The position numbers and the translations under genes were made by a program. Of a stretch of DNA of 64,000 bases, positions 1 through 64,000 are shown in pieces. Position 1 is the stretch's first letter, and every line of letters begins with the position of its first letter. Source of the stretch: Abditibacterium sp. (GTDB lineage: Bacteria; Armatimonadota; Abditibacteriia; Abditibacteriales; Abditibacteriaceae); the NCBI GenBank assembly GCA_965199495.1, contig CBDASK010000003.1, forward strand, positions 2,720,001 through 2,784,000. Reading direction: 5' to 3'. The notes under the pieces were generated by a model. It did not search any database. It saw only the letters and a program-made list of their open reading frames with translations, and was not told where the DNA came from.

Positions 1-1
1 A

Positions 2-535
2 CGCACCGCCGCCCGCGCGCCGACGCACCATTGCTTTGGCCTCCACGAATGGGCGATGGTTCATCGCGCGCCACAAACGCGTCACGCGTCGCCGCTCCGT
101 TTGAGCGACGACGAAATCGCCGCAGTTGTCGAATCGCAGGGCGTGCGATGTTCGCACTACGACGCGTTTCGCTTTTTTACGCCGTCGGCGCGTCCACTCA
201 ATCTGTTGCAACCCTCGTCCGATAATCGCGCCGAATTCGAGCAACCCGGTTGTTTGCACGCCAACATGGATTTGTATAAATGGGCCTACAAGTTCGCGCC
301 GTGGATCGCGTCCGATTTGGTCGCCGACGGCTTTGAACTCGCCCGCGACGCGCGTTTACTGGATATGCGCGCCGCGCCCTACGATTTGAGCGAATTCGGC
401 GTCGAACCAATTCCGCTCGAAACCGCGCCGGGCCGCGCCCATTACGCGGCCCGACAACGCCAAATCGCCGAGCGCGCCGCGCCGCTACGCGCGCGCTTGA
501 TCGTGGCCTATCAGGAAATTTTGAAGCAGGTATAA
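2..535 (+). CDS. 5'-truncated conserved protein (family often annotated as 3-methyladenine DNA glycosylase-like)
   Basis: Frame open from the window edge; motifs HCFGLHEWAMV, CSHYDAFRFFT, EQPGCLHANMDLYKWA, LDMRAAPYDL. Confidence 0.6.
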   Translation, partial: RTAARAPTHHCFGLHEWAMVHRAPQTRHASPLRLSDDEIAAVVESQGVRCSHYDAFRFFTPSARPLNLLQPSSDNRAEFEQPGCLHANMDLYKWAYKFAPWIASDLVADGFELARDARLLDMRAAPYDLSEFGVEPIPLETAPGRAHYAARQRQIAERAAPLRARLIVAYQEILKQV

Positions 536-559
536 ATCAGCAACGGTGATTCGATTTTA

Positions 560-830
560 CGTCTCCCTGAATTTGCGTTGCGTAACCGCGCGCCAGTTTG
601 AGTGTGGCCAACGTCGCGCGCGCCGAATCCTGCCATGCGCCAGCGGGATAGGTCATGCGCGGCCCGCACGCGCCGACAACTGGATGCGCATCCAATTGCC
701 TAAAGTATCGAGCGCGCGCCGTCTGCGGCAACCGCGTCGGGATTGAGAAACAACGCCACGCGGTCGGCAATTGAGGGCAGCAAAATGTTGGCGGCGATAA
801 CGGGCAAGAGCGACGTGCCGCCGCCCGGAG
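560..830 (-). pseudogene. Degenerate, internally deleted copy of the GT2 glycosyltransferase at 2509-3453
   Basis: Fragments LFLNPD, DAHPVVGACGPRMTYP and ARATLATLKLARGYA, in shifting frames, match the GT2 protein (LFLNPD, DAHPAVGACGPRMTYP, ARASLATLKLLRGYA). Confidence 0.8.
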
Positions 831-1097
831 TTATCGAGCAGATAATTGAACGCACGTTGCTGATTTGCCCGATGGCAACATCAAAGCAAAGCTGGTCAAA
901 AGCCCCCTGATGCGCGCGCAAAGACGCACGGAGGGGATAAAAGATGAAGGCGCAGGAATGAAGGGCGAAACGCGAAATAGCGCCAAATCAATCCGCCGCC
1001 TCATGCAGCCACGGCGCATGGATGGGGGAATTCGCCCCCATAAACGCGGGTAAATCGCGCGGTTTGTGGCCCACGATTTTCACTTTGGAAGCGAGTT

Positions 1098-2447
1098 ATG
1101 GCCAACATCACAGATAGAGTTATAGACGCCGCTCATTTGATAGATAGCTCCGACGAATTCAATTTTCTGTTGCACCTCGTTGGCGACGCGCGTTTCGTTT
1201 TGCTGGGCGAAGCCTCGCACGGAACGCGCGAGTTTTACCACGCGCGCGCAAATATAACGCGGCGTCTCATCGAAGAAAAAGGCTTTAACGCCGTCGCCGT
1301 CGAAGCCGATTGGCCCGATGCTTATCGCGTCAACTGCTACGCGCGCGCCGCCAGCGACGACGCCGATGCCGAACAAGCCCTGAGCGATTTCGAGCGATTC
1401 CCAACCTGGATGTGGCGCAATCACACCGTCGCCGATTTCGTCGAGTGGCTGTGCGAGCATAACCAAAACCGCGCCAGCGATGTCGGCTTTTACGGCCTCG
1501 ATTTGTATTCGCTGCACGCTTCTATCGAAGCCGTTACGCGCTACTTAGACCGCGCCGACCCCGCAGCAGCCACGCGCGCGCGCCAGCGTTACGCGTGCTT
1601 TGAAAGGTTCGGCGAAAACACGCAACAATACGGGCTTTACACCTCGCTGGGCCTGTCGCCTTCGCACGAAGACGAGGCCACATCTCAGTTGGTCGAACTG
1701 CAAAAACGCGTCGCGCGCCACGCCGCGCAGGATGGTCGCGTGGCGCGCGACAAAGAATTCTACGCGCAGCAAAACGCGAAATTGGTGGTAGACGCCGAAC
1801 GTTATTATCGCGCGATGTTCGCGGGCCGCGACGAAAGCTGGAATTTGCGCGACACGCACATGGCCGATACTCTCGACGCTCTGGCGCAGCATCTGGGCGA
1901 CGAGAGCAAAATCGTGGTGTGGGCGCACAACTCGCATTTGGGCGACGCGCGCGCCACCGAAATGGCGCGGCGCGGCGAACTGAATCTGGGCCAACTGACG
2001 CGCGAGCGCCACGGCGACGCCACGATAAACGTCGGATTTTCGACCTACGCGGGCGAAGTCACGGCGGCTTCGGATTGGGATGCGCCCGCCGAGCGCAAAC
2101 GCGTGCGCCCCGGCTTGAACAATTCTTACGAAGCGCTATTTCACGAAGTCGCCGCTCAAGTCGGCAACTTCGGATTGAACTTGCGCGAGCAGCCCGCGCA
2201 CGATGAATTAAGCCAGCCGCGCTTGCAGCGCGCCATCGGCGTGATTTACCGGCCTGACACCGAACGCCTGAGCCACTATTTTCAGGCGCATCTGTCGCAG
2301 CAGTTCGATGTCATGCTGCACTACGACCAAACTCACGCTCTCGAACCGTTGGAGCCGAGCGAAATCTGGCGACGCGGGCAGCATCCCGATAGCGAAGCGC
2401 ACGCGCTCGCTGGCGAGGCGCTCGAAACTTACCCTTCGGGCCTGTGA
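1098..2447 (+). CDS. Erythromycin esterase family protein
   Basis: LLGEASHGTREFY, AVEADWPDA, FPTWMWRN, WNLRDTHM, VVWAHNSHLGDARAT, RAIGVIY. Confidence 0.9.
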   Translation: MANITDRVIDAAHLIDSSDEFNFLLHLVGDARFVLLGEASHGTREFYHARANITRRLIEEKGFNAVAVEADWPDAYRVNCYARAASDDADAEQALSDFERFPTWMWRNHTVADFVEWLCEHNQNRASDVGFYGLDLYSLHASIEAVTRYLDRADPAAATRARQRYACFERFGENTQQYGLYTSLGLSPSHEDEATSQLVELQKRVARHAAQDGRVARDKEFYAQQNAKLVVDAERYYRAMFAGRDESWNLRDTHMADTLDALAQHLGDESKIVVWAHNSHLGDARATEMARRGELNLGQLTRERHGDATINVGFSTYAGEVTAASDWDAPAERKRVRPGLNNSYEALFHEVAAQVGNFGLNLREQPAHDELSQPRLQRAIGVIYRPDTERLSHYFQAHLSQQFDVMLHYDQTHALEPLEPSEIWRRGQHPDSEAHALAGEALETYPSGL

Positions 2448-2508
2448 AACAACATTGGTTGCGCGCGCTTAAAACGCGCGCGGCGAAAAATAAAGCGCGC
2501 AAATCCGT

Positions 2509-3453
2509 TCACGATTTGCGCGCTTTGCGCCGCAAAATGCCGCGCAGTTCGCCGATTTTAGCGTAGCCGCGCAACAGTTTCAGCGTGGCCAGACTCGCGC
2601 GCGCACCGATGCCAAGAGCAGCCACGGGCGCCAGCCAGCGACCTTTGCCTTTCATATAATGCTTGCGATAAAACAGCCACATCGCCGCGTGATGGCGTCG
2701 GATGCTGGTGCCCTGCGCCAAATCGGACGACTTGCCGATATGATGTTGAATCGTCGCAGAAGTCACATAGAAACGCGACCAGTTTTTTTCCATCAGGCGA
2801 TAACATAAATCAATATCTTCGCAATACATGAAAAAATCTTCGTCCCACGGCCCGCGCCCCAGATCGATTTCTTGTAACGCCTCGCGCCGCGCTGTAATCG
2901 CCGAACCCGACAGCCAATCCACCGCGCGCTCCTGCGTGCGGTCAACGTTTGTCATCAAATAGCCGCGCGACCACGGATTGTTGGGCCACAAGCGGCCCAG
3001 AAACGAATTGCGAAACAAACCCGCACCAAACGACGGAAACCCGCGCGCCGACGCTTGCAACTCGCCGTCGGGATAAGTCATGCGCGGCCCGCACGCGCCG
3101 ACTGCGGGATGCGCGTCCATCCAATCGCACAAAACATCGAGAGCGCCGTCTTCGACAATTGTATCGGGATTGAGAAACAGCACGAAACGCCCGCGCGAAC
3201 GTTTGTAACCCAAGTTATTGCCCGCGCTAAACCCGATGTTGCCGCCGCTTTCGATGAGCGTGACGCCGGAATAATCGCGCTTAACCACGGCGACCGAATC
3301 GTCATATTGCGAGTCGTTATCTACGACAATAATTTCAATGGAATGCCGCCAATTTTGATTTTGGATCGAATCGAGACACGCGACCAAAAAAGGCCGCGCA
3401 TTCCAGTTAAGAATCACGACCGATAAATCCACGCCGCGCGCCGTTTCGTTCAA
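2509..3453 (-). CDS. Glycosyltransferase family 2 (WbbL-like)
   Basis: SVVILNWN, IIVVDND, NIGFSAGNN, FLNPD, DWLSGS, FFMYCEDIDLC. Confidence 0.9.
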   Translation of the reverse strand: MNETARGVDLSVVILNWNARPFLVACLDSIQNQNWRHSIEIIVVDNDSQYDDSVAVVKRDYSGVTLIESGGNIGFSAGNNLGYKRSRGRFVLFLNPDTIVEDGALDVLCDWMDAHPAVGACGPRMTYPDGELQASARGFPSFGAGLFRNSFLGRLWPNNPWSRGYLMTNVDRTQERAVDWLSGSAITARREALQEIDLGRGPWDEDFFMYCEDIDLCYRLMEKNWSRFYVTSATIQHHIGKSSDLAQGTSIRRHHAAMWLFYRKHYMKGKGRWLAPVAALGIGARASLATLKLLRGYAKIGELRGILRRKARKS

Positions 3454-3656
3454 GCGGCATCGGGCGCGTCGCTGGCGGATTCAGGCGCCGTGGCTGCATC
3501 GTCGGGCACCATCATAATTGGGATACCGTCGCGCACGGGGAATTCCTGACCGTCGTTTTGGCAGCGCAAAACCGATTTGGCTTCGTCTTCTTCGAGTTCG
3601 CCGTGACAGGTCGGGCACACCAAGATTTCTTTGAGTTGAGCGGAAATAAGGGACAT
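3450..3656 (-). CDS. Trm112/YcaR-like small protein
   Basis: LKEILVCPTCHGEL...FPVRDGIPIM; 4-nt overlap with the GT2 start. Confidence 0.85.
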   Translation of the reverse strand: MSLISAQLKEILVCPTCHGELEEDEAKSVLRCQNDGQEFPVRDGIPIMMVPDDAATAPESASDAPDAA

Positions 3657-3683
3657 TGGCGAAGCAGTATAAATCGCTGAAAT

Positions 3684-5330
3684 CTACTGCACCCAACTTT
3701 GCGCCAGTTTTTGAATTTGGCCGACCCAAACTTCTTCGTCGGCGCTGTTTGCGTTGGCCTGAATCGCGCCTTCCAAAAACTGATGCAAAGAACTCGCGTT
3801 GGAAAAATTCTTTTGCACGCCCAACTGCGCGAACTGGATGAAATTTTCCAGACTCAACGGAATAATCTGGGTTTTGCCACCGTAAAATTTGGTGTGAAGG
3901 CGGTTCAAACCGAAAAAATGTGACTTGGCACCTTCGCTCAAATTAGGCGCGATAAACAAACAATAAACCGGCTTTTGGCTATTGCGTTTGACGTTGCCAT
4001 AGTGACGCGCGACCGGTTCGCCTTCCATTTCAAATTGCTTGTTGCCCGACGAAAGCGTGACTTCGACCAACAATTTGAAATCGTCGTATTCGCACTCGAT
4101 GTCGGCCTGATTGCCGCCCGCAGTCGAAAGCGGTTGACCGTCTAAATCCATCGAGAAATTGTTGTCAATCGCAACCGCGTAATTGAGCATCGTCAGCGCG
4201 CGCCACACGTTCCACTCCAGATAAAGCGGCGCATCGGGCAATTCTTTGTCTTTGATTTGCTGAAAGACCTGCAAAATATCGGGTAAATCCTCGTGCGATT
4301 TCAGTTTGCGCTTGATTTCGCCCAAATTGCGCGCCTTGAGCGCCTGCTGCAACGCTTCCAAACGGTCTTTGAGCGCCTCCAAATCGAGCGTGCCAGAAAC
4401 CGACGCGGGCGCCGTGGCTGCTACGATGCCCTGCTTTTCTATCGCCGCGATAGCTTGTTGAATGCGCCCCAAATCGTCGGTGTAAAGCGCGATGTTATCG
4501 GCATCGAACAGATAACTTTTAAACGCCACCAAATCTTTGAAATCGCGCGGCTCGCGTTCGACGGTTTGCAGCAAAAACTCGACTTCGGCGCGCCTGACCG
4601 GCGAAATTTGCAAACGCGTGCTGCGCGTATCGAAATTCGCCAACTGCGTGGCGCGCAGATAACGCATAAAGGCGTCGGCATAATCGCGCATCGAACTCTT
4701 TTTGGTTGCCACAAATTTCTTGTAAGTCGCGTCCGAACTTTGGCGCGTGGCGAAATCTCTCTGCGCGATTTGATCGGCGAAAATCTCGGTGATTTGCGCG
4801 TTGAAATAACTATCGGCAAACGCGCGTTTGTTGGTTACACAGGCTTTAATCGCCGCCCGAAAATCGAGAATTTTCTGCTTTACTTCCTCGTATTTGTCAA
4901 CGCGCGTCAGTTGCAAAAAGAACATCGCGATTTCGCGTTTAGAAATTCCGTCGAGTTCGTGCGCCAAACGCAGCAATTCCAGATACGGTTTCACGCCAAA
5001 ACGTCCCTGCGCATCCGCCGTGTGATAAGGCGAAGGCAACTGAAACTTCATCATTTGCCGCGTCAATGTTTCGTGCGTGCGCTTGCCACCAAGCAACCGC
5101 TCGCCCGCCGGAGTGAGCGCGATGACGGGTTTAAGATCGATGAAACCGAGTAATTCCATCGGTTCGCCCGCGAATCTTTTTTCCCAAAGGCCTTCGTCGT
5201 CCAATTGCCGCGCGGCGCGTTTGCGCACGTCGCGCCAATTTTGCCCGACGAAGTTGGACGAAACCGACGCGACAATTGGGGCGAGATTCACCAAATCGTA
5301 AGGGAAACGCGAATGTTTTAAGATGGACAT
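3684..5330 (-). CDS. AlwI-family (Nt.BstNBI/MlyI/PleI-like) restriction or nicking endonuclease
   Basis: KFQLPSPYH, KPYLELLRL, MRDYADAFMRYLRAT, LEWNVWRA, TAGGNQADIE...VEVTLSSG..QFEMEGEPVARH. Confidence 0.85.
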   Translation of the reverse strand: MSILKHSRFPYDLVNLAPIVASVSSNFVGQNWRDVRKRAARQLDDEGLWEKRFAGEPMELLGFIDLKPVIALTPAGERLLGGKRTHETLTRQMMKFQLPSPYHTADAQGRFGVKPYLELLRLAHELDGISKREIAMFFLQLTRVDKYEEVKQKILDFRAAIKACVTNKRAFADSYFNAQITEIFADQIAQRDFATRQSSDATYKKFVATKKSSMRDYADAFMRYLRATQLANFDTRSTRLQISPVRRAEVEFLLQTVEREPRDFKDLVAFKSYLFDADNIALYTDDLGRIQQAIAAIEKQGIVAATAPASVSGTLDLEALKDRLEALQQALKARNLGEIKRKLKSHEDLPDILQVFQQIKDKELPDAPLYLEWNVWRALTMLNYAVAIDNNFSMDLDGQPLSTAGGNQADIECEYDDFKLLVEVTLSSGNKQFEMEGEPVARHYGNVKRNSQKPVYCLFIAPNLSEGAKSHFFGLNRLHTKFYGGKTQIIPLSLENFIQFAQLGVQKNFSNASSLHQFLEGAIQANANSADEEVWVGQIQKLAQSWVQ

Positions 5331-5334
5331 AAAT

Positions 5335-6114
5335 CTACGATTTGGCCGGAAAGAATTGTTCTTTCAACAGAAAATGTTGCGCCGCCGCGATGTATAAATC
5401 GGTGACTTGATTGAAGCTACGAAACAGAAAATCGTCTTTATTCTGGTTGAACGGATCGTTGTCGAGACGCGTATCGAAAAGCGATTTTTTGGATTCGTCG
5501 GCGACCAGATAAAACTCGGTTTTAAAATCGCGCAACTGATACAATTTGAGCAGCGAACGTCGAAATTCCGGCGTGTTCTCGACTTCAAAAGCCGCTTTGG
5601 GAAACGGGCGTTTGGTGTGCTTGCTAAACCACAACACATCAATTTTGGTGGTCTGTTTTTGCAAATCCGCAAAAGTAAACTGCGGGACTTTCGATAGCGA
5701 GGCAATGCTGCCCAATTTTTTGCCGTCGAAATCCGAACTTGGGTCGGCGGTATAAGTTTCGTAACCGTAAAAATTGCCCATTTCGAGCAGCATTCCCTGG
5801 ATCGTGGCGTGGCGCGCCGCAGGTTTAATCGCGACTTTATCGGCAATTTTTTGGAAAGTGCTTTTTTTGGCTTTGGCGTTTTTAAAGCCGAAAACGCCCA
5901 AACCCAAACGCACGATTTGGTCGCGCTGTTTCATGTCGCGATAAAGCACGCCGCGCAAAGTCGCCTGCCAGTTGGCGTTGGTCGAAAGATCGCGATATTT
6001 GGCGATGCCGACATACATTTTTTCCAGCGATGCCGCGCCGCCGTTATCTTCGATGGTTTTTTCGATGGCTTCGACCCAGCTCAATTCGGTTTGCGGTTGC
6101 GATGTTTGCGGCAC
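5335..6114 (-). CDS. Winged-helix plus PD-(D/E)xK-like nuclease domain protein
   Basis: N-terminal SWVEAIEK..GG.ASL..MY...WQATLRGVLY; C-terminal HATIQGMLLEMG..., IDVLWF...AAFEVENT. GTG start at 6114 chosen because the ORF extension to 6216 overlaps the divergent gene. Confidence 0.65.
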   Translation of the reverse strand: MPQTSQPQTELSWVEAIEKTIEDNGGAASLEKMYVGIAKYRDLSTNANWQATLRGVLYRDMKQRDQIVRLGLGVFGFKNAKAKKSTFQKIADKVAIKPAARHATIQGMLLEMGNFYGYETYTADPSSDFDGKKLGSIASLSKVPQFTFADLQKQTTKIDVLWFSKHTKRPFPKAAFEVENTPEFRRSLLKLYQLRDFKTEFYLVADESKKSLFDTRLDNDPFNQNKDDFLFRSFNQVTDLYIAAAQHFLLKEQFFPAKS

Positions 6115-6190
6115 GACTCCAATTCTACCAAGCGGCTCCGATTTAAGCGAGTCGAATTTCGCCGCCGCGCTCCGTTTATACTTGCTTTTG

Positions 6191-7474
6191 ATGTCCGCCA
6201 ATCCCCTCTTCGCCAAAAGTCAAGCCCTCGCGCGCGCCGTGGCTGCGCGTGGCGGGCGGGCGCTTTTGGTCGGCGGCTACGTGCGCGACGAACTTTTGGG
6301 CCGCGCGCCCAAAGACGCCGACATCGAAGTTTACGGTTTGCAAGCGCCCGATTTGCGCGCGACTTTGGAACAGTTGAGCCGCGTGGATTGCGTCGGCGAA
6401 AGTTTTCGGGTTTATAAATTGGTCTGGCACGATCGTAAAATTCGCCACGAACTCGATGTTTCGCTGCCGCGCCGCGACCGCAAAATCGGCGACGGACACA
6501 AAGGTTTTGAAGTCGAGGGCGACCCATTCGCCTCGTTCGAGGACGCCGCGCGGCGGCGCGATTTCACGCTCAACGCGATTTTGCGCGATCCGTTGTCGGG
6601 CGAAATCATCGATCCGTTTGGCGGGCGCACCGATTTAGAAAACCGCGTTTTGCGCGCGGTTGATGCCGCGCATTTCGGCGAAGATTCGCTGCGCGTGTTG
6701 CGCGCCATGCAATTCGCCGGACGATTCGGTCTGTCCATCGAAGCAGCAACGGCGACGCTGTGTCGCGCGACGCCGCTCGACGATTTGCCCGCCGAACGCG
6801 TGTGGGGCGAATGGGAAAAATGGCTGCTCAAATCGCCGCGACCAAGTTTGGGTTTGCGCGCGGGCCGCGAAATCGGCGTGTTTGCGCGTTTGTTTCCGTA
6901 TTTGCAAATCGCGATGGAACGGCGCGGAACCGACATCGAAAACGCTTTGGATAGCGCCGCGCTTTTGTTAAACGGTTTGGAAATGCCACATCAAGTCGCG
7001 TTAATGCTTTCGACAATCGGTTCTTTTCTGGGCTGGCGCGATACCAAATTGATGTTAGACAAATTAGGCGTTGCCAAAATGAAGGGCGAAAAACAGGCGA
7101 TTGACGTGGCGAAACTCACGATTCAATTGGTCGGCGCGCGCAAAACGCCGCGCGATTGGTTCGAGCGGCGCGAATTGGTGGAAGATAAAGAATTTCGTTT
7201 TTTCTCGGCGCGCATTCATCCGCAGTTGACAACGCTTTTGTCGCGCGCCCGCAGCCACGGCGAGGCGGCGGATTGGTTTGAAGACAATTTGAAACGATTG
7301 GAAGTTTGGAATGGGCCGCCCGCGCCGCTATTATTGGGGCGTCATTTGTTGGAAATGGGAATGACGCCGGGGCCGAAAATTGGCGAAATCGTCAACCGCG
7401 TTTACATGGCTCAATTGGCGGGCGAAGTCGTGACGTTGGACGACGCGAAGGCTTTGGTCAAAAATGTGACCTAA
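6191..7474 (+). CDS. cca: tRNA nucleotidyltransferase / poly(A) polymerase family
   Basis: LVGGYVRDELLG..KDADIE, RRRDFTLNA, DPFGG..DL, EDSLRVLRAMQF, ERVWGEWEK. Confidence 0.85.
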   Translation: MSANPLFAKSQALARAVAARGGRALLVGGYVRDELLGRAPKDADIEVYGLQAPDLRATLEQLSRVDCVGESFRVYKLVWHDRKIRHELDVSLPRRDRKIGDGHKGFEVEGDPFASFEDAARRRDFTLNAILRDPLSGEIIDPFGGRTDLENRVLRAVDAAHFGEDSLRVLRAMQFAGRFGLSIEAATATLCRATPLDDLPAERVWGEWEKWLLKSPRPSLGLRAGREIGVFARLFPYLQIAMERRGTDIENALDSAALLLNGLEMPHQVALMLSTIGSFLGWRDTKLMLDKLGVAKMKGEKQAIDVAKLTIQLVGARKTPRDWFERRELVEDKEFRFFSARIHPQLTTLLSRARSHGEAADWFEDNLKRLEVWNGPPAPLLLGRHLLEMGMTPGPKIGEIVNRVYMAQLAGEVVTLDDAKALVKNVT

Positions 7475-7610
7475 TGCAACTTCAAATATTGGGGCGCGTT
7501 CGACTGACTGACTCCCCGTTTTCTGAAACAAACTCATTCTCACGACTGATTTCGCGAGTGAAACGAGATTTTGCTGAAACAGCAGTCCAAAGACATCAAA
7601 CTAATCAATC

Positions 7611-8864
7611 ATGTCGCTTTTCGAGACGAATTCATCGGAGATAAACGACCCGCAACGTTTAGCTGCGTTGGGGCTTTCGGGGTTGCTCGATACGCCGCCC
7701 GAAGCGGCCTTTGATAAATTCACCGCTCTGGCTCAGCAAATTTTGGGAGTGTCCGTCGCGCTGATTTCGCTGGTGGACGAAGATCGCCAGTTTTTCAAAA
7801 GCCAGATCGGATTGCCCGAACCGTGGGCACAAGCCCGGCAAACGCCGCTTTCTCACTCGTTTTGTCAGTATGTAATCACCCGAAACGAGCCTTTGATTGT
7901 CAACGACGCGCACTTAAATTCACTGGTCAAAGAGAATCTCGCGGTTTCGGAAATTGGCTTGGTCGCTTATGCGGGCGTTCCTCTGCGCACGGCTTCCGGC
8001 CAAGTCATCGGCGCGTTTTGCGCCATTGACACGCAACCCGTGCAATGGACGCCGCGCGACATCGAAATTTTGAGCGCCTTAGCCGAAATGGTGATGCGCG
8101 AAGTCGCATTGCGCCAGATGGCGCAGCAGCTTGACGAGCGTTACAAATCGCTTCAAATCGCCGAAGATCGCCGCGATAGTCTGGTCAATATGCTCGTCCA
8201 CGACTTGCGCACTCCTCTCTCTTCGCTGGTTGCCGGTTTGGATACGCTGAACGTGGTCGCGCAATTGGATGGCGTTGCGCAGAATATGCTCGATATTTCG
8301 GTGCGTGGCGCAAAATCTTTGTCGGGCATGATCGACACGATTCTGGACGTGAGCCGAGCCGAAGCGGGGCTGCTGGTTTTGGATCGCAAACCGATATTGC
8401 CGCTCTCTCTGGCGGCGTTGGCAACCGAAGAAGTGGAGCAATTAATCTTGAAGAAATCGCTCGCACTATCGCTCGAAATCGCACCCGAACTGCCGGTTTT
8501 TAGCGCCGATAAAAACAAGTTAAGACGCGTGTTGATTAATCTTCTGGGCAACGCGATTTCTCACACGCCAGCGAAGGGCCAGCTCAAAATTTCCGTCGAA
8601 TTATGTTCCGATGGACAAACTTTTCTGTGGTGCGTTTCGGATACGGGAACGGGCATTCCCGCCGACGAATTGGAACATATCTTTGAGAAATTTGGTCAGG
8701 TCGCCTCAACCAGCCACGGCCAAGCCAACTCAGGGTTGGGCCTGACGTTTTGCAAACTGGTCATCGAAGCGCACGGCGGAAAAATGTGGGCCGAGAGCCA
8801 GATGGAGCAGGGCAGCCAGTTCTATTTCACTATCCCGCTCGCCAATGGAGATTCCGAATTATAG
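7611..8864 (+). CDS. GAF-domain sensor histidine kinase
   Basis: GAF (LLDTPPEAAFD, HSFCQY, YAGVPL), H-box HDLRTPL, NLLGNA, DTGTGI, GLGL. Confidence 0.9.
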   Translation: MSLFETNSSEINDPQRLAALGLSGLLDTPPEAAFDKFTALAQQILGVSVALISLVDEDRQFFKSQIGLPEPWAQARQTPLSHSFCQYVITRNEPLIVNDAHLNSLVKENLAVSEIGLVAYAGVPLRTASGQVIGAFCAIDTQPVQWTPRDIEILSALAEMVMREVALRQMAQQLDERYKSLQIAEDRRDSLVNMLVHDLRTPLSSLVAGLDTLNVVAQLDGVAQNMLDISVRGAKSLSGMIDTILDVSRAEAGLLVLDRKPILPLSLAALATEEVEQLILKKSLALSLEIAPELPVFSADKNKLRRVLINLLGNAISHTPAKGQLKISVELCSDGQTFLWCVSDTGTGIPADELEHIFEKFGQVASTSHGQANSGLGLTFCKLVIEAHGGKMWAESQMEQGSQFYFTIPLANGDSEL

Positions 8865-8923
8865 AACCTCATTCCCAAAATATCGCATCACACGCCGCAA
8901 ACGCAATTTGCTTTACTATTGGC

Positions 8924-10255
8924 ATGGAAAAAATCACCATTATTGGCGGCGGCCTCGCCGGTTGCGAAGCCGCGTGGCAAGCTGCCAACGCGGGCGCGCA
9001 CGTTCGGCTTTACGAAATGCGCCCGCACGTTTCGACCAAAATTCACCAGACGCACGATTTAGCCGAATTGGTTTGCTCCAACTCGCTTAAATCGAACGAT
9101 TTGAGCAAAGCGTCGGGCTTGCTCAAATGGGAAATGCGCCGTTTGAATTCGCTGCTCATCGCCGCCGCCGACGCGTCGAGCGTTCCGGCGGGTTCGGCCT
9201 TAGCCGTTGACCGTCGCAAGTTCGCGGCTTATATTACGGAACATCTGGAAAATCATCCGAACGTCGAAATCGTGCGCGAAGAGGTGCAGGAAATTCCCGC
9301 CGAAGGTTTCGTTATCGTTGCGTCCGGCCCGCTTTCGAGCGAGCATTTGGCGGCTTCGATTCAACGCGAATTGGGCAGCGCATTCCTCAATTTCTTCGAT
9401 GCCGTCGCGCCGATTGTGGACGCCGACACTTTGGATTACGATACGCTATTTCTCGCTTCGCGTTATGACAAAGGCGACGCGGCCTATTGGAATTCGGCGC
9501 TGACCGAAGCCAAATACGACGAGTTTCGCAACGCTCTGCTCGAAGCCGAGAAATCCGAATCGCACAACGAAGACGACGCGCCTTATTTCGAGAGTTGTAT
9601 GCCCATCGAAGAACTCGCCAATCGCGGGCGCCTGACGATGCGTTTCGGGCCGTTACGCGGCGCCGGTTTAACCGATCCGAAAACCGACCGTTGGCCGTTC
9701 GCCGCCGTGCAACTGCGCGCCGAAAACGCCGATTGCACGATGTATAACTTGGTCGGTTTTCAGACGCGTCTCAAATGGGGCGAACAAACGCGCATTTTGC
9801 GGATGTTGCCCGGTCTGGAAAACGTTGAAATCGTGCGATTTGGCGTGATTCACAAGAACATCTTTCTCAATTCGCCCGCCGTGTTGAACCCGACTTTTGC
9901 GGCCAAACACCGCGCGAACTTGTTCTTCGCCGGACAGTTGACTGGCGTCGAAGGTTACGTCGAAAGTTCGGCGGCGGGCCTGATGGCCGGGCGCAACGCC
10001 GCGCGCGTGGCTGCTAATCGGGAGCCGCTCGTTTGGCCGCGCGAAACGGTTCTGGGCAGCTTGGCGCATTACATTACCGGAGCCGACGCCAAACATTTTC
10101 AGCCGATGAACTCGAACTGGGCTTTGCTTCCGCCGCTACCCGAACCGACCGATAAAAAGAAGTGGAAAAAAGATGAGAAGCCGCCGCTTCACGTCGAGCG
10201 CGGACAGGCGGCGCTGGAGCGGTTTGTCGAGCAGTTTGAGTTGGTTGCGGTATAA
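8924..10255 (+). CDS. trmFO: Folate/FAD-dependent tRNA (uracil-5) methyltransferase TrmFO
   Basis: IIGGGLAGCEAAWQ, YEMRP, AELVCSNS, YFESCMPIE, VGFQTRLKWGEQ, AGQLTGVEGYVES. Confidence 0.95.
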   Translation: MEKITIIGGGLAGCEAAWQAANAGAHVRLYEMRPHVSTKIHQTHDLAELVCSNSLKSNDLSKASGLLKWEMRRLNSLLIAAADASSVPAGSALAVDRRKFAAYITEHLENHPNVEIVREEVQEIPAEGFVIVASGPLSSEHLAASIQRELGSAFLNFFDAVAPIVDADTLDYDTLFLASRYDKGDAAYWNSALTEAKYDEFRNALLEAEKSESHNEDDAPYFESCMPIEELANRGRLTMRFGPLRGAGLTDPKTDRWPFAAVQLRAENADCTMYNLVGFQTRLKWGEQTRILRMLPGLENVEIVRFGVIHKNIFLNSPAVLNPTFAAKHRANLFFAGQLTGVEGYVESSAAGLMAGRNAARVAANREPLVWPRETVLGSLAHYITGADAKHFQPMNSNWALLPPLPEPTDKKKWKKDEKPPLHVERGQAALERFVEQFELVAV

Positions 10256-10275
10256 ATTCACATTGGGAGGATTGA

Positions 10276-10773
10276 ATGTTTATCAACGAGCAATATACCT
10301 TTCATTTCGTGTGTCTTGCGTGTCGCCGCTCGATTAAACGTGCGGCGAATATTCGTTGGGCTTCGCAAATGCGCGGCGAAGTCTGGAATACGCCTTCGAT
10401 TCGTTGTGGGCAGTGTGGCGAAGAATTGTTGTGTATGGGACGCAAATTCGCGGCGCCCAAACGCCGCGATGACGCGGGTTGGAAAAAATTGGCGTGGATG
10501 ATCGAAAACGGTTGGCGCGGTGGCAGTTGGCCGGTTACGCCCACGATGAATTTAAATCAAGTGCGCGAAAGCTTGCGCGCCGCGCGCGAGAAACGCATCG
10601 CCGTTTGGCAACGCGTGAAAGAGGAATCTTCTTTTGAAGAAGCCAAGCGCCGCGCACGTCGCAATGCGCGCAAAACTCGCACAGGGCGCAAACGCGCGCG
10701 GCTCGAACTCAAGGCGCAACGCCAATATCAAGACGCAGTTTTGGCGCGCGTGCCAGAGCGGAAACCCGCATGA
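10276..10773 (+). CDS. Hypothetical basic protein with CxxC...CxxC zinc ribbon
   Basis: GGAGG Shine-Dalgarno; CLACRRS, CGQCG, MGRKFAAPKRRD. Confidence 0.6.
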   Translation: MFINEQYTFHFVCLACRRSIKRAANIRWASQMRGEVWNTPSIRCGQCGEELLCMGRKFAAPKRRDDAGWKKLAWMIENGWRGGSWPVTPTMNLNQVRESLRAAREKRIAVWQRVKEESSFEEAKRRARRNARKTRTGRKRARLELKAQRQYQDAVLARVPERKPA

Positions 10774-10984
10774 AATCAAACAATGTAATGACGCACAAAA
10801 AGACTGCCGTATAATCGTGTCTAACTTTAGCGCTTGAAATTGTGGTGCGTTTGGATTAACATCCAACGGGCGCCGCGCTCGTTTTTTCTAAATTTCAAGC
10901 GGAATTCCGTTCCTCTGGCGATAACGTTGCCGATGAGAAGGGTGAAAGTTTGTTTCGATAACTCCGACGGTCTTTGTTACTTTT

Positions 10985-12325
10985 ATGCGCTCTACTCGCA
11001 CCATCGTTTTTGGCTGTGCCCTGATTGCGGTGGCCCTGATTTTTTGGGTCATTCTCAGCAAAATCCGGCACTCCAACTCGCTCACTCCCGTCGCCACTCG
11101 CACGGCGATGCAGGGCGCCACCACTGTTTCTGCGCCCAGTTCCGGCCAAATCGCCGTCGCGGCAACCGATATTCCCGCTGGCTCCATCGTGACCTCCGAT
11201 ATGCTTCAGATGAAGGACTATACCGGCCCTTCGACGACCGGTTTCATCACCGATGTGGACAAGCAGGCGGCGGGCTTTATCACGCGCGTGACGCTTACCA
11301 AGGGCAGCCAGATTCGGCCCGCCGAAGATTTTATCGGCCACATTTCGCAGGTCGGCATCGCGGGCGCTTTGCGTCCCGGCACGCGCGCTCTGGTGTTGCC
11401 CCTCCCCGGCAAACCGACGCTGCACGATTTAGTCAAAATCGGCAATTCGGTGGACATCATCGCTTCGTTCGACGGGCAGGAATCGCGCACCATCGTCGAG
11501 AACGTGCGCGTGCTGGCCGTTGACGTTTTCGCCAACGATTACCCGCAGGTCAACGCGGCGATGCGCGGCGCCTACAAAGCGCCACCTTTAGGCAGCGCCG
11601 TCGCGGCGGGCAATACGGCGCCGAGCGCGCCCAGCGCTCGCACGAGCGCTGCGCCCGATTCGGAGGCGCCCTCCGAAACGCCCACGCCGACGCCCGCGCC
11701 GCAGAACCTGCCGCCGCTCGATCCGGCTTTAACGCTCGAAGTCACGCCGCAACAGGCCTCGGCAATTCAGTTGGCGCAATCGTCGGGCGCGCCGCTCGAC
11801 TTCTTGGTGCGCCCGGCGTTGCCCGGCAACCGTTCGGGCGAAATCACGCTCGTGGGCGACGACGGCACTGCGAGCGGCACCGAGGGCGTGGCTACGCCCA
11901 TCATCAATTCGGTGACCAAACGCCAGCTCGCGCCCTACGCCGAAGCCGTGAAAAATCGCGGCGCCGGTAACAACGCCAATCGCAGCGGTTCGGCGGGCGG
12001 CGACACGCGCACTGCTTCGGCGGGTTCCGGTTCGGGACGTGCCGGTGGCTCCGGTCGTTCGGCGCGCAATGCTTTCCCAGTGCCCGACTTTCCGCCCATT
12101 ACCACGACGAGTTCGCCCAGCGAGATTTTGCCCACGCCATTTGTCCCGCCGCATTCGAGCGGTAGCAATGGCAACGGGGGCAGCAACCCCGAATTGGGGG
12201 GCGGCGCGAGCAACGGTGGCAGTTCGGCGGCGCGCGGCTCTTCATCCGGCGGGACGTATCAAATTCCGATCTACTCCGATGGCGGCGTCGTGCGCACCGA
12301 GACCGTGCCGGTTCCGACCCGCTAA
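10985..12325 (+). CDS. cpaB: Flp/Tad pilus assembly protein CpaB (SAF plus RcpC domains)
   Basis: N-terminal TM segment, VAATDIPAGSI, LRPGTRA, VDIIASF, RTIVENVRVLAVD, LTLEVTPQQA. Confidence 0.85.
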   Translation: MRSTRTIVFGCALIAVALIFWVILSKIRHSNSLTPVATRTAMQGATTVSAPSSGQIAVAATDIPAGSIVTSDMLQMKDYTGPSTTGFITDVDKQAAGFITRVTLTKGSQIRPAEDFIGHISQVGIAGALRPGTRALVLPLPGKPTLHDLVKIGNSVDIIASFDGQESRTIVENVRVLAVDVFANDYPQVNAAMRGAYKAPPLGSAVAAGNTAPSAPSARTSAAPDSEAPSETPTPTPAPQNLPPLDPALTLEVTPQQASAIQLAQSSGAPLDFLVRPALPGNRSGEITLVGDDGTASGTEGVATPIINSVTKRQLAPYAEAVKNRGAGNNANRSGSAGGDTRTASAGSGSGRAGGSGRSARNAFPVPDFPPITTTSSPSEILPTPFVPPHSSGSNGNGGSNPELGGGASNGGSSAARGSSSGGTYQIPIYSDGGVVRTETVPVPTR

Positions 12326-12438
12326 AATCCGCGCCATTGGTCATTTTGTCGCGTTAGCCTGTAAGCGTTAGTCTCTAAAGTTAGCCGTAATTGTTTCGTC
12401 TGTTTGCCGTGTTGTTCGAGCGGTTGATTTTTCCAGCC

Positions 12439-15400
12439 ATGCTGAATTTTTGTTCTTCTTTTCCCGCCCCCGGTCGCATCTTTCTGCCCGGTTGCGCCTT
12501 GGCCGCCGGTCTGTTGCTCCTCGCTCCCGCCGCTCGCGCCACACCAAAACCGCCCGCAAAAGGCGCCCTTAAAGCGTCCGCCATGAAGTTGAGCGTGGGC
12601 AAAACCGCGACTTATCCGCTACCCGCCAAAGGCAGCTACACGGTCGAGTCGGGCGCTCTCAATACGGTGAGCGAACGCAAAAACGGCACGCTTTCCATTA
12701 AAGCATTGCGCCCCGGATTGGTGCGCGTGCGCTTGAAAACGCCCGGCCAAAAAGATCGCGTTATCGCGTTGCAACTGGTGGATTCTGGCGAATCATTCGC
12801 GCCGACCAGCCAGAATTTCGGCGGCCAGACAACGTTGGCCATCGCCGCCGAAATTCCCGACATCGCGCCCAATACCAAATCCGATAGCGATAAAGTCAAT
12901 CGCTTAATTTCGGCCCAAGTCGTGGCGCGCCCGGCCTCGCCCGGCGCCACGCCGCAAACGGCGCCGCTCAGTTCGCCCGCCGCTCCAACCAACGCGGCGC
13001 CCGCGATGCCCGCGACTTCGACATCGGGCACGCCGCCGATTAATCTCGGCCCGATTCCCGCCGCCGGAACCACGTCTGTCGCGCCGCCGCGCGCGGCGAC
13101 GCCCAACCCGTTTGAGTTGTTTTCGCCCGATTACGTCGGCTCGGCCAGGGGAACCGCGATACCCGCCGCAGGCACCGCCGCGACGGGCGCGCCCGTCGCT
13201 GGCGCGCCCATGACTGGGATTGCCGGAACGCCTCTCAAGGCGTTGCCGCCGCAGAATTTGCCGCCGCAAAACTTTCCGCCCGCGCAGCGCCCGCCCGCCA
13301 CAGTTACAGCCACGCCGCGCGTGCCGTCGGCGCCGCCGAAGCAAACGCGGCCCCAAACCAACATCGCGGCGCCCGCCAATTCCGCGCAACTGCCGGTTTT
13401 GCCCGCCGCGCCCGATACGGTCGCGATGAACAACGCCGCCGATGGCGGCGCGCGCATTTCTCCGGCGTTGCCGATTCCGGCGCAAAACCCGAATTTCGTG
13501 CCGCAGGTCAGTTACAAAACGACCTCCAAACTTCCAGCCAGCGTCAACCAGCTCAAGGCCAAGCAGAGCGTGGCTGTCACGCAGGGCGAGGCGCGTTTGC
13601 TGACTTTTCAGAATAACATTCTGGCGGTCTTTTTCTCCGACCCCAACGTGATGGATGCGCGCGCCATCAACGCGCGCACCATCGCCGTGACCGGCACGGG
13701 CGCCGGACAATCCACGCTCGCGGTTTTCACCGAGCGCTATCCCGGCGACGCCGTCGGTTTCGCCAGCATTTATCGCGTCGAAACCGCCGCGCGCGGCAAC
13801 GGCATGCGGGTTGTCACGCCCGACCCAGCAACCGTGGAAGCGGCATTGACGACGGCTTTGGCCGATCCGCGCGTGCGGGTTTCGGTGGTGAAGTTGCCCG
13901 AAGGCACGCTCGCCGCGCGCCTGACCGGCATCGTGCGCGACGCCGCCGAAGTGCAGGGCGCCATCACGACGGCCTCGTTTTTCGCGCCGCGCGTTTTGCC
14001 CTCGGTTTACGCCGATCCCAACGCGCCCTCGATTGACGCGGTTTTGTCGGGCGTCGTCGAAAAAGCGCCCGCCGAGCAGTTGCAGGACAATCTGCGCCGC
14101 ATCACCGGCAATTCTTCTATCGAATTAATCGCGATGCCGGGCAGCTTGGTTTTGAAAGCCGAGGCCGATTCGCAGGCCGATGCGCAACGTTTGTTAGAAT
14201 TGTTGCCCACACTCAATCAGGCGGTGATTCCGTTCGTGACGATTCGCGGCGGCGGCACGGTCGAAAGCTCGAACGTGCCGTTGTTGCAGGGCGAAGATTT
14301 GCAGCTCACCCAGAAATTGCAGGCCGTGACTGGCGTGCGCACGGTCTATGCGGTGCGCGCTTCGGGCAATAGCCTCGCGATTTATGGCACCGTCCAAGAC
14401 CGCGCGCAGTATCAGGCGGTCAAGCGTTATGGCTCGATCATCGCGCAATCGGCGGCGCCCACGGCTCAGGCTGGAACCGCGCAGGGCGGCTCGATTTTTC
14501 GTCCGCAAGGCACCGAACCCGCGCTGGCGGCCTACGATCCGACCGGTGGCTATGCGCGCCAGTTGGGCGTGCAGATGTTCGTGCGCATCACCGACCCGAC
14601 CGAATCTGTCATTCGCAACGTGACCATCGAAACCAATATCGTCGAAATCACGCGCACCAACCTCAAAAATCTGGGCGCCGAATACGGCTCGGCCACGCTG
14701 ACCAATGAAACTGTCACCGGGGGAACTTCAACGCCAGCTTTGGATGGTGCGGGCAATCCGGTCATTGGCACCAACGGCCAACCGGTATTGAATTCATTGC
14801 CCAGCACGATTGCGCGCACGATCAGCCCCGTCTTCAATGCGGGCACGCAACTGCTGGGCAATGGCTTCGCGGGCACGGGCGGCTTTAGCGCCATTGACCC
14901 GTTCCGCGCGCGCATCAACGCCGTCGCGCAAAACAACAATGCGCGCGTTTTGGCCAGCCCCAACATTCGCGCCACCGAAGGCACCGTCGCCCAGATCACC
15001 ATCGGTGGCGAGCGTCCGGTTCCCAGCGCCTCGTCGTCGTTTGGCTCTAATGCGCAGACCATCGAATTCCGTCGTTTCGGCGTGATTTTAACGATGCGCC
15101 CGACTGTCAGCGACGACAACACGATTATTCTGCAAATTCGCGCCGATGTGACGCAGCCCGATCAGACCTACGCCATCAACGTCGGCGGCGCGATTATCCC
15201 CGGCGAAAGCGTGCGCTCGATTGACACGACGCTGACGGTGCGGCCCGGCGACATCGTGGTGATGGGCGGCTTGCTGACCAACGACAAGCGCCAGCAAACC
15301 TCGAAAGTGCCGATTTTGGGCGACCTACCGATCATCGGTTCGCTGTTCCGCTCGCGCCGTTTTGAGAACAACGAAACCGAACTGGCGATTTTCATGTCGC

Positions 15401-15534
15401 CGCGCATTGATGCCGTGCCCGCCACGATGGACACGATGGAAATCGGCAATCGCATCCCGTCGTTCCCGGCGCTACCGGGCCGTCAGGAAAGCAACAACAC
15501 GTTGATTTCGGCGCCGCCGCGTCAGGCCGGTTAA
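12439..15534 (+). CDS. cpaC: Tad/type II-III secretin (CpaC/RcpA-like) with long Pro/Ala-rich N-terminus
   Basis: Signal peptide; ARVLASPNI, GGERPVP, IEFRRFGVILTMRP, MGGLL, KVPILGDLPIIGSLFRS, ETELAIFMSP. Confidence 0.85.
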   Translation: MLNFCSSFPAPGRIFLPGCALAAGLLLLAPAARATPKPPAKGALKASAMKLSVGKTATYPLPAKGSYTVESGALNTVSERKNGTLSIKALRPGLVRVRLKTPGQKDRVIALQLVDSGESFAPTSQNFGGQTTLAIAAEIPDIAPNTKSDSDKVNRLISAQVVARPASPGATPQTAPLSSPAAPTNAAPAMPATSTSGTPPINLGPIPAAGTTSVAPPRAATPNPFELFSPDYVGSARGTAIPAAGTAATGAPVAGAPMTGIAGTPLKALPPQNLPPQNFPPAQRPPATVTATPRVPSAPPKQTRPQTNIAAPANSAQLPVLPAAPDTVAMNNAADGGARISPALPIPAQNPNFVPQVSYKTTSKLPASVNQLKAKQSVAVTQGEARLLTFQNNILAVFFSDPNVMDARAINARTIAVTGTGAGQSTLAVFTERYPGDAVGFASIYRVETAARGNGMRVVTPDPATVEAALTTALADPRVRVSVVKLPEGTLAARLTGIVRDAAEVQGAITTASFFAPRVLPSVYADPNAPSIDAVLSGVVEKAPAEQLQDNLRRITGNSSIELIAMPGSLVLKAEADSQADAQRLLELLPTLNQAVIPFVTIRGGGTVESSNVPLLQGEDLQLTQKLQAVTGVRTVYAVRASGNSLAIYGTVQDRAQYQAVKRYGSIIAQSAAPTAQAGTAQGGSIFRPQGTEPALAAYDPTGGYARQLGVQMFVRITDPTESVIRNVTIETNIVEITRTNLKNLGAEYGSATLTNETVTGGTSTPALDGAGNPVIGTNGQPVLNSLPSTIARTISPVFNAGTQLLGNGFAGTGGFSAIDPFRARINAVAQNNNARVLASPNIRATEGTVAQITIGGERPVPSASSSFGSNAQTIEFRRFGVILTMRPTVSDDNTIILQIRADVTQPDQTYAINVGGAIIPGESVRSIDTTLTVRPGDIVVMGGLLTNDKRQQTSKVPILGDLPIIGSLFRSRRFENNETELAIFMSPRIDAVPATMDTMEIGNRIPSFPALPGRQESNNTLISAPPRQAG

Positions 15535-15550
15535 GTGAAATCGGCGCTGT

Positions 15551-15592
15551 AAACCACAAAAAGAGCGGCAAATGCCGCTCTTTTTGTGGTTT
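15551..15592 (+). terminator. Intrinsic terminator, probably bidirectional
   Basis: AAACCACAAAAAGAGCGGCA / TGCCGCTCTTTTTGTGGTTT hairpin after the secretin stop. Confidence 0.8.
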
Positions 15593-15718
15593 AAGTCGGG
15601 CTAACTACGGCAAGCGTGCGGCACCCCGGCGCGCACGAGACGTTTTTATGGATTAACTTCTCGCGCGGCCCTCGGCACAGCTTCTCAAATCCTGCTCTGG
15701 CGCGCGAGTTAATCTTTT

Positions 15719-16585
15719 ATGTTACGCGGAATTTTTCAAAAGATGGGCGGCTTGGTCGGGCGCAAACTCGACGCGGATTTGCTCGATGAATGGGAAGAAC
15801 AACTCATTTTGTCTGACGTGTCGGTCGAGACAGCCACGGCGTTGGTGGACGAACTGCGCGACGCCGCGCGCAGTGGCAAAACCCCGACCGACGAAGCCGC
15901 GCAAAACTGGCTCAAGGGCCGCGTCATCGAACTGCTCGGCCCCGATACCGCGCCGCTTCAATTCAACGCCAACGGTTTGACGGTGTGGCTGTTTATTGGC
16001 GTGAATGGCGTGGGCAAAACCACTTCGATTGGCAAAATGGCGCATCGTCTGGTCGAAGAAGGCCACAAACCATTGCTGGCGGCGGGCGATACTTTTCGCG
16101 CCGCCGCGTCGGAACAATTGGCCGAATGGGGCCGCCGCGCGGGTGTTCCCGTCGTGAGCGGCCAACAGGGCGCTGACCCCGCCGCCGTGGTTTTCGATGC
16201 TTTGAGCGCGGCCCGTGCTCGTGGCTGCAATATCGTGCTGGTTGATACGGCGGGCCGACTGCACAACAAAACCAATTTAATGAACGAATTGGGCAAAATC
16301 GCGCGCATCATCGAGCGCGAAACCGGCCACGCGCCCGCCGAATCGCTGCTGGTTTTGGACGCAACAACCGGCCAAAACGGATTAGTTCAAGCGCGCGCCT
16401 TTGCGCAAACGGCCCCGCTCACGGGACTAATTTTGACCAAATGGGATGGCACGGCCAAAGGCGGCATCGTTTTGACGGTCGCCCGCGAAGTTGGCGTGCC
16501 GGTGAAGTTATTGGGCGTCGGCGAAAAAGCCGATGAAATCTGCGATTTCGACGCGCGCGAGTGGACGGAAACGATGTTTAGCTGA
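15719..16585 (+). CDS. ftsY: SRP receptor FtsY
   Basis: GVNGVGKTTSIGK, DTFRAAA, DTAGRLHNK.NLM.EL, DATTGQN, TKWDGTAKGG. Confidence 0.95.
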   Translation: MLRGIFQKMGGLVGRKLDADLLDEWEEQLILSDVSVETATALVDELRDAARSGKTPTDEAAQNWLKGRVIELLGPDTAPLQFNANGLTVWLFIGVNGVGKTTSIGKMAHRLVEEGHKPLLAAGDTFRAAASEQLAEWGRRAGVPVVSGQQGADPAAVVFDALSAARARGCNIVLVDTAGRLHNKTNLMNELGKIARIIERETGHAPAESLLVLDATTGQNGLVQARAFAQTAPLTGLILTKWDGTAKGGIVLTVAREVGVPVKLLGVGEKADEICDFDAREWTETMFS

Positions 16586-16595
16586 ACAAACTATT

Positions 16596-16856
16596 ATGTG
16601 GAACCGACCTCTTTTTAGAAACGGCGTGATTTACGGCTTAGCTGGAGTTCTGCTCTTTCGTTTAGGCACAGCCGCGACGATCTACTTCTTCACGACATTA
16701 CCGCAACGCTCTGGCTCAAAACCAGTGGAGCCTCCCACAATTTTGATATTGTTGATCATCGGATTTTTCCTGATGGCGCTGGGAGGAACAATCGCGATTG
16801 TGGCGAGTCTAATTATTGGCGATAAGAGCGAACGTGAAATTTCAAAACTGCGCTAA
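16596..16856 (+). CDS. Small two-TM membrane protein
   Basis: Two hydrophobic stretches; ATG 10 nt after the ftsY stop. Confidence 0.55.
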   Translation: MWNRPLFRNGVIYGLAGVLLFRLGTAATIYFFTTLPQRSGSKPVEPPTILILLIIGFFLMALGGTIAIVASLIIGDKSEREISKLR

Positions 16857-16939
16857 CTTGCGATTTCGACGCGCGGATGGAAAAGATACTTAGCCAAAAA
16901 CTCTTTCGGCACAGCGCGGCGGCTGTCAAAATTGAAGGG

Positions 16940-19249
16940 ATGACTTCGCCCGCGCCCTCCATTCTTCTCGAAATTCAACACGACCAAAACGGACGCATTT
17001 ATTCGCACGTCCGCCAGAAATATCTCGTCGAAACGCCCGAAGAGCGCGTGCGCCAGGAATATCTGCTCGTTTTGCACAACGAATACGGTTATGCGCTCGA
17101 CCAGATTGATGAAGAAGTTGACCCGAATCAGAGCGGCAAACAGCGCGGAACCGCGCAGGCGCGCGCCGACTTCGCGATTTATCGGAGCGCCGCCGACAAG
17201 AACGGCGACGCCACGCCGCTTGTGATCGTCGAGTGCAAATCCGATAACGTCACCATCCGCGAAACCGATTATCAGCAGGGCGAAAACTATGCGCGCCTCA
17301 ACGAAGCGCCGTTTTTCGTGACGCACAATTCCAAAGAAACGCGCTTTTGGAAAGTTCTTAAAGACAAGCGGCCCGGCTATCGTCTGGAAATCTCCGACAT
17401 TCCGCACGCGCACGATTCGCAAAAAGAGATTGACGCGCTTCTAACCAAACTCAAAACCTTCAAAGAAGACGATTTCGCGTCGCTCTTGCACAAATGCCAC
17501 AACATCATTCGCAACCGCGACCATCTCGATCCGGCGGCGGCGTTTGATGAAATCGCCAAAATTCTTTTCGTCAAAGTGTGGGTCGAACGCGATATGCGCG
17601 CCAAAAAATTGCGTCTCAATCGCTTCACCACCGATTACATGGACAGCTTGCCCGGTCACGCGCCGCTCGATTTGCTGTTTACCGAAACCCGCAATTCCTA
17701 CAAAGGCGCGCACATTTTCCGCGACGACGAAAAGATCAATCTCAAAGCCGAAACGGGCCGCGCCATCGTCAAGGAACTGGAGGTTTACAATCTTTCCGAT
17801 ACTTCGGAAGATATTAAAGGCATCGCGTTTGAGCGGTTTCTGGGGCGCACATTCAGGGGCGAAATCGGCCAGTTTTTCACGCCGCGCTCGATTGTCGAAT
17901 TTATGATTCGCATGATTGACCCGCGCAAAGACGACATTATTTGCGATCCGGCGTCGGGTTCGGGCGGCTTTTTGATTCGCTTTTTCGAGATGGTGCGCCA
18001 ACAACAATTGGCGCAGGCCGACGCGCGTTATGCCGATTTCAAAGCGAAGGTCGAAGCCGACGTGGCTCTTAATGACGAGACGCGCGGCGCCCAACTGCGC
18101 GAGGAATATCGGGCGATTCAAATTCATCTGAAACAGCAGTTGGATCGTTTGGCCAACCACCAGATTTTCGGCACCGACGCCAATGACCGCATGGCGCGCA
18201 CCTCGAAAATGAACATGATTATGCACGGCGACGGACACGCCGGAGTGCATCACCGCAACGGATTTCTCAACGTCAACGGCATCTTCGAGGGCCGTTTTTC
18301 GGTGATTCTGACCAATCCGCCGTTTGGTTCGAGCGTCGAGGAAACCGACCGCGTGCCCGTCGAACCGATGGATCGCGAGGTCGAAGACCGCTACATCCAA
18401 CTCTACGGCAAACCCTACGAAGACGAACTGGCGCGCCAACGTAGCCACGCCGCCAGAGGCCCGAAAGATTCGGCGATTGCCAAAATGTTCGATCTGGGAC
18501 AGCGCGGCACCAAAATCAAAACCGAAATCCTGTTTATCGAACGCTGTCTGCGCTTGCTCCAGCCGGGCGGACGCTTGGGCATCGTGTTGCCCGAAGGCAT
18601 TTTTAACAATCCCTCGCTCGATTATGTGCGCGAGTATTGCGAAGACCGCGCGCAAATTTTGGCGGTCGTGTCGCTGCCGACCGAAGCCTTTGTCGCGTCG
18701 GGCGCCAGCGTCAAAACTTCGCTGCTTTTCCTGAAGAAGTTCACCGACGCCGAAAAACTCGATTACGACACGCAATTGCATCAGACGCGCTTGGAGATTC
18801 GCGGCAAACATCAAAGCCGCGTTGACCAAATGAACGCCGAATTTGACGCGCGCATTTTGGCCGCGCGCCAAACCAAAAACATGGGCGAGCGCAAACTCGC
18901 TGAATCCGAGCAGCGCGCGTTCAAGAAAGCTGAAGCCGCGCGGCAGGAGATCGAAACGCGCGCGCTTCACAAAGAACGTTTCGCTTATAACGTGTTTTTA
19001 TACGAAGCTCAAAACGTCGGTATCACCGCGACGGGCGACGACGATTGGAACGAACTGTTGCCCGCCAATGACGAAGCCAATCCGCGCGGTTTGCCGTCCG
19101 GTGTCACGGTTTCGACGTTGGAAATGTATCGTCTTTTCCGCGACGATGCGCCCGCCTTCGCCGCCGCGATGCAAGCGCAAATCGAAGCGCAAGCCGCCGA
19201 AACAGACGACGAAGACGAGTCCAACGCCGAAGAAGAGGAGGGCGCATGA
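16940..19249 (+). CDS. Fused restriction endonuclease (HsdR_N-like) / N6-adenine methyltransferase (type IIB/IIG-like)
   Basis: ETPEERVRQ, RADFAIY, IVECK, Q..NYA; GQFFTPR, DPASGSGGFL, TNPPFG, IVLPEG. Confidence 0.9.
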   Translation: MTSPAPSILLEIQHDQNGRIYSHVRQKYLVETPEERVRQEYLLVLHNEYGYALDQIDEEVDPNQSGKQRGTAQARADFAIYRSAADKNGDATPLVIVECKSDNVTIRETDYQQGENYARLNEAPFFVTHNSKETRFWKVLKDKRPGYRLEISDIPHAHDSQKEIDALLTKLKTFKEDDFASLLHKCHNIIRNRDHLDPAAAFDEIAKILFVKVWVERDMRAKKLRLNRFTTDYMDSLPGHAPLDLLFTETRNSYKGAHIFRDDEKINLKAETGRAIVKELEVYNLSDTSEDIKGIAFERFLGRTFRGEIGQFFTPRSIVEFMIRMIDPRKDDIICDPASGSGGFLIRFFEMVRQQQLAQADARYADFKAKVEADVALNDETRGAQLREEYRAIQIHLKQQLDRLANHQIFGTDANDRMARTSKMNMIMHGDGHAGVHHRNGFLNVNGIFEGRFSVILTNPPFGSSVEETDRVPVEPMDREVEDRYIQLYGKPYEDELARQRSHAARGPKDSAIAKMFDLGQRGTKIKTEILFIERCLRLLQPGGRLGIVLPEGIFNNPSLDYVREYCEDRAQILAVVSLPTEAFVASGASVKTSLLFLKKFTDAEKLDYDTQLHQTRLEIRGKHQSRVDQMNAEFDARILAARQTKNMGERKLAESEQRAFKKAEAARQEIETRALHKERFAYNVFLYEAQNVGITATGDDDWNELLPANDEANPRGLPSGVTVSTLEMYRLFRDDAPAFAAAMQAQIEAQAAETDDEDESNAEEEEGA

Positions 19250-20598
19250 GCAACTGGAATCGCGTCGTTATCGTAGCCTCGAATGAGATGCAGAATTGGA
19301 GCGTTAGCGCCATTCCTAAAGTGAAGTGGAATTGGCCAGCAGAATATATTTTGCCTATGGGAACGGCGTTTCAACGATGCCTCAAAGAGGTTCCGCGCAA
19401 ACAATACGGCAATCCAGATTTGCGCCTTATCACTATCAAGTTTGATGGTTCGATACATTTGCGCACGGCGGACACACGAAATTTTAAAGGCGCTCTTTTT
19501 TATGCTCGCCCCGGCGACGTTGTGTATTCGAGAATTGACGCGCGAAATGGCGCGATTGGAATTGTGACTGACCGAATCGGCACAGCAGCCGTGAGTGGCG
19601 AGTTTCCGGTTTACCGCATAAAAGAAGAGGTTGCGACAGCCAAATTTATCTTTTTGCTTTTTCGCTCTCATCCTTTTCGCAAAACCATTAACGCGTTAAT
19701 TAGCGGGACAAGCGGGCGAAAAAGAGTGCAACCGCATCTATTGGAATCTATTAATGTTCCGCTTCCGCCGCTCGCAATTCAAGCGCAAATCGTGGCCGAT
19801 TGGGAAATCGCCGAACGCCAATATCGCGCGGGTTTGGCGTCGCTCGCGCAGCGCGAAGCCGATAATGACGCGCAATTTCTGGCCGCGTTGGGTTTGCAAT
19901 CGCCTAAACCCGCGCCGCCCACGCGCTGTCTGTCGGTCGCATGGAAAGAGATGGAGCGTTGGAGTAAGTCGGCGACAGAAATTCTCGCGCAAATCAATTT
20001 GAAAGATTGTTTATTCCCAATTGTGTCCGTTGAAGAATGCGTTCATGAAATTCGGCATGGTTGCTCTGATAGTCCTCCCAAATGGAAAACCGATTTGGAA
20101 ACTCTGAAAATTAGCGCCGTTACCAAAGGTTTCTTCAAACCTGACGAACGAAAATCTGCTGTCGATTCCGCCAGAAACCGACGAGACTTTGACCTAAAGC
20201 AAGGAGATGTTTTGATGTGCCGCACTAATGGCACATTGCGTTATGTGGGAATGTCGGCGCTGGTCGCAGAAGATTTTGACAACCTGATTTTTCCCGATAA
20301 AGTAATTCGTCTGCGAGTCAAAAACAACCTTTTGCCGGAGTATCTTTGGAAAGTGTTACAAACGCCGGTTCTGCGAACACAAATTGAAAGCATGGCCCGA
20401 ACTTCGGTTGGCAATTACGCCATTGGAAGCCAAGAAATTTGGCAGTTCAAAATTCCCCTGCCGCCGCTCGAAGTCCAGCGCGCGTTGATGGAAACAATGG
20501 CGGCGCAACGCGCGCACATCGCGAGCGAACACGCCGCGCTCGACGCAAACTTTGCCGACGCTAAAATGCGGCTCGAACGCGCTTTGCTGGGCGCATAA
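19246..20598 (+). CDS. hsdS: R-M specificity subunit (two target recognition domains)
   Basis: ATGA overlap with the methyltransferase gene; repeated [13 protein letters not shown] / [20 protein letters not shown] / GDVLMCR. Confidence 0.85.
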
Positions 20599-20726
20599 GC
20601 AGCCACGCCGTGCGAAACACTCGTTCGGCGTGGCTGCTTGCGAGCGGCGTTTGCGTCTCACCTATTGACGTGTCGCTATCGGCGACATATCCTCAAAACG
20701 TGTCGCTAAAAACCGAAAACGTAAAC

Positions 20727-21872
20727 ATGAAGATTCCTTTTTGGGATGCGCTGCGGCCTTACAACGAACTGCCGCGTTTGCCGCCGCCCGATGAAATAGA
20801 GAGCAAAGCCGTATTGCGGCGCTGCATTGCGGCGCGCGCGGCGCTGGGCGAACTGAAACAGGCGACGGAATTGATGCCCAATCAATCGATTTTGATCAAT
20901 TCGATTCCGCTACTGGAAGCCTAGACCAGTTCGGAAATCGAGAATATCGTGACCACGACCGACCGTTTGTTCCAGCAGGTCGGGCGCGGCGCAAACGATA
21001 GCGACCCCGCGACCAAAGAAGCGTTGCGTTATGGTCAGGCGTTAATGGACGGATTTGGATTGGTGAAAGACCTGCCGATTCATACAGCCACGGCGGAAGA
21101 GATTTGCACGCGCATTCGCGGCGTTTCGATGACGGTGCGGCGCGTGCCGGGCACAACAATTGGCAACGCCACGACGGGCGAAGTGATTTACACGCCGCCC
21201 GAAGGCGAGTCGTTATTGCGCGATTTGCTGGGGAACTGGGAAAAGTTTCTGCACGACGAAAAACAGACCGGCATTGACCTGCTCATTCGCATGGCGGTCG
21301 GCCATTATCAGTTCGAGGCGATTCATCCGTTTACCGATGGTAACGGGCGCACCGGACGCATTTTGAACTCGCTCTTTCTCATCGAAGAGGGATTGCTGAC
21401 CCTACCGATTTTATATTTGAGCCGTTATATCATTCGCAACAAAACCGATTATTATCGCTTGCTGTTGGCCGTCACCGCACAGGGCGACTGGGAGGCGTGG
21501 CTGCTGTTTGTCATCAACGGCGTCGAGGAAACCGCGCGCTGGACGACGGCCAAAATCGCCGCGATCCGCGAGCTTTCGTCGCACACGCGCAAAGTTGTCA
21601 AAAGCGCGGCGTCCGCCGTTTACTCGCACGAATTGGTCAACCTGATTTTCGAGCGACCCTACTGTCGCATCGGAGATTTGGAAACGGCGGGCATCGCCAA
21701 GCGACAGGCGGCGTCGCGCTATCTCAAGCAACTCGTCAATATCGGCGTTTTGTGGGAACAGCCGTTTGGCAAGGAAAAACTGTTTTTGCATCCGAAGTTC
21801 TTGGAATTGCTCACCCGCGAAACCAACGAGTGGACGCCTTATCCTATCGGTATCGTGCCCGGTTCGCCCTGA
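20727..21872 (+). pseudogene. Fic-family AMPylase (SoFic-like) interrupted by one in-frame TAG at 20922-20924
   Basis: [10 protein letters not shown]...IPLLEA*TSSEIENIVTT continues in frame; intact HPFTDGNGRTGR motif; C-terminal HTH. Confidence 0.85.
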
Positions 21873-21940
21873 GCAACAAATGTGACGCTTCATAACAGGC
21901 AATTTTCACCAGAATTCAACCACAGGTTGCGGACAAAAAC

Positions 21941-21979
21941 AAAACAGCCTGCTCGCGCATTGCGCGAGCAGGCTGTTTT
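21941..21979. terminator. Bidirectional terminator between fic and tRNA-Glu
   Basis: AAAACAGCCTGCTCGCGCA / TGCGCGAGCAGGCTGTTTT. Confidence 0.8.
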
Positions 21980-21984
21980 AGGAT

Positions 21985-22058
21985 TACCCCGTAGGGGATT
22001 CGAACCCCTGATTTCTACCGTGAGAGGGTAGCGTCCTGGGCCGCTAGACCAACGGGGC
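21985..22058 (-). tRNA. tRNA-Glu (CTC), CCA not encoded
   Basis: Acceptor GCCCCGT/ACGGGGT, anticodon arm CTACC-CTCTCAC-GGTAG, T-loop GGTTCGAATCC. Confidence 0.95.
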
Positions 22059-22129
22059 GGCTTCATTCTTCGATAAGAACAAGAAAAAATTATACTGCCT
22101 CGCGCCAGTTTTAGCAACCCCTAATTTTT

Positions 22130-22972
22130 ATGTCTTTCCCTCTCTGGATCGCCGATGCCTTCGTCGGCCAACTCAAAAACCGTGTTTTGCGCGGCAACCC
22201 GGCGGCTGTTATGATTCTCGACGAATTTCGCTCGGACAATTGGCACCAAGACGTGGCCGCCGAATTGAATTTGTCCGAAACCGCGTTTTTAGTTCAGCGC
22301 GCCGATAAAGATAAAAATTGGGATTTGCGTTGGTTTACCCCGACAACCGAAGTGGATTTGTGCGGTCACGCCACGCTCGCCAGCGCGCACGTTTTGTGGC
22401 AAAGCGAACGCGCGCGCAACGACGAACTCAGATTTCACACGCGGAGCGGCGTTTTGGGCGCGCGGCGCGCTGGCGAACACATCGCGCTCGATTTTCCGGT
22501 TCAGCCGGTGAAAATGGTGACGACGACTTCGCCCGCTCTCGACGCTTTGATCGAAGCCGTCGGCCTACGCAGCCACGCCGACCCGGTCGTGGCTTATCGC
22601 GCCGCCGATGATTGGTTGCTCAAAGTCGCGAGCGGGCGCGTCGAAAGTCTGCAACCCAATTTCGCCCGCCTGCGCGAATTGGCGGCGCCGCTACAAATGC
22701 GTGGCGTCATCGTGACCGCGCGCGCGCCGCGCGGGGCGAATTACGATTTCGATTCGCGCTTTTTCGCGTCCGGCGTCGGCATTGACGAAGACCCCGTCAC
22801 CGGTTCGGCGCACACCAAATTGGCACCGTTGTGGGGCGCTTTGCTCAAAAAAGACGATTTAATTGCTGTTCAAATTTCGCCGCGCGGCGGCTGGTGGCAA
22901 CTCAAATTGCGCGAAAACCGCGTCGAAATCAGTGGGAAAACCGAAATTCGCGTGCAGGGCCAATGGTTGTAG
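22130..22972 (+). CDS. PhzF family isomerase
   Basis: DAF..GNPAAV, NLSETAF, LRWFTPTTEVDLCGHATLA, EDPVTGSAH. Confidence 0.9.
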   Translation: MSFPLWIADAFVGQLKNRVLRGNPAAVMILDEFRSDNWHQDVAAELNLSETAFLVQRADKDKNWDLRWFTPTTEVDLCGHATLASAHVLWQSERARNDELRFHTRSGVLGARRAGEHIALDFPVQPVKMVTTTSPALDALIEAVGLRSHADPVVAYRAADDWLLKVASGRVESLQPNFARLRELAAPLQMRGVIVTARAPRGANYDFDSRFFASGVGIDEDPVTGSAHTKLAPLWGALLKKDDLIAVQISPRGGWWQLKLRENRVEISGKTEIRVQGQWL

Positions 22973-23005
22973 TTGCGGTTTGTTTTTGTTAAAATAGAGA
23001 GGTTC

Positions 23006-23078
23006 GCGTCTGTAGTTCAGTGGATAGAACGCTGGCCTCCGAAGCCAGAAGTCGCTGGTTCGATCCCAGCCAGACGCA
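23006..23078 (+). tRNA. tRNA-Arg (CCG), CCA not encoded
   Basis: Acceptor GCGTCTG/CAGACGC, anticodon arm CTGGC-CTCCGAA-GCCAG, GGTTCGATCC; upstream TGnTAAAAT promoter element. Confidence 0.95.
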
Positions 23079-23082
23079 TGCG

Positions 23083-23159
23083 AAAGGATAAAGGCTGAAG
23101 GATTAAGGATAAAAAAGGTTTTCCCAATTTTATCCTTAATCCTTCAGCCTTTATCCTTT
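23083..23159. repeat. Hairpin of heptamer repeats between the two tRNA-Arg genes
   Basis: AAGGATA-AAGGCTG-AAGGATT-AAGGATA followed by its reverse complement. Confidence 0.85.
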
Positions 23160-23164
23160 TTTCC

Positions 23165-23236
23165 GCCTCCGTAGCTCAATGGATAGAGCAGACCTCTCCT
23201 AAGGGTAAGATCGGGGTTCGATTCCCTGTGGGGGCA
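23165..23236 (+). tRNA. tRNA-Arg (CCT), CCA not encoded
   Basis: Acceptor GCCTCCG/TGGGGGC, D-arm GCTC/GAGC, loop CTCCTAA, GGTTCGATTCC; several G-U pairs and one anticodon-stem mismatch. Confidence 0.85.
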
Positions 23237-23296
23237 AACTTTCGGCGAACGCTGTTCAAGGCGTTCGCATTTTTTTCGTCTCTCGCCTTCTGAATT

Positions 23297-23782
23297 ATGA
23301 ACGCTTCCGACGATATTCATTGGATGCGCATCGCGCTCGAAGCCGCGCAACTCTGCTCACGTTCTGCTGGAGATTCTTCGCTGCCCGACGATGTGCCCGT
23401 CGGCGCGATTTGCGTTTTAAACGGTGCAGTCGTTGGCCGTGGCTGCAATCAGCGTCAACTCTTAAACGACCCGACGGCGCACGCCGAAACTATCGCTTTG
23501 CGCGAAGCCGCGCGCGCGCTCGGCACCTCGCATTTGAACGATGTCACGCTTTACGTCACGCTCGAACCGTGCGCGATGTGCGCGGGCGCGCTGTGGCTTG
23601 CGCGCGCGCGGCGCGTGGTTTTTGGCGCGTGGGATGACAAAGCCGGAGCGTGCGGCAGCGTTTTCGATGTGGCGCGCGACCCGCGTTTGAACCATATTTT
23701 GCAAGTGCGCGGCGGCGTTCTGGAAAGCGAATGCGCGCTTTTGCTACGCGAATTCTTTGAAAGTCGCCGCCAAAAAAACTGA
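23297..23782 (+). CDS. tadA: tRNA adenosine deaminase TadA
   Basis: DVPVGA, NDPTAHAE, LYVTLEPCAMCAGA, FGAWDDKAGACGS, LNH. Confidence 0.9.
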   Translation: MNASDDIHWMRIALEAAQLCSRSAGDSSLPDDVPVGAICVLNGAVVGRGCNQRQLLNDPTAHAETIALREAARALGTSHLNDVTLYVTLEPCAMCAGALWLARARRVVFGAWDDKAGACGSVFDVARDPRLNHILQVRGGVLESECALLLREFFESRRQKN

Positions 23783-23834
23783 AAATCAGGGTAACGCGGC
23801 GCAGTTATTGATAACTCGCTGCGCCAAATTTATT

Positions 23835-25820
23835 ATGAATCCGCTTCGTTTTCGTCAGGTTCACCTCGACTTTCATACTTCCGAGAAAATTCCCGGCATC
23901 GGCGCTCACTTTTCCAAAACTCAGTTTCAGGAAATGCTCAAGCGCGGCCACGTCAATTCGGTCACGCTCTTCGCCAAATGCCATCACGGCTTGAGTTATC
24001 ACGATACCAAAATTGGTCTGCGCCATCCGGGTTTAGATTACGAATTATTGCCGCGCCAAATCGAGGCGTGCCGCGAAATTGATGTCAAATGCCCAATTTA
24101 CATTTCGGCGGGTTTGGACGAATACGCCGCCACCAAAAATCCCGCATGGATCACGGTCGCGCGCGATGGCCAGCCATCGAATCCGCTCCAGGCGCGCTGG
24201 AAAGAGTTGGGATTCGACACGCCTTACCTGAGTTATTTGTGCGAGCAAATCGAGGAGGTCGTGGACAATTACGACGCCACAGACGGGATTTTTCTCGATA
24301 TTATTCGCGCCAAAGACAACTTTTCGCCGCTCGGTTTGTTGGCGATGACCGGAAACGACGTTGACCCGTTGGACGAGGAAGCCGTGCGCGCCTGGAACTG
24401 GCGGATTTTACAGGATTATTACGCGCGCTCGACTAAAGCCAGCAAAAAGGGCGACGAAAATCGCCGCGTTTTTCATAATTCCGGCCATATTCCCAAGGGC
24501 AACGCCGACATTGTCCAATGGCAGTCGCACTTGGAATTGGAGAGTTTGCCGACGGGCGGTTGGGGCTACGATCATTTTCCGTTGTCGGCCAAATACGCGC
24601 GCACTTTGCCCCACGAAGTGTTGGGCATGACCGGCAAATTTCACACGACGTGGGGCGAGTTTGGCGGGTTTAAACGCGCCAATGCGCTCAAATATGAGTG
24701 CGCGGCGATGCTGGCGTTTGGCACCAAATGTTCGATTGGCGACCAACTGCATCCGAGCGGTTCGATGAACGCCGACACCTACGATTTGATCGGCGCGGCT
24801 TACAGCCACGTCGAGGCGCGCGAGCAATGGTGCGAGGGCGCCTCGACGTTATCGGACATCGCGCTCGTTTCGCCCGAAGCCGCGATGGGCGGCAGTTTGA
24901 ACCATTATTCTTATGATGCCCGCAGCGAACAGGGCGCCTCGCGGATGCTGTTGGAATTGCACGCCAGCTTCGATGTGGTTGATCTCGACCGCGATTTGAG
25001 CGGCTACAAAGTCGTAATTCTGCCCGACACGGTTGTTTTAGAGGGCGAATTTAAAACGAAAATCGAGGATTATCTTCAAAACGGTGGCAAATTATTGCTG
25101 TCGGGCGCCAGTGGTTTGACGCCCGACCAGTCCGAGTTCGCGCTCGACATCGGCCTGAAATTGGTTGGCAAAAGAGAGTTCGATCCCGATTACATCGTGC
25201 CGACGGACGCGATGCCAACGCCGCCGGTGCGCGGGCCGTTCGTGATTCATGGCGGTGCCAAAAACGTCGAAGCGAGCGCGAATTGGGAAGTTTTGGCGAC
25301 GCGACGCGATCCGTATTTCAATCGCGCGTGGAACCATTTTTGTTCGCACCAACATACGCCCGACGAAAAAGACAGTGCGTTCGCGGCGGCGCTTTCTAAC
25401 GGACAAATCGTCTATTTCGCGCACTCGATTTTTACCTGTTATCGCCAGTTGGGCCAGATGCTCTATCGCGATTTGGTAAAAGACGCGCTCAACATTTTGC
25501 TGCCGCGACCCAGTTTGCGGACGAATTTGCCTTCGACGGCGCGCGTGGCTTTGACCGAGCAAGCGCAACAAAATCGCGCGGTTTTGCATCTATTGTTCGC
25601 GATTCCGGTCAAGCGCGGCGATGACATCGAAGTGATTGACGAACTGTTTCCGCTCGCGGATATCGAGTGCGAAGTGCGTTTGGATAAACCGGTAAAGCAG
25701 GTCAAACTTGTGCCCGAAAACCGGCAACTCTCCTTTGAAACTGGCGATGGCGTCACCAGTTTTACAGTGCCCGAACTGTTGTGTCATCAAATGATCGAGT
25801 TGAGTTACCAAGAAAGATGA
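23835..25820 (+). CDS. Putative glycoside hydrolase (GHL6-like) with beta-galactosidase trimerisation-like domain
   Basis: RQVHLDFHTSE, TLFAKCHHG, ELESLPTGGWGYDHF, MTGKFHTTWGEFGG, GDQLHP. Confidence 0.8.
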   Translation: MNPLRFRQVHLDFHTSEKIPGIGAHFSKTQFQEMLKRGHVNSVTLFAKCHHGLSYHDTKIGLRHPGLDYELLPRQIEACREIDVKCPIYISAGLDEYAATKNPAWITVARDGQPSNPLQARWKELGFDTPYLSYLCEQIEEVVDNYDATDGIFLDIIRAKDNFSPLGLLAMTGNDVDPLDEEAVRAWNWRILQDYYARSTKASKKGDENRRVFHNSGHIPKGNADIVQWQSHLELESLPTGGWGYDHFPLSAKYARTLPHEVLGMTGKFHTTWGEFGGFKRANALKYECAAMLAFGTKCSIGDQLHPSGSMNADTYDLIGAAYSHVEAREQWCEGASTLSDIALVSPEAAMGGSLNHYSYDARSEQGASRMLLELHASFDVVDLDRDLSGYKVVILPDTVVLEGEFKTKIEDYLQNGGKLLLSGASGLTPDQSEFALDIGLKLVGKREFDPDYIVPTDAMPTPPVRGPFVIHGGAKNVEASANWEVLATRRDPYFNRAWNHFCSHQHTPDEKDSAFAAALSNGQIVYFAHSIFTCYRQLGQMLYRDLVKDALNILLPRPSLRTNLPSTARVALTEQAQQNRAVLHLLFAIPVKRGDDIEVIDELFPLADIECEVRLDKPVKQVKLVPENRQLSFETGDGVTSFTVPELLCHQMIELSYQER

Positions 25821-25904
25821 AGCGATTTTCAGCATTTATGCTTCTCTCGGACGTTCCGGCTGGAACATCTCTGCGAAAGCGCTGAAAATCGGCGTAGGTT
25901 GAGG

Positions 25905-25937
25905 AAAAGCCATGATGCGTTGCGTCGTGGCTTTTTT
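25905..25937 (+). terminator. Intrinsic terminator
   Basis: AAAAGCCATGATGC / GCGTCGTGGCTTTTTT. Confidence 0.65.
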
Positions 25938-26076
25938 CGTTCTCGTGGATTTTGTTTTTGGTGTGTTTCTACGTTACTCCTTCGCCGAGGGCGGGTGAGG
26001 GAGTAACGTAATGGCGCTCAAATAAACAAAACCACAAGCGAACTTTTCGCCCCCGTTGCATCGTTGACTCATTCAA

Positions 26077-26655
26077 ATGCCCCCGATTTCCCTGCTGGCG
26101 CCATTACATTCGTCGCGATTGCAAATGGACGCGCCCGCCGAACTCTTGCAACGCGCCCGCGCGGGCGAACGCGACGCCATCGCGGTGTTATACGGGCGCT
26201 TTCGCGACCGCATGATCGCGCTGGCGTTTGGCATCGTGCGCGACCGCGCCGAGGCCGAAGATTGCGCGCAAGAAATTTTGCTGCGCGCCTTCAATAAAAT
26301 GCCGGTTTTGAACAGCGAATCCGAGTTCGCCGCGTGGCTCTACCGTCTGGCGATTAATCATTGTCTGGATCGCAAACGCAAATTAGACCGCCGCCAAAAC
26401 ATCAGCCACGGCGCGCCGCAACCGCAACATCAACCGAGTTTTGATGCGCAAATCGAAACCCGATTGGCGCTCGAACGCGTTTTGGACGAACTCTCCGAAA
26501 CCGCGCGATTAACGCTGATGCTGCGCGAATGGCATGAACTGGATTACGAAGAAATCGCGCAGATTACCAATGTGCCCGTCGGCACGGTGAAATCGCGATT
26601 GAACCAAGCGCGTCGCGAATTTCGGCGCATCTGGGAGGCGCACAATGCCGGATGA
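26077..26655 (+). CDS. ECF sigma factor (start may be 26125)
   Basis: AEDCAQE, F.AWLYRLAINHCLD, YEEIAQITNVPVGTVKSRLNQAR. Confidence 0.9.
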   Translation: MPPISLLAPLHSSRLQMDAPAELLQRARAGERDAIAVLYGRFRDRMIALAFGIVRDRAEAEDCAQEILLRAFNKMPVLNSESEFAAWLYRLAINHCLDRKRKLDRRQNISHGAPQPQHQPSFDAQIETRLALERVLDELSETARLTLMLREWHELDYEEIAQITNVPVGTVKSRLNQARREFRRIWEAHNAG

Positions 26656-27106
26656 AAACCATCCCGAAGAATTCCCGCCCGCAATTCGCGCGGCGTTTGA
26701 CAATTATCCGCGACCGATTGGCGACGCGCAGTTCGACGCTAAATTCTGGCGCGAACTCGATGCGCGCCAGAATCGTTATCGCGGAATGACCGGCGTTTTG
26801 CGTCGCTTAATCGAAGTCGAAATCGAGGGCATCGCCGTGTGGCGCTTGGGCGTGGCTCTGTTTAGCATGCCGATAGTCTGTGCCATTGGCGTGGCGCTGT
26901 TGAATCTGAGTTCGTCGCCGATTACGCCGACGCAAAGCGCACCACTCGTCGCGCAAACGCCGCTCGATCCGTTTTCGTCGCCGCGTCTGGCGCGCGAATT
27001 TTGGGACGAACGCGATTATGAATATCGCGCGCCCGCAGTGCAATCGGAAGGGCTACAAAACAAGGAGGAAATTTCATGCGTTTCATTCGCTCACGATTTG
27101 GCATAG
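26645..27106 (+). CDS. Putative single-TM anti-sigma factor
   Basis: Overlaps the sigma stop, GGAGG upstream, central TM helix. Confidence 0.6.
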   Translation: MPDENHPEEFPPAIRAAFDNYPRPIGDAQFDAKFWRELDARQNRYRGMTGVLRRLIEVEIEGIAVWRLGVALFSMPIVCAIGVALLNLSSSPITPTQSAPLVAQTPLDPFSSPRLAREFWDERDYEYRAPAVQSEGLQNKEEISCVSFAHDLA

Positions 27107-29313
27107 TGTTGTGGTGCGCGATTGCGCTTTTAATTTTGACGATTCCGCTATGGCGTTTGCGCGTGGTGCGGCAATGGAATTTCGCTTCGGTGCAAAAGGC
27201 GCTGGAGCCGGATTATAACTCGTCCCCGATTTTAGTCGCGGGTCAACCTGAACCCGAACCGACGCCGGTTCCATTGCCTTACGGATTTTCGCAGGACGAT
27301 AATGCGGCGGCAGTGCGGCGATTTCCCGCTGAACCCATCGCGCAATTAACGCGTTTCGATGTTCTCAAGCTGAATGTTCAAGTGAGATCGCTGAATAATG
27401 GACTTTACCAAAATTACCCTGACGCCAAAAGTTTGGCGCAGGCCAAAGCGCGGTTGCAGAAATCTCAGCCGCGCATTTGGAAAACGACCGACGCTTATTT
27501 CGATCAATACGACGCGTTGGAGCGCCAATTTCCCAATTCCCTGTTGGTGCGCGCCCAACATCTGCGCGACGTGACGATGCTGACTTATGTGTCCGATCCG
27601 GGCACAGAAAAACTCATCTTCCCGGCGAATACTCTGGTTCTCAAGTTCGATTCGCCCGCTTCCAATCGGGCGCTCGAAGAGGCGATACGAGTGGCGCGTG
27701 AGGGCGCGCGTTTGCAGCCCGACAACGCCTTTTTTCCCTGGATGGAAGCCATTTTTCAGTTCGCGCTCGAACGCCCGGACGCGGCATTGCGCGCGCTCGA
27801 ATTGGCGGCCAAATGTTCGACTTTCGACGATTACACGTTTCGCAGTTTGGACGAGCGCACACGAATGCTGCGTCGTTTGCGCACGACGGGTTGGGAAGAC
27901 GAACTGACCGAATGGGCGCACACGATTTTTCCGCATTACTCGCTGATGCGCGGTGTGGCGCGCGCGGCGAGTTGGCAGATGCAGTTGGCGCGCAAACGCA
28001 ACGATAAACCCGCCGCCTTTCGCTGGGCCGCAGCCACGGCGCGCGCGGCTTATCCGGTCGCGCTCAACCAACGCGACAGCGTGATTTGCGCTTTGGTAGG
28101 ACAAGCGATTTGTCACCTCACCTGGAGTGCCGCCGTGCAGGGTGAGCCGGACGCGCCCAAAAAGCCCGCGCAAAATACGCCGCCGGAGCAGCGAGAACAA
28201 GATTACCGGCAGTTCTACGCGGACAACGCCGCCGTCTTTGCGCGCCTCGCGCGCGAAAACGGCGACGACGCGCTGGCGCAGCAGACGCTCGACGTGGCTG
28301 CAGCTCCGGGCGGGCGCGAATTTTCGCGCTATTCGGAATCTGATGCAACCGGCCAAATGGCGCATTTTCTCTGGTTATCGGGTTTCTACTGGGTCGGCGC
28401 GCAACTGCTGCGCCTCGCGTTGGCGGGCGCGCTACTCTGGGGCGCGTGTTGTTTTTTCACGCGACGCACGCCAACAATTGCCGCGACACGCGCCCGAATG
28501 CTGTTGCCCGCGATGTTTTGCGTGGGCATCACGGGCGCCATTTTGGTGGGCGCATTCCGTGTTTCGCCAAGCCTTTATAGCCTAATTTTTGGAGGCGTGA
28601 ATCCACAAGATTCCGAGATTTCTTGGACGGTTACCATTTTGCGCGATGATTTCTTTTGGATTATCGCTTCTTTGTGGCTCTTGCTCATCCTTGGAAGCGC
28701 GCTTTATGATACTTTGCGCGCACATTTCGCGCGTCAGGCGCGCCCGAAACCAAGCGTTAAAAGCGCGCGTTGGTTCGTGTTCGCTGCGATAGTAATAGCC
28801 GCCGCAATTTGGGCCACGCATTTTTTTCTTGCGGCTTCCAACGACGTTTACCTTTACGGTTCGCTGTTAATTTTGGGCGCGCTTTGCCTGACAATCAGCG
28901 TGCAAAGTCTGCGCAAAACAGCGGGACTGAAACGAGTGTTTGCCGCGTGTCTAATCGGCGCGTTTTGGTCGGGTGTTACGCCGTTGATCTTGCAGACGCT
29001 CAACTTGGACGAGACAAATGCGTGGGGTTCTCTATTGTGGATGCCCGTCGCACCCGCCTTCGCCGTGGCTGCGTTGTTGGCGGCGGCAGTAATGGTCGTG
29101 CGCAACTTCGGTTCGATCCAAAAATTCGACTTCCAACTCGCCGCCCGCACCCGCATCGCCGCCGGAGTATTGGCGCTGTTATGCGCCGTCGCTTATTTCG
29201 GCATTACGCTGTGGACGATTCCCGTCGAAGCGAAAACGCGTTCGATGATGCAAAGGCAATTGCAAATCGGCGAAGTGGCGTGGTTGCGCGAACAAATCGG
29301 CGCGCGTAAGTGA
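27076..29313 (+). CDS. Large membrane protein with helical extracytoplasmic region and multi-TM C-terminus
   Basis: AAGGAGG Shine-Dalgarno; TPR-like PDNAFFPWMEA segment; many C-terminal hydrophobic helices. Confidence 0.65.
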   Translation: MRFIRSRFGIVLWCAIALLILTIPLWRLRVVRQWNFASVQKALEPDYNSSPILVAGQPEPEPTPVPLPYGFSQDDNAAAVRRFPAEPIAQLTRFDVLKLNVQVRSLNNGLYQNYPDAKSLAQAKARLQKSQPRIWKTTDAYFDQYDALERQFPNSLLVRAQHLRDVTMLTYVSDPGTEKLIFPANTLVLKFDSPASNRALEEAIRVAREGARLQPDNAFFPWMEAIFQFALERPDAALRALELAAKCSTFDDYTFRSLDERTRMLRRLRTTGWEDELTEWAHTIFPHYSLMRGVARAASWQMQLARKRNDKPAAFRWAAATARAAYPVALNQRDSVICALVGQAICHLTWSAAVQGEPDAPKKPAQNTPPEQREQDYRQFYADNAAVFARLARENGDDALAQQTLDVAAAPGGREFSRYSESDATGQMAHFLWLSGFYWVGAQLLRLALAGALLWGACCFFTRRTPTIAATRARMLLPAMFCVGITGAILVGAFRVSPSLYSLIFGGVNPQDSEISWTVTILRDDFFWIIASLWLLLILGSALYDTLRAHFARQARPKPSVKSARWFVFAAIVIAAAIWATHFFLAASNDVYLYGSLLILGALCLTISVQSLRKTAGLKRVFAACLIGAFWSGVTPLILQTLNLDETNAWGSLLWMPVAPAFAVAALLAAAVMVVRNFGSIQKFDFQLAARTRIAAGVLALLCAVAYFGITLWTIPVEAKTRSMMQRQLQIGEVAWLREQIGARK

Positions 29314-29363
29314 CGAAGTCTCGCGCGGGGCAACGTCGCGCGCGCCAAAACTTCTAACTCTCC

Positions 29364-31331
29364 GTGTTTTCTCGTTTTCTGCTCGCGCCCGCCTTGCTGG
29401 CCCTAACAGCCACGGCGGCTATCTCCACGGCGCACGCGGCGCCGCTCACTTTTCTCGATGACGAAGCCGAACCCGGCGGTTACGACGTAACAGCCACCGT
29501 CACGGCGCCCGCGCAACTGGCGTTGTCGCAGCAGGAAAATGGCGACGGCTATAGTTTTAAAGTCGCGCCCGGCACGCTCGAACTCGATGTGACGAACAAG
29601 GGCGTAACGCGGGTTTTGGAGCGCCAAAACAATTTAAATTTCCAGTTTCCCCTTCAGTTGGTGGCGCAGCGACGCGGGCGGCGCTGGAACTTTATGCTGA
29701 ACGGCAAAAGTGGGTTGCGCGCCGAAGACGAAGACTTTAGCGACGGCAAAATCGGCTTTTCGGGCGGCGTTAAAGACGCCAAAGTGCAGCCGGTCGAGCC
29801 GATTACCTTTGACGACGATTTCATGCGCATCGCCAGCGATGTCGCGATGAAAGACGCGATTGCCAATCCGCGCAACGGCGTCACCATCAAGGGCGCCGCC
29901 ATCACCGAAACGATTTGGACGACTTTAACCGGCGCGTGGGCGACGACGGGATTGACCGAAAACGATGCCGCGCAGGTCGCGCAAAGTGCCAATCCGTTCG
30001 CGTTTCGCGCGATGAACAAAGGCGACAACCTCGCCGTGGCTGGTCGTCCGTTCTGGAGCGATGTCGAGTTCTCGGTTTCGGTTGCGCCACAGGGTGCGCA
30101 GGAAATCGGACTGTTACTGGACGTGACCGACGCCCGCAATTATCTCGAATTTAGTTGGGGCGCCGATTCCGACCCGATGCTACGCGCGGTTGCCGACGGA
30201 AAAACTTATGTTCTGGGTGCGGCCAAAGGTTATGGCGGCTACGAGCAAGACCAATGGACGCGCCTAAAATTCACCGCGTCGAACGGCGCTTTGACCGCCG
30301 CGATTGATGATGTGCAAGTCGTGAGCGCGCACTCCGGTTGGGGCGGACGCGGCCAGATCGGTTTGCGCGCCCAATTGCCTGACGTGGGCGACGACAAAAA
30401 AGGCATCGGCGCCGTTTTCGATGACGCGCGCGTGCGCACACTCGACGATTTTCGCGACAATTTCGGCGCCGTCGTGCCCGGTCGCTGGCAACCCGTCGTC
30501 GGAAAATGGAATTGGAAGGGCGCCGCCAAACCGCTCGATAGCGGCAGCGATTACGCTGTCACGGGCGAAACCAGTTGGGCGAATTACACCGTTTCGGGCG
30601 ATTTGAACGTGCCAACAAACGGCGCGACGGGCTTGCTCAGCCATCATATCGCGGGCAAAGGCGCCTATTTGCTGCGCGTTGGCGGCTCGAAGTCGCCCAT
30701 CGCGCCGGGTGAGGTTCAACTGGCGCGCATCGGCGGCGGCAAAACGCAAATTCTGGGCGAGATAAGTGTCGGCACGCGCTACGATAGTTCTAAAATTAAT
30801 TGGGAACTGGGCGAAGAAAACGGTTATCTCAGCGCGCGCGCCGACGGCAAATTAATTTTGGATGCGTTCGACGAAACCTTGCCCGACGGGCGCGCAGGCG
30901 TTTACGCGCAAAACGGCAGCGTCGGTAATTTCGCGGTCAAGTTCGACACAACGCGTCCGACGTGGGCCAAAGTGCCCGAACTTTACGAAGTCGAGCAGCA
31001 GGCCGCGACAATGGGCAGTTGGTCAACGCCGCAGGGGTTCTGGCTGGCGAGCGGCGCCGGAGCGGCCCAGACGTGGGAACACAAAGGCGAATTTTGGGGC
31101 GATAGCGAAATCAATTTTCCTCTCCCCGATTTGAGCGGCGACAAAAGCGCGCAACTGACTTTGGGCGCGCTCGATGTGAAATTCAACGCGAAGGAAGTTG
31201 CGGTCGGCGACGCCAAAGGTTCGCTCAAAGACGTAAAGGCGGGCGTGCCGATGGAAGTCGCGCGGCGCGGAAACTGGGCGATCGTGCGCGCCGATGGGAA
31301 AGTTGTGTTGGCGGCGAAGGTTGGAGCGTAA
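29364..31331 (+). CDS. Secreted protein with repeated beta-sandwich (LamG/DUF1080-like) domains
   Basis: Signal peptide ending AHA; repeated G(K/Q/R)(I/A)G motifs, WTRLKF, FDDARV. Confidence 0.6.
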   Translation: MFSRFLLAPALLALTATAAISTAHAAPLTFLDDEAEPGGYDVTATVTAPAQLALSQQENGDGYSFKVAPGTLELDVTNKGVTRVLERQNNLNFQFPLQLVAQRRGRRWNFMLNGKSGLRAEDEDFSDGKIGFSGGVKDAKVQPVEPITFDDDFMRIASDVAMKDAIANPRNGVTIKGAAITETIWTTLTGAWATTGLTENDAAQVAQSANPFAFRAMNKGDNLAVAGRPFWSDVEFSVSVAPQGAQEIGLLLDVTDARNYLEFSWGADSDPMLRAVADGKTYVLGAAKGYGGYEQDQWTRLKFTASNGALTAAIDDVQVVSAHSGWGGRGQIGLRAQLPDVGDDKKGIGAVFDDARVRTLDDFRDNFGAVVPGRWQPVVGKWNWKGAAKPLDSGSDYAVTGETSWANYTVSGDLNVPTNGATGLLSHHIAGKGAYLLRVGGSKSPIAPGEVQLARIGGGKTQILGEISVGTRYDSSKINWELGEENGYLSARADGKLILDAFDETLPDGRAGVYAQNGSVGNFAVKFDTTRPTWAKVPELYEVEQQAATMGSWSTPQGFWLASGAGAAQTWEHKGEFWGDSEINFPLPDLSGDKSAQLTLGALDVKFNAKEVAVGDAKGSLKDVKAGVPMEVARRGNWAIVRADGKVVLAAKVGA

Positions 31332-31394
31332 GTTGGACTTTGTAGCGAACGCTTCGCTTGTAACAGTAGTGAAGTAACAGTTTGAGTATGAAAG

Positions 31395-31576
31395 GTTCGA
31401 TTGTCATTCCGAGAGTAAGGAGCTTGCGACTGGAACTGAGGAATCTTATGCCCGCGCGGCAGCGCAGGTTTGAAGCGCATCTACGTTTAAGGCAAAGTAT
31501 GACTTCCGCTGGCGCGGGGCCGTAAGATTCCTCAGTTCCAGTCGCAAGCTCCTTACTCTCGGAATGACAATCGAAC
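31395..31576. repeat. Long palindromic element (GTCATTCCGAG...CTCGGAATGAC family)
   Basis: Perfect 54-bp arms at 31395-31448 and 31523-31576 between convergent genes. Confidence 0.9.
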
Positions 31577-31624
31577 TGCGATGAACTTCCTTAACTCAAC
31601 GCCGCTCACCCATCAAACTCACGC

Positions 31625-33373
31625 TCACGAACCCGAAATTCGCATATCTTTAATCGTCAACTGCAACGAGACCTGCCCGCGATATTCGTTGACTTCGGGC
31701 ACGAACAGACAATCCACGCTATCACCGCGCTCGAATTCGCTCAAGCGGTCGGCGCTACGCCACCAAATCCATTCGATGGATTGTCCTTCAACCATCACGC
31801 GGCCTTTGGAATGATCTTCCTTGAGCGGCCAAATCGTCTGCAAACGCGCGCCGCGCATCAGCAAAACCGGCGAGTGATTGCCGGTTCCGCACGGCTCCAA
31901 CTGCACCATTTCCTGCGCGAGTTGCAAGGTCACGTCGCGGCCCGGCGCTTCGCAGTCGGCGGTGTGGCGCGGCACCAATTCGTCCATCGAAAGTTTGTCG
32001 GCGGCGTATTCGAGCGCGTGTTCCTTGAATTCGGGCAAACGATGCGTTTCCACGGTTAATCCGCACGCTCCGGCGTGGCCGCCGCCCGAAACAATCAATT
32101 CGCGCGATTCTTCGAGCAACGCGTGCAAATCGAAATCGGCGCACGAGCGCCCCGACCCATGCGCGTGGCCGTTCTCGATATTGAGCGCGAACGCCGGGCG
32201 ATGATACTTGTCCACCAACTTCGCCGCCAACAATCCAACCACGCCGCGCCGCCAGCCCTGACCCGCCGCGATCAATAAACGGTCGCTCGACAAATTCGCC
32301 TCGCGCTCGACTAACTCGTGAGCTTCAATCAGCGCCGAATCGGTATCGGTGCGACGCTGTCCATTCAAAGCCTCGATTTGCGCGGCCAAATCGGCGCATT
32401 CGGCTTCATCGTTGGACAATAACAAGCGCAGCGCTAACGTCGGCGAATCCAGACGGCCCGCCGCGTTGAGGCGCGGCGCCAATTTAAACGAGACATCACC
32501 GCCGACATAAAACCCTTTGTCGCGAATATGGGCGCTTTCGATGAGCGCGCGCAACCCTTTTTTGCGCGTGCCGTAAAGTTGATGCAAGCCGCGCGCGACC
32601 ATGTAACGGTTTTCGTCGTGGAGCGGCACGCAGTCGGCGATGGTCGAAAGCGCCACCAAATCCAAATAGCGCTCGCTAAATGAGTTGAGCGCGGCGGGCT
32701 GATAACGCTTCAAAAGCGCGGTCATCACTTTATAAGCCACGCCGCAACCAGACAATCCGGTGAACTCGTATTTGGAGCCTTCGCACTTGGGGTTGACAAC
32801 AGCCACGGCGTCGGGCAAGCCCGATTCGTCGGGTTCGTGATGGTCGGTGATAATCAGGTCAATGCCGACTTCGCGCGCGCGCCGCGCGGCGGGCGTGGCT
32901 GTGATGCCGCAGTCGGCGGTCACGATTAAAGAAATTTTGCGCGCGACCGCTTCGTCAATCACTTCGACCGTGAGGCCATAACCTTCGTCGCGTTCGGGCA
33001 GGCGAAACGAAACCTGTGCGCCCAACTTTTGCAGACTGCGCACCAAAAGCGCCGTCGAAGTGATGCCGTCCACATCGTAGTCGCCGAAGATTAAAATATG
33101 CTCGCGGTCAACGATGCCTTTCCACAAACGGTCAATGGCTTTCTCGATGTCAGGCAAGTCGGCGGCGTCGCGCAAAAGTCCGGGATGGGGCGCGAAAAAC
33201 GCTTCGATGGCCTGCGCGCTGCTATGACCGCGCGCGCGCAAAATGGCGGCGCTGACGGGCGAAATGTTCATGCGCGCCGCCATGCGACGGTCGCAAGCCT
33301 CGACCTGAGTGAGGGCTTGCCAGCGCGCCGAAGGCGGGGCAACGGGTGGAGCGGGGGAGGGAAAAGCAGCCAT
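31625..33373 (-). CDS. recJ: ssDNA exonuclease RecJ
   Basis: GDYDVDG, TADCG, TDHH, STIADCVPL..ENR, PRLNAAGR, GSGRS, GGHAGACG. Confidence 0.95.
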   Translation of the reverse strand: MAAFPSPAPPVAPPSARWQALTQVEACDRRMAARMNISPVSAAILRARGHSSAQAIEAFFAPHPGLLRDAADLPDIEKAIDRLWKGIVDREHILIFGDYDVDGITSTALLVRSLQKLGAQVSFRLPERDEGYGLTVEVIDEAVARKISLIVTADCGITATPAARRAREVGIDLIITDHHEPDESGLPDAVAVVNPKCEGSKYEFTGLSGCGVAYKVMTALLKRYQPAALNSFSERYLDLVALSTIADCVPLHDENRYMVARGLHQLYGTRKKGLRALIESAHIRDKGFYVGGDVSFKLAPRLNAAGRLDSPTLALRLLLSNDEAECADLAAQIEALNGQRRTDTDSALIEAHELVEREANLSSDRLLIAAGQGWRRGVVGLLAAKLVDKYHRPAFALNIENGHAHGSGRSCADFDLHALLEESRELIVSGGGHAGACGLTVETHRLPEFKEHALEYAADKLSMDELVPRHTADCEAPGRDVTLQLAQEMVQLEPCGTGNHSPVLLMRGARLQTIWPLKEDHSKGRVMVEGQSIEWIWWRSADRLSEFERGDSVDCLFVPEVNEYRGQVSLQLTIKDMRISGS

Positions 33374-33516
33374 GATGATTTTTAAATTTGTAAGATAAAG
33401 GTTACCAGATGCCGCCCGGTGGCTCCTTTGAACTCGCTCAAAAATCGAGGGAATCCCCCATTTTGTCCCTCATAATTTCGTCGCCAGTCGCAAATCGGGA
33501 AAACTCTCTCGCACCT

Positions 33517-34086
33517 ATGTCGCAATCTTCTTTAGCCGTTTCGCCCGTCATTAAAACCGAATTGGATAAAGGCGAGCGCGTGTTGTGGACGGGCCAACCC
33601 GACGCCGCGCGCCTGATGGAGCGCGCCTTGCCGGGCGCGGCGTTCGGCGTTTTTGGCCTGTCGTTTCTGCTGTTTTGGATGTGGGGCACGACCAACGAAT
33701 TGCGCCAAAAACTGAGCGCGGGCCTCACGCCCGATTTGCTTAATATTTTCTTTGCCGCGCTCGGACTCGTGGGCATCGGCTTGACGCTAATTCTAATTAT
33801 TTGGCCTTTTTTAGAACATAATCGCGCGCCCCACACTTTTTATGCGCTCACCAACCGTCGCGCCCTAATCATCGTCGAAGGCGTGGTTGAGAATCGCGTG
33901 CAAACCGTGAAGCCCGCCGAATTTGCCCTCGAACGCCGCGACAAAACCGATGGACGCGGCGATCTGATTCTTAAACGCGAAGTGAACAGTCAACCCGGCA
34001 GACGCTACGCCGACACCGAAATCGGATTTTTCGGCATCGAGAACGTTGCGCACGTCGAAAATTTGGCGCGCAAAATTAAAGCGTAA
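33517..34086 (+). CDS. Two-TM membrane protein with PH-like C-terminus
   Basis: LDKGERVLWTGQP, two TM segments, YALTNRRALI, GRGDLIL, GFFGIENVAHVE. Confidence 0.7.
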   Translation: MSQSSLAVSPVIKTELDKGERVLWTGQPDAARLMERALPGAAFGVFGLSFLLFWMWGTTNELRQKLSAGLTPDLLNIFFAALGLVGIGLTLILIIWPFLEHNRAPHTFYALTNRRALIIVEGVVENRVQTVKPAEFALERRDKTDGRGDLILKREVNSQPGRRYADTEIGFFGIENVAHVENLARKIKA

Positions 34087-34097
34087 ATTAAGCGATA

Positions 34098-34222
34098 GCT
34101 TGAGATTTTTTTACCACAAAAACACAAAATGTTGGAAGAACAACGCTTAATTTAAAGCAATCTCTTCGCTCTCTTTTGTGCTTTTTGTGAATTCTATGTT
34201 TTGTGGTAAAAAAATCTCAAGC
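34098..34222. repeat. Palindromic element (ACCACAAA...TTTGTGGT type)
   Basis: GCTTGAGATTTTTTTACCACAAAA / TTTTGTGGTAAAAAAATCTCAAGC arms between convergent genes. Confidence 0.8.
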
Positions 34223-34252
34223 ACTCCCTTTGAAAATAGCGCGGCTATAAAT

Positions 34253-35053
34253 TTAGCTCAAGCCCATTTTCGCCAGATAATCGTAACTTGATTTGAGACA
34301 ATCGAAACCGTCGCGATAGCATTTGTCCTGCTCGATGGCAATCCATTCGACGCCCGATTGCAGGCACGCCGGAATCAGGTGCGCCCAGTCCATGTTGCCC
34401 TCGCCAATCGGCGCCATAATCGGCTCTTGACCGTCCATTTCTTTGTCCTTAATGTGAATCACCGGCATTCGGCCTTTGCATCTTTCAACGATGCGCTGCG
34501 GGTTGGCGCCGCCGTGCGCCAGCCAATACAAATCGAGTTCGAGCAGCATATCCGGGTTGCCGCAATCGATAATCAAATCGAGTAGGGTGCGCGGCTGGCC
34601 ATTTTGGTAATCCACGCGTTCCAACTCGAAGGCGTGATTGTGATAGCCAAAGCGCACGCCGCCCGCCTTGAGTTTGGCGATGACCGGCGCGGCATCGTCG
34701 CAAAAACGGCGATAACCATCGGCGCCCGCTTCCTTATATGCTGGCGGAATGCCGCCGATGGCGGTGAAGTCGCAGCCCAACGTTTGGTGAAATTCGATTT
34801 CTTTGTCGGTATCGTCGCGCAACTGCTCCCAACTGCGGTGGGTGGCGATGCACTTCAAGCCGTTATCATCGAGAATTTGTTTGGCCTGATTCGCATCAAG
34901 TTCGGGATTCTCGCCGTTCATGGCGCCGACCGCCGAAAGTTGCACGGCGGTGTAACCCATCTGGGCGATGCGCTCCATGCTAATTGTGAAGTCGGCGGCG
35001 GTCTTGAGGTGATCGCGCAAGGTGTAAAGTTGGACAGCTAAATGATTGGCCAT
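34253..35053 (-). CDS. Sugar phosphate isomerase/epimerase (xylose isomerase-like TIM barrel)
   Basis: AVQLYTLRD, GYHNHAFE, ELDLYW, IHIKD, IGEGNMDW, IEQD. Confidence 0.85.
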   Translation of the reverse strand: MANHLAVQLYTLRDHLKTAADFTISMERIAQMGYTAVQLSAVGAMNGENPELDANQAKQILDDNGLKCIATHRSWEQLRDDTDKEIEFHQTLGCDFTAIGGIPPAYKEAGADGYRRFCDDAAPVIAKLKAGGVRFGYHNHAFELERVDYQNGQPRTLLDLIIDCGNPDMLLELDLYWLAHGGANPQRIVERCKGRMPVIHIKDKEMDGQEPIMAPIGEGNMDWAHLIPACLQSGVEWIAIEQDKCYRDGFDCLKSSYDYLAKMGLS

Positions 35054-35082
35054 AGAGCCATATATTTTAGCGCGTCTCGATG

Positions 35083-35245
35083 AATAAGCCACAGAGTTCG
35101 CAGAGAACGCACAGAGGGGCACAGAAAAGCCCGAAGAAAATAAAAGAAGCAGAGAAGAGATATTTTGTATTTTTCTTTTACGCTCTATTTTCTTTGGGCT
35201 TTTCTGTGCCCCTCTGTGCGTTCTCTGCGAACTCTGTGGCTTATT
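35083..35245. repeat. Palindromic element built of (CA)CAGAG / CTCTG(TG) subrepeats
   Basis: AATAAGCCACAGAGTTCGCAGAGAACGCACAGAGGGGCACAGAAAAGCCC with its reverse complement ending at 35245. Confidence 0.9.
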
Positions 35246-35293
35246 TTTGGAAGTGAAGCCCCATTGCACACGCGATTGTTATGCTATTACGCG

Positions 35294-36292
35294 ATGCACC
35301 AAATCGAGCGTCTTATCGAAATAGATCGTCGCGTCCGCGCCGGACTGAAGCCACGCGCGGACGAGTTGGCCGACGAGTTCGAGGTATCGCGGCGCCAAAT
35401 CTATCTCGACCGCCGCAAACTCATCGAAATGGGCGCACCCCTAACGCGCGATGTTGCCGGTGGCTGGGTGTATAGCGAGCCAAACTGGATTTTGCCGTCG
35501 CAGTTTTTGCGCGAGGGCGAATTGCTGGCGTTCTTTTTGTCGGTCGAAATCGCGCGCAGCCAGGGCAACGCCGGATTGCAAACTCAATTGCAAAACGCCG
35601 CCAGCAAAATCGCTAAAAGTCTGGGCGACATTATTTCGGTGGATTTAAACGCGTTGCGCAATTCGACGAGCTATTCTTTATCGCCCGCCGCCAGCGTTGA
35701 CGCCGAATTGCACGCGCACATCTGTCGCGCCATCGCCGGGCGCCGCAAGCTGCGCATGAGCTATTTCACCGCGTCGAGCGGGCGCCAGAGCGAGCGCATT
35801 ATTCATCCGTATCATCTGTATATGGCGCGCGGCGAGTGGATTTTGATCGCCCACGACCAGAGCAAAACCGCCGATGACGCGCCGATTCGCTGTTTCAACA
35901 TCGCGCGCATTTCGGGTTTGCAAGAACTCGTCGGGCGCGACGCAAACTTCCAAATCGCGCCCGATTTCGACGCCAAAACCTACATCCGCGAGATGTTCAC
36001 CGCCGAGCGCGGCGACGAACTGCACGCCGTCGCCATCTGGTTCGACGCGCCCCAAGCCCGCTATATCCGCGAGCGCGTCTGGCACGAAAACCAGACCATC
36101 GAAGAACATTCCGACGAAAGCCTGACGCTGCATTTTCGCGCGAGCGGCCTGAACGAAGTCGCGCGCTGGACGCTGAGTTATGGCCGTCACGCCCGCGTGG
36201 TTTCGCCGCCGCAACTGCGCGCCATCGTCGCCGATCACGCCCGCGAGTTGGCCGCGATTTACGCCGATGTCACGCCGCAAGAACAGTTATAA
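35294..36292 (+). CDS. HTH-WYL-WCX transcriptional regulator
   Basis: ELADEFEVSRRQIYLD, ERIIHPYHL....WILIAH, RCFNIARI, WTLSYG....VSPPQLR. Confidence 0.9.
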   Translation: MHQIERLIEIDRRVRAGLKPRADELADEFEVSRRQIYLDRRKLIEMGAPLTRDVAGGWVYSEPNWILPSQFLREGELLAFFLSVEIARSQGNAGLQTQLQNAASKIAKSLGDIISVDLNALRNSTSYSLSPAASVDAELHAHICRAIAGRRKLRMSYFTASSGRQSERIIHPYHLYMARGEWILIAHDQSKTADDAPIRCFNIARISGLQELVGRDANFQIAPDFDAKTYIREMFTAERGDELHAVAIWFDAPQARYIRERVWHENQTIEEHSDESLTLHFRASGLNEVARWTLSYGRHARVVSPPQLRAIVADHARELAAIYADVTPQEQL

Positions 36293-36302
36293 TTTTTCAC
36301 CT

Positions 36303-37049
36303 ATGCGACTTCATTTTCAACTTTCGCCCAATCTCCAGTCGGTGGATTTCAACTACCATCATTTTTTGGCGGGCGCCGTCCACCGGTGGCTCGGCCCCGA
36401 CAACGCTTATCACGACGGCCTGAGTTTGTATAGCGTGGGCAACTTGCAGGGCGGTTTCGCCGTTCGCGGCCACGCTACAAGCAGCCACGGCCAAGGTCAC
36501 GGCGGCGCCTTGAGCTTCCGTAGCGGCGCGCGCTGGCACATTTCGGCGCCCGATACCGATGGCGGCACCGAGTTTCTGGCCCAAATCGCCAACGCCGCGC
36601 TGCAAAATCCGAGCGTGTGTTGCGGCATGGAAGTCGTCGAAATTTCGAGCGAGAACACGCCCGAATTCGGCGCCAAACGCGTGTTTCGCGCGCAAAGCCC
36701 GATCTTCATCCGGGGTGACAAAGACGGCGAACTCGACCCGCACATCCTCTTCGACAACCCGCAGGCGAGCGCCTATCTGACCCAAACGCTGCGCCACAAA
36801 CTCGACAAAGCCGGATTAAACCATCTCAGCGAAAGCGTGACTGTGCGCTTCGATTTGAGTTATCCGTCGCCCAAAACGCGCTTAATCCGCATTAAAGAGG
36901 GTTTCGACCAAAACGGCAACCGCAAAGATTTCTGCAAACGCGCCAGCGTGTGCCCGGTAATTATTGAGGGCGACGCGGAAGCCGTGCGTTTCGCCTGGAA
37001 CGTCGGCGCGGGCAATCTCACCGGCATGGGTTTCGGGAGTCTGGTTTAA
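36303..37049 (+). CDS. cas6: CRISPR endoribonuclease Cas6
   Basis: HRWLGPDN.YHDGLSLYS, SPIFIR, FAWNVGAGNLTGMGFG G-rich loop. Confidence 0.9.
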   Translation: MRLHFQLSPNLQSVDFNYHHFLAGAVHRWLGPDNAYHDGLSLYSVGNLQGGFAVRGHATSSHGQGHGGALSFRSGARWHISAPDTDGGTEFLAQIANAALQNPSVCCGMEVVEISSENTPEFGAKRVFRAQSPIFIRGDKDGELDPHILFDNPQASAYLTQTLRHKLDKAGLNHLSESVTVRFDLSYPSPKTRLIRIKEGFDQNGNRKDFCKRASVCPVIIEGDAEAVRFAWNVGAGNLTGMGFGSLV

Positions 37050-37073
37050 TGGAACTTCTCAAAGAACGTAAAG

Positions 37074-37170
37074 GTTCCTGCGGCCCGAAGACTCGCGCCA
37101 CGACCTGCCGTATTGAAGAGTTCCTACAGGGACGGTCTTCGCGACTGGATATGGGTAGGGCCGCAGGTCA
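37074..37170 (-). ncRNA. Putative structured RNA, unit 1 (DUF3800-associated)
   Basis: 10-bp closing stem CCTGCGGCCC/GGGCCGCAGG; flanks GTT and TCA shared with unit 2; strand inferred from the adjacent gene. Confidence 0.55.
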
Positions 37171-37247
37171 ATTTTTTCCCTTCTTTAGCTCGAAGTCCAG
37201 TCAAGCGGAACTTTCGACGGTTGCGCGGCATCTTAAACAGCGTAATT

Positions 37248-37356
37248 GTTCCTGCGATCCGAATCTCCGCTCCGGCAGTAGCCGGGCTGACGATACGTTG
37301 CCTCTCGGCGTATGCTGCTTGTCAACAGCCTTCAGTCGCGATAGGATCGCAGGTCA
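37248..37356 (-). ncRNA. Putative structured RNA, unit 2 (DUF3800-associated)
   Basis: 10-bp closing stem CCTGCGATCC/GGATCGCAGG, compensatory relative to unit 1; several internal hairpins. Confidence 0.55.
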
Positions 37357-37375
37357 CCCTCTATTCGCTTCGTTT

Positions 37376-37711
37376 TCAGCGAGTGACGATCAAATTATTT
37401 GTGTCGCTCGCCATCTCCTTCAAAAACTGGCGCAATGCCGAAATTTTGATTTTCCCCATCGTCTGCCTTCGCAACGTGTAGGCCATAATATCGGCCAACT
37501 GAATCATATTACTGGTCTGAGATTCTCTAACTCGCGCATTGAAGCGGCTTCCAGGATGAATTTCTCGGTGACACCGCTTCAATGCGGTTTCAAACGCCTG
37601 TTGCGCGCTCTTGCCTTCATTTTCGGTGTCGCACCACAAATCTCGCACAGGAGCAGGTTCTTGGAGTCTGGTATGAGGAATTACTTTTTTAAGGAACAGA
37701 AGGCGGTTTTT
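37376..37711 (-). pseudogene. C-terminal remnant of a DUF3800-family protein
   Basis: ESQTSNMIQLADIMAY motif; frame closed by TGA TGA at 37717-37712; no N-terminal DESG-type motif found. Confidence 0.6.
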
Positions 37712-37741
37712 TCATCAACAGGAAAAACAAGCGTTGCGACC

Positions 37742-37770
37742 TTGACAAGCATAACGCGACATCCTAAGAT
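37742..37770 (+). promoter_or_regulatory. Near-consensus sigma70 promoter
   Basis: TTGACA (37742-37747), 17 nt, TAAGAT (37765-37770), then GAAGGAGGAG Shine-Dalgarno. Confidence 0.8.
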
Positions 37771-37795
37771 TATCTCCGAAGGAGGAGAATATCCA

Positions 37796-37978
37796 ATGAA
37801 TATGCGTTTGGAAATCGAGACGCAAGTTCTGATTTTTGCGCTCTTGGGATTGGTTGCAGTCATCGTTGCGGTTCTGTTTTTTCAGTCCAATGCCACACGG
37901 CTCCAAACAGTAGCCAAAAGTGGTCAGCAACAAATCTCGATAGATGTAGAACGGCCCATAACCAACAATACCAAATGA
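37796..37978 (+). CDS. 60-aa single-TM peptide (candidate CRISPR-repressed toxin)
   Basis: Strong promoter and SD; MNMRLEIETQVLIFALLGLVAVIVAVLFFQSNATRLQ... Confidence 0.65.
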   Translation: MNMRLEIETQVLIFALLGLVAVIVAVLFFQSNATRLQTVAKSGQQQISIDVERPITNNTK

Positions 37979-38020
37979 TCAAAACACTGCATTTTTCTGT
38001 GATTGGGTTGCTTGCAACTC

Positions 38021-38099
38021 GTTTAATCGAACCTTTGAGGTATTGAAATATGAAAATGCGGTTGATGAGAAGATCGGGAAGATATTCGATGTTTTCCCG
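38021..38099 (+). ncRNA. crRNA-like regulatory RNA: solitary diverged repeat, guide and 3' hairpin
   Basis: GTTTAATCGAACCTTTGAGGTATTGAAAT (38021-38049) keeps the array's ATTGAAAT handle; following bases match 37796-37810 except positions 6 and 12; hairpin at 38075-38099. Confidence 0.75.
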
Positions 38100-38150
38100 G
38101 CTTCGATTCTTAATTAAAGCCTCTATTTTCAGCAGAGAAATCTTCGTGCT

Positions 38151-39806
38151 ATGAACTCATTTAACCTCACCGGCCATTACATTCTTGATGCCTCACTCGC
38201 GGCCTCTGCCGCGTTGCTTGAAGACTACGACAAACGCAGCATCGAAACTCCGCAGCAAATGAGCGGAGCAGATATTCTGCGCGCGTTAGAGCTGGCGGAG
38301 CAACATTTTTACTCCCGTCAAATCTCGAAAGAAAATGATGGCGATTTGCGACCGCTTTTCTACTTCTTGTTACAAGAAATTTTGCCCGGCTCACCTTGGG
38401 ATCAAGTCAAGAGTGGTGCTGTTTCCGAAGGGATGCAACGTAAATTCGCCGAATACATCGCAGAAGCGAAGAGCGCGTTGCTTCAACCTGCTATCGGCAA
38501 ATGTTACCTTTCAGGCCAAGAAGGGCACTTGCTCGTTTCCAAGTCAAATCTACCGATGTTGGCTTCGTCAGGGGAACGCCCAAACTGCTTTCCCAACTTG
38601 AGCGATGGTTTGACCATCAACGGGTATTTGGCGCTGGCCGTTTTGCTCTCTCCGCTCGGCATCGAAAAGACGCTTAACGACAAAGGAAAGGGCGGGCAGA
38701 ACTTGGTGTATCATGCGACGGATTGGCGCTTTATGGTCTCCATTGCAAAGTCGAATATTGATCGCATTCGCCGCTTGTTGGCTTCCAATTCCATTGAGGC
38801 GTTCCGCGCTCGTCATTATCCGAAGTTTCGGCGTGGCTCGTGGAAGAAAGGGCTGCAAACCCTGATGCACGCGACGCAAAACATTCCTGCTGATGCACGT
38901 CCGCAAGTCGTCATCTGGAGCTTCAACGCGTCCAACCAAACCTGTCGTTACGAGTGCCGCGAAACTTCCGACGCGTTTCTCATCATCGCTGCGCAACGAC
39001 TTTTGCAGCCTGCGCTCTACCGCGAATTACTCGGAGTTTCCGATTATGTCGCCCGGCTCATTTTGCAGAGCCAACCGATCATTGGCGCGAGCTTGATGCG
39101 CGATAAGAAGCATCTCGAAATGCGTCCGGGCTGGCCCTTTCAACGATTCTACGCCGAAAAGGTGCTTTTCATGTCTCCAACTTTACTTAACTCCATCGAA
39201 GATGCGGCGCTGGCACTTAGCGCCGACAAAGAGGCGATTAACTATTGTCTTTACGAAGAGAAGCGCCCCAACGTCCGCGTTTTGGCAGATCGCTACAAAC
39301 TCGCGCCAGAAATTGTAGCGCGCTTTGCCAATGCGCCCTCGCAATGGCCGGATTATCTGCGTGCCGCGTTGCTATGGGCCGACAAAGGTAATGCTTTTGA
39401 GCCACGACAAAAAGTCGTGTTCCAGCCGCAAGAACTCGAAGTTAAGTTCAAGGAAATCGCGCCGCGTCTGGCCCACATCGGGTCTTATAAGCTCGCGGCG
39501 CGATTACTCAATCAATACAATCCGCGCGCCTACCGACAAGCATGGATTCGACTTATCTCGCGCAAAGCCGCGACATGGGACGACTTTTTATTCTTCAACC
39601 CCATAGAAGAAGCGTTTGGCAATGGCGACTACGCCCGCACTTCTACGCTTCGCCACTACCTCGTTGCGTATTTGTTGGCTTGCGTTCACCAACAACCCCC
39701 AAACGCGACGGCTTCCGAACCTAATGAAGCCGAAATCGAACGCGACGTGCAGCAAATCGAACGCGAAATTCCCATCGCATCTGAAAACGAAGAGGAACTC
39801 ACCTAA
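38151..39806 (+). CDS. cas8: Divergent Cas8 large subunit (Cas8b1/Cst1-like)
   Basis: Position before cas7; FNLTGHYILDA, CYLSG...LPMLASS..NCFP...SPLG pattern. Confidence 0.7.
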   Translation: MNSFNLTGHYILDASLAASAALLEDYDKRSIETPQQMSGADILRALELAEQHFYSRQISKENDGDLRPLFYFLLQEILPGSPWDQVKSGAVSEGMQRKFAEYIAEAKSALLQPAIGKCYLSGQEGHLLVSKSNLPMLASSGERPNCFPNLSDGLTINGYLALAVLLSPLGIEKTLNDKGKGGQNLVYHATDWRFMVSIAKSNIDRIRRLLASNSIEAFRARHYPKFRRGSWKKGLQTLMHATQNIPADARPQVVIWSFNASNQTCRYECRETSDAFLIIAAQRLLQPALYRELLGVSDYVARLILQSQPIIGASLMRDKKHLEMRPGWPFQRFYAEKVLFMSPTLLNSIEDAALALSADKEAINYCLYEEKRPNVRVLADRYKLAPEIVARFANAPSQWPDYLRAALLWADKGNAFEPRQKVVFQPQELEVKFKEIAPRLAHIGSYKLAARLLNQYNPRAYRQAWIRLISRKAATWDDFLFFNPIEEAFGNGDYARTSTLRHYLVAYLLACVHQQPPNATASEPNEAEIERDVQQIEREIPIASENEEELT

Positions 39807-41150
39807 ATGCAAACAAACACTATCCGCCCCTTTGTTTTGGGCATCATGATGACCGACGAATGGGCCGCTTCTCCCAACATGGGTGAGCCAAAAGGCGACG
39901 GCCAAAACCAGCGTGCGGCCATGAAGTCCATCCGCACCGCCGAAGGCACACGCACGCTGATCTCCGGCCAATCTATTGGCTCGTGGCACCGTGCCACGCT
40001 TTACGACCGTTTTGGTTGGGACATTAGCGAACTGCAAGAAACAATTTCAGGGCGCGACACGCGCCAATTCTACACGCAGTGCCAGCCTATCGAATTCGCC
40101 GAGGACGACGGACGCGGCTATCTGGCGGCAGTGACGATTGTCAAAGGTTCGCCCCTCACGACCAAACGCACTTCGCCCTTTATGCTCTCCCAATTTCAGT
40201 CTTTGGCGGCTATCGCGCCCACAACTGAATTTGGCATTTTGGCGCGCGGACTGGAAGAGCTACCCGAAGAATCCAAGGGCAACATGATTTTTCAATCCGA
40301 GTTGGCCGCCGCATCTTACGCCGGAATGTTCGCGCTCAACTGTTCCGAGCTTGGCGTGTTCACCGTTGGTGCGGGCCGCGATTTGTTGCCCTTGGCCGAT
40401 CTCAAAAAAGGTTTGCCAAAGGAAAACTTCACTGCCTTGGCGAAATCCGAAGACAAGCGAACCAAAGAAGACAATACAAAAATTTCAGAGGTTACCAAGG
40501 CTTTGAAGCGTTGCGTCAATCTCGAACGCGGAGCAATGCTCGCTTTACCTGCACCAGTTCGCCAGCAACGCGCGCACGATTTGGTCGCCGCGATGGGCGA
40601 GTTGGAAGGTGGCGCGCTGATGACGCGTAGACTCTATAACGTCGCGCCCGCGTCGGCTTTGATCGCGTTTATGGATGGTGGTAACTGTCTTCCTCCCTAT
40701 GTTTTCCGCGCCGTGCGCGAAAACCCTGATTTGGGCCGCAATTCCCCGATGCGCTATGAAGTGGACATTGAGCGTTTGTGGAAGATTCTCAAAGACAATG
40801 CCACACGATTCTTGGAAATGGGCGAAAACGGGTTCAATTTGTTCTTTGGAACGCTTGGTGCGCCCACAATCGCCAATGAAGCCGCTGTGCGCGACTTGCT
40901 CGAAGGCAAAGACGAGGCTCACCCGTTGCCGCCCGAAATCAAAGCGAAGGTTTGCGATGGCCCGCGCGAAGCGGTTCGTTATGCCGCCGACTCCATCCCG
41001 CAATCTTGGTTCGCCAAGCCAGAAAAAGCTATTGAAGTCACTTCCGATTTGGCCTATGGGGAGCAATTGCTACCCGTTTTAGGAACGGAAGTCCCCGGCG
41101 CCAAAAAGGAGAAGACCAACAATGAACCCACTCTCGATTTGTCGAGTTGA
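39807..41150 (+). CDS. cas7: Cas7 (Cst2/DevR-like), longer than usual
   Basis: ISGQS...R, EDD.RGYL.A, TKRTSPF; operon position. Confidence 0.8.
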   Translation: MQTNTIRPFVLGIMMTDEWAASPNMGEPKGDGQNQRAAMKSIRTAEGTRTLISGQSIGSWHRATLYDRFGWDISELQETISGRDTRQFYTQCQPIEFAEDDGRGYLAAVTIVKGSPLTTKRTSPFMLSQFQSLAAIAPTTEFGILARGLEELPEESKGNMIFQSELAAASYAGMFALNCSELGVFTVGAGRDLLPLADLKKGLPKENFTALAKSEDKRTKEDNTKISEVTKALKRCVNLERGAMLALPAPVRQQRAHDLVAAMGELEGGALMTRRLYNVAPASALIAFMDGGNCLPPYVFRAVRENPDLGRNSPMRYEVDIERLWKILKDNATRFLEMGENGFNLFFGTLGAPTIANEAAVRDLLEGKDEAHPLPPEIKAKVCDGPREAVRYAADSIPQSWFAKPEKAIEVTSDLAYGEQLLPVLGTEVPGAKKEKTNNEPTLDLSS

Positions 41151-41802
41151 AATCGAAGCTCTTAGTGCAGCTTTTTTCGCTCCCGGCTACAACAATGATG
41201 GTTGCAAATCGTTGCCTGTGCCGCCGCCATCGGCCATCCAAGGCTTAATCGCAGCGGCAACTGGCAATCCCGGTGAGAGCGGATTTAGTGCGGCGTGGAG
41301 CTTCAAGTTTTTCGGCGATTACGAAGACTTCGAGAAGATTGTTCCTTCGCGTCGCAAGCCCAACGTTGATGACTTCGAGTCTTTTCGCACTGGTTACCGG
41401 CTCAACCGAACGCCCGTCAAACGGCGTTATCTGATCGAACCGCGTTTGACGCTTTACGTTGAACAGCGTTTAGCGAGTGCGCTTCTCGCGCCATATCACA
41501 CTTTGCGCTTGGGACGTAGCCAAGATTTAGCGTGGGTTTCCAGCGTCGAAAATACGACGCTTGAACCGACCGACGCTGCCGATATTCAGGGTGTTGTCGT
41601 GCCCTTTCCGCCGCCCCCCGGTGCGCTCGCTTCTTTTCTGTGGAATGTGCCGGGCAAAGCCACAGGTTACGACCAAAGACAGTGGAGCCAGCCCAGTCCA
41701 CACGCTTTTCTAACCGCTCGACAATCGGTGCGCGAATTGAAAAGCCGTAACTTCTATCTCGATCCACAAACCCAATTGGCTGTTCCGCTTTACCAATTAT
41801 GA
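41122..41802 (+). CDS. cas5: Cas5
   Basis: SLPVPPPSAIQGLIAAATG, P..R.YL..P.LTLY, LRLGRSQDLA. Confidence 0.9.
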   Translation: MNPLSICRVEIEALSAAFFAPGYNNDGCKSLPVPPPSAIQGLIAAATGNPGESGFSAAWSFKFFGDYEDFEKIVPSRRKPNVDDFESFRTGYRLNRTPVKRRYLIEPRLTLYVEQRLASALLAPYHTLRLGRSQDLAWVSSVENTTLEPTDAADIQGVVVPFPPPPGALASFLWNVPGKATGYDQRQWSQPSPHAFLTARQSVRELKSRNFYLDPQTQLAVPLYQL

Positions 41803-44126
41803 AAGCTCCCAACACAAGACGACAAATACTCGCTAAATCGAGTGGGATGACGCTGGAACAACATACGCGCGACGTTTGCGATGCCGCACGTATGTTGTTT
41901 CGGCTTCTGCCTTCCGCTCCTAATTTAGCGCGCGCTGCGTGGCTGCACGACTTAGGCAAAGGTGCCCTGTTTTTCCAAAAGGCGATTCGCGGTGAGAAGC
42001 ATAACGGAATGCGTCACGAGCTTTTCTCTTATTTGTGGGCCGCGAGCTTAAGAAGTGAAAACCAGTTCAGCGATGCAGAATTGGCCGCAGTTTTATCCCA
42101 TCACCGGCAACTTTGGGTTACGGAGAAGAACTTGAGAAAAGCAGAAATTGCCGAGTGGTGCAGTGACGGTTCAAATTTGGACGAAGTTGTGAGTGATCTC
42201 AAAACACTGATTTCTCAGCAACTTCGAGAATATCAAGTCGAGATTGAAACTCTCTTTGGGGATTTCCCTGCACTACGCCCAAAATATGCCGCGCAAAAGA
42301 TGCGCGACTTGCATAGTGTGTGCAAAAGCAATTCGGTGTGGACTCCCGAAGGCCGCGAATTGATGCTATACCGTGGCACTTTGGTAGCTTCCGATCACTT
42401 GGCCTCGGCGGAGTTAGGCGTTGCTTTGGCGGGCCGCACCATATTCGCGCGCCGTATGGGAAAAGTCGTAGCGGCACAAATCAAGAGACGCCCGAAAAAG
42501 CCCGGTCATTACGTTCGCCCTTGGCGCGGTTGGAGCTGGATGCAGAAACAGTGCGCGCAAACAACAGGCAATGCGCTTCTCGTGGCGCCAACGGGTGCCG
42601 GAAAGACCGAAGCCGCGTTGTTGTGGGCGTTGAATAATCGCAAAGGTGCCGAGCGCATCTTTTACGTTTTGCCTTATCAAGTTTCTATCAACGCGATGGC
42701 CAAACGACTGAGCAAACTATTTCCAGATGAAATCGGCGAAAGCGAGTTGGGCAAAAACTCCAACGTGGCTGTTGTGCATTCCAATTCGGATTTGGCTTAT
42801 TTACAGGAATCATTACGCGATGATGTCTCGCGCGATGAAGCCGAACGCATCGCCAAGGCCAACAAAGGCGCGGCGCGTCAGCTTTATTCGCCGCTCAAAG
42901 TTACGACGGTTTATCAACTGCTCAATCTGTTCTTTGGCCGCAAGTTCTTTGAAGTTGGATTGCTCGAACTCTCCAATTCGTTAGTGATTTTTGATGAAAT
43001 TCACGCCTACGATGGGCACACGATGGGTTTGATCCAAGTCTTGCTGGAATGTTTGAATCGTCTGGGCGCGCGGGTGTTTATTATGACGGCGACTCTGCCG
43101 GAAACACTCAAAACGCATTTGCGCGAGGCCGCACACATCGAACCGCACCAAGAGATTCGTCTGCCCGATAATGATCCGTTGCAAAGCGAAGCGCGGCGCG
43201 AGATTAACGTCAGCGAAGAAAACATCGAGAGTGAAGCGATTATTGAGGAAATCAAGCGACAACTGAGCGAGAACAAGCGCGTTGCTGTCGTTTGCAACAC
43301 GGTCAAAAAAGCGATTCAGATGTGCCAGCTTTTGCAGAAGCATGAGCCGTATTTGGTTCACTCGCGCTTCACTCTCGGCGACCGCGCGCGACGCGAACAA
43401 AAAGAAATTATAGAAGCGAAAAAGCTCGTTATCGCTACTCAGGTCATCGAAGTCTCGCTCGATGTTTCTTTTGGCGCGATGTTCACCGAACTCGCGCCCG
43501 CCGACGCGCTGTTACAACGTTTCGGACGCGTCAACCGGCATGGCGACGGCGTTCAGTCGGCGCCAGTGTGGATTTGTTGTGGCGAAGATTCCGGCTCGCA
43601 AAAGATTTACGATCCGCAACTTTTACAAGCAACCGCGCAGTGGGCGCGCGACTTCCAGAGTTCAGGGGACAAACTGACATTCGCCGCTTCGCTGCTTTGG
43701 ATGGAAAGCGTTTATCCGCACGGCCTCAGCGCCAATGAAGCAGAGGCGATGGAAAAGGCGCGGGCCGGATTTACCGAAGTCGTGGACAATCTCAAACCGA
43801 TGCTCGATCCGATTATAGACGCGGACTTGGAATTGACTTTGTTTGAGACGATTCAAGTCGTGCCGAGCAAATGCGAACAAAAACTGCAAGAGGTAGTTCA
43901 CGCTAAGAATTATCTCGCCGCCAAAGAGTTGCTCGTCAACGTCAACTTGCGCTCGTGGTTTGGCGCCGAGTGGCAAGCGCGCAAACAAGGATTTGAGCAT
44001 TTGCGCGAACGGCCTGATTTACACCCGACGCGCCCTTATAAAATCGCGCTCTACCGCTACGACGAGAAATTGGGTTTGTTATTGGATGATCCTTGCGACG
44101 AAAGTGATTCCAATTTTTGCATCTAA
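41799..44126 (+). CDS. cas3: Cas3 HD nuclease-helicase
   Basis: LAKS..TLEQH, HDLGK, RHE, HH, SDHLAS, APTGAGKTE, DEIH, MTATLP, HSRF, QRFGRVNRH. Confidence 0.95.
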   Translation: MKAPNTRRQILAKSSGMTLEQHTRDVCDAARMLFRLLPSAPNLARAAWLHDLGKGALFFQKAIRGEKHNGMRHELFSYLWAASLRSENQFSDAELAAVLSHHRQLWVTEKNLRKAEIAEWCSDGSNLDEVVSDLKTLISQQLREYQVEIETLFGDFPALRPKYAAQKMRDLHSVCKSNSVWTPEGRELMLYRGTLVASDHLASAELGVALAGRTIFARRMGKVVAAQIKRRPKKPGHYVRPWRGWSWMQKQCAQTTGNALLVAPTGAGKTEAALLWALNNRKGAERIFYVLPYQVSINAMAKRLSKLFPDEIGESELGKNSNVAVVHSNSDLAYLQESLRDDVSRDEAERIAKANKGAARQLYSPLKVTTVYQLLNLFFGRKFFEVGLLELSNSLVIFDEIHAYDGHTMGLIQVLLECLNRLGARVFIMTATLPETLKTHLREAAHIEPHQEIRLPDNDPLQSEARREINVSEENIESEAIIEEIKRQLSENKRVAVVCNTVKKAIQMCQLLQKHEPYLVHSRFTLGDRARREQKEIIEAKKLVIATQVIEVSLDVSFGAMFTELAPADALLQRFGRVNRHGDGVQSAPVWICCGEDSGSQKIYDPQLLQATAQWARDFQSSGDKLTFAASLLWMESVYPHGLSANEAEAMEKARAGFTEVVDNLKPMLDPIIDADLELTLFETIQVVPSKCEQKLQEVVHAKNYLAAKELLVNVNLRSWFGAEWQARKQGFEHLRERPDLHPTRPYKIALYRYDEKLGLLLDDPCDESDSNFCI

Positions 44127-44136
44127 ATTAATCATC

Positions 44137-44691
44137 ATGTTTCAAATTCCCAATTTAACCGGAACGCATCTCAATTATTGGTTGATTTGTCATCGCAAGT
44201 TATGGCTTTTTGCGCGCGGCATTTCGATGGAACTCGAAAACGAGGACGTGAAGATCGGCAAGCAAATCGGCGCGCAGAGTTATAGGCGCAGCGAGAAAGA
44301 GATCAATCTCAACGATACCGCCGTGCTTGATTTCGTCGAACATCAGAGCGGCGACGATGGCGTTTTGACGGTTCACGAAATCAAAAAATCCAAGGCCATG
44401 AACGAGGCGCACCGTTTACAAATGTTGTTTTATCTCGATTTTCTGGCGGCCAAAGGCGTGACGGCGCGCGGCATTATTGACTATCCCGAAACCAAACAAC
44501 GCGAAAGCGTCGAACTCGACGCGGGCGGCGTGGCTCTGTTGGAGCGCGCCAAAGTCGGCGCCACGCAGGTCATCGAAAGCGAGGTCGCGCCGCCGCGTCT
44601 GGACGCGATTAATCCCAAGAAACTCGCGTTTTGCCAGAAGTGCGCCTACTTCGATTTTTGTTACAGCGACGAACTTTCCAGCCACATCTGA
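44137..44691 (+). CDS. cas4: Cas4
   Basis: TGTHLNYWLICHRKLWLF, LDF, EIKKS, Q..FYL, CQKCAYFDFC. Confidence 0.95.
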   Translation: MFQIPNLTGTHLNYWLICHRKLWLFARGISMELENEDVKIGKQIGAQSYRRSEKEINLNDTAVLDFVEHQSGDDGVLTVHEIKKSKAMNEAHRLQMLFYLDFLAAKGVTARGIIDYPETKQRESVELDAGGVALLERAKVGATQVIESEVAPPRLDAINPKKLAFCQKCAYFDFCYSDELSSHI

Positions 44692-44745
44692 TTTGCTCGC
44701 CTGCCACTGCGCCGAAGTGGAGCGAACGCAATTCATTGAGTGAGG

Positions 44746-44820
44746 GAGCGGGGCTGGCGCACCCTTCCAATCCAAAATTTGCCTTCGCGCCAAGATTGGA
44801 AGGGTGCGCCAGCCCCGCTC
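44746..44820. repeat. REP-like hairpin between cas4 and cas1
   Basis: 27-bp perfect arms GAGCGGGGCTGGCGCACCCTTCCAATC and reverse complement. Confidence 0.85.
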
Positions 44821-44915
44821 TCCTGAAAATTCGGCTCGCTTCAAAATCCCATTTGGGACGGGCGACATAAGCAGCCACGGCGGGGCCGTCGCATTTTAAT
44901 CGGGACACTTTCACC

Positions 44916-46052
44916 ATGAAACGACCCTACTACATTTTTTCGGCGGGCCGCATGCAGCGCCACCAAAACACACTTTATCTGCGGCCTTTTGCCGACGCCG
45001 ACGATCCGCTCGCGGGCGACGACTGGAACGATGCCGCCGCCTTGGGCGGTTGCGCGCTCGAAGATTTGGAGGCCGACGATTTGATGCTCGTGGACTTCGA
45101 CGACAGCGCCTATTCGCCGCGCCCGACGCTGGCCAAACGCCCGATTCCCGTCAACGACATCGAAGCGATTTACCTGTTTGGCGAGTGCGATTTCAATTCG
45201 GCGTTCTTCAATTTTCTCGGCAAAAACCGCGTGCCGCTGCACTTTTTCAACTACTTCGGCTTCTACACCGGCAGCTTCTGGCCGCGCCAAGAAGTCATCT
45301 CCGGGCACACCACGGTTCATCAGGTTTTGCTTTATGCCAACGACCGCAAGCGCGTGGATTTGGCGCGCCTGTTGGTCGAGGGCGCCGCGTTTAACATTCT
45401 CAAAACGCTGCGCTACTACAACGCCGCCAGCCGGGGCCGCGACCTGAGCGCGTGGATTGACACCATCGAATCGAACCGCGCGCTTTTGCCCGCCGCCGCC
45501 GATGTGCCCACGGTGATGGGCATCGAAGGAGCCACGCGCGCCGCCTACTACGAGGCGTGGTCGCAGATTTTTAGTCCGTCGTGGGCCGAGTTTCAAAAGC
45601 GCGTCAAGCGCCCGCCCGATAACCCGGTCAACGCGCTGATCTCGTTCGTCAACAGCCTGTGCTACACGCTGTGCCTGAGCGAGATTTATCGCACCGCGCT
45701 CAACCCGACGATCTCGGTTTTGCATCAGCCCGGCCAGCGCCGCTTCTCACTGGCGCTCGATGTCTCGGAGATTTTCAAACCGGCTTTGGTGGACAGGCTC
45801 ATCTTCAAACTCATCAACAACGGCGAAATCCAGCCCAAACACTTCGATCAGGCGCTCAACTTTTGCCACCTGAATAAAGCGGGGAGGGAAATCGTCGTCA
45901 AAGCGTGGGAAGAACGCCTGCGCGATACCTTCGAGCATCGCGCGCTCAAACGCCGCGTTTCCTATCGCCGCCTGGTGCGCCTCGAATGCTACAAACTGCA
46001 AAAACATATGATCGGCATGGAAACCTACGAACCGTTCAAATGCTGGTGGTAA
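44916..46052 (+). CDS. cas1: Cas1 (type I-B) with acidic N-terminal insertion
   Basis: HFFNYFGFYTGSF, MGIEG, RPPDNPVNALISFVNS, RFSLALDVSEIFKP, LECYKL. Confidence 0.95.
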   Translation: MKRPYYIFSAGRMQRHQNTLYLRPFADADDPLAGDDWNDAAALGGCALEDLEADDLMLVDFDDSAYSPRPTLAKRPIPVNDIEAIYLFGECDFNSAFFNFLGKNRVPLHFFNYFGFYTGSFWPRQEVISGHTTVHQVLLYANDRKRVDLARLLVEGAAFNILKTLRYYNAASRGRDLSAWIDTIESNRALLPAAADVPTVMGIEGATRAAYYEAWSQIFSPSWAEFQKRVKRPPDNPVNALISFVNSLCYTLCLSEIYRTALNPTISVLHQPGQRRFSLALDVSEIFKPALVDRLIFKLINNGEIQPKHFDQALNFCHLNKAGREIVVKAWEERLRDTFEHRALKRRVSYRRLVRLECYKLQKHMIGMETYEPFKCWW

Positions 46053-46073
46053 TATAATTTTAAGGAGCAAACT

Positions 46074-46337
46074 ATGTATGTCATCGTGGTCTACGACATC
46101 GAAGTCAAACGCGTTCAAAAGGTCAGCAAATGCCTGCGAAAATGGCTGAACTGGGTGCAAAACTCAGTTTTCGAGGGCGAAGTCACGCCCGCCACACTGC
46201 GCCAGATCAAAGGCGAACTCGCCCAAATCATCAACCCGCTCGAAGACAGCGTACTGTTCTACCAAATCCCCGCCGCCACCAAATGGCAGCGCGACGTGAT
46301 GGGCATCGAAAAACTCAGCACGAGCAACTTCCTTTAA
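46074..46337 (+). CDS. cas2: Cas2
   Basis: MYVIVVYDI, WVQNSVFEG, DSV; AAGGAG Shine-Dalgarno. Confidence 0.95.
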   Translation: MYVIVVYDIEVKRVQKVSKCLRKWLNWVQNSVFEGEVTPATLRQIKGELAQIINPLEDSVLFYQIPAATKWQRDVMGIEKLSTSNFL

Positions 46338-46475
46338 GGTAAAATACCTCCCAGTCGTCGGCTCCTCGAAGTTTTAACTGCATCCCAACTCGACGCGTGT
46401 CAAGTCAATTTCATGCCAATAATTGCGTAACTTTAAACATGTAAAGCTACACAATTCCGGGCAAGAAGTGAGGGG
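46338..46475 (+). promoter_or_regulatory. CRISPR leader
   Basis: Comparatively AT-rich non-coding stretch between cas2 and the first repeat. Confidence 0.7.
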
Positions 46476-49400
46476 GTTTTAATCGGGTCTTGTGAGATTG
46501 AAATCTACGAGTTCAACGCGGTGAATCCAAGTCGCAGGACGGTTTTAATCGGGTCTTGTGAGATTGAAATCCTTGGTCGAGGGTGGTCAAGGTTTGGCTG
46601 TGGGTTGTTTTAATCGGGTCTTGTGAGATTGAAATTAATTTTATTATAGGCGCTTGTAGCGCCTCGAACGTTTTAATCGGGTCTTGTGAGATTGAAATAA
46701 ATTTCATCCGGCAACTTATATTCATCGGCGATCGTTTTAATCGGGTCTTGTGAGATTGAAATGAACCCATCTTTTCGGTTCCGAAGTTATCCAACAGGTT
46801 TTAATCGGGTCTTGTGAGATTGAAATTCTCGATCTTGGCGCTATGAAAGGTTCGCTTGTCGGGTTTTAATCGGGTCTTGTGAGATTGAAATGGCTTGATG
46901 CTCGTTCGGGATGCCCTTCGGGAAATTGGGTTTTAATCGGGTCTTGTGAGATTGAAATCACGCTCCCCTTCGCAGTAAAGCTCCGGGCGCCGAATGTTTT
47001 AATCGGGTCTTGTGAGATTGAAATTTCTCTTCGCTTCGCCCTTAGATGCCGAAGGCAGGGGTTTTAATCGGGTCTTGTGAGATTGAAATTTAGGGTTTTA
47101 ATCTCCAAAAGGTTAAGCTCCGGGGAAGTTTTAATCGGGTCTTGTGAGATTGAAATTTATATTTAGTCGAAACTTCCCGCCAGCGTTGCGGTTTTAATCG
47201 GGTCTTGTGAGATTGAAATGAGATTCCAAACGCCTTGAATCACGGCGGGAATTCCGTTTTAATCGGGTCTTGTGAGATTGAAATGAGCCTTCCGAAATCG
47301 CTTGGGATTCGCTTCCGTCGGTTTTAATCGGGTCTTGTGAGATTGAAATAATGCCGACGCCGCGCTCATGCCCATTCCAACGCCCAGGTTTTAATCGGGT
47401 CTTGTGAGATTGAAATACGCCCCAAACCTCTTTGGGATATTCGCGGTTCAACGGTTTTAATCGGGTCTTGTGAGATTGAAATACTGGAAAGCCAGAGCTT
47501 CAACAGTCGTGAGTCGGGTTTTAATCGGGTCTTGTGAGATTGAAATACAGATCGAACGCGAACGCGGGCGGCGACGGCACGCCAGTTTTAATCGGGTCTT
47601 GTGAGATTGAAATGAGATTCACAAGTGGGCGCGGCGTCTGCGCTGGGACGTTTTAATCGGGTCTTGTGAGATTGAAATGTCCAAGGGCGACAAAATGACG
47701 TGCCGCGTGCCACCCCGGTTTTAATCGGGTCTTGTGAGATTGAAATACGGTCTTCCAGAACGCGCGGCTGATACTCTTGGCGGTTTTAATCGGGTCTTGT
47801 GAGATTGAAATAAAATCGCAACTTATCGCCGACGAAGAAGCCGCGCAGTTTTAATCGGGTCTTGTGAGATTGAAATCGACATCGAAAGCCTCTTGTTTAG
47901 AAGCAGCAAGGAAGTTTTAATCGGGTCTTGTGAGATTGAAATGATTAAAACAATCGCCACCGACACAGGATTAAGCGAGTTTTAATCGGGTCTTGTGAGA
48001 TTGAAATACGCAACTCACTGATTCAGCATTTTCGTCAGTTTCCGGGTTTTAATCGGGTCTTGTGAGATTGAAATGTCTCAAAATGGACGATGACGAACAC
48101 GAGGCGAAAAGTTTTAATCGGGTCTTGTGAGATTGAAATAAATCTGCGAGCAGTCGGAAGAGTGGGCGCACTCGGTGGTTTTAATCGGGTCTTGTGAGAT
48201 TGAAATATTTTACGACATCCAGAGTCGCAAGGCCGGTTTCGAGGTTTTAATCGGGTCTTGTGAGATTGAAATGTTTTAGATGCCCACGCCGGAATGAACA
48301 CGCCACGAGTTTTAATCGGGTCTTGTGAGATTGAAATCCCAAATTCTCACCAATGCCTCCACAAAATGGTCGTTTTAATCGGGTCTTGTGAGATTGAAAT
48401 TGAGCGAAGATAATAACAAGCGTCCGGTCATACTCGTTTTAATCGGGTCTTGTGAGATTGAAATTTCCCTCAAGGTATGATTGCCAACGGGGACGGCAAG
48501 TTTTAATCGGGTCTTGTGAGATTGAAATTTTGGTGAATCGCTCCAATGAAAAACCAAGGGACGGAGTTTTAATCGGGTCTTGTGAGATTGAAATATGGTT
48601 TGGCCCACGCAACGCTAACAATCAAAAACTAAGTTTTAATCGGGTCTTGTGAGATTGAAATCACCTAAAGCACAAGGAACTGAACTATGGATTTAATGTT
48701 TTAATCGGGTCTTGTGAGATTGAAATCGTTGCCCTGCGTTTGCACGCCCGGCACGCGGGCACGGGTTTTAATCGGGTCTTGTGAGATTGAAATTTCGAGC
48801 GAATCGCCGCCGCCGGGCGCGTTGTTCGGGGTTTTAATCGGGTCTTGTGAGATTGAAATGAACTGATGGCGTAGCCGACATTGAGCGTCATCGAAAGTTT
48901 TAATCGGGTCTTGTGAGATTGAAATCTACAAAATTCGCAGTAGTAGCCCACGAGCCGAGTTTTAATCGGGTCTTGTGAGATTGAAATAAAGCCCCAGTCG
49001 CGGTGTCGCGGCCCCATTAAAACGTTTTAATCGGGTCTTGTGAGATTGAAATTGATAGCCGCTCCGCCAGCGCGCCCACTCTTCCTTCGTTTTAATCGGG
49101 TCTTGTGAGATTGAAATAACTCGATCTCGTCGGGCACGAATCGCTTGCCGTTAGGTTTTAATCGGGTCTTGTGAGATTGAAATCCCTCTGGCAAGTCGCT
49201 CTCGGTTTCGCTCGTCACCGTTTTAATCGGGTCTTGTGAGATTGAAATCAAGAGGCCGGGCCGGGCCACGCGGCGTTGATGGCGAGTTTTAATCGGGTCT
49301 TGTGAGATTGAAATTGCGATAAACCAAGTCGGCACTGTCAAAGCCCGTCGCGTTTTAATCGGGTCTTGTGAGATTGAAATATTCGACCAATGCTGCGCAA

Positions 49401-52400
49401 GCGTGGAGTGTGCGTTTTAATCGGGTCTTGTGAGATTGAAATTCGGTTTCCTTGCGACGCGCGTTTTCTTGGTCGCACGTTTTAATCGGGTCTTGTGAGA
49501 TTGAAATTCTCGTAGAACGCCGAGCCGACGATGACAAACGAGTTTTAATCGGGTCTTGTGAGATTGAAATCCCGCAACAGGCGCGCATTGCGCGACGTAT
49601 CTCGTCGTTTTAATCGGGTCTTGTGAGATTGAAATTTTGCTCGACCTTGGCGCGCCCGGCGTCAATTTGCGGTTTTAATCGGGTCTTGTGAGATTGAAAT
49701 GATTTCTCGCACATGAGACAACACAATCGCTTTGTGTGTTTTAATCGGGTCTTGTGAGATTGAAATACGGTGACGGGGGCACATGGCGGCGAATTGGCGC
49801 TGTGTTTTAATCGGGTCTTGTGAGATTGAAATGGCGGGCACTCGCTTCGCTATCACCGGGGCCGCTTTTTGTTTTAATCGGGTCTTGTGAGATTGAAATC
49901 AAAGTGCGGGCGACACGTTGAAAGCGGCGGGCGTGCGTTTTAATCGGGTCTTGTGAGATTGAAATTGCACATAATCAGAGACATAACCCAACGCCACAAG
50001 CGGTTTTAATCGGGTCTTGTGAGATTGAAATGACTTCACAAGCGAGCGCAAGCGCGCTTCCTCATCCTGGTTTTAATCGGGTCTTGTGAGATTGAAATTG
50101 CGCTGACAGACTGGCAGGAATGAATTTGGTATGAGTTTTAATCGGGTCTTGTGAGATTGAAATAGGCCGACGCGCTGGTGTCGGCGTCTCGTTTTCTCAG
50201 TTTTAATCGGGTCTTGTGAGATTGAAATCGATGCGCGGATTGGCGATGCGGCGCACGATGGGAGCCGTTTTAATCGGGTCTTGTGAGATTGAAATCGATT
50301 TGCAAGAAATACGATCTGGTGTATTACGGTGGTTTTAATCGGGTCTTGTGAGATTGAAATGCTTATAAGGCGACCAGCCGTTTTTGTTCATCAAATGTTT
50401 TAATCGGGTCTTGTGAGATTGAAATTCATGGAACACGAGCGGCCAATTTCGGAGCGCTATTGTTTTAATCGGGTCTTGTGAGATTGAAATTGGAAGTCGC
50501 CGTAGAAACGCGCAAATACGAATATCGTTTTAATCGGGTCTTGTGAGATTGAAATACAACAGCGACATTAATCGCATCGAAGTCGGCAAAGGTTTTAATC
50601 GGGTCTTGTGAGATTGAAATAAAACAGCATATCCGCTTCAACGGAAACAATAGTTGTTTTAATCGGGTCTTGTGAGATTGAAATCAAACGCCGCCGCACT
50701 CCGACATCCGCGAGATTCAGTTTTAATCGGGTCTTGTGAGATTGAAATTAGCGTTTTCGCGTTTTGTCCACTTCTGCGGCGGCGCGTTTTAATCGGGTCT
50801 TGTGAGATTGAAATCGCTCGCCTTCGTTCCAGTTCCTGCGCCTCGGCTTCGAGTTTTAATCGGGTCTTGTGAGATTGAAATATTCTGCGCGGTCGGCGTC
50901 CTGCGCCAGTTGAAACGGTTTTAATCGGGTCTTGTGAGATTGAAATCGTTTTTGCGCAATGTTTTCGCGAATTTGTGGACGGCGGTTTTAATCGGGTCTT
51001 GTGAGATTGAAATACGGCACGGTTCGCGGCGCCCCGGTGCGCCGAAACGTGTTTTAATCGGGTCTTGTGAGATTGAAATACTGTTCCAACTTGTCTTCGT
51101 AAACTTGCGAATTGAGTTTTAATCGGGTCTTGTGAGATTGAAATTCATCAATTTGAACAAGGCGGCGTTTTCCTTTCATGGGGGTTTTAATCGGGTCTTG
51201 TGAGATTGAAATACCTCACCTGATATTCAAAGACGTGGCTCCTAAAGAGTTTTAATCGGGTCTTGTGAGATTGAAATTCATGCAACTCGAATGCGACGAG
51301 GCGGACGCGCTCGGTTTTAATCGGGTCTTGTGAGATTGAAATAATGCCACGCTATCAAGGAGGGCGGGCGCCAATGCGTGTTTTAATCGGGTCTTGTGAG
51401 ATTGAAATCTTATAGAGAACGCGCGTGACGCGCGCAGTAATCAAGGTTTTAATCGGGTCTTGTGAGATTGAAATGATGGAAGAGATGGTTTTTCGCGAAG
51501 GTTACGAAGCGGGTTTTAATCGGGTCTTGTGAGATTGAAATGTTTCCCCCACTATTCCCGGCTTTACGCCGGATGAGTTTTAATCGGGTCTTGTGAGATT
51601 GAAATCCCACTGCGCCACCGTGACAAGGCCCGCATCGCTCCACGGTTTTAATCGGGTCTTGTGAGATTGAAATCTGCTACATCGTCGCGCGAAGGCAATC
51701 GCTCGATGAAGTTTTAATCGGGTCTTGTGAGATTGAAATGTTCGTCGGTCGAGACGCGCGCGCATAAAATACAACGTTTTAATCGGGTCTTGTGAGATTG
51801 AAATCCTGGGCCTTGACAGTGCCTTCGGGCAAAGGGAAGGGGTTTTAATCGGGTCTTGTGAGATTGAAATCTGGGCGCACGCAATCGCGCCCGGCGCGAT
51901 GTCGTAGTTTTAATCGGGTCTTGTGAGATTGAAATTTTTCATCACGGGCGGCAACTCGCGCAAACGCGCGAGTTTTAATCGGGTCTTGTGAGATTGAAAT
52001 AACAGATTCTCGAAGCCGGTCGCCGATGGGATTTACGTTTTAATCGGGTCTTGTGAGATTGAAATAGACAACCTGCCGCTTGCGCCCGTTTGCACGCGCC
52101 AAGGTTTTAATCGGGTCTTGTGAGATTGAAATGCTCGGTGTCCCCGACCTGCCCGCTATCGAGGTAGTAAGTTTTAATCGGGTCTTGTGAGATTGAAATC
52201 TGTCGCTGTCGAGTTCGGTGTGCAACACGGCGTCGGTTTTAATCGGGTCTTGTGAGATTGAAATCGCGCGTAAAACGTGCGAAAGCCACCGAACTTATTG
52301 GTTTTAATCGGGTCTTGTGAGATTGAAATGCGCGCCGTTCCAGTCGGTCGCCTCGCAACTCGTTAGTTTTAATCGGGTCTTGTGAGATTGAAATATTTAT

Positions 52401-55027
52401 GCGAACGCATCGCGGCGTATCTGGTTTTGGGGTTTTAATCGGGTCTTGTGAGATTGAAATTTGGATGGCGCGACGAGCGCACGACTCAGGGCGAAGTTTT
52501 AATCGGGTCTTGTGAGATTGAAATTTTGAATGGGATTGATCGAGAGAGAAAAGCGGGCAACGTTTTAATCGGGTCTTGTGAGATTGAAATGAGCAACTCG
52601 TCAAGCTCAAGCTGTCGCGCAAGTTGCGTTTTAATCGGGTCTTGTGAGATTGAAATAACTGCACCGCGACAAAGACGGCAACCCGAATTTGAAGTTTTAA
52701 TCGGGTCTTGTGAGATTGAAATTCATAGTAATAATCGCCTTGTCGGTCGTCCGATGTTGGTTTTAATCGGGTCTTGTGAGATTGAAATAAGTGTCGGACA
52801 TGACGACCGCGCGGCGTTTGGCGCGCGGTTTTAATCGGGTCTTGTGAGATTGAAATTGCCGCCCGCATCATTCACTTGAACCGATTCCAGGGCGTTTTAA
52901 TCGGGTCTTGTGAGATTGAAATTCACCTTTACGAGCGCGCGCTACTGCGCAAGGCGATGTTTTAATCGGGTCTTGTGAGATTGAAATAACGTCGCCGTTG
53001 TCCCAGCGCTGGGACGAAAGCGGGTTTTAATCGGGTCTTGTGAGATTGAAATCTTATGAATATCCTCAAGCCCGTCGTCTGTCTGGCGCGTTTTAATCGG
53101 GTCTTGTGAGATTGAAATAGAGCTGTGTCATCGGCGCGTTTCGCAAATATCTCCGCGTTTTAATCGGGTCTTGTGAGATTGAAATATTTGTCGGTGGCCA
53201 CCAACCTGACGGTCGAGCAAGGCGTTTTAATCGGGTCTTGTGAGATTGAAATGCTTCTTTTCGTCGTCAATAACGTCGCCGAGAGCTGTTTTAATCGGGT
53301 CTTGTGAGATTGAAATGACGTTCGAGCGGGCGACATTATAACCGGAGACGGGCGGTTTTAATCGGGTCTTGTGAGATTGAAATATTTGCCGGGGCTTCCG
53401 GCGCCGATTCGCGCGGCGGGTTTTAATCGGGTCTTGTGAGATTGAAATGAGATTCCAAACGCCTTGAATCACGGCGGGAATTCCGCGTTTTAATCGGGTC
53501 TTGTGAGATTGAAATTATTGATAGGCGCGCGACTTCTGCAACTGGAAGCGTTGTTTTAATCGGGTCTTGTGAGATTGAAATAAATCAACGCTCCATATCC
53601 GCGTCCATCGCTTCGGGAGTTTTAATCGGGTCTTGTGAGATTGAAATTTTAATCGCGCGACTTATCGCCGGGTGATTATGTCCGTTTTAATCGGGTCTTG
53701 TGAGATTGAAATGTTTTCTCGACGCCCGCCACGATGCCCGAAAACTGGGTTTTAATCGGGTCTTGTGAGATTGAAATGCTTTGCACGGCACGCGGCACCC
53801 TGCGCCAGTGCGGGTTTTAATCGGGTCTTGTGAGATTGAAATTTTTAACAACATTATTGTAACAATGTCCCGGTTTTTTGTTTTAATCGGGTCTTGTGAG
53901 ATTGAAATGGAAGGTTGAAATGGAGGAGGCTGCATCCGCCCTAAAAGTTTTAATCGGGTCTTGTGAGATTGAAATTAACTTGCGTCGTCGTAGGAGATGT
54001 TTTGGCCGCGATGTTTTAATCGGGTCTTGTGAGATTGAAATCTCGACAAAGGTCGCCTTTGCGTCGTAGGGCAAACCGGGTTTTAATCGGGTCTTGTGAG
54101 ATTGAAATATGGAACCGGAGTCGAGACTAAAACTCGCTACTTCAGTTTTAATCGGGTCTTGTGAGATTGAAATTGATGTCCACTCAGGAGCGAGTGGCGA
54201 TTTTTGGCAGGTTTTAATCGGGTCTTGTGAGATTGAAATACCAATAGACAAAGGGCAATCCTTGGCCACGAGTATTGGTTTTAATCGGGTCTTGTGAGAT
54301 TGAAATGATTCACGCACGTTGGCGGTCTTATCGCCGCTTTGAGTTTTAATCGGGTCTTGTGAGATTGAAATGCCTCTTTGTCACTCTTGCAATTCTTTCA
54401 AAGGCGGTTTTAATCGGGTCTTGTGAGATTGAAATTGCGTAACGTAGCCAGTCGCGCCGGGGTCGTCGGCCGTTTTAATCGGGTCTTGTGAGATTGAAAT
54501 CACGCTCGATGCCCTGCGCAGCGTCAACCTCAATTCGAGTTTTAATCGGGTCTTGTGAGATTGAAATACGTTTTGGGTTCGGCGAAAGACATAGCCGAAG
54601 CAAGTTTTAATCGGGTCTTGTGAGATTGAAATAATGAACGCGGGGTTTGGAAGCGACGGGCTTAACCGGTGTTTTAATCGGGTCTTGTGAGATTGAAATT
54701 TGGCGAAAGTCGGCGGCGTCTAATAACCATTTGTGGGTTTTAATCGGGTCTTGTGAGATTGAAATGACAGTTGGACGCCGACCCGATGTTGGCCGTTGGC
54801 GAGTTTTAATCGGGTCTTGTGAGATTGAAATTGACAAATCGCCAAACTCTTTTCGATCCATTCCCGAAGTTTTAATCGGGTCTTGTGAGATTGAAATGCT
54901 GAACGGCACCGGGCACGCGGCGCAATACGCGCATGTTTTAATCGGGTCTTGTGAGATTGAAATCATTAGCCGCTGCCGGTCATTCGACGCTGCTCGTTGT
55001 TTTAATCGGGTCTTGTGAGATTGAAAT
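46476..55027 (+). CRISPR. CRISPR array, 29-nt repeat GTTTTAATCGGGTCTTGTGAGATTGAAAT, about 131 repeats and 130 spacers (about 33-39 nt)
   Basis: Manual count; orientation from leader position and ATTGAAAT 3' end. Confidence 0.98.
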
Positions 55028-55092
55028 GCTTCATTGCGCCTTATTTGAAAGTTTTCTGTTGCTTCGATATTTGCAACGAGACTTTTGCAATT

Positions 55093-57174
55093 ATGCTTAT
55101 TCAAGCTACTCCTTATCCTTCTACTGCTCAAGTTGATGCGACTTTCGATTACTTTGGCACTCAGGTTCGCGATCCCTATAACTGGTTGGAAGATGATAGA
55201 GCCACGGCGACAGAAGATTGGGTCGAGGCCGAGAACAAAGTGACTTTTGGTTACCTCAATCAAATTCCGTTTCGTGCAGATTTGCGCAAGCGACTGGGCG
55301 AAATCTACGATTATCCCAAATATTCGGCGCCCTTCAAAAAACGCGATCTGACCTTTTTTAGCAAGAATGAAGGTTTGCAAAATCAGTCGGTTTTGTGGGC
55401 GCAAAAAGGCGCCGATGCTCCTGCCGAAATCTTGATTGATCCGAACACTTTATCGGAAGACGGCACAACTCGGTTAGGCGCTTTCGTGCCCTCGAAAGAC
55501 GCGCATTACGCGGCTTATATGCTTTCGCAGGCGGGCAGTGACTGGCAGCAGATCAAAGTGATGGATTTGCAAACCCGGCAAAATTTGGCGGACGACATAG
55601 AGTGGGTGAAGATTAGCGGAATATCATGGGCCGGACGTGGCTTCTACTATTCGCGCTATGACGAACCTCAAAATGCCGACAAAGCCTATTCCGACAAGAA
55701 CGAATACCACAAAGTTTTCTTTCATCAAGTCGGCACCGCGCAATCCGAAGATCAACTTATTTATCAGGATGAAAATCCAGCAAACGCTCAGCGCTTTCAT
55801 GTCGCCGGAACGACCGATGACGAGCGGTTTTTGATTCTCAATGTGTCGGATCGGGGCAAGGGCAAAGACGGCAATCAGGTCTGGGTGCGCGACACCAAAA
55901 GCGATAACCCCAAATTCGTTTTAATCAGCGATGATTCGTTCACTTACCAATATAGTGTTATCGGTAACATCGATGACAAATTGTTGGTGCAAACCAATAA
56001 AGATGCGCCCAACGAAAAAGTTGTTTTAGTCGATCCAAACGATACCAAAGAAGAAAATTGGCAAACCATTTTGTCGGAACAAGAAGAACCCTTGGTCAGC
56101 GTTTCGCAGGTCGGCGGCAAGCTCATCGCCAAAACCATGAAAGACGTGACGCACCGCGTGCGCGTCTACGACGAAAACGGGCAGTTCGAGAACGAAATCG
56201 AGTTGCCCGCGCTGGGAACCGTCGGCGGTTTTGGCGGCGAGGAAGACGACAAAGAAACGTTTTATACTTTCACCTCTTACGCCTATCCGCCGACGATTTA
56301 TCGTTATGACATCGCCAGCCAAACTTCGACAGTTTTCCGGCGCCCGGAAATCCAAATCAACCCGGCGGATTACGACGCCAAACAGGTGTTTTATCCGTCG
56401 AAAGATGGGACGCAAATCCCGATGTTTATTGTTTCTAAAAAGGGCATCCAATTAGATGGTAATAATCCGACGATTTTGTATGCTTACGGCGGTTTCAATA
56501 TTTCTTTGAATCCCGGATTCAATCCGCTCAACCTGGTGTGGCTGGAGCAGGGCGGCGTTTATGCTGTGGCCAATCTGCGCGGCGGCAGCGAATATGGCGA
56601 AGATTGGCATCAGGCCGGAATGAAGCTCAAAAAGCAGAACGTCTTCGACGATTTTATCGCGGCGGCGCAGTATCTCAAAACCAGCAAATATACTTCGACC
56701 GAAAAACTGGCGATTCAGGGCGGCTCCAATGGCGGTCTGCTCGTCGGCGCCGTGATGACGCAACGTCCCGATTTGTGCAAAGTCGCGCTTCCGGCGGTCG
56801 GCGTGATGGATATGCTGCGCTATCACAAGTTCACCATCGGCTACAACTGGGCCGCCGAATATGGTTCCGCCGACGAAGACGTGGAGACGTTTCGTAATCT
56901 CTATGCTTATTCACCGTTGCACAACTTGAAACCCGGCGTGGCTTATCCAGCGACATTGGTGACGACTGCCGATCACGATGACCGCGTCGTGCCCGCGCAT
57001 TCGTTCAAGTTCGCGGCGACTTTGCAAGAAATGAACGCTGGCCCCAATCCGGTTTTGATTCGCGTCGAAACCCAGTCCGGTCACGGTTCGAGTAACACCT
57101 CGAAAGCGCTCGATGCGACCGTCGATGTGATGGCGTTTACCATGTGTAATTTGGGCATGGATCCGAAGTTTTAG
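55093..57174 (+). CDS. Prolyl oligopeptidase (S9A)
   Basis: DPYNWLED, YGGF, GGSNGGLL, DMLRYH, DHDDRVVPAHS, SGHG. Confidence 0.95.
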   Translation: MLIQATPYPSTAQVDATFDYFGTQVRDPYNWLEDDRATATEDWVEAENKVTFGYLNQIPFRADLRKRLGEIYDYPKYSAPFKKRDLTFFSKNEGLQNQSVLWAQKGADAPAEILIDPNTLSEDGTTRLGAFVPSKDAHYAAYMLSQAGSDWQQIKVMDLQTRQNLADDIEWVKISGISWAGRGFYYSRYDEPQNADKAYSDKNEYHKVFFHQVGTAQSEDQLIYQDENPANAQRFHVAGTTDDERFLILNVSDRGKGKDGNQVWVRDTKSDNPKFVLISDDSFTYQYSVIGNIDDKLLVQTNKDAPNEKVVLVDPNDTKEENWQTILSEQEEPLVSVSQVGGKLIAKTMKDVTHRVRVYDENGQFENEIELPALGTVGGFGGEEDDKETFYTFTSYAYPPTIYRYDIASQTSTVFRRPEIQINPADYDAKQVFYPSKDGTQIPMFIVSKKGIQLDGNNPTILYAYGGFNISLNPGFNPLNLVWLEQGGVYAVANLRGGSEYGEDWHQAGMKLKKQNVFDDFIAAAQYLKTSKYTSTEKLAIQGGSNGGLLVGAVMTQRPDLCKVALPAVGVMDMLRYHKFTIGYNWAAEYGSADEDVETFRNLYAYSPLHNLKPGVAYPATLVTTADHDDRVVPAHSFKFAATLQEMNAGPNPVLIRVETQSGHGSSNTSKALDATVDVMAFTMCNLGMDPKF

Positions 57175-57189
57175 GTTGTGGGCAAAAGC

Positions 57190-57229
57190 AAAAAAGGTTC
57201 GCGCAATGAGAATTGCGCGAACCTTTTTT
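57190..57229 (+). terminator. Intrinsic terminator, probably bidirectional
   Basis: AAAAAAGGTTCGCGCAAT / ATTGCGCGAACCTTTTTT. Confidence 0.85.
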
Positions 57230-57247
57230 ATGAATACATCAATCCTG

Positions 57248-57384
57248 TCCTGTCATTCTGAGCGGCGTGAGGCACGAACGAAGTCGAAGAATCCACAGGT
57301 TGCGCGTTGACTTCGCTTTCACTTGGTTCAGAGTCGTGGATTCTTCGACTTCGTTCGTGCCTCACGCCGCTCAGAATGACAGGA
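57248..57384. repeat. Long palindromic element (GTCATTCTGAG...CTCAGAATGAC family)
   Basis: Perfect 49-bp arms at 57248-57296 and 57336-57384; same terminal motif as 31395-31576. Confidence 0.9.
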
Positions 57385-57397
57385 TAAGGTTTGACAA

Positions 57398-58522
57398 TTA
57401 CTTCATCAAAATATCGGCCATCTCCAACGCTTCGGGCGTCGCGTCACGCGTGATGGATTTGCCGTCGTCGTCGGTCAAATCTTCGAGCGGGAACGGCACG
57501 ATGTCCTGACCTTTCAAAGCCGCCATCACGCCAAAGTTGCCCGCCGCGACGTAATCCGCCGCCGCGATGCCCATACGCGCGCCCAAAATGCGATCAACCA
57601 AAGTCGGTTCGCCGCCGCGCATCAGGTGCGCCATCACAGCCACGCGCGTGTCCCAGCCCAACGCTTTCTTGATTTCGTAGGCGCACCAATCGCCAACGCG
57701 GCGCTCTTTGAGAATCGGATGGCCAAACGAATCAATTTCGACCGCCGATTCGCCCAGTTTGGTGCCCTGCAAACCTTCGGCGATTTCCTTGGCCCATTCG
57801 TCCAAATCGGGATGGTCGGCGCCTTCAGCCACGACGACCAGAGCGTAGTTGCGGCGCTTTTTGACTTCGCGCAATTTGGCGAACATTCCCTGCAAATCCG
57901 CCGGGTTGCGTTCGGGCAACAGCACGTAATCGGCGTCGGCGGCGATGGCGGTATAAAGCGCCGTCCAACCGGCTTTGCGACCGAAAACTTCTAAAACAAT
58001 CACGCGATTGTGGCTATCGGCGGTGTCGCGCAAACGCTGTAACGCCTCGACGGCGAGGGTCACCGATGTGTCGAAACCGAAACATTGGTCGGTGCCATTG
58101 ACATCGTTATCCATTGTTTTGGGCACGCCGACGCACGGAACGGGTTTGTCCAGATTATCGCCTTTAGTCAAACGCGACGCGACCGACAAAGTGTCGTCGC
58201 CACCAATCGCGACGATGGCGTCCAAGCCCAGCTTTTCGACGTTTTTCAATAAGTTCGGCAACGCTTCGGGCGTTTTGGGGTTATAGGCGTTGGTGCGCGA
58301 GGTGTGCAAAATCGTGCCGCCCTGTTTGATAATCGGGCGCACATCGTCAACGCTCAATGGTTTGGCGTTCGGCTCGTCTTTGGTGAGCGAGGCCCAGCCG
58401 TTTTGCAGCGCGACACATTCGATGCCATGATCGGCGGCGCGCGTCACGATGCCTTTGATCGCGGGGTTGAGGCCGGGGCAATCGCCGCCGCCCGTCAGAA
58501 TTCCAATTTTTTTAACTGCCAT
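57398..58522 (-). CDS. pfkA: 6-phosphofructokinase (PfkA family, possibly PPi-dependent)
   Basis: LTGGGDCPGLN, GGTILHTSR, GGDDTL, PKTMDND, EVFGRKAGW, RGG. Confidence 0.9.
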   Translation of the reverse strand: MAVKKIGILTGGGDCPGLNPAIKGIVTRAADHGIECVALQNGWASLTKDEPNAKPLSVDDVRPIIKQGGTILHTSRTNAYNPKTPEALPNLLKNVEKLGLDAIVAIGGDDTLSVASRLTKGDNLDKPVPCVGVPKTMDNDVNGTDQCFGFDTSVTLAVEALQRLRDTADSHNRVIVLEVFGRKAGWTALYTAIAADADYVLLPERNPADLQGMFAKLREVKKRRNYALVVVAEGADHPDLDEWAKEIAEGLQGTKLGESAVEIDSFGHPILKERRVGDWCAYEIKKALGWDTRVAVMAHLMRGGEPTLVDRILGARMGIAAADYVAAGNFGVMAALKGQDIVPFPLEDLTDDDGKSITRDATPEALEMADILMK

Positions 58523-58587
58523 GATGTTTGATTTTCTCCAGAAATGGGGACGAGGAAAGGTTATCAAACTTCGCTTAAACTTGGCCC

Positions 58588-60456
58588 ATGAAACGGTTCT
58601 CGCTGTTTTTTCTCGCTCTCATGCTCTCATCCGCCGCGCGCGCGCAAACTTTCGATGTCGACTTCGCGCGCGCCTCGGACGAGCCGCCGCTCGTTAAAAC
58701 CAAGTTCGGCGTTTATCAGACGCCTTTGGTAACATTGCCGCGTTTGCTCGATTCGATTCCGCTTTTGCGCGAAGCGGGCGTGCGCGATTTGCGTTACGAA
58801 ACCGGTTGGGGCAAACCCGACGTTACAGCGTTCGATCAAATCGATGGCACGCCCGCCCATTTAACTACTGATTTCTCGATGCTCGACGCGTTTATCGGAG
58901 CTTTGCAGCGCGCGAACGTGCGGCCTTTGCTGGCGCTAACTTATAATCCAACGCCGCTTCAAACGCGCACCGAGTGGGCGCGCTGGAAAGATATGCCGTC
59001 CGATTTGAACGCGTGGCGCGAAATCAATCGCGCCTATGCCGCGCATCTCCAAACTCTGGGCGCGCACGCGAGTTACGAAGTTTGGAACGAGCCGGATATG
59101 CCCGAACCGAATGGCAAAATGTTCTTCACGGGCGACGCCGATGATTACGCGCGTTTATATTCGCAATCGGTCGCGGGCGTGCAAAGCGGTGACGCCGATG
59201 CCCTCGTTGGCGGCCCGGCGGCGGCTTACGATTTGAATTATCTCAAACCGTTGCTCAATCAGCCGCTCGATTTCGCCTCGATCCACGGCTATGACAATTA
59301 CGCTGGTCAAATTGCCAATATACGCGGCGCCCTCAAAGAGCGGCCTGACGTGCCGATTTGGCTGACCGAATATGCGTCGTTCTCCGATTTGCCCGCCAAC
59401 GGCCCGCAGTCTCGGCACGCGGGCGCGATGCGATTTTTCCGCGACGCCAAAGGTTTGCTCGCTTTGACCGACGTAACGCGCGTTTACTGGGCGCAGTGGC
59501 TGGATGCGGGCGACGCGCCCGGCATGGGTTTGATCACGTTCGACGGCCATCGCAAAGCGATTTATAACGCCTTCAAAATTTATGCGATGATGCCGGTTGA
59601 CCGCAATTTCGTCGGCGCCGACAACGCGCAGGGTTTGGACGCGATGGCTTCGTCGGACGCGCACCGCGCGAGCGTCGCAGTCTGGAACACCAGCGACCAA
59701 GTCCAAACCGCGACCGTCAATTTGAGCGGTTTGCCATTCCGAAATGGCGTCTTGCAAACTTTCCGCATTGACGCCGATCACGCGAGCTATGGGGATAATC
59801 CGGCGTCGGAAACGCTGACGCCGACTCAGACGACGCCGTTTCGTGGCGTGCAGAGTCAGATATGGCGCGGCGAAGTGCCCGCCCAAAGCGTGGTTTATCT
59901 TCAAGCTTCCGATGCAGCCACGCCGCCCGTGGCTGCATCGCACACTGCGGCGAAAATCGGCGATTGGGTGCGCACTTACCATTGGTTTCCCGACCGAGCG
60001 ACGGGCAGTTTCGCCGATTTCGATGCGCAAAGTGGCATCGTTCGTTTGGGGTCAGGCGAGGCCAACGAATTGCAAATCGGCGTGCTGATAGACAATCCGG
60101 CGCGCCAACTCAAAATTCGCGTCGAACAATCGAAGGAGCAACAATCGCATATTTCAAACGCCGGGGCTTTGTGTGGATTACGACTCGATTTTGCGGCGCG
60201 CGACGGGAGTTACAGCCGCAGCGTTTTCGTTCACAATCAAAACGATGCGGCGGCGCGCAGGGCCACTTTACCGTGGGGCAAAGGTGGGAAATCCGACGCG
60301 TTGGTCGCGCAACCGGACATCAATAAAGGGCGAGAGTTTACGCTCAATTTAACGAGTTTGGCCCCGCCGGATTGGAACGAACGCCGCGTGATGCTGAGCT
60401 TCGTTTTGCGTGGCGCTGGGCGAAATGCGCGCGCCAAATGGATGATTGAGCGTTAA
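58588..60456 (+). CDS. Secreted glycoside hydrolase, GH39-like
   Basis: Signal peptide; YEVWNEPD, VGGPA, DFASIHGY, IWLTEY. Confidence 0.8.
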   Translation: MKRFSLFFLALMLSSAARAQTFDVDFARASDEPPLVKTKFGVYQTPLVTLPRLLDSIPLLREAGVRDLRYETGWGKPDVTAFDQIDGTPAHLTTDFSMLDAFIGALQRANVRPLLALTYNPTPLQTRTEWARWKDMPSDLNAWREINRAYAAHLQTLGAHASYEVWNEPDMPEPNGKMFFTGDADDYARLYSQSVAGVQSGDADALVGGPAAAYDLNYLKPLLNQPLDFASIHGYDNYAGQIANIRGALKERPDVPIWLTEYASFSDLPANGPQSRHAGAMRFFRDAKGLLALTDVTRVYWAQWLDAGDAPGMGLITFDGHRKAIYNAFKIYAMMPVDRNFVGADNAQGLDAMASSDAHRASVAVWNTSDQVQTATVNLSGLPFRNGVLQTFRIDADHASYGDNPASETLTPTQTTPFRGVQSQIWRGEVPAQSVVYLQASDAATPPVAASHTAAKIGDWVRTYHWFPDRATGSFADFDAQSGIVRLGSGEANELQIGVLIDNPARQLKIRVEQSKEQQSHISNAGALCGLRLDFAARDGSYSRSVFVHNQNDAAARRATLPWGKGGKSDALVAQPDINKGREFTLNLTSLAPPDWNERRVMLSFVLRGAGRNARAKWMIER

Positions 60457-60534
60457 TAAAGCGTTTCAAACCGTTACACATTCTTACGATTTAGTAGAAC
60501 CATCGGGCTTAATTCTCGCTCTAACCAAGTTACC

Positions 60535-61266
60535 ATGAAAATCTCACTTTCTCTTGTGGCGGCCAGCGCCGCCTTATTGGTTCCGCTTGTCGCCCACGCA
60601 CAGCCACGCCCGCCCGCACAGCTCAATCCCGGCGTGGCCAATGCGGCGGCGCAACGTTCGCAGCAAAACGATATTTTGTATTGGTATAACCTGTTGCCAC
60701 CGCAAATCTTTGGCGCGATGGGCAACGCCGACCGGCTCGAATTGCTTCAAAGCAAAGACGCGATTTACGATAAGAATCGCGGTTTCATCGAAGTGATGGC
60801 GCCCGGCGACCCCAACCAAAACGATGTCGAAAAGCTGCAGGTCAAGCTCTATCGTGGCAATCAGGGTTTGATGATCGCCGTCAGTCAGATCGTGTGGAAT
60901 CAGCCGCGCGTCAAGGGCGCATTGGCCTTCTTCGCGCTGGACAGTACCGGCCAGTTGATGGATGTCACCAAGCAGGTTTTTCCCTACGATTTGATGGCAG
61001 AGCAGGGCACGCCACAGAGTCAACCCAACGCTCCCGATGCTAACGCGCCCGACGGTAACGCGCCCGCCACGGATGGCCAAAACCAGAACAGTGCGCCGCC
61101 GATCAACGCTTATCTTTCGGCCAGAGGAACCACAATTGAGACGGGCGTTCCCGAAACGAAAAATAGTGGCGCGCAGTATGTTTGGGATAACCAAACCTTC
61201 GTCAAACGCGAAGCCAATGGCGATAACGCGCGCAACGATGCGCCCGCAGACGACGAGCAACCATAA
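60535..61266 (+). CDS. Secreted hypothetical protein
   Basis: Signal peptide ending AHA; downstream terminator. Confidence 0.7.
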   Translation: MKISLSLVAASAALLVPLVAHAQPRPPAQLNPGVANAAAQRSQQNDILYWYNLLPPQIFGAMGNADRLELLQSKDAIYDKNRGFIEVMAPGDPNQNDVEKLQVKLYRGNQGLMIAVSQIVWNQPRVKGALAFFALDSTGQLMDVTKQVFPYDLMAEQGTPQSQPNAPDANAPDGNAPATDGQNQNSAPPINAYLSARGTTIETGVPETKNSGAQYVWDNQTFVKREANGDNARNDAPADDEQP

Positions 61267-61281
61267 GTTTCTCTGCGCCAG

Positions 61282-61324
61282 ACAAAACGACGCCCGCACA
61301 ATTTCCGCGCGGGCGTCGTTTTGT
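61282..61324 (+). terminator. Intrinsic terminator
   Basis: ACAAAACGACGCCCGC / GCGGGCGTCGTTTTGT. Confidence 0.75.
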
Positions 61325-61353
61325 TGTAGGCGGCGGTTTGTTACAATTGTCCC

Positions 61354-61848
61354 ATGAAACCGATTCTCGCTCTCACCCTCGTTGTCTTGGCCGGTGGCTG
61401 CATTTCCGTCCAAGACAGCGGTGGTGGCTCCCGTTTCGTTTCGTCGCTGAGTCCGACAGCCAAAGGCGAGGCGATTTTTACCAAAGAAGTCGGCCCGCAA
61501 GATAGCGCCGTAAACTTTGAAGTGATCGATTCCAAAATCGGCGCCAAGCCGATAAACGTCGGCTTCGTCGGCGATGACAAATGGAAGGGCAAGATGCCGC
61601 ACGCCGCCGTTTGGTCAAAAGATGGCACTGTCATCGCGGTGCAGGGCGCGGACTTCAAAAGTTGGTCGCACGCCTACGATTTCAAGCGCAGCGATTTCTC
61701 GCTGGGCGATGTGTATCCGCTCGATAAACGCGCCAAAGACATCGAGAAATTGCTGAAATCGCGCGGCGGCATCGGCCCAAAAGTGCTGGACGATTGGGCA
61801 AAGTTCGACGAGGCCGCGCGTCCGGTTGAAAATCAGAGCAGAAATTGA
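61354..61848 (+). CDS. Putative lipoprotein
   Basis: MKPILALTLVVLAGGC lipobox. Confidence 0.7.
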   Translation: MKPILALTLVVLAGGCISVQDSGGGSRFVSSLSPTAKGEAIFTKEVGPQDSAVNFEVIDSKIGAKPINVGFVGDDKWKGKMPHAAVWSKDGTVIAVQGADFKSWSHAYDFKRSDFSLGDVYPLDKRAKDIEKLLKSRGGIGPKVLDDWAKFDEAARPVENQSRN

Positions 61849-62108
61849 AACGAAACTCGAAATTGGTTTCTGCTTTCATAGGAGTTACGCAGTTCGTTTT
61901 CGTGTCCGCGAAGGCGGACAGTTGCGCGCGGAGCGCGATCCAAGGCCCACATTTCAATGTGGGTTTACGGAGAAAAGCTGCGCTCCTACTTCATCAATCC
62001 ATTTTGTTTTTAATTCGATAAAATAATTTGGGATGAGATTGAAAAATTATCAATTCGCCGTTGCCATAGCGAGCTAATCAGAACCCCCTTTGCGCTTTAG
62101 ACATTGTC

Positions 62109-62738
62109 ATGTTTCGCTTTTACTTGCGCTCTCACCGCGCATCGCGCGCCGCATTTACTTTGACAGAATTGCTCGTCGTGGTCGCGATTATCGCCATCTT
62201 GGCGGCGATTCTGTTTCCGGTTTTTGCGCGCGCCCGCGAAAGGGCGCGTCAGACGAGTTGCGTTTCCAATCTCAAGCAAATTGGTCTGGGGCTAAAGCAA
62301 TATGCGCAGGATTACGATGGGAGTTATCCAGAGAAATCCACGGTGTTGGGCAATTCTTTTTTGCGCGCTGCGGACGACCCCCAATCTCTGCCCCATGTTT
62401 TGGAGCCTTACATTAAGGGCCACCAAATTTGGGTTTGTCCCAGTGGCTGGGAAGATTTGCAAAAGGCGGGCAATACCTACGCTTATTATCTGAGTAGCAT
62501 CGCTTCCAATAACCCCGATGCCAACGAAGGAAATGGCAATCAATTTGATGCTTCGGTCGTCACCGATGCTTATTTGTATAAGTCCGTTTCGACTTTGGGT
62601 GTCATCGGAAACCCGATAGCCCAGGCCAAATCTAACCGTTACTGTCCGCATTTTGATCGTTATAACCAGCTTTATTTCGACGGCCACGTCAAGTTGCGCG
62701 ACGCCAAAACCGCCGCAACGGGTTGTCCCGCTTCATAA
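62109..62738 (+). CDS. Prepilin-type N-terminal cleavage/methylation protein (DUF1559, H-X9-DG)
   Basis: [40 protein letters not shown]...[10 protein letters not shown]. Confidence 0.9.
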
Positions 62739-62759
62739 TATAATTTTTCGACTCACTTT

Positions 62760-63359
62760 ATGCCGTATTCCCGTCGTCGTGCTGGCTTTACCCTCGTGGA
62801 AATCCTCGTCCTCGTCCTCGTTATCGCGATTCTGGCGGCGATTGCGTTTCCCATCGTCAGTTCGGCGCGCGCCAATGCGCGCGAATCCAGTTGTCAGTCG
62901 AACCTAAAACAGATTTATGCGGGCTACCGCTTGTATGCGCAGGATTACAACAAAAAATATCCCGCCAAAGTGAAGTGTTTGGGAGCTTCGAGTTTCCGCG
63001 CGGTCAAAGACCCACGTTCGCTGGTGGCACTGCTACGGCCCTACACCAAAAACGCGCCAATCTGGGTTTGTCCGAGTGCGCCGCCAGAACACCAGAAAAT
63101 CGGCGTTTCCTATATGTGGACGATTGCCAAATATGGCACCGAGAACGCGGCGCAAGAAAAGCCCGGCCCCGCCAGTGCGAATAAAGCTCTGGCGTGGGAC
63201 AACTACATTTATCGCGAGCCAACTCCCATCGGCGCCAAAGGCAATCCGACTTCGCATTCCAATAAATTCAGTCCGCTACGCTACCCACACCGCGACGGGC
63301 AGGGTTTGAATTGGCTTTACGCCGATGGTCACGTTAAATATAAAACAAAAGCCAGGTGA
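62760..63359 (+). CDS. Prepilin-type N-terminal cleavage/methylation protein (H-X-DG type)
   Basis: GFTLVEILV, CQSNLKQI, H...NWLYADGHVK. Confidence 0.9.
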   Translation: MPYSRRRAGFTLVEILVLVLVIAILAAIAFPIVSSARANARESSCQSNLKQIYAGYRLYAQDYNKKYPAKVKCLGASSFRAVKDPRSLVALLRPYTKNAPIWVCPSAPPEHQKIGVSYMWTIAKYGTENAAQEKPGPASANKALAWDNYIYREPTPIGAKGNPTSHSNKFSPLRYPHRDGQGLNWLYADGHVKYKTKAR

Positions 63360-63780
63360 AAATTTCCGTCTTAGCGCCGCTCGCCATTGGCGCTCTGAGC
63401 CTGAGTTGGGCTTTGTCTCAACCGCAATTGCACGCCCAGCCCGCACCAGCCCACGCCGCCCGACAACTCAGTCAGCGCCGTGGCTGCTGTTGCAGAACAA
63501 AGCAAGCCGTTCGCGTCATCGCGTCAAAAATCTGGGAATTTGGAGCGAACGCTCAATTCACTTAATTTTAATTCTGAGTAATTAAATCGGAAATAACCCT
63601 TGGCAACCGTCTCAATTCGGTTTAAATTCTCTGTGTTCGCTAATCCGACTAAATTAGTCGGGATTAGAATAAATGAAAAAATCGGCCCGCCGTTGCAGCG
63701 GCGAGCCGATTCGAGAATCCAGCCGCGATTGCGACCGAACCCGCAATTTCAAAGTGTAATCGCGCGCTGGAAACATTGTT

Positions 63781-64000
63781 ATGTTTCCCCAAATTTCGCG
63801 CGCCTGCGCGCCGCGCACACACGCCTTCCGTTCTGGCTTCACACTTGTGGAGCTTCTCGTTGTTATCGCCATCATTTCGATTCTGGCGGCGATATTGTTT
63901 CCCGTCTTCGCTCGCGCGAGAGAAAATGCGCGCCGCAGTTCGTGCCAGTCCAATCTGAAGCAAATGGGTTTGGCATGGATGCAATACACGCAAGATTACG
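63781..64000 (+). CDS. Third prepilin-type protein, cut by the window end
   Basis: [45 protein letters not shown] (translated by hand). Confidence 0.85.

Follow-up and report, generated by a model that had tools for sequence, protein, structure and literature searches.

The results of this work suggest that the gap between cas6 and cas8 of a type I-B CRISPR-Cas locus in Abditibacterium sp. is occupied by a solitary-repeat unit encoding an RNA of the CreA/CreR/crlRNA type, the guide of which quite likely directs Cascade to repress the promoter at 37742. Membership in this class is supported by its sequence-level predictions as to handle and stem, location in the cas operon, PAM-flanked partial match and shortness of the match. 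The stretch of DNA analysed (hereafter, the window) is 64,000 nucleotides long and corresponds to G000:C3:2720001-2784000, where G000 is the window's own genome (4.8 Mb); positions are those of the window, and its features are collected in Table 1.

By Pfam and PADLOC the locus is complete, reading cas6b-cas8b-cas7b-cas5-cas3-cas4-cas1-cas2 followed by the array, with a weak assignment for Cas8b (E 0.0096). The first of these genes likely starts at the 42nd codon of the open reading frame 36180-37049, as its relatives begin MRLHF, and a gap of 1.1 kb separates it from cas8b. Within this gap lies the remnant of a DUF3800 gene, which is not a part of the module and of which intact counterparts are found in the corresponding slot of three related genomes (G008, G010 and G011); a weaker promoter-like site on the + strand, at 37319, falls inside the remnant. 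The gap is also crossed by a 309-amino-acid open frame (37049-37978, +), a point absent from the initial annotation, which ends in-frame with the 60-codon peptide frame, has no Pfam match, and is carried as a protein (P0002) by public protein sets. This long frame is probably a shadow of the decayed minus-strand DUF3800 gene at 37376-37648, and we read the 60-aa gene as the real one, so that the public 309-aa ORF would be a probable mis-call hiding it.

Table 1. Positions of the features of the locus in the window
Feature	Position	Strand	Remarks
WYL-type regulator	35165-36292		before cas6b
cas6 (Cas6b)	36303..37049	+	Pfam Cas_Cas6_C 1.3e-8; PADLOC Cas6b 1.9e-61 over residues 42-288
DUF3800 remnant	37376..37648	-	C-terminal part only; Pfam DUF3800 E 7e-4, under the curated cut-off
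Sigma-70-type promoter TTGACA-17-TAAGAT	37742..37770	+	10/12 to consensus
Shine-Dalgarno AGGAGG	37780..37785	+	10 nt 5' of the ATG
PAM CCA	37793..37795	+	on the guide-identical strand; 3/3 kept in G004
Guide target (protospacer)	37796..37810	+	first five codons of the peptide gene
60-aa single-TM peptide gene	37796..37978	+	hydrophobic stretch at about residues 9-29
Palindrome GTTGCTTGCAAC	38007..38018	+	directly 5' of the pseudo-repeat; conserved
Pseudo-repeat (psiR)	38021..38049	+	GTTT.AATCG, own stem ACCT/AGGT, 8-nt handle ATTGAAAT
Single-stranded guide (psiS)	38050..38068	+	about 19 nt; predicted to pair with the template strand at 37796-37810
3' hairpin of the guide RNA	38069..38104	+	12 + 4 pairs; folding energy of 38050-38110 is -19.9 kcal/mol (z -2.5)
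cas8b	38151..39806	+	first of cas8-cas7-cas5-cas3-cas4-cas1-cas2, run ending at 46337; Pfam, PADLOC
CRISPR array	46476..55027	+	131 identical 29-nt repeats, 130 spacers

The promoter, the Shine-Dalgarno sequence, the CCA and the 60-codon ORF described in the initial annotation are all there, with the ATG at 37796 and the end of the frame at 37978. The -35 hexamer TTGACA (37742-37747) and the -10 hexamer TAAGAT (37765-37770) are 17 nt apart and predict a transcription start at about 37777, which puts the PAM at around +17. In the relative G004 the promoter is TTGACA-17-TAAAAT (11/12 to consensus), so that the hexamers of the two genomes are identical at 11/12 positions and their spacers at 6/17. 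In a simple scan of the + strand, the 37742 site is the sole promoter-like one shortly before cas8 in G000, with no second one between 37770 and 38151, and its counterpart is the sole one in the whole cas6-cas8 gap of G004. No promoter of the guide's own was found by scanning or by reading the module DNA, nor did the scan of G000 against G004 find a conserved + strand terminator before cas8. Since neither another promoter nor a conserved terminator was found, transcription is probably shared with cas8-cas3, with peptide gene, guide and cas8 operon all expressed from the 37742 promoter, a reading which, as far as read-through is concerned, is based on the negative outcome of simple promoter and terminator scans.

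The pattern AATCG-N8-16-ATTGAAAT matches 132 times in the window, namely the 131 repeats of the array and one solitary element (38025-38049, on the array strand; chance 0.14). The solitary repeat variant pointed out earlier is thus borne out, no other match of the repeat skeleton lying outside the array in the 64 kb, and its handle is the same in G000 and G004 (8/8 in both). A loose pattern run over the whole G000 genome gave 25 further matches, none of them repeat-like, and the best ungapped candidate for a second pseudo-repeat, at 38091, is not convincing (14/29). Rfam returned CRISPR-DR2 alone for the pseudo-repeat, with an E of 0.85, far under the cut-off. An 18-mer of the pseudo-repeat occurs at 34 loci in metagenome contigs, and six of these (L027, L042, L045, L046, L048 and L051) are ordinary arrays of a sister repeat; metagenomic array repeats share the last 18 bases of the pseudo-repeat, and that of L051 differs by one body base plus the first positions. 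None of these metagenomic loci has a guide of the ATGAA type; two candidates were discarded, L058 being a chance match within a gene and L052 having no target. Because it is near-identical to genuine metagenomic array repeats, the stem of the pseudo-repeat is a natural variant of Cas6b substrates, accepted by some Cas6b. It differs from the host's own repeat, so its acceptance by the host Cas6 is assumed here, with a cut predicted between 38041 and 38042.

The elements on either side of the pseudo-repeat and its guide keep their form in the relative. The palindrome preceding the pseudo-repeat reads ATTGCTTGCAAT in G004, both outer positions having changed together. Downstream, the presence of a hairpin claimed in the initial annotation stands, though not its extent (38075-38099), the structure being larger. 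The hairpin of G004 has another sequence at the same place, after 20 free bases as against 19 in G000, and in both genomes it ends 55 nt from the start of the guide. As no U-run follows it in G004, this hairpin is probably a 3'-end or stability element and not a terminator.

The link between the guide and its target is seen in the sequence ATGAANATGCGNTTG, of which the 64 kb contain exactly two copies (37796 and 38050) and 100 shuffles none. The guide-target match first noted by eye of the letters holds in every detail, with 13/15 positions identical, mismatches at 6 and 12, and no useful identity past 15; in G004 it is longer (17/18, with position 12 alone off and no useful identity past 18). 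In both genomes the guide is downstream of its target, at a distance of 254 nt. Further sites with CCN and identity to guide positions 1-5 and 7-11 number two in the 4.8 Mb, versus about 0.6 expected; neither is at a gene start, and both are treated as chance and not as real targets. The guide is same-sense to the mRNA and hence pairs with DNA (i.e., the template strand) only. This matters to the possibility of a classical type I toxin-antitoxin pair, where the mRNA of a membrane toxin would be silenced by an antisense RNA independently of Cascade: the size of the peptide and its single TM helix are typical of type I toxins, yet an RNA bearing a same-sense 15-nt match cannot pair with that mRNA, and the scan shows no minus-strand promoter over the ORF, which makes this explanation extremely improbable.

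If Cascade is to bind at the target, the CCA beside it should be a PAM of this system. The spacers of G000 (130), G004 (231) and G008 (7) were compared with the G000 genome and the loci of the relatives, giving seven matches of at least 85% identity; five other matches, of 79% identity or less (flanks ACC, TCC, ACG, CAA and TCT), were excluded from the count as chance. The five matches lying outside the host chromosome (in other genomes or in contig C2 of G000) are flanked 5' by CCT, CCC, CCC, CCG and CCA, whilst the two in the G000 chromosome are flanked by CGT and, at a perfect 37/37 self-match, AGC. If CC is taken to occur at about 0.08 per site, the probability of finding it by chance at five out of seven is about 5e-5. 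Phage and plasmid collections contained no protospacers. The flanks point to CCN as the PAM, with CCA among those observed; the check on protospacers proposed with the initial annotation thus gives CCN in 5/5 of the non-chromosomal ones, one of them CCA, which fits the CCA of the target. CCN is also the PAM of the Clostridioides difficile I-B system, going by the part of the published account used here (PMC8406132).

The evidence from conservation comes from one independent comparison, that of G000 with G004. Cas8 has relatives in 6/61 related genomes, of which only G004 (87% identical) and G008 (83%) are close; the genome contigs collection has two loci with Cas8 relatives and the metagenome contigs none. 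The whole module is present in G004 and absent from G008. In G008 a possible degenerate repeat is seen 70 nt before cas8, for which no target was found (best seed run 7). Between G000 and G004 the peptide genes differ at 19, 11 and 34 sites of the first, second and third codon positions, with pN 0.23 versus a saturated pS of 0.78, and the surrounding DNA has diverged widely (55/142 identical in the upstream DNA, 19/46 between hairpin and cas8, 6/17 in the promoter spacer). Against this background the -35 (6/6), the -10 (5/6), the PAM (3/3), the pseudo-repeat (25/29) and guide positions 1-15 (13/15) stand out as islands, which must be under selection since synonymous sites differ at 78%.

Guide positions 1-5, 7-11 and 13-15 are identical in the two genomes and the changes fall only at 6 and 12, whereas two changes scattered among 15 sites would hit exactly these with a chance of 1 in 105. 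The comparison of homologous loci suggested earlier as a check on guide and target therefore finds the paired positions kept in G004 and the guide altered solely at 6 and 12; the target side is uninformative at these positions because both are third codon positions. In the portion of the literature on CreA guides drawn on here, seed positions 1-5 and 7-11 act while mutations at 6 or 12 are tolerated (PMC8501985), so the module offers a clean natural example of a guide changed solely at two positions published as not pairing with the target.

It could be argued that the pseudo-repeat is a processing signal and nothing else, i.e., a Cas6 site which separates the peptide mRNA from that of cas8 or makes either of the two more stable, without any guide role. 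The good conservation of pseudo-repeat and handle and the location of the element within a probable operon would agree with this, but it does not account for the 15 nt following the repeat, of which every paired position is kept and which in both genomes match a site with CCA beside it 254 nt upstream, and we regard it as improbable. Less probable still is that the match is an old duplication of a translation start, as the initial annotation had allowed; the second ATGAA.ATGCG.TTG would then open a leader ORF whose translation is coupled to that of cas8. Such an ORF does exist in G000, with 34 codons (38050-38154), a GAGG 9 nt before its ATG and a stop overlapping the cas8 ATG as ATGA, and the G000 cas8 has no good Shine-Dalgarno of its own. 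In G004, however, the ORF starting in the guide stops after 6 codons, 80 nt before a cas8 which has its own GGAGG. The guide is then not coding, so that coding cannot explain its conservation and this objection falls; moreover, the sequence preceding the second ATG is of a genuine CRISPR repeat type, and an unused duplicate would not remain identical with synonymous sites near saturation.

The unit might also have no present function and be what is left, in decay, of a former array end or of a self-targeting spacer, since arrays commonly have degenerate solitary repeats nearby and the array here also contains a perfect self-matching spacer. Decay would hardly conserve selectively against a saturated background, keep promoter and PAM, and change the sequence of the hairpin while keeping its place, and we hold this to be very unlikely.

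A guide RNA acting through Cascade, as preferred here, would work as follows. Transcription from the promoter at 37742-37770 would cover the peptide gene and, after it, pseudo-repeat and guide, probably continuing into cas8-cas7-cas5-cas3. Cas6 would cut 8 nt before 38050, leaving an RNA in which the handle ATTGAAAT is followed by about 19 unpaired guide bases and the 3' hairpin. Loaded in Cascade, the guide would recognise the CCA at 37793 and pair with the template strand of 37796-37810, bases 6 and 12 being flipped out. As pairing would end at 15 nt (18 in G004), the R-loop would stay incomplete and Cas3 would not be licensed, whilst Cascade sitting at about +17 to +35 of the transcript would block RNA polymerase. 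The loop would be closed in this way, with Cascade and the guide repressing the peptide, the guide and probably their own cas genes, and repression would be eased by loss of Cascade, by an anti-CRISPR, or by titration with the crRNAs of the array, which are canonical and would compete with the guide. The anatomy of the locus and the published behaviour of CreA, CreR and crlRNAs lead us to infer the processing of the RNA, the binding of Cascade, its repression of the promoter and transcription on into cas8; a role of the peptide is likewise inferred.

The gene placed between target and guide is under purifying selection, judging from its substitution pattern, and the G004 orthologue of the peptide has the same length and 62% identity, its polar C-terminal half being well conserved. 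A terminator-like hairpin at 37803-37824, within this ORF, is not conserved in G004. Pfam gives no family at or near the cut-off for either peptide (E up to 1) and no KilAC domain, PADLOC has no family for it, and a word-based search found no homologues. An HMM search of 1.84 billion representatives gave three matches, namely the G004 peptide, the 309-aa call of the window and a repetitive 347-aa sequence rejected as low-complexity; an Atlas search yielded nothing informative, its matches all being small archaeal TM proteins (best score 0.90). Hok, TisB and Fst are toxins of type I toxin-antitoxin systems. Type I toxins resemble the peptide in being hydrophobic single-helix peptides of about 60 aa or less that are silenced by RNA, in the part of the published account drawn on (PMC12737573), although there the silencing is by antisense RNA on the mRNA and here it would be by a DNA-targeting guide in Cascade; no sequence similarity of the peptide to type I toxins was found. 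The resemblance is one of form only; that the peptide is a toxin is less likely than not, and so is its action at the membrane as a toxin or abortive-infection effector which Cascade keeps silent.

Comparison with known systems, made here with the accessible parts of the published accounts, shows the same kinds of pieces in different combinations. CreTA of Haloarcula hispanica and Halobacterium hubeiense also accompanies I-B systems, its place being the cas6-cas8 interval or the stretch directly preceding the cas operon (PMC8501985; 10.1101/2023.03.10.532045), and the location of the H. hispanica creTA between cas6 and cas8 is indeed as the initial annotation had stated it (10.1101/2023.03.10.532045). 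Also like the present unit, CreTA has a degenerate repeat with an 8-nt handle (a single pseudo-repeat in the H. hispanica form) and a seed of positions 1-5 and 7-11 next to the PAM, with 6 and 12 free. A further likeness may be counted in that the H. hispanica CreA co-represses the toxin promoter and Pcas8 (PMC8501985; 10.1101/2023.03.10.532045), whilst here one promoter is proposed to feed both peptide and cas8. The cargo of CreTA, however, is a tiny toxin RNA with tandem rare codons, as opposed to a conserved 60-codon protein gene; its target is in the promoter and not on a start codon after the predicted transcription start; its PAM is TTC and its promoters archaeal, as against CCN and a sigma-70-type promoter; and creA has its own promoter, divergent from that of the toxin, whereas guide and cargo are co-directional here and probably co-transcribed. 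The G000 and G004 peptide genes have no tandem rare-codon pair in common, and assignment to CreTA was rejected as there is no rare-codon mini-ORF and the cargo is conserved as a protein.

In CreR a degenerate mini-CRISPR likewise guides the effector onto its own cas promoter by partial complementarity, and its logic includes competition by array crRNAs and relief by anti-CRISPRs (10.1101/2023.03.10.532045). As described in the part of that source used here CreR stands alone without a coupled cargo; the conserved peptide gene between target and guide led us to reject a pure CreR assignment. In CrePA of Acinetobacter baylyi ADP1, a CreA guide in a cas intergenic region represses a protein cargo (10.1101/2024.01.05.574328), with a match of 19 nt, off at position 12 and beside the PAM of the subtype, as is the case here in kind (10.1101/2024.01.05.574328). 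That system is of type I-F, has two pseudo-repeats, and its CreP, of 103 aa, carries a KilAC domain and brings cell division to a halt; no domain matches the peptide, and the assignment was rejected for lack of KilAC.

The order of parts is that of CRISIS (the I-C crlRNAs), in which target, cargo, solitary repeat unit and effector cas genes follow one another (10.1101/2024.12.27.630466), just as the target (37793), the cargo (37796-37978), the unit (38021-38104) and cas8 (38151) do here. CRISIS likewise has a single pseudo-repeat and a short guide, with an RNA ending inside a 3' hairpin (10.1101/2024.12.27.630466), and mismatches concentrated at 6, 12 and the PAM-distal end (10.1101/2024.12.27.630466). 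It differs in having multi-domain defence enzymes as cargoes (some with TM partners) instead of a 60-aa peptide, targets 37-46 bp upstream of the transcription start instead of downstream of the predicted one, and I-C type processing by Cas5c with an 11-nt handle instead of I-B, predicted Cas6 processing and 8 nt. The published CreA and crlRNA targets are in or just upstream of promoter elements, whereas the one here is over the start codon. The legend of Extended Data Fig. 14 of the same preprint cites I-B and I-F cases (10.1101/2024.12.27.630466). Among the papers found by literature searches, no title or abstract mentions a small membrane peptide as a CRISPR-repressed cargo or toxin. On its sequence, then, the architecture seems to be a known one, of the CreTA/CrePA/CRISIS kind, and what would be new is the orphan peptide cargo, the start-codon target after the predicted transcription start, and the probable co-transcription of guide, cargo and effector genes.

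The slot between cas6 and cas8 seems to have received other such elements. Cas6 homologues are present in 13/27 genomes of the family, and that of G000 shares 72% identity with its G009 and G003 counterparts and 61% with that of G004, whilst the G000 Cas8 is 87% identical to that of G004; the locus is accordingly mosaic, the break lying between cas6 and cas8. At all 20 Cas6 loci the 1.5 kb downstream of the gene were scanned for a handle-like word with a partial target, and handle and repeat-start words were looked for in loci L090-L106. Apart from those of G000 and G004, two loci (G010:C10 and G011:C20) have a different mini-CRISPR, made of two half-degenerate repeats whose stem halves pair across the guide and co-vary between both genomes. 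The guide of G010 agrees, at 14/15 of the paired positions within 18, with a site that has CCA beside it and lies 13 nt 5' of the -35 of a divergent DUF3800 gene; that of G011 has a weaker match (positions 1-5 and 7-10, PAM CCG). Repeated hosting of guide-and-cargo circuits by this slot supports the reading given here for G000.

In conclusion, the module would extend CRISPR self-regulation by degenerate guides to the Abditibacteriota, a barely studied phylum, and to bacterial I-B systems with a CCN PAM, in a closed-loop layout where target, cargo, guide and effector genes stand behind one promoter. The cas6-cas8 intergenic slot looks like a hot spot for circuits of this sort, including a mini-CRISPR aimed at a DUF3800 gene. 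The module also nominates a new and very small cargo, which could be a CRISPR-repressed membrane toxin. If this were true, it would represent a new class of such toxins, with a peptide resembling those of type I in place of a KilAC protein or a tRNA-sequestering RNA; a single self-repressed promoter would then serve one transcription unit of toxin, guide and effector genes, and the loss or inhibition of Cascade would simultaneously release more Cascade and a killer peptide.

The cas locus of the genome studied here (G000) is a mosaic. Its Cas6 (window 36303-37049) is nearest to those of the related genomes G009 and G003 (72%) and shares only 61% identity with that of G004, whereas Cas8 (38151-39806) is 87% identical between G000 and G004. 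These differing nearest relatives imply recombination inside the cas6-cas8 gap. In relatives this gap is filled by DUF3800 genes, of which G008 has two intact copies; G000 has a remnant, and the G004 gap is without any DUF3800 gene or remnant.

Features in and around the cas6-cas8 gap of G000 and its relatives
Feature	Location	Strand	Context
WYL/WCX/HTH regulator	window 35165-36292		immediately upstream of cas6
DUF3800 remnant, C-terminal only (G000)	window 37376-37648	-	beside peptide module
Palindrome GTTGCTTGCAAC	window 38007-38018		immediately 5' of pseudo-repeat
Intact DUF3800 gene (G008)	L008 1271-1942	-	
Intact DUF3800 gene (G008)	L008 2180-2815	-	
Mini-CRISPR unlike the window's (G010)	L103 (G010:C10) 2369-3180		between minus-strand DUF3800 gene and downstream cas genes
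Mini-CRISPR unlike the window's (G011)	L094 (G011:C20) 2328-3186		between minus-strand DUF3800 gene and downstream cas genes

Around the peptide module, the 309-aa open frame at 37049-37978, present as protein P0002 in public collections, looks like a shadow frame joined to the real 60-aa gene. A 34-aa ORF (38050-38154) begins at the guide, and the ATGA at its end overlaps the start codon of cas8; this ORF lacks conservation, its G004 counterpart having 6 codons only. The palindrome, which in G004 reads ATTGCTTGCAAT, with both ends altered together, could form a small CUUG-loop hairpin or be a protein-binding site. In addition, the WYL/WCX/HTH regulator, conserved in G004 and G011, is a candidate for a second, protein-based regulator of the cas locus.

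One spacer of the G000 array (48860-48896) matches the host chromosome perfectly (37/37, C3:593119-593155), within the gene of a 280-aa membrane protein. The flank of this self-match is AGC and not CCN, which would explain its tolerance. Another spacer, of 36 nt, is present twice (47220-47255 and 53449-53484). Two G004 spacers match G000 contig C2 (64,557 bases) at 18320-18355 and 61214-61249, with 32/36 and 33/36 identity and flanks CCC and CCG; this contig is possibly a plasmid of the genus or one of its phages. The G004 array itself is broken by a ~1-kb insertion with transposase-like reading frames (L009 15860-16890), and also holds a ~172-nt element (L060, about 10190-10365) with many further copies elsewhere in that genome.

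In the mini-CRISPR of G010 and G011, the half-degenerate repeat before the guide (psiR1) has GCGA(A)TTGAAAT at its end, and the one after the guide (psiR2) opens with TTTAATCGGGCGC. The stem halves of these two repeats base-pair across the guide in both genomes (fold z -2.3 and -4.4), and co-vary between them. For the G010 guide, the matching site is flanked by CCA and lies 13 nt upstream of the TTGACA-17-CATAAT of the DUF3800 gene; DUF3800 may therefore be a CRISPR-supervised cargo.

What the first reader, a model, noticed from the sequence alone, without database searches (positions are those of the whole stretch)
38037..38154. The guide doubles as an AGA-rich uORF coupled to cas8, with its SD inside the repeat
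Seen: GAGGT in the variant repeat lies 8 nt before ATG 38050. The 34-codon ORF MKMRLMRRSGRYSMFSRLRFLIKASIFSREIFVL ends in TGA overlapping the cas8 ATG (ATGA, 38151-38154). It has four AGA codons, including ATG-AGA-AGA ahead of a hairpin, and cas8 has no clear SD of its own. Established: Cas6 cuts 8 nt from the repeat 3' end, here exactly between the SD and the ATG, and the CreT RNA toxin acts through AUG-AGA-AGA rare-codon sequestration. Inference: cleavage would both release the repressor guide and uncouple cas8 translation, and the uncut RNA may have CreT-like activity.
Basis: partly seen in the sequence, partly recalled or inferred. Interest (0 to 1): 0.7.

Follow-up and report, generated by a model that had tools for sequence, protein, structure and literature searches.

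The report
CRISPR guide silencing small membrane gene
A stray CRISPR repeat makes a short guide RNA that probably lets the cell's CRISPR complex switch off a small, otherwise unknown membrane-protein gene and its own genes, and the short reading frame noticed inside the guide is most likely a by-product.

Summary
The sequence facts hold: GAGGT 8 nt before ATG 38050, 34 codons, four AGA, ATGA overlap with an SD-less type I-B cas8. The coupling and CreT reading is mostly not supported.

The guide starts with ATG because it copies its target: nt 1-15 (except 6 and 12) match the start of a 60-aa transmembrane ORF (37796-37978) behind a CCA PAM, about 20 nt after a predicted transcription start. 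In the one genome with the same cassette (G004), promoter, small ORF (pS 0.78, pN 0.23), repeat, guide-target match and hairpin persist. There the frame stops at codon 7, has one AGA, and cas8 has a strong SD. GAGG occurs in ordinary array repeats of two relatives, three of four AGA lie in the hairpin's 5' arm, and 78% of starts here lack an SD.

Best reading: a one-repeat CreA/CreR guide repressing one transcript that carries an ORFan membrane protein (candidate CreP-like toxin; toxicity untested), the guide and cas8. Lineage-specific coupling stays possible (~0.12): both genomes keep the 101-nt spacing, and four or more AGA arose in 1.2% of shuffles. No RNA data.

The parts
37742..37770 (+). 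Predicted sigma-70 promoter (TTGACA, 17 nt, TAAGAT) for the small ORF, guide and cas8 operon
   Evidence: 10 of 12 consensus match (3 sites found against 1.3 expected by chance); -35 box identical and -10 box 5 of 6 identical in G004. Start site near 37777 is inferred.
37780..37785 (+). Strong SD (AGGAGG) of the small ORF
   Evidence: -12.6 kcal/mol; -11.6 in G004
37793..37795 (+). PAM CCA
   Evidence: Kept in G004. CC-N lies 5' of both G004 spacer matches in G000 contig C2 (CCC, CCG). CCA or CCT precedes all 6 guide targets found.
37796..37810 (+). Guide target (protospacer), which is also the start of the small ORF
   Evidence: Guide nt 1-5, 7-11 and 13-15 match. PAM-anchored run 15, against at most 8 for 130 of 130 array spacers in the same 971-nt region. 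G004 matches nt 1-11 and 13-18.
37796..37978 (+). 60-aa single-pass membrane ORFan; candidate CRISPR-repressed toxin
   Evidence: 62% identical to the G004 copy; pS 0.78 against pN 0.23; codon-position identity 42/50/27 of 61; peak KD19 hydropathy 3.3 and 2.9 from residue 11; no further homologue or family
38021..38049 (+). Solitary variant repeat; GAGGT 38037-38041 (AGGT is the 3' stem arm); 8-nt handle 38042-38049
   Evidence: 25 of 29 identical in G004
38050..38073 (+). Guide (spacer-like), about 19-24 nt free of the hairpin
38069..38104 (+). Hairpin closing the guide (core 38074-38100); no U-tract
   Evidence: z -2.1; G004 has a hairpin of different sequence at the same place, z -3.1; not called as a terminator
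38050..38154 (+). 34-codon open frame (the finding), read as a by-product
   Evidence: broken at codon 7 in G004; 28 of 83 nt identical beyond guide nt 18
38151..39806 (+). cas8 (large subunit; named from position and weak Cas8b/CXXC hits), first gene of cas8-cas7-cas5-cas3-cas4
   Evidence: Neighbours named by NCBIfam, no NCBIfam hit for this gene; PADLOC Cas8b E 0.01; Pfam Cas_CXXC_CXXC E 0.11
36303..37049 (+). cas6, after a WYL/WCX regulator gene (35165-36292)
   Evidence: TIGR01877 E 2e-13, below the curated cut-off; WYL and WCX domains
46476..55027 (+). CRISPR array, 131 identical 29-nt repeats

Best explanation
38021-38104 is a one-repeat CreA/CreR-type regulatory guide. One promoter (37742-37770) transcribes a 60-aa membrane ORF, the variant repeat, the guide, a hairpin and cas8-cas7-cas5-cas3 (inferred: no terminator or second promoter was found). 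Cas6 cuts the repeat, leaving an 8-nt handle plus a short guide capped by the hairpin (inferred from the family). Cascade loaded with it binds CCA plus the first 15 nt of the small ORF, pairing the template strand about 20 nt after the start site. It blocks transcription without cutting, because pairing is well under 26 nt (inferred). This autorepresses Cascade and keeps the small protein off. Loss or inhibition of Cascade would release the protein, which most likely acts as a CreP-like membrane toxin (about 0.5; untested). The 34-codon AGA frame is a by-product of the target's start codon, the repeat stem and the hairpin arm. Shown from sequence: target match, PAM, conservation, selection on the small ORF, non-conservation of the frame. 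Inferred: processing, repression, toxicity.
For: Guide-target match broken only at positions 6 and 12, with CCA. Run 15 against at most 8 for 130 control spacers. Of 29 genome sites with the 10-nt seed, 3 have a CC-N flank, and only the target extends to 15. G004 keeps the cassette with an 18-nt run while 55 of 83 downstream nt differ. PAM support independent of the guide: 2 of 2 G004 spacer matches have CC-N; the 2 self-matching G000 spacers do not. Guides with CCA/CCT targets occur in 6 of 21 type I-B loci screened; only the 2 whose target is a start codon begin with ATG. Small ORF: purifying selection, strong SD and TM segment in both genomes. A type I-B system represses with 26 nt or less of pairing, more strongly on the template strand and also inside an ORF (PMC10551041, passages). 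One-repeat creA exists (PMC8501985 Discussion).
Against: No expression data. Only 2 genomes carry the cassette, both of one genus, so they are not independent. The small protein has no family, so toxicity rests on position and analogy. Published targets I read about lie in or near promoters, not on a start codon. How the guide's 3' end is freed from the cas8 message is unexplained. Only 4 spacer matches bear on the PAM.
Confidence: 0.72

Rival explanations
1. Pure CreR autorepression: the guide throttles the cas8 operon and the 60-aa protein is harmless cargo or an accessory membrane protein. This differs from the best reading only in the protein's role.
For: G008 and G327 have guides with CCA/CCT targets and no such small ORF was found there. 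No toxin family matches the protein.
Against: The target sits on the small gene's start, and the gene keeps one of the strongest SDs in the genome (stronger than -8.4, reached by 16 of 504 starts) under selection while repressed. This is the layout of CrePA.
Confidence: 0.35
2. Translational coupling, at least in this lineage: ribosomes load at the repeat's SD, read the 34 codons and restart at cas8; Cas6 cleavage uncouples cas8.
For: SD -7.0 at 8 nt; ATGA overlap; G000 cas8 has no SD where G004 has -11.2 and L014 -15.2. The 101-nt spacing is the same in G004, with 27 open codons after its TAG-ATG.
Against: G004 has a stop at codon 7 and its own SD. G008 cas8 (83% identical) has neither SD nor uORF. 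Only 109 of 504 confident starts reach -3.5 kcal/mol, and cas6 and cas3 also lack an SD. The cas8 start is no more structured than a typical start (-4.0 against median -4.7). The SD is predicted paired (unpaired probability 0.07 or less for AGGT). An open frame arises in 23% of shuffles.
Confidence: 0.12
3. The uncut guide precursor is itself a CreT-like RNA toxin (SD, AUG, AGA-AGA, hairpin) that Cas6 disarms by cutting off the SD.
For: AGA is 2.6% of Arg codons, with one tRNA-Arg(UCU) gene, and in-frame AGA-AGA occurs 12 times in 1,921 long ORFs. The SD, ORF, hairpin order is as in CreT; rare codons need not follow the AUG directly and the stop is dispensable (PMC8501985; 10.64898/2026.06.02.729485 section 7). 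G004 also has SD, six codons, stop, hairpin.
Against: The ATG next to AGA-AGA has no SD. G004 has a single AGA, dictated largely by its target. Three of 4 AGA lie in the hairpin arm. Known CreT genes are separate from creA. The guide's target heads a protein gene under selection.
Confidence: 0.06
4. A decayed repeat with chance matches and no function.
For: A broken DUF3800-like gene lies next door, so the region does decay.
Against: Repeat 25 of 29 identical and guide-target match kept while synonymous sites are near saturation; control spacers never exceed run 8.
Confidence: 0.04

Closest known systems
CreA/CreR regulatory guides of type I-B (Haloarcula hispanica creA; crRNA-like mini-arrays)
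   Same: Degenerate repeat with intact 8-nt handle between cas6 and cas8, partial seed match to a PAM-flanked site at a cas promoter; one-repeat form known (10.1101/2023.03.10.532045 part 1 of 6 and passages; PMC8501985 passages and Discussion; 10.1101/2023.03.03.530964 passages).
   Different: The target is a start codon downstream of the predicted start site. The guide lies inside the repressed transcript, directly in the cas8 leader, and ends in a hairpin without a U-tract or second repeat.
CrePA (Acinetobacter baylyi type I-F; KilAC-domain CreP)
   Same: A guide next to the effector operon matches a PAM-flanked site heading a small protein gene (10.1101/2024.01.05.574328 part 1 of 8 and passages; PMC12737573 passages).
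   Different: Type I-B. The protein is a 60-aa single-pass membrane ORFan with no KilAC or phage family hit; toxicity unknown; CreP's target is about 120 bp upstream of its ORF.
tRNA-sequestering CreT RNA toxins (H. hispanica AGA-AGA, H. hubeiense AUA-AUA) and the P. aeruginosa proline-codon CreT
   Same: SD, start codon, consecutive rare codons and a downstream hairpin all occur in G000 in this order.
   Different: The pair is at codons 7-8 of a 34-codon frame and partly in the stem; the adjacent ATG has no SD; the pair is absent in the orthologue; the RNA is the guide itself.
Type I toxin-antitoxin membrane peptides (general class, PMC12737573 passage; Hok/TisB names recalled)
   Same: Small hydrophobic protein held down by an RNA.
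   Different: No Pfam match at E up to 5; repression would be by Cascade on DNA, not antisense pairing.

Membership tests
CreA/CreR guide | Repeat-like element with conserved 8-nt 5' handle | tested here: met
   Last 8 nt identical to the array repeat; 25 of 29 kept in G004
CreA/CreR guide | Partial seed match to a site with the system's PAM | tested here: met
   Run 15 (G000) and 18 (G004) behind CCA; controls at most 8; CC-N from 2 spacer matches
CreA/CreR guide | Target at or near the repressed promoter | tested here: met
   25 nt after a predicted, conserved -10 box; start site not mapped
CreA/CreR guide | Second degenerate repeat (common, not required) | tested here: not met
   No conserved second repeat; hairpin instead
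CreA/CreR guide | Cas6 processing and Cascade-dependent repression | not testable with these tools
   No RNA holder listed
CrePA | Real protein gene headed by the guide's target | tested here: met
   pS 0.78, pN 0.23; SD -12.6 and -11.6; same length in both genomes
CrePA | Homology to CreP (KilAC domain) | tested here: not met
   No hit at E 0.001 or better in NCBIfam, Pfam, PHROGs or PADLOC
CrePA | Protein toxic when derepressed | not testable with these tools
   Needs an expression assay
tRNA-sequestering CreT | Efficient initiation (strong SD, AUG) | tested here: inconclusive
   -7.0 for ATG 38050 but predicted paired; -1.1 for the ATG before AGA-AGA
tRNA-sequestering CreT | Two consecutive rare codons near the start | tested here: inconclusive
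   Codons 7-8 in G000, AGA rare; absent in G004
tRNA-sequestering CreT | Downstream stem-loop | tested here: met
   also explained as the guide's 3' cap
tRNA-sequestering CreT | Codon pair kept in homologous modules | tested here: not met
   0 of 1 orthologous cassettes
tRNA-sequestering CreT | Toxicity relieved by the cognate tRNA | not testable with these tools
   Bench test
Translationally coupled uORF | Stop-start overlap with the downstream gene | tested here: met
   ATGA 38151-38154
Translationally coupled uORF | Frame conserved from SD-led start to overlap | tested here: not met
   0 of 2 close orthologues; phase alone kept in G004
Translationally coupled uORF | Downstream gene unable to initiate alone | tested here: inconclusive
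   No SD, but typical for this genome; start unstructured

The most novel reading that the evidence does not exclude
One transcript carries a new membrane toxin, its antitoxin guide and the Cascade genes. In this lineage the uncut RNA is also translated from an SD inside the repeat, through AGA-AGA, into cas8. Cas6 cleavage then flips a single RNA from a cas8-coupling, possibly tRNA-sequestering leader into the repressor guide. The milder form, a CrePA-like module with a new membrane toxin targeted at its start codon and no role for the uORF, has probability about 0.45.
Probability: 0.08. Interest if true: 0.8.

Novelty: new variant of a known kind. Interest (0 to 1): 0.42.

Why it matters
The one proteinic CRISPR-repressed toxin in the papers I read is the type I-F KilAC protein CreP. 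A membrane-acting one in a bacterial type I-B system, silenced by a guide aimed at its start codon and co-transcribed with the guide and Cascade, would widen the known ways CRISPR systems guard themselves against anti-CRISPRs and loss. The cassette is about 410 bp and directly testable. The case also shows how a guide aimed at a start codon creates a convincing but probably incidental SD-ATG-ORF.

Tried and rejected
Small-protein homologues: word search, none; profile against 1.84 billion representatives, only the two known copies plus one repetitive unrelated hit, 3 in all; 2 of 27 family and 2 of 401 phylum genomes, own included; none in viral contigs or plasmids. ESM Atlas: best hits unnamed archaeal clusters at 0.90 or less, taken as a lead only. 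PHROGs weak hits (best E 0.004) differ between the two copies, rejected. AlphaFold from a 2-sequence alignment gave one long helix, pTM 0.42; no fold search or complex job was run on it. A Hok-like architecture was considered from recall; no Pfam support. No RNA holder listed. Rfam found only 3 tRNAs in the window. Metagenome and genome scans added 1 and 2 loci; L014 has cas6 directly before cas8 with no cassette. The 23-codon frame 37975-38046, which also has an ATGA overlap, is shifted by a 4-nt indel in G004 and was rejected. A possible second repeat near 38091-38119 is not conserved. Six loci were screened in the wrong orientation and redone, with no guide found. The SD survey uses my own crude start calls (504 of 2,859 long ORFs), so its percentages are approximate. 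Earlier-findings look-ups returned nothing. Literature searches listed no paper on a uORF inside a regulatory guide or on a CRISPR-repressed membrane toxin. The library lacks most subscription papers, and I read no supplements; these may list bacterial I-B modules like this one.

Full report
Setting. The finding lies between cas6 (36303-37049) and cas8 (38151-39806) of a type I-B locus: WYL regulator, cas6, cas8, cas7 (Cst2/DevR), cas5, cas3, cas4, cas1, cas2, then 131 identical repeats. cas8 has no NCBIfam hit and is named from position and weak Cas8b/CXXC hits. The two closest cas8 records are titled Abditibacterium sp.. The window is G000:C3:2720001-2784000.

Observation. Every sequence statement is correct, and a short-read contig agrees base for base over 37568-38400, though it may be the source sample. 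In 20,000 shuffles of guide nt 16-101 the frame stayed open to cas8 in 23%, held four or more AGA in 1.2%, AGA-AGA in 5.0% and ATG-AGA-AGA in 0.12%. AGA is rare here: 2.6% of Arg codons, one tRNA-Arg(UCU) gene. The AGA content is therefore somewhat unusual, and the overlap is not; 245 of 504 confident starts begin ATGA.

Why the guide starts with ATG. The sequence after the repeat matches 37796-37810 at nt 1-5, 7-11 and 13-15, behind CCA; tolerance of every sixth position in type I Cascades is recalled knowledge. That site is the start of a 60-aa ORF with a -12.6 kcal/mol SD, 25 nt after the -10 box of a 10-of-12 promoter. None of 130 array spacers exceeds a PAM-anchored run of 8 in the same region; the guide reaches 15. 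Of 29 genome sites with the 10-nt seed, 3 have a CC-N flank, and only this one extends to 15. The PAM has support independent of the guide: both G004 spacers that match G000's contig C2 are preceded by CCC and CCG, while the two G000 spacers matching their own chromosome are preceded by AGC and CGT (362 spacers tested, 4 matches at 80% or better). I screened 21 type I-B loci, own included, and found handle-guide-target sets in 6: G000, G004, G008, G327 and two in G010, all with CCA or CCT. Only the two whose target is a start codon begin with ATG.

Orthologues. cas8 matched 6 of 61 genomes searched, two closely: G004 87%, G008 83%. G004 keeps the promoter, SD, PAM, small ORF, repeat (25 of 29) and an 18-nt guide-target run, and has a hairpin of different sequence at the same position (z -3.1; G000 -2.1). 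Its guide frame reads MKMRLR then TAG, with one AGA; beyond nt 18 only 28 of 83 nt are identical; its cas8 has its own SD of -11.2. G008 has a different, reverse-strand guide aimed at a site just upstream of cas8; its cas8 has no clear SD (-3.4) and an in-frame stop three codons before the overlap. Against my reading: the guide-to-cas8 distance is 101 nt in both G000 and G004, and G004 has an ATG directly after its TAG with 27 open codons to the same ATGA. Shuffles give that open stretch in 31%, and this ATG has no SD (-2.7).

The other features. AGGT is the 3' arm of the repeat's stem and is predicted paired. GAGG at this position is ordinary: it is in 128 and 214 array-repeat matches of G010 and G009, and GAGGT is in repeats on three viral contigs, none followed by ATG. 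Three of the four AGA codons fall in the purine-rich 5' arm of the hairpin. Only 109 of 504 confident starts reach -3.5 kcal/mol; cas6 and cas3 have no SD either; and the cas8 start is no more folded than the median. The SD before ATG 38050 is nonetheless strong for this genome (30 of 504 starts reach -7), so some translation of uncut RNA is possible.

The small protein. It is under purifying selection (pS 0.78, pN 0.23; cas8 0.67, 0.07), has one hydrophobic segment from residue 11, and has one homologue in all searches. No family or fold evidence bears on its activity. Calling it a toxin is inference from its position under the guide, its strong SD and its likeness in kind to membrane peptides of type I toxin-antitoxin systems.

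Mechanism. Most likely (0.72): transcription from 37742-37770 runs through the small ORF, repeat, guide, hairpin and cas8 operon. Cas6 leaves an 8-nt handle (PMC12102369, passage). Cascade with a guide of about 19-24 nt binds the template strand at the small ORF's start and represses without cutting, as shown for 26 nt or less in another I-B system, including inside an ORF (PMC10551041, passages). This gives Cascade autorepression and, if the protein is toxic, addiction and anti-anti-CRISPR defence. Unexplained: with no second repeat or terminator, the guide's 3' end must be trimmed from the cas8 message, so guide production may cost cas8 mRNA whether or not the uORF matters.

Comparison. It works like CreA/CreR and meets the testable features. 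It resembles CrePA in layout but is not a CreP homologue. It is not filed as CreT, because the codon pair is not conserved and the adjacent ATG lacks an SD. Papers seen: 10.1101/2024.01.05.574328 (part 1 of 8 and passages); 10.1101/2023.03.10.532045 (part 1 of 6 and passages); PMC8501985 (passages and Discussion); 10.1101/2023.03.03.530964 (passages); PMC12737573 (passages); 10.64898/2026.06.02.729485 (abstract and section 7); 10.1101/2024.10.29.618823 (passages); PMC12102369 and PMC10551041 (passages). The type I-B PAM papers were seen as a listing only. No supplements were read. Searches listed no guide-embedded uORF or CRISPR-repressed membrane toxin; the library is incomplete.

Verdict. 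Observation confirmed; interpretation partly supported. The uORF coupling (0.12) and CreT (0.06) readings are unlikely. The element of value is a guide-repressed ORFan membrane gene in a type I-B leader: a new variant of a known kind, interest 0.42.

Noticed in passing
L098 6880-7740 and L097 2366-3190 (G010); L008 3703-4413 (G008); window 37049-37700: Genes or remnants resembling the window's weak DUF3800 hit (E 7e-4) sit between cas6 and the effector genes on the opposite strand. In both G010 loci a repeat-derived guide targets a CCA/CCT site 49 nt away, next to that gene's predicted promoter. They are candidate CRISPR-repressed cargo or toxins. The window's copy is truncated; the L097 copy is split in two.
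   Followed up: partly
L003 1330-1470 (G008): Reverse-strand degenerate repeat with a guide matching 14 of 15 counted positions at a CCA site just upstream of cas8: CreR-like, without the small ORF.
   Followed up: partly
L023 1390-1470 / L047 2860-3300 (G327): Two-repeat mini-array before cas8 with a guide matching a CCT-flanked site on the opposite strand.
   Followed up: partly
array spacer after the repeat at window 48831; target G000:C3:593119-593155 (L049, 280-aa membrane gene): Spacer 37 of 37 identical to a chromosomal gene, flanked by AGC instead of CC-N; a second spacer matches C3 near 4220148 at 34 of 38 with flank CGT.
   Followed up: partly
G000 contig C2 near 18320 and 61249: Two G004 spacers match this 64-kb contig (32 of 36 and 33 of 36), suggesting a mobile element that circulates in the genus.
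   Followed up: no
L007 12900-13880 (G004 array); L097 3227-4059 (G010): Transposase-like ORFs interrupt the G004 array and the G010 cas leader; the transposase label is recalled from their look, not from a family search.
   Followed up: no
window 31395-31576, 34090-34230, 35083-35245, 44746-44820: Long intergenic inverted repeats, with arms of 75, 32, 60 and 27 nt at 91-100% complementarity; possibly miniature mobile elements.
   Followed up: no
window 44916-45130: cas1 has an acidic N-terminal insertion; the Cas1b profile match starts only at residue 73.
   Followed up: no
genome-wide: Most gene starts lack an SD and have A/T-rich, G-poor leaders although the 16S tail has a standard anti-SD (crude start calls).
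   Followed up: partly
viral contigs L057, L058/L059, L062: Short arrays or mini-arrays whose repeat is close to the variant repeat; possible phage-borne crRNA-like elements.
   Followed up: no
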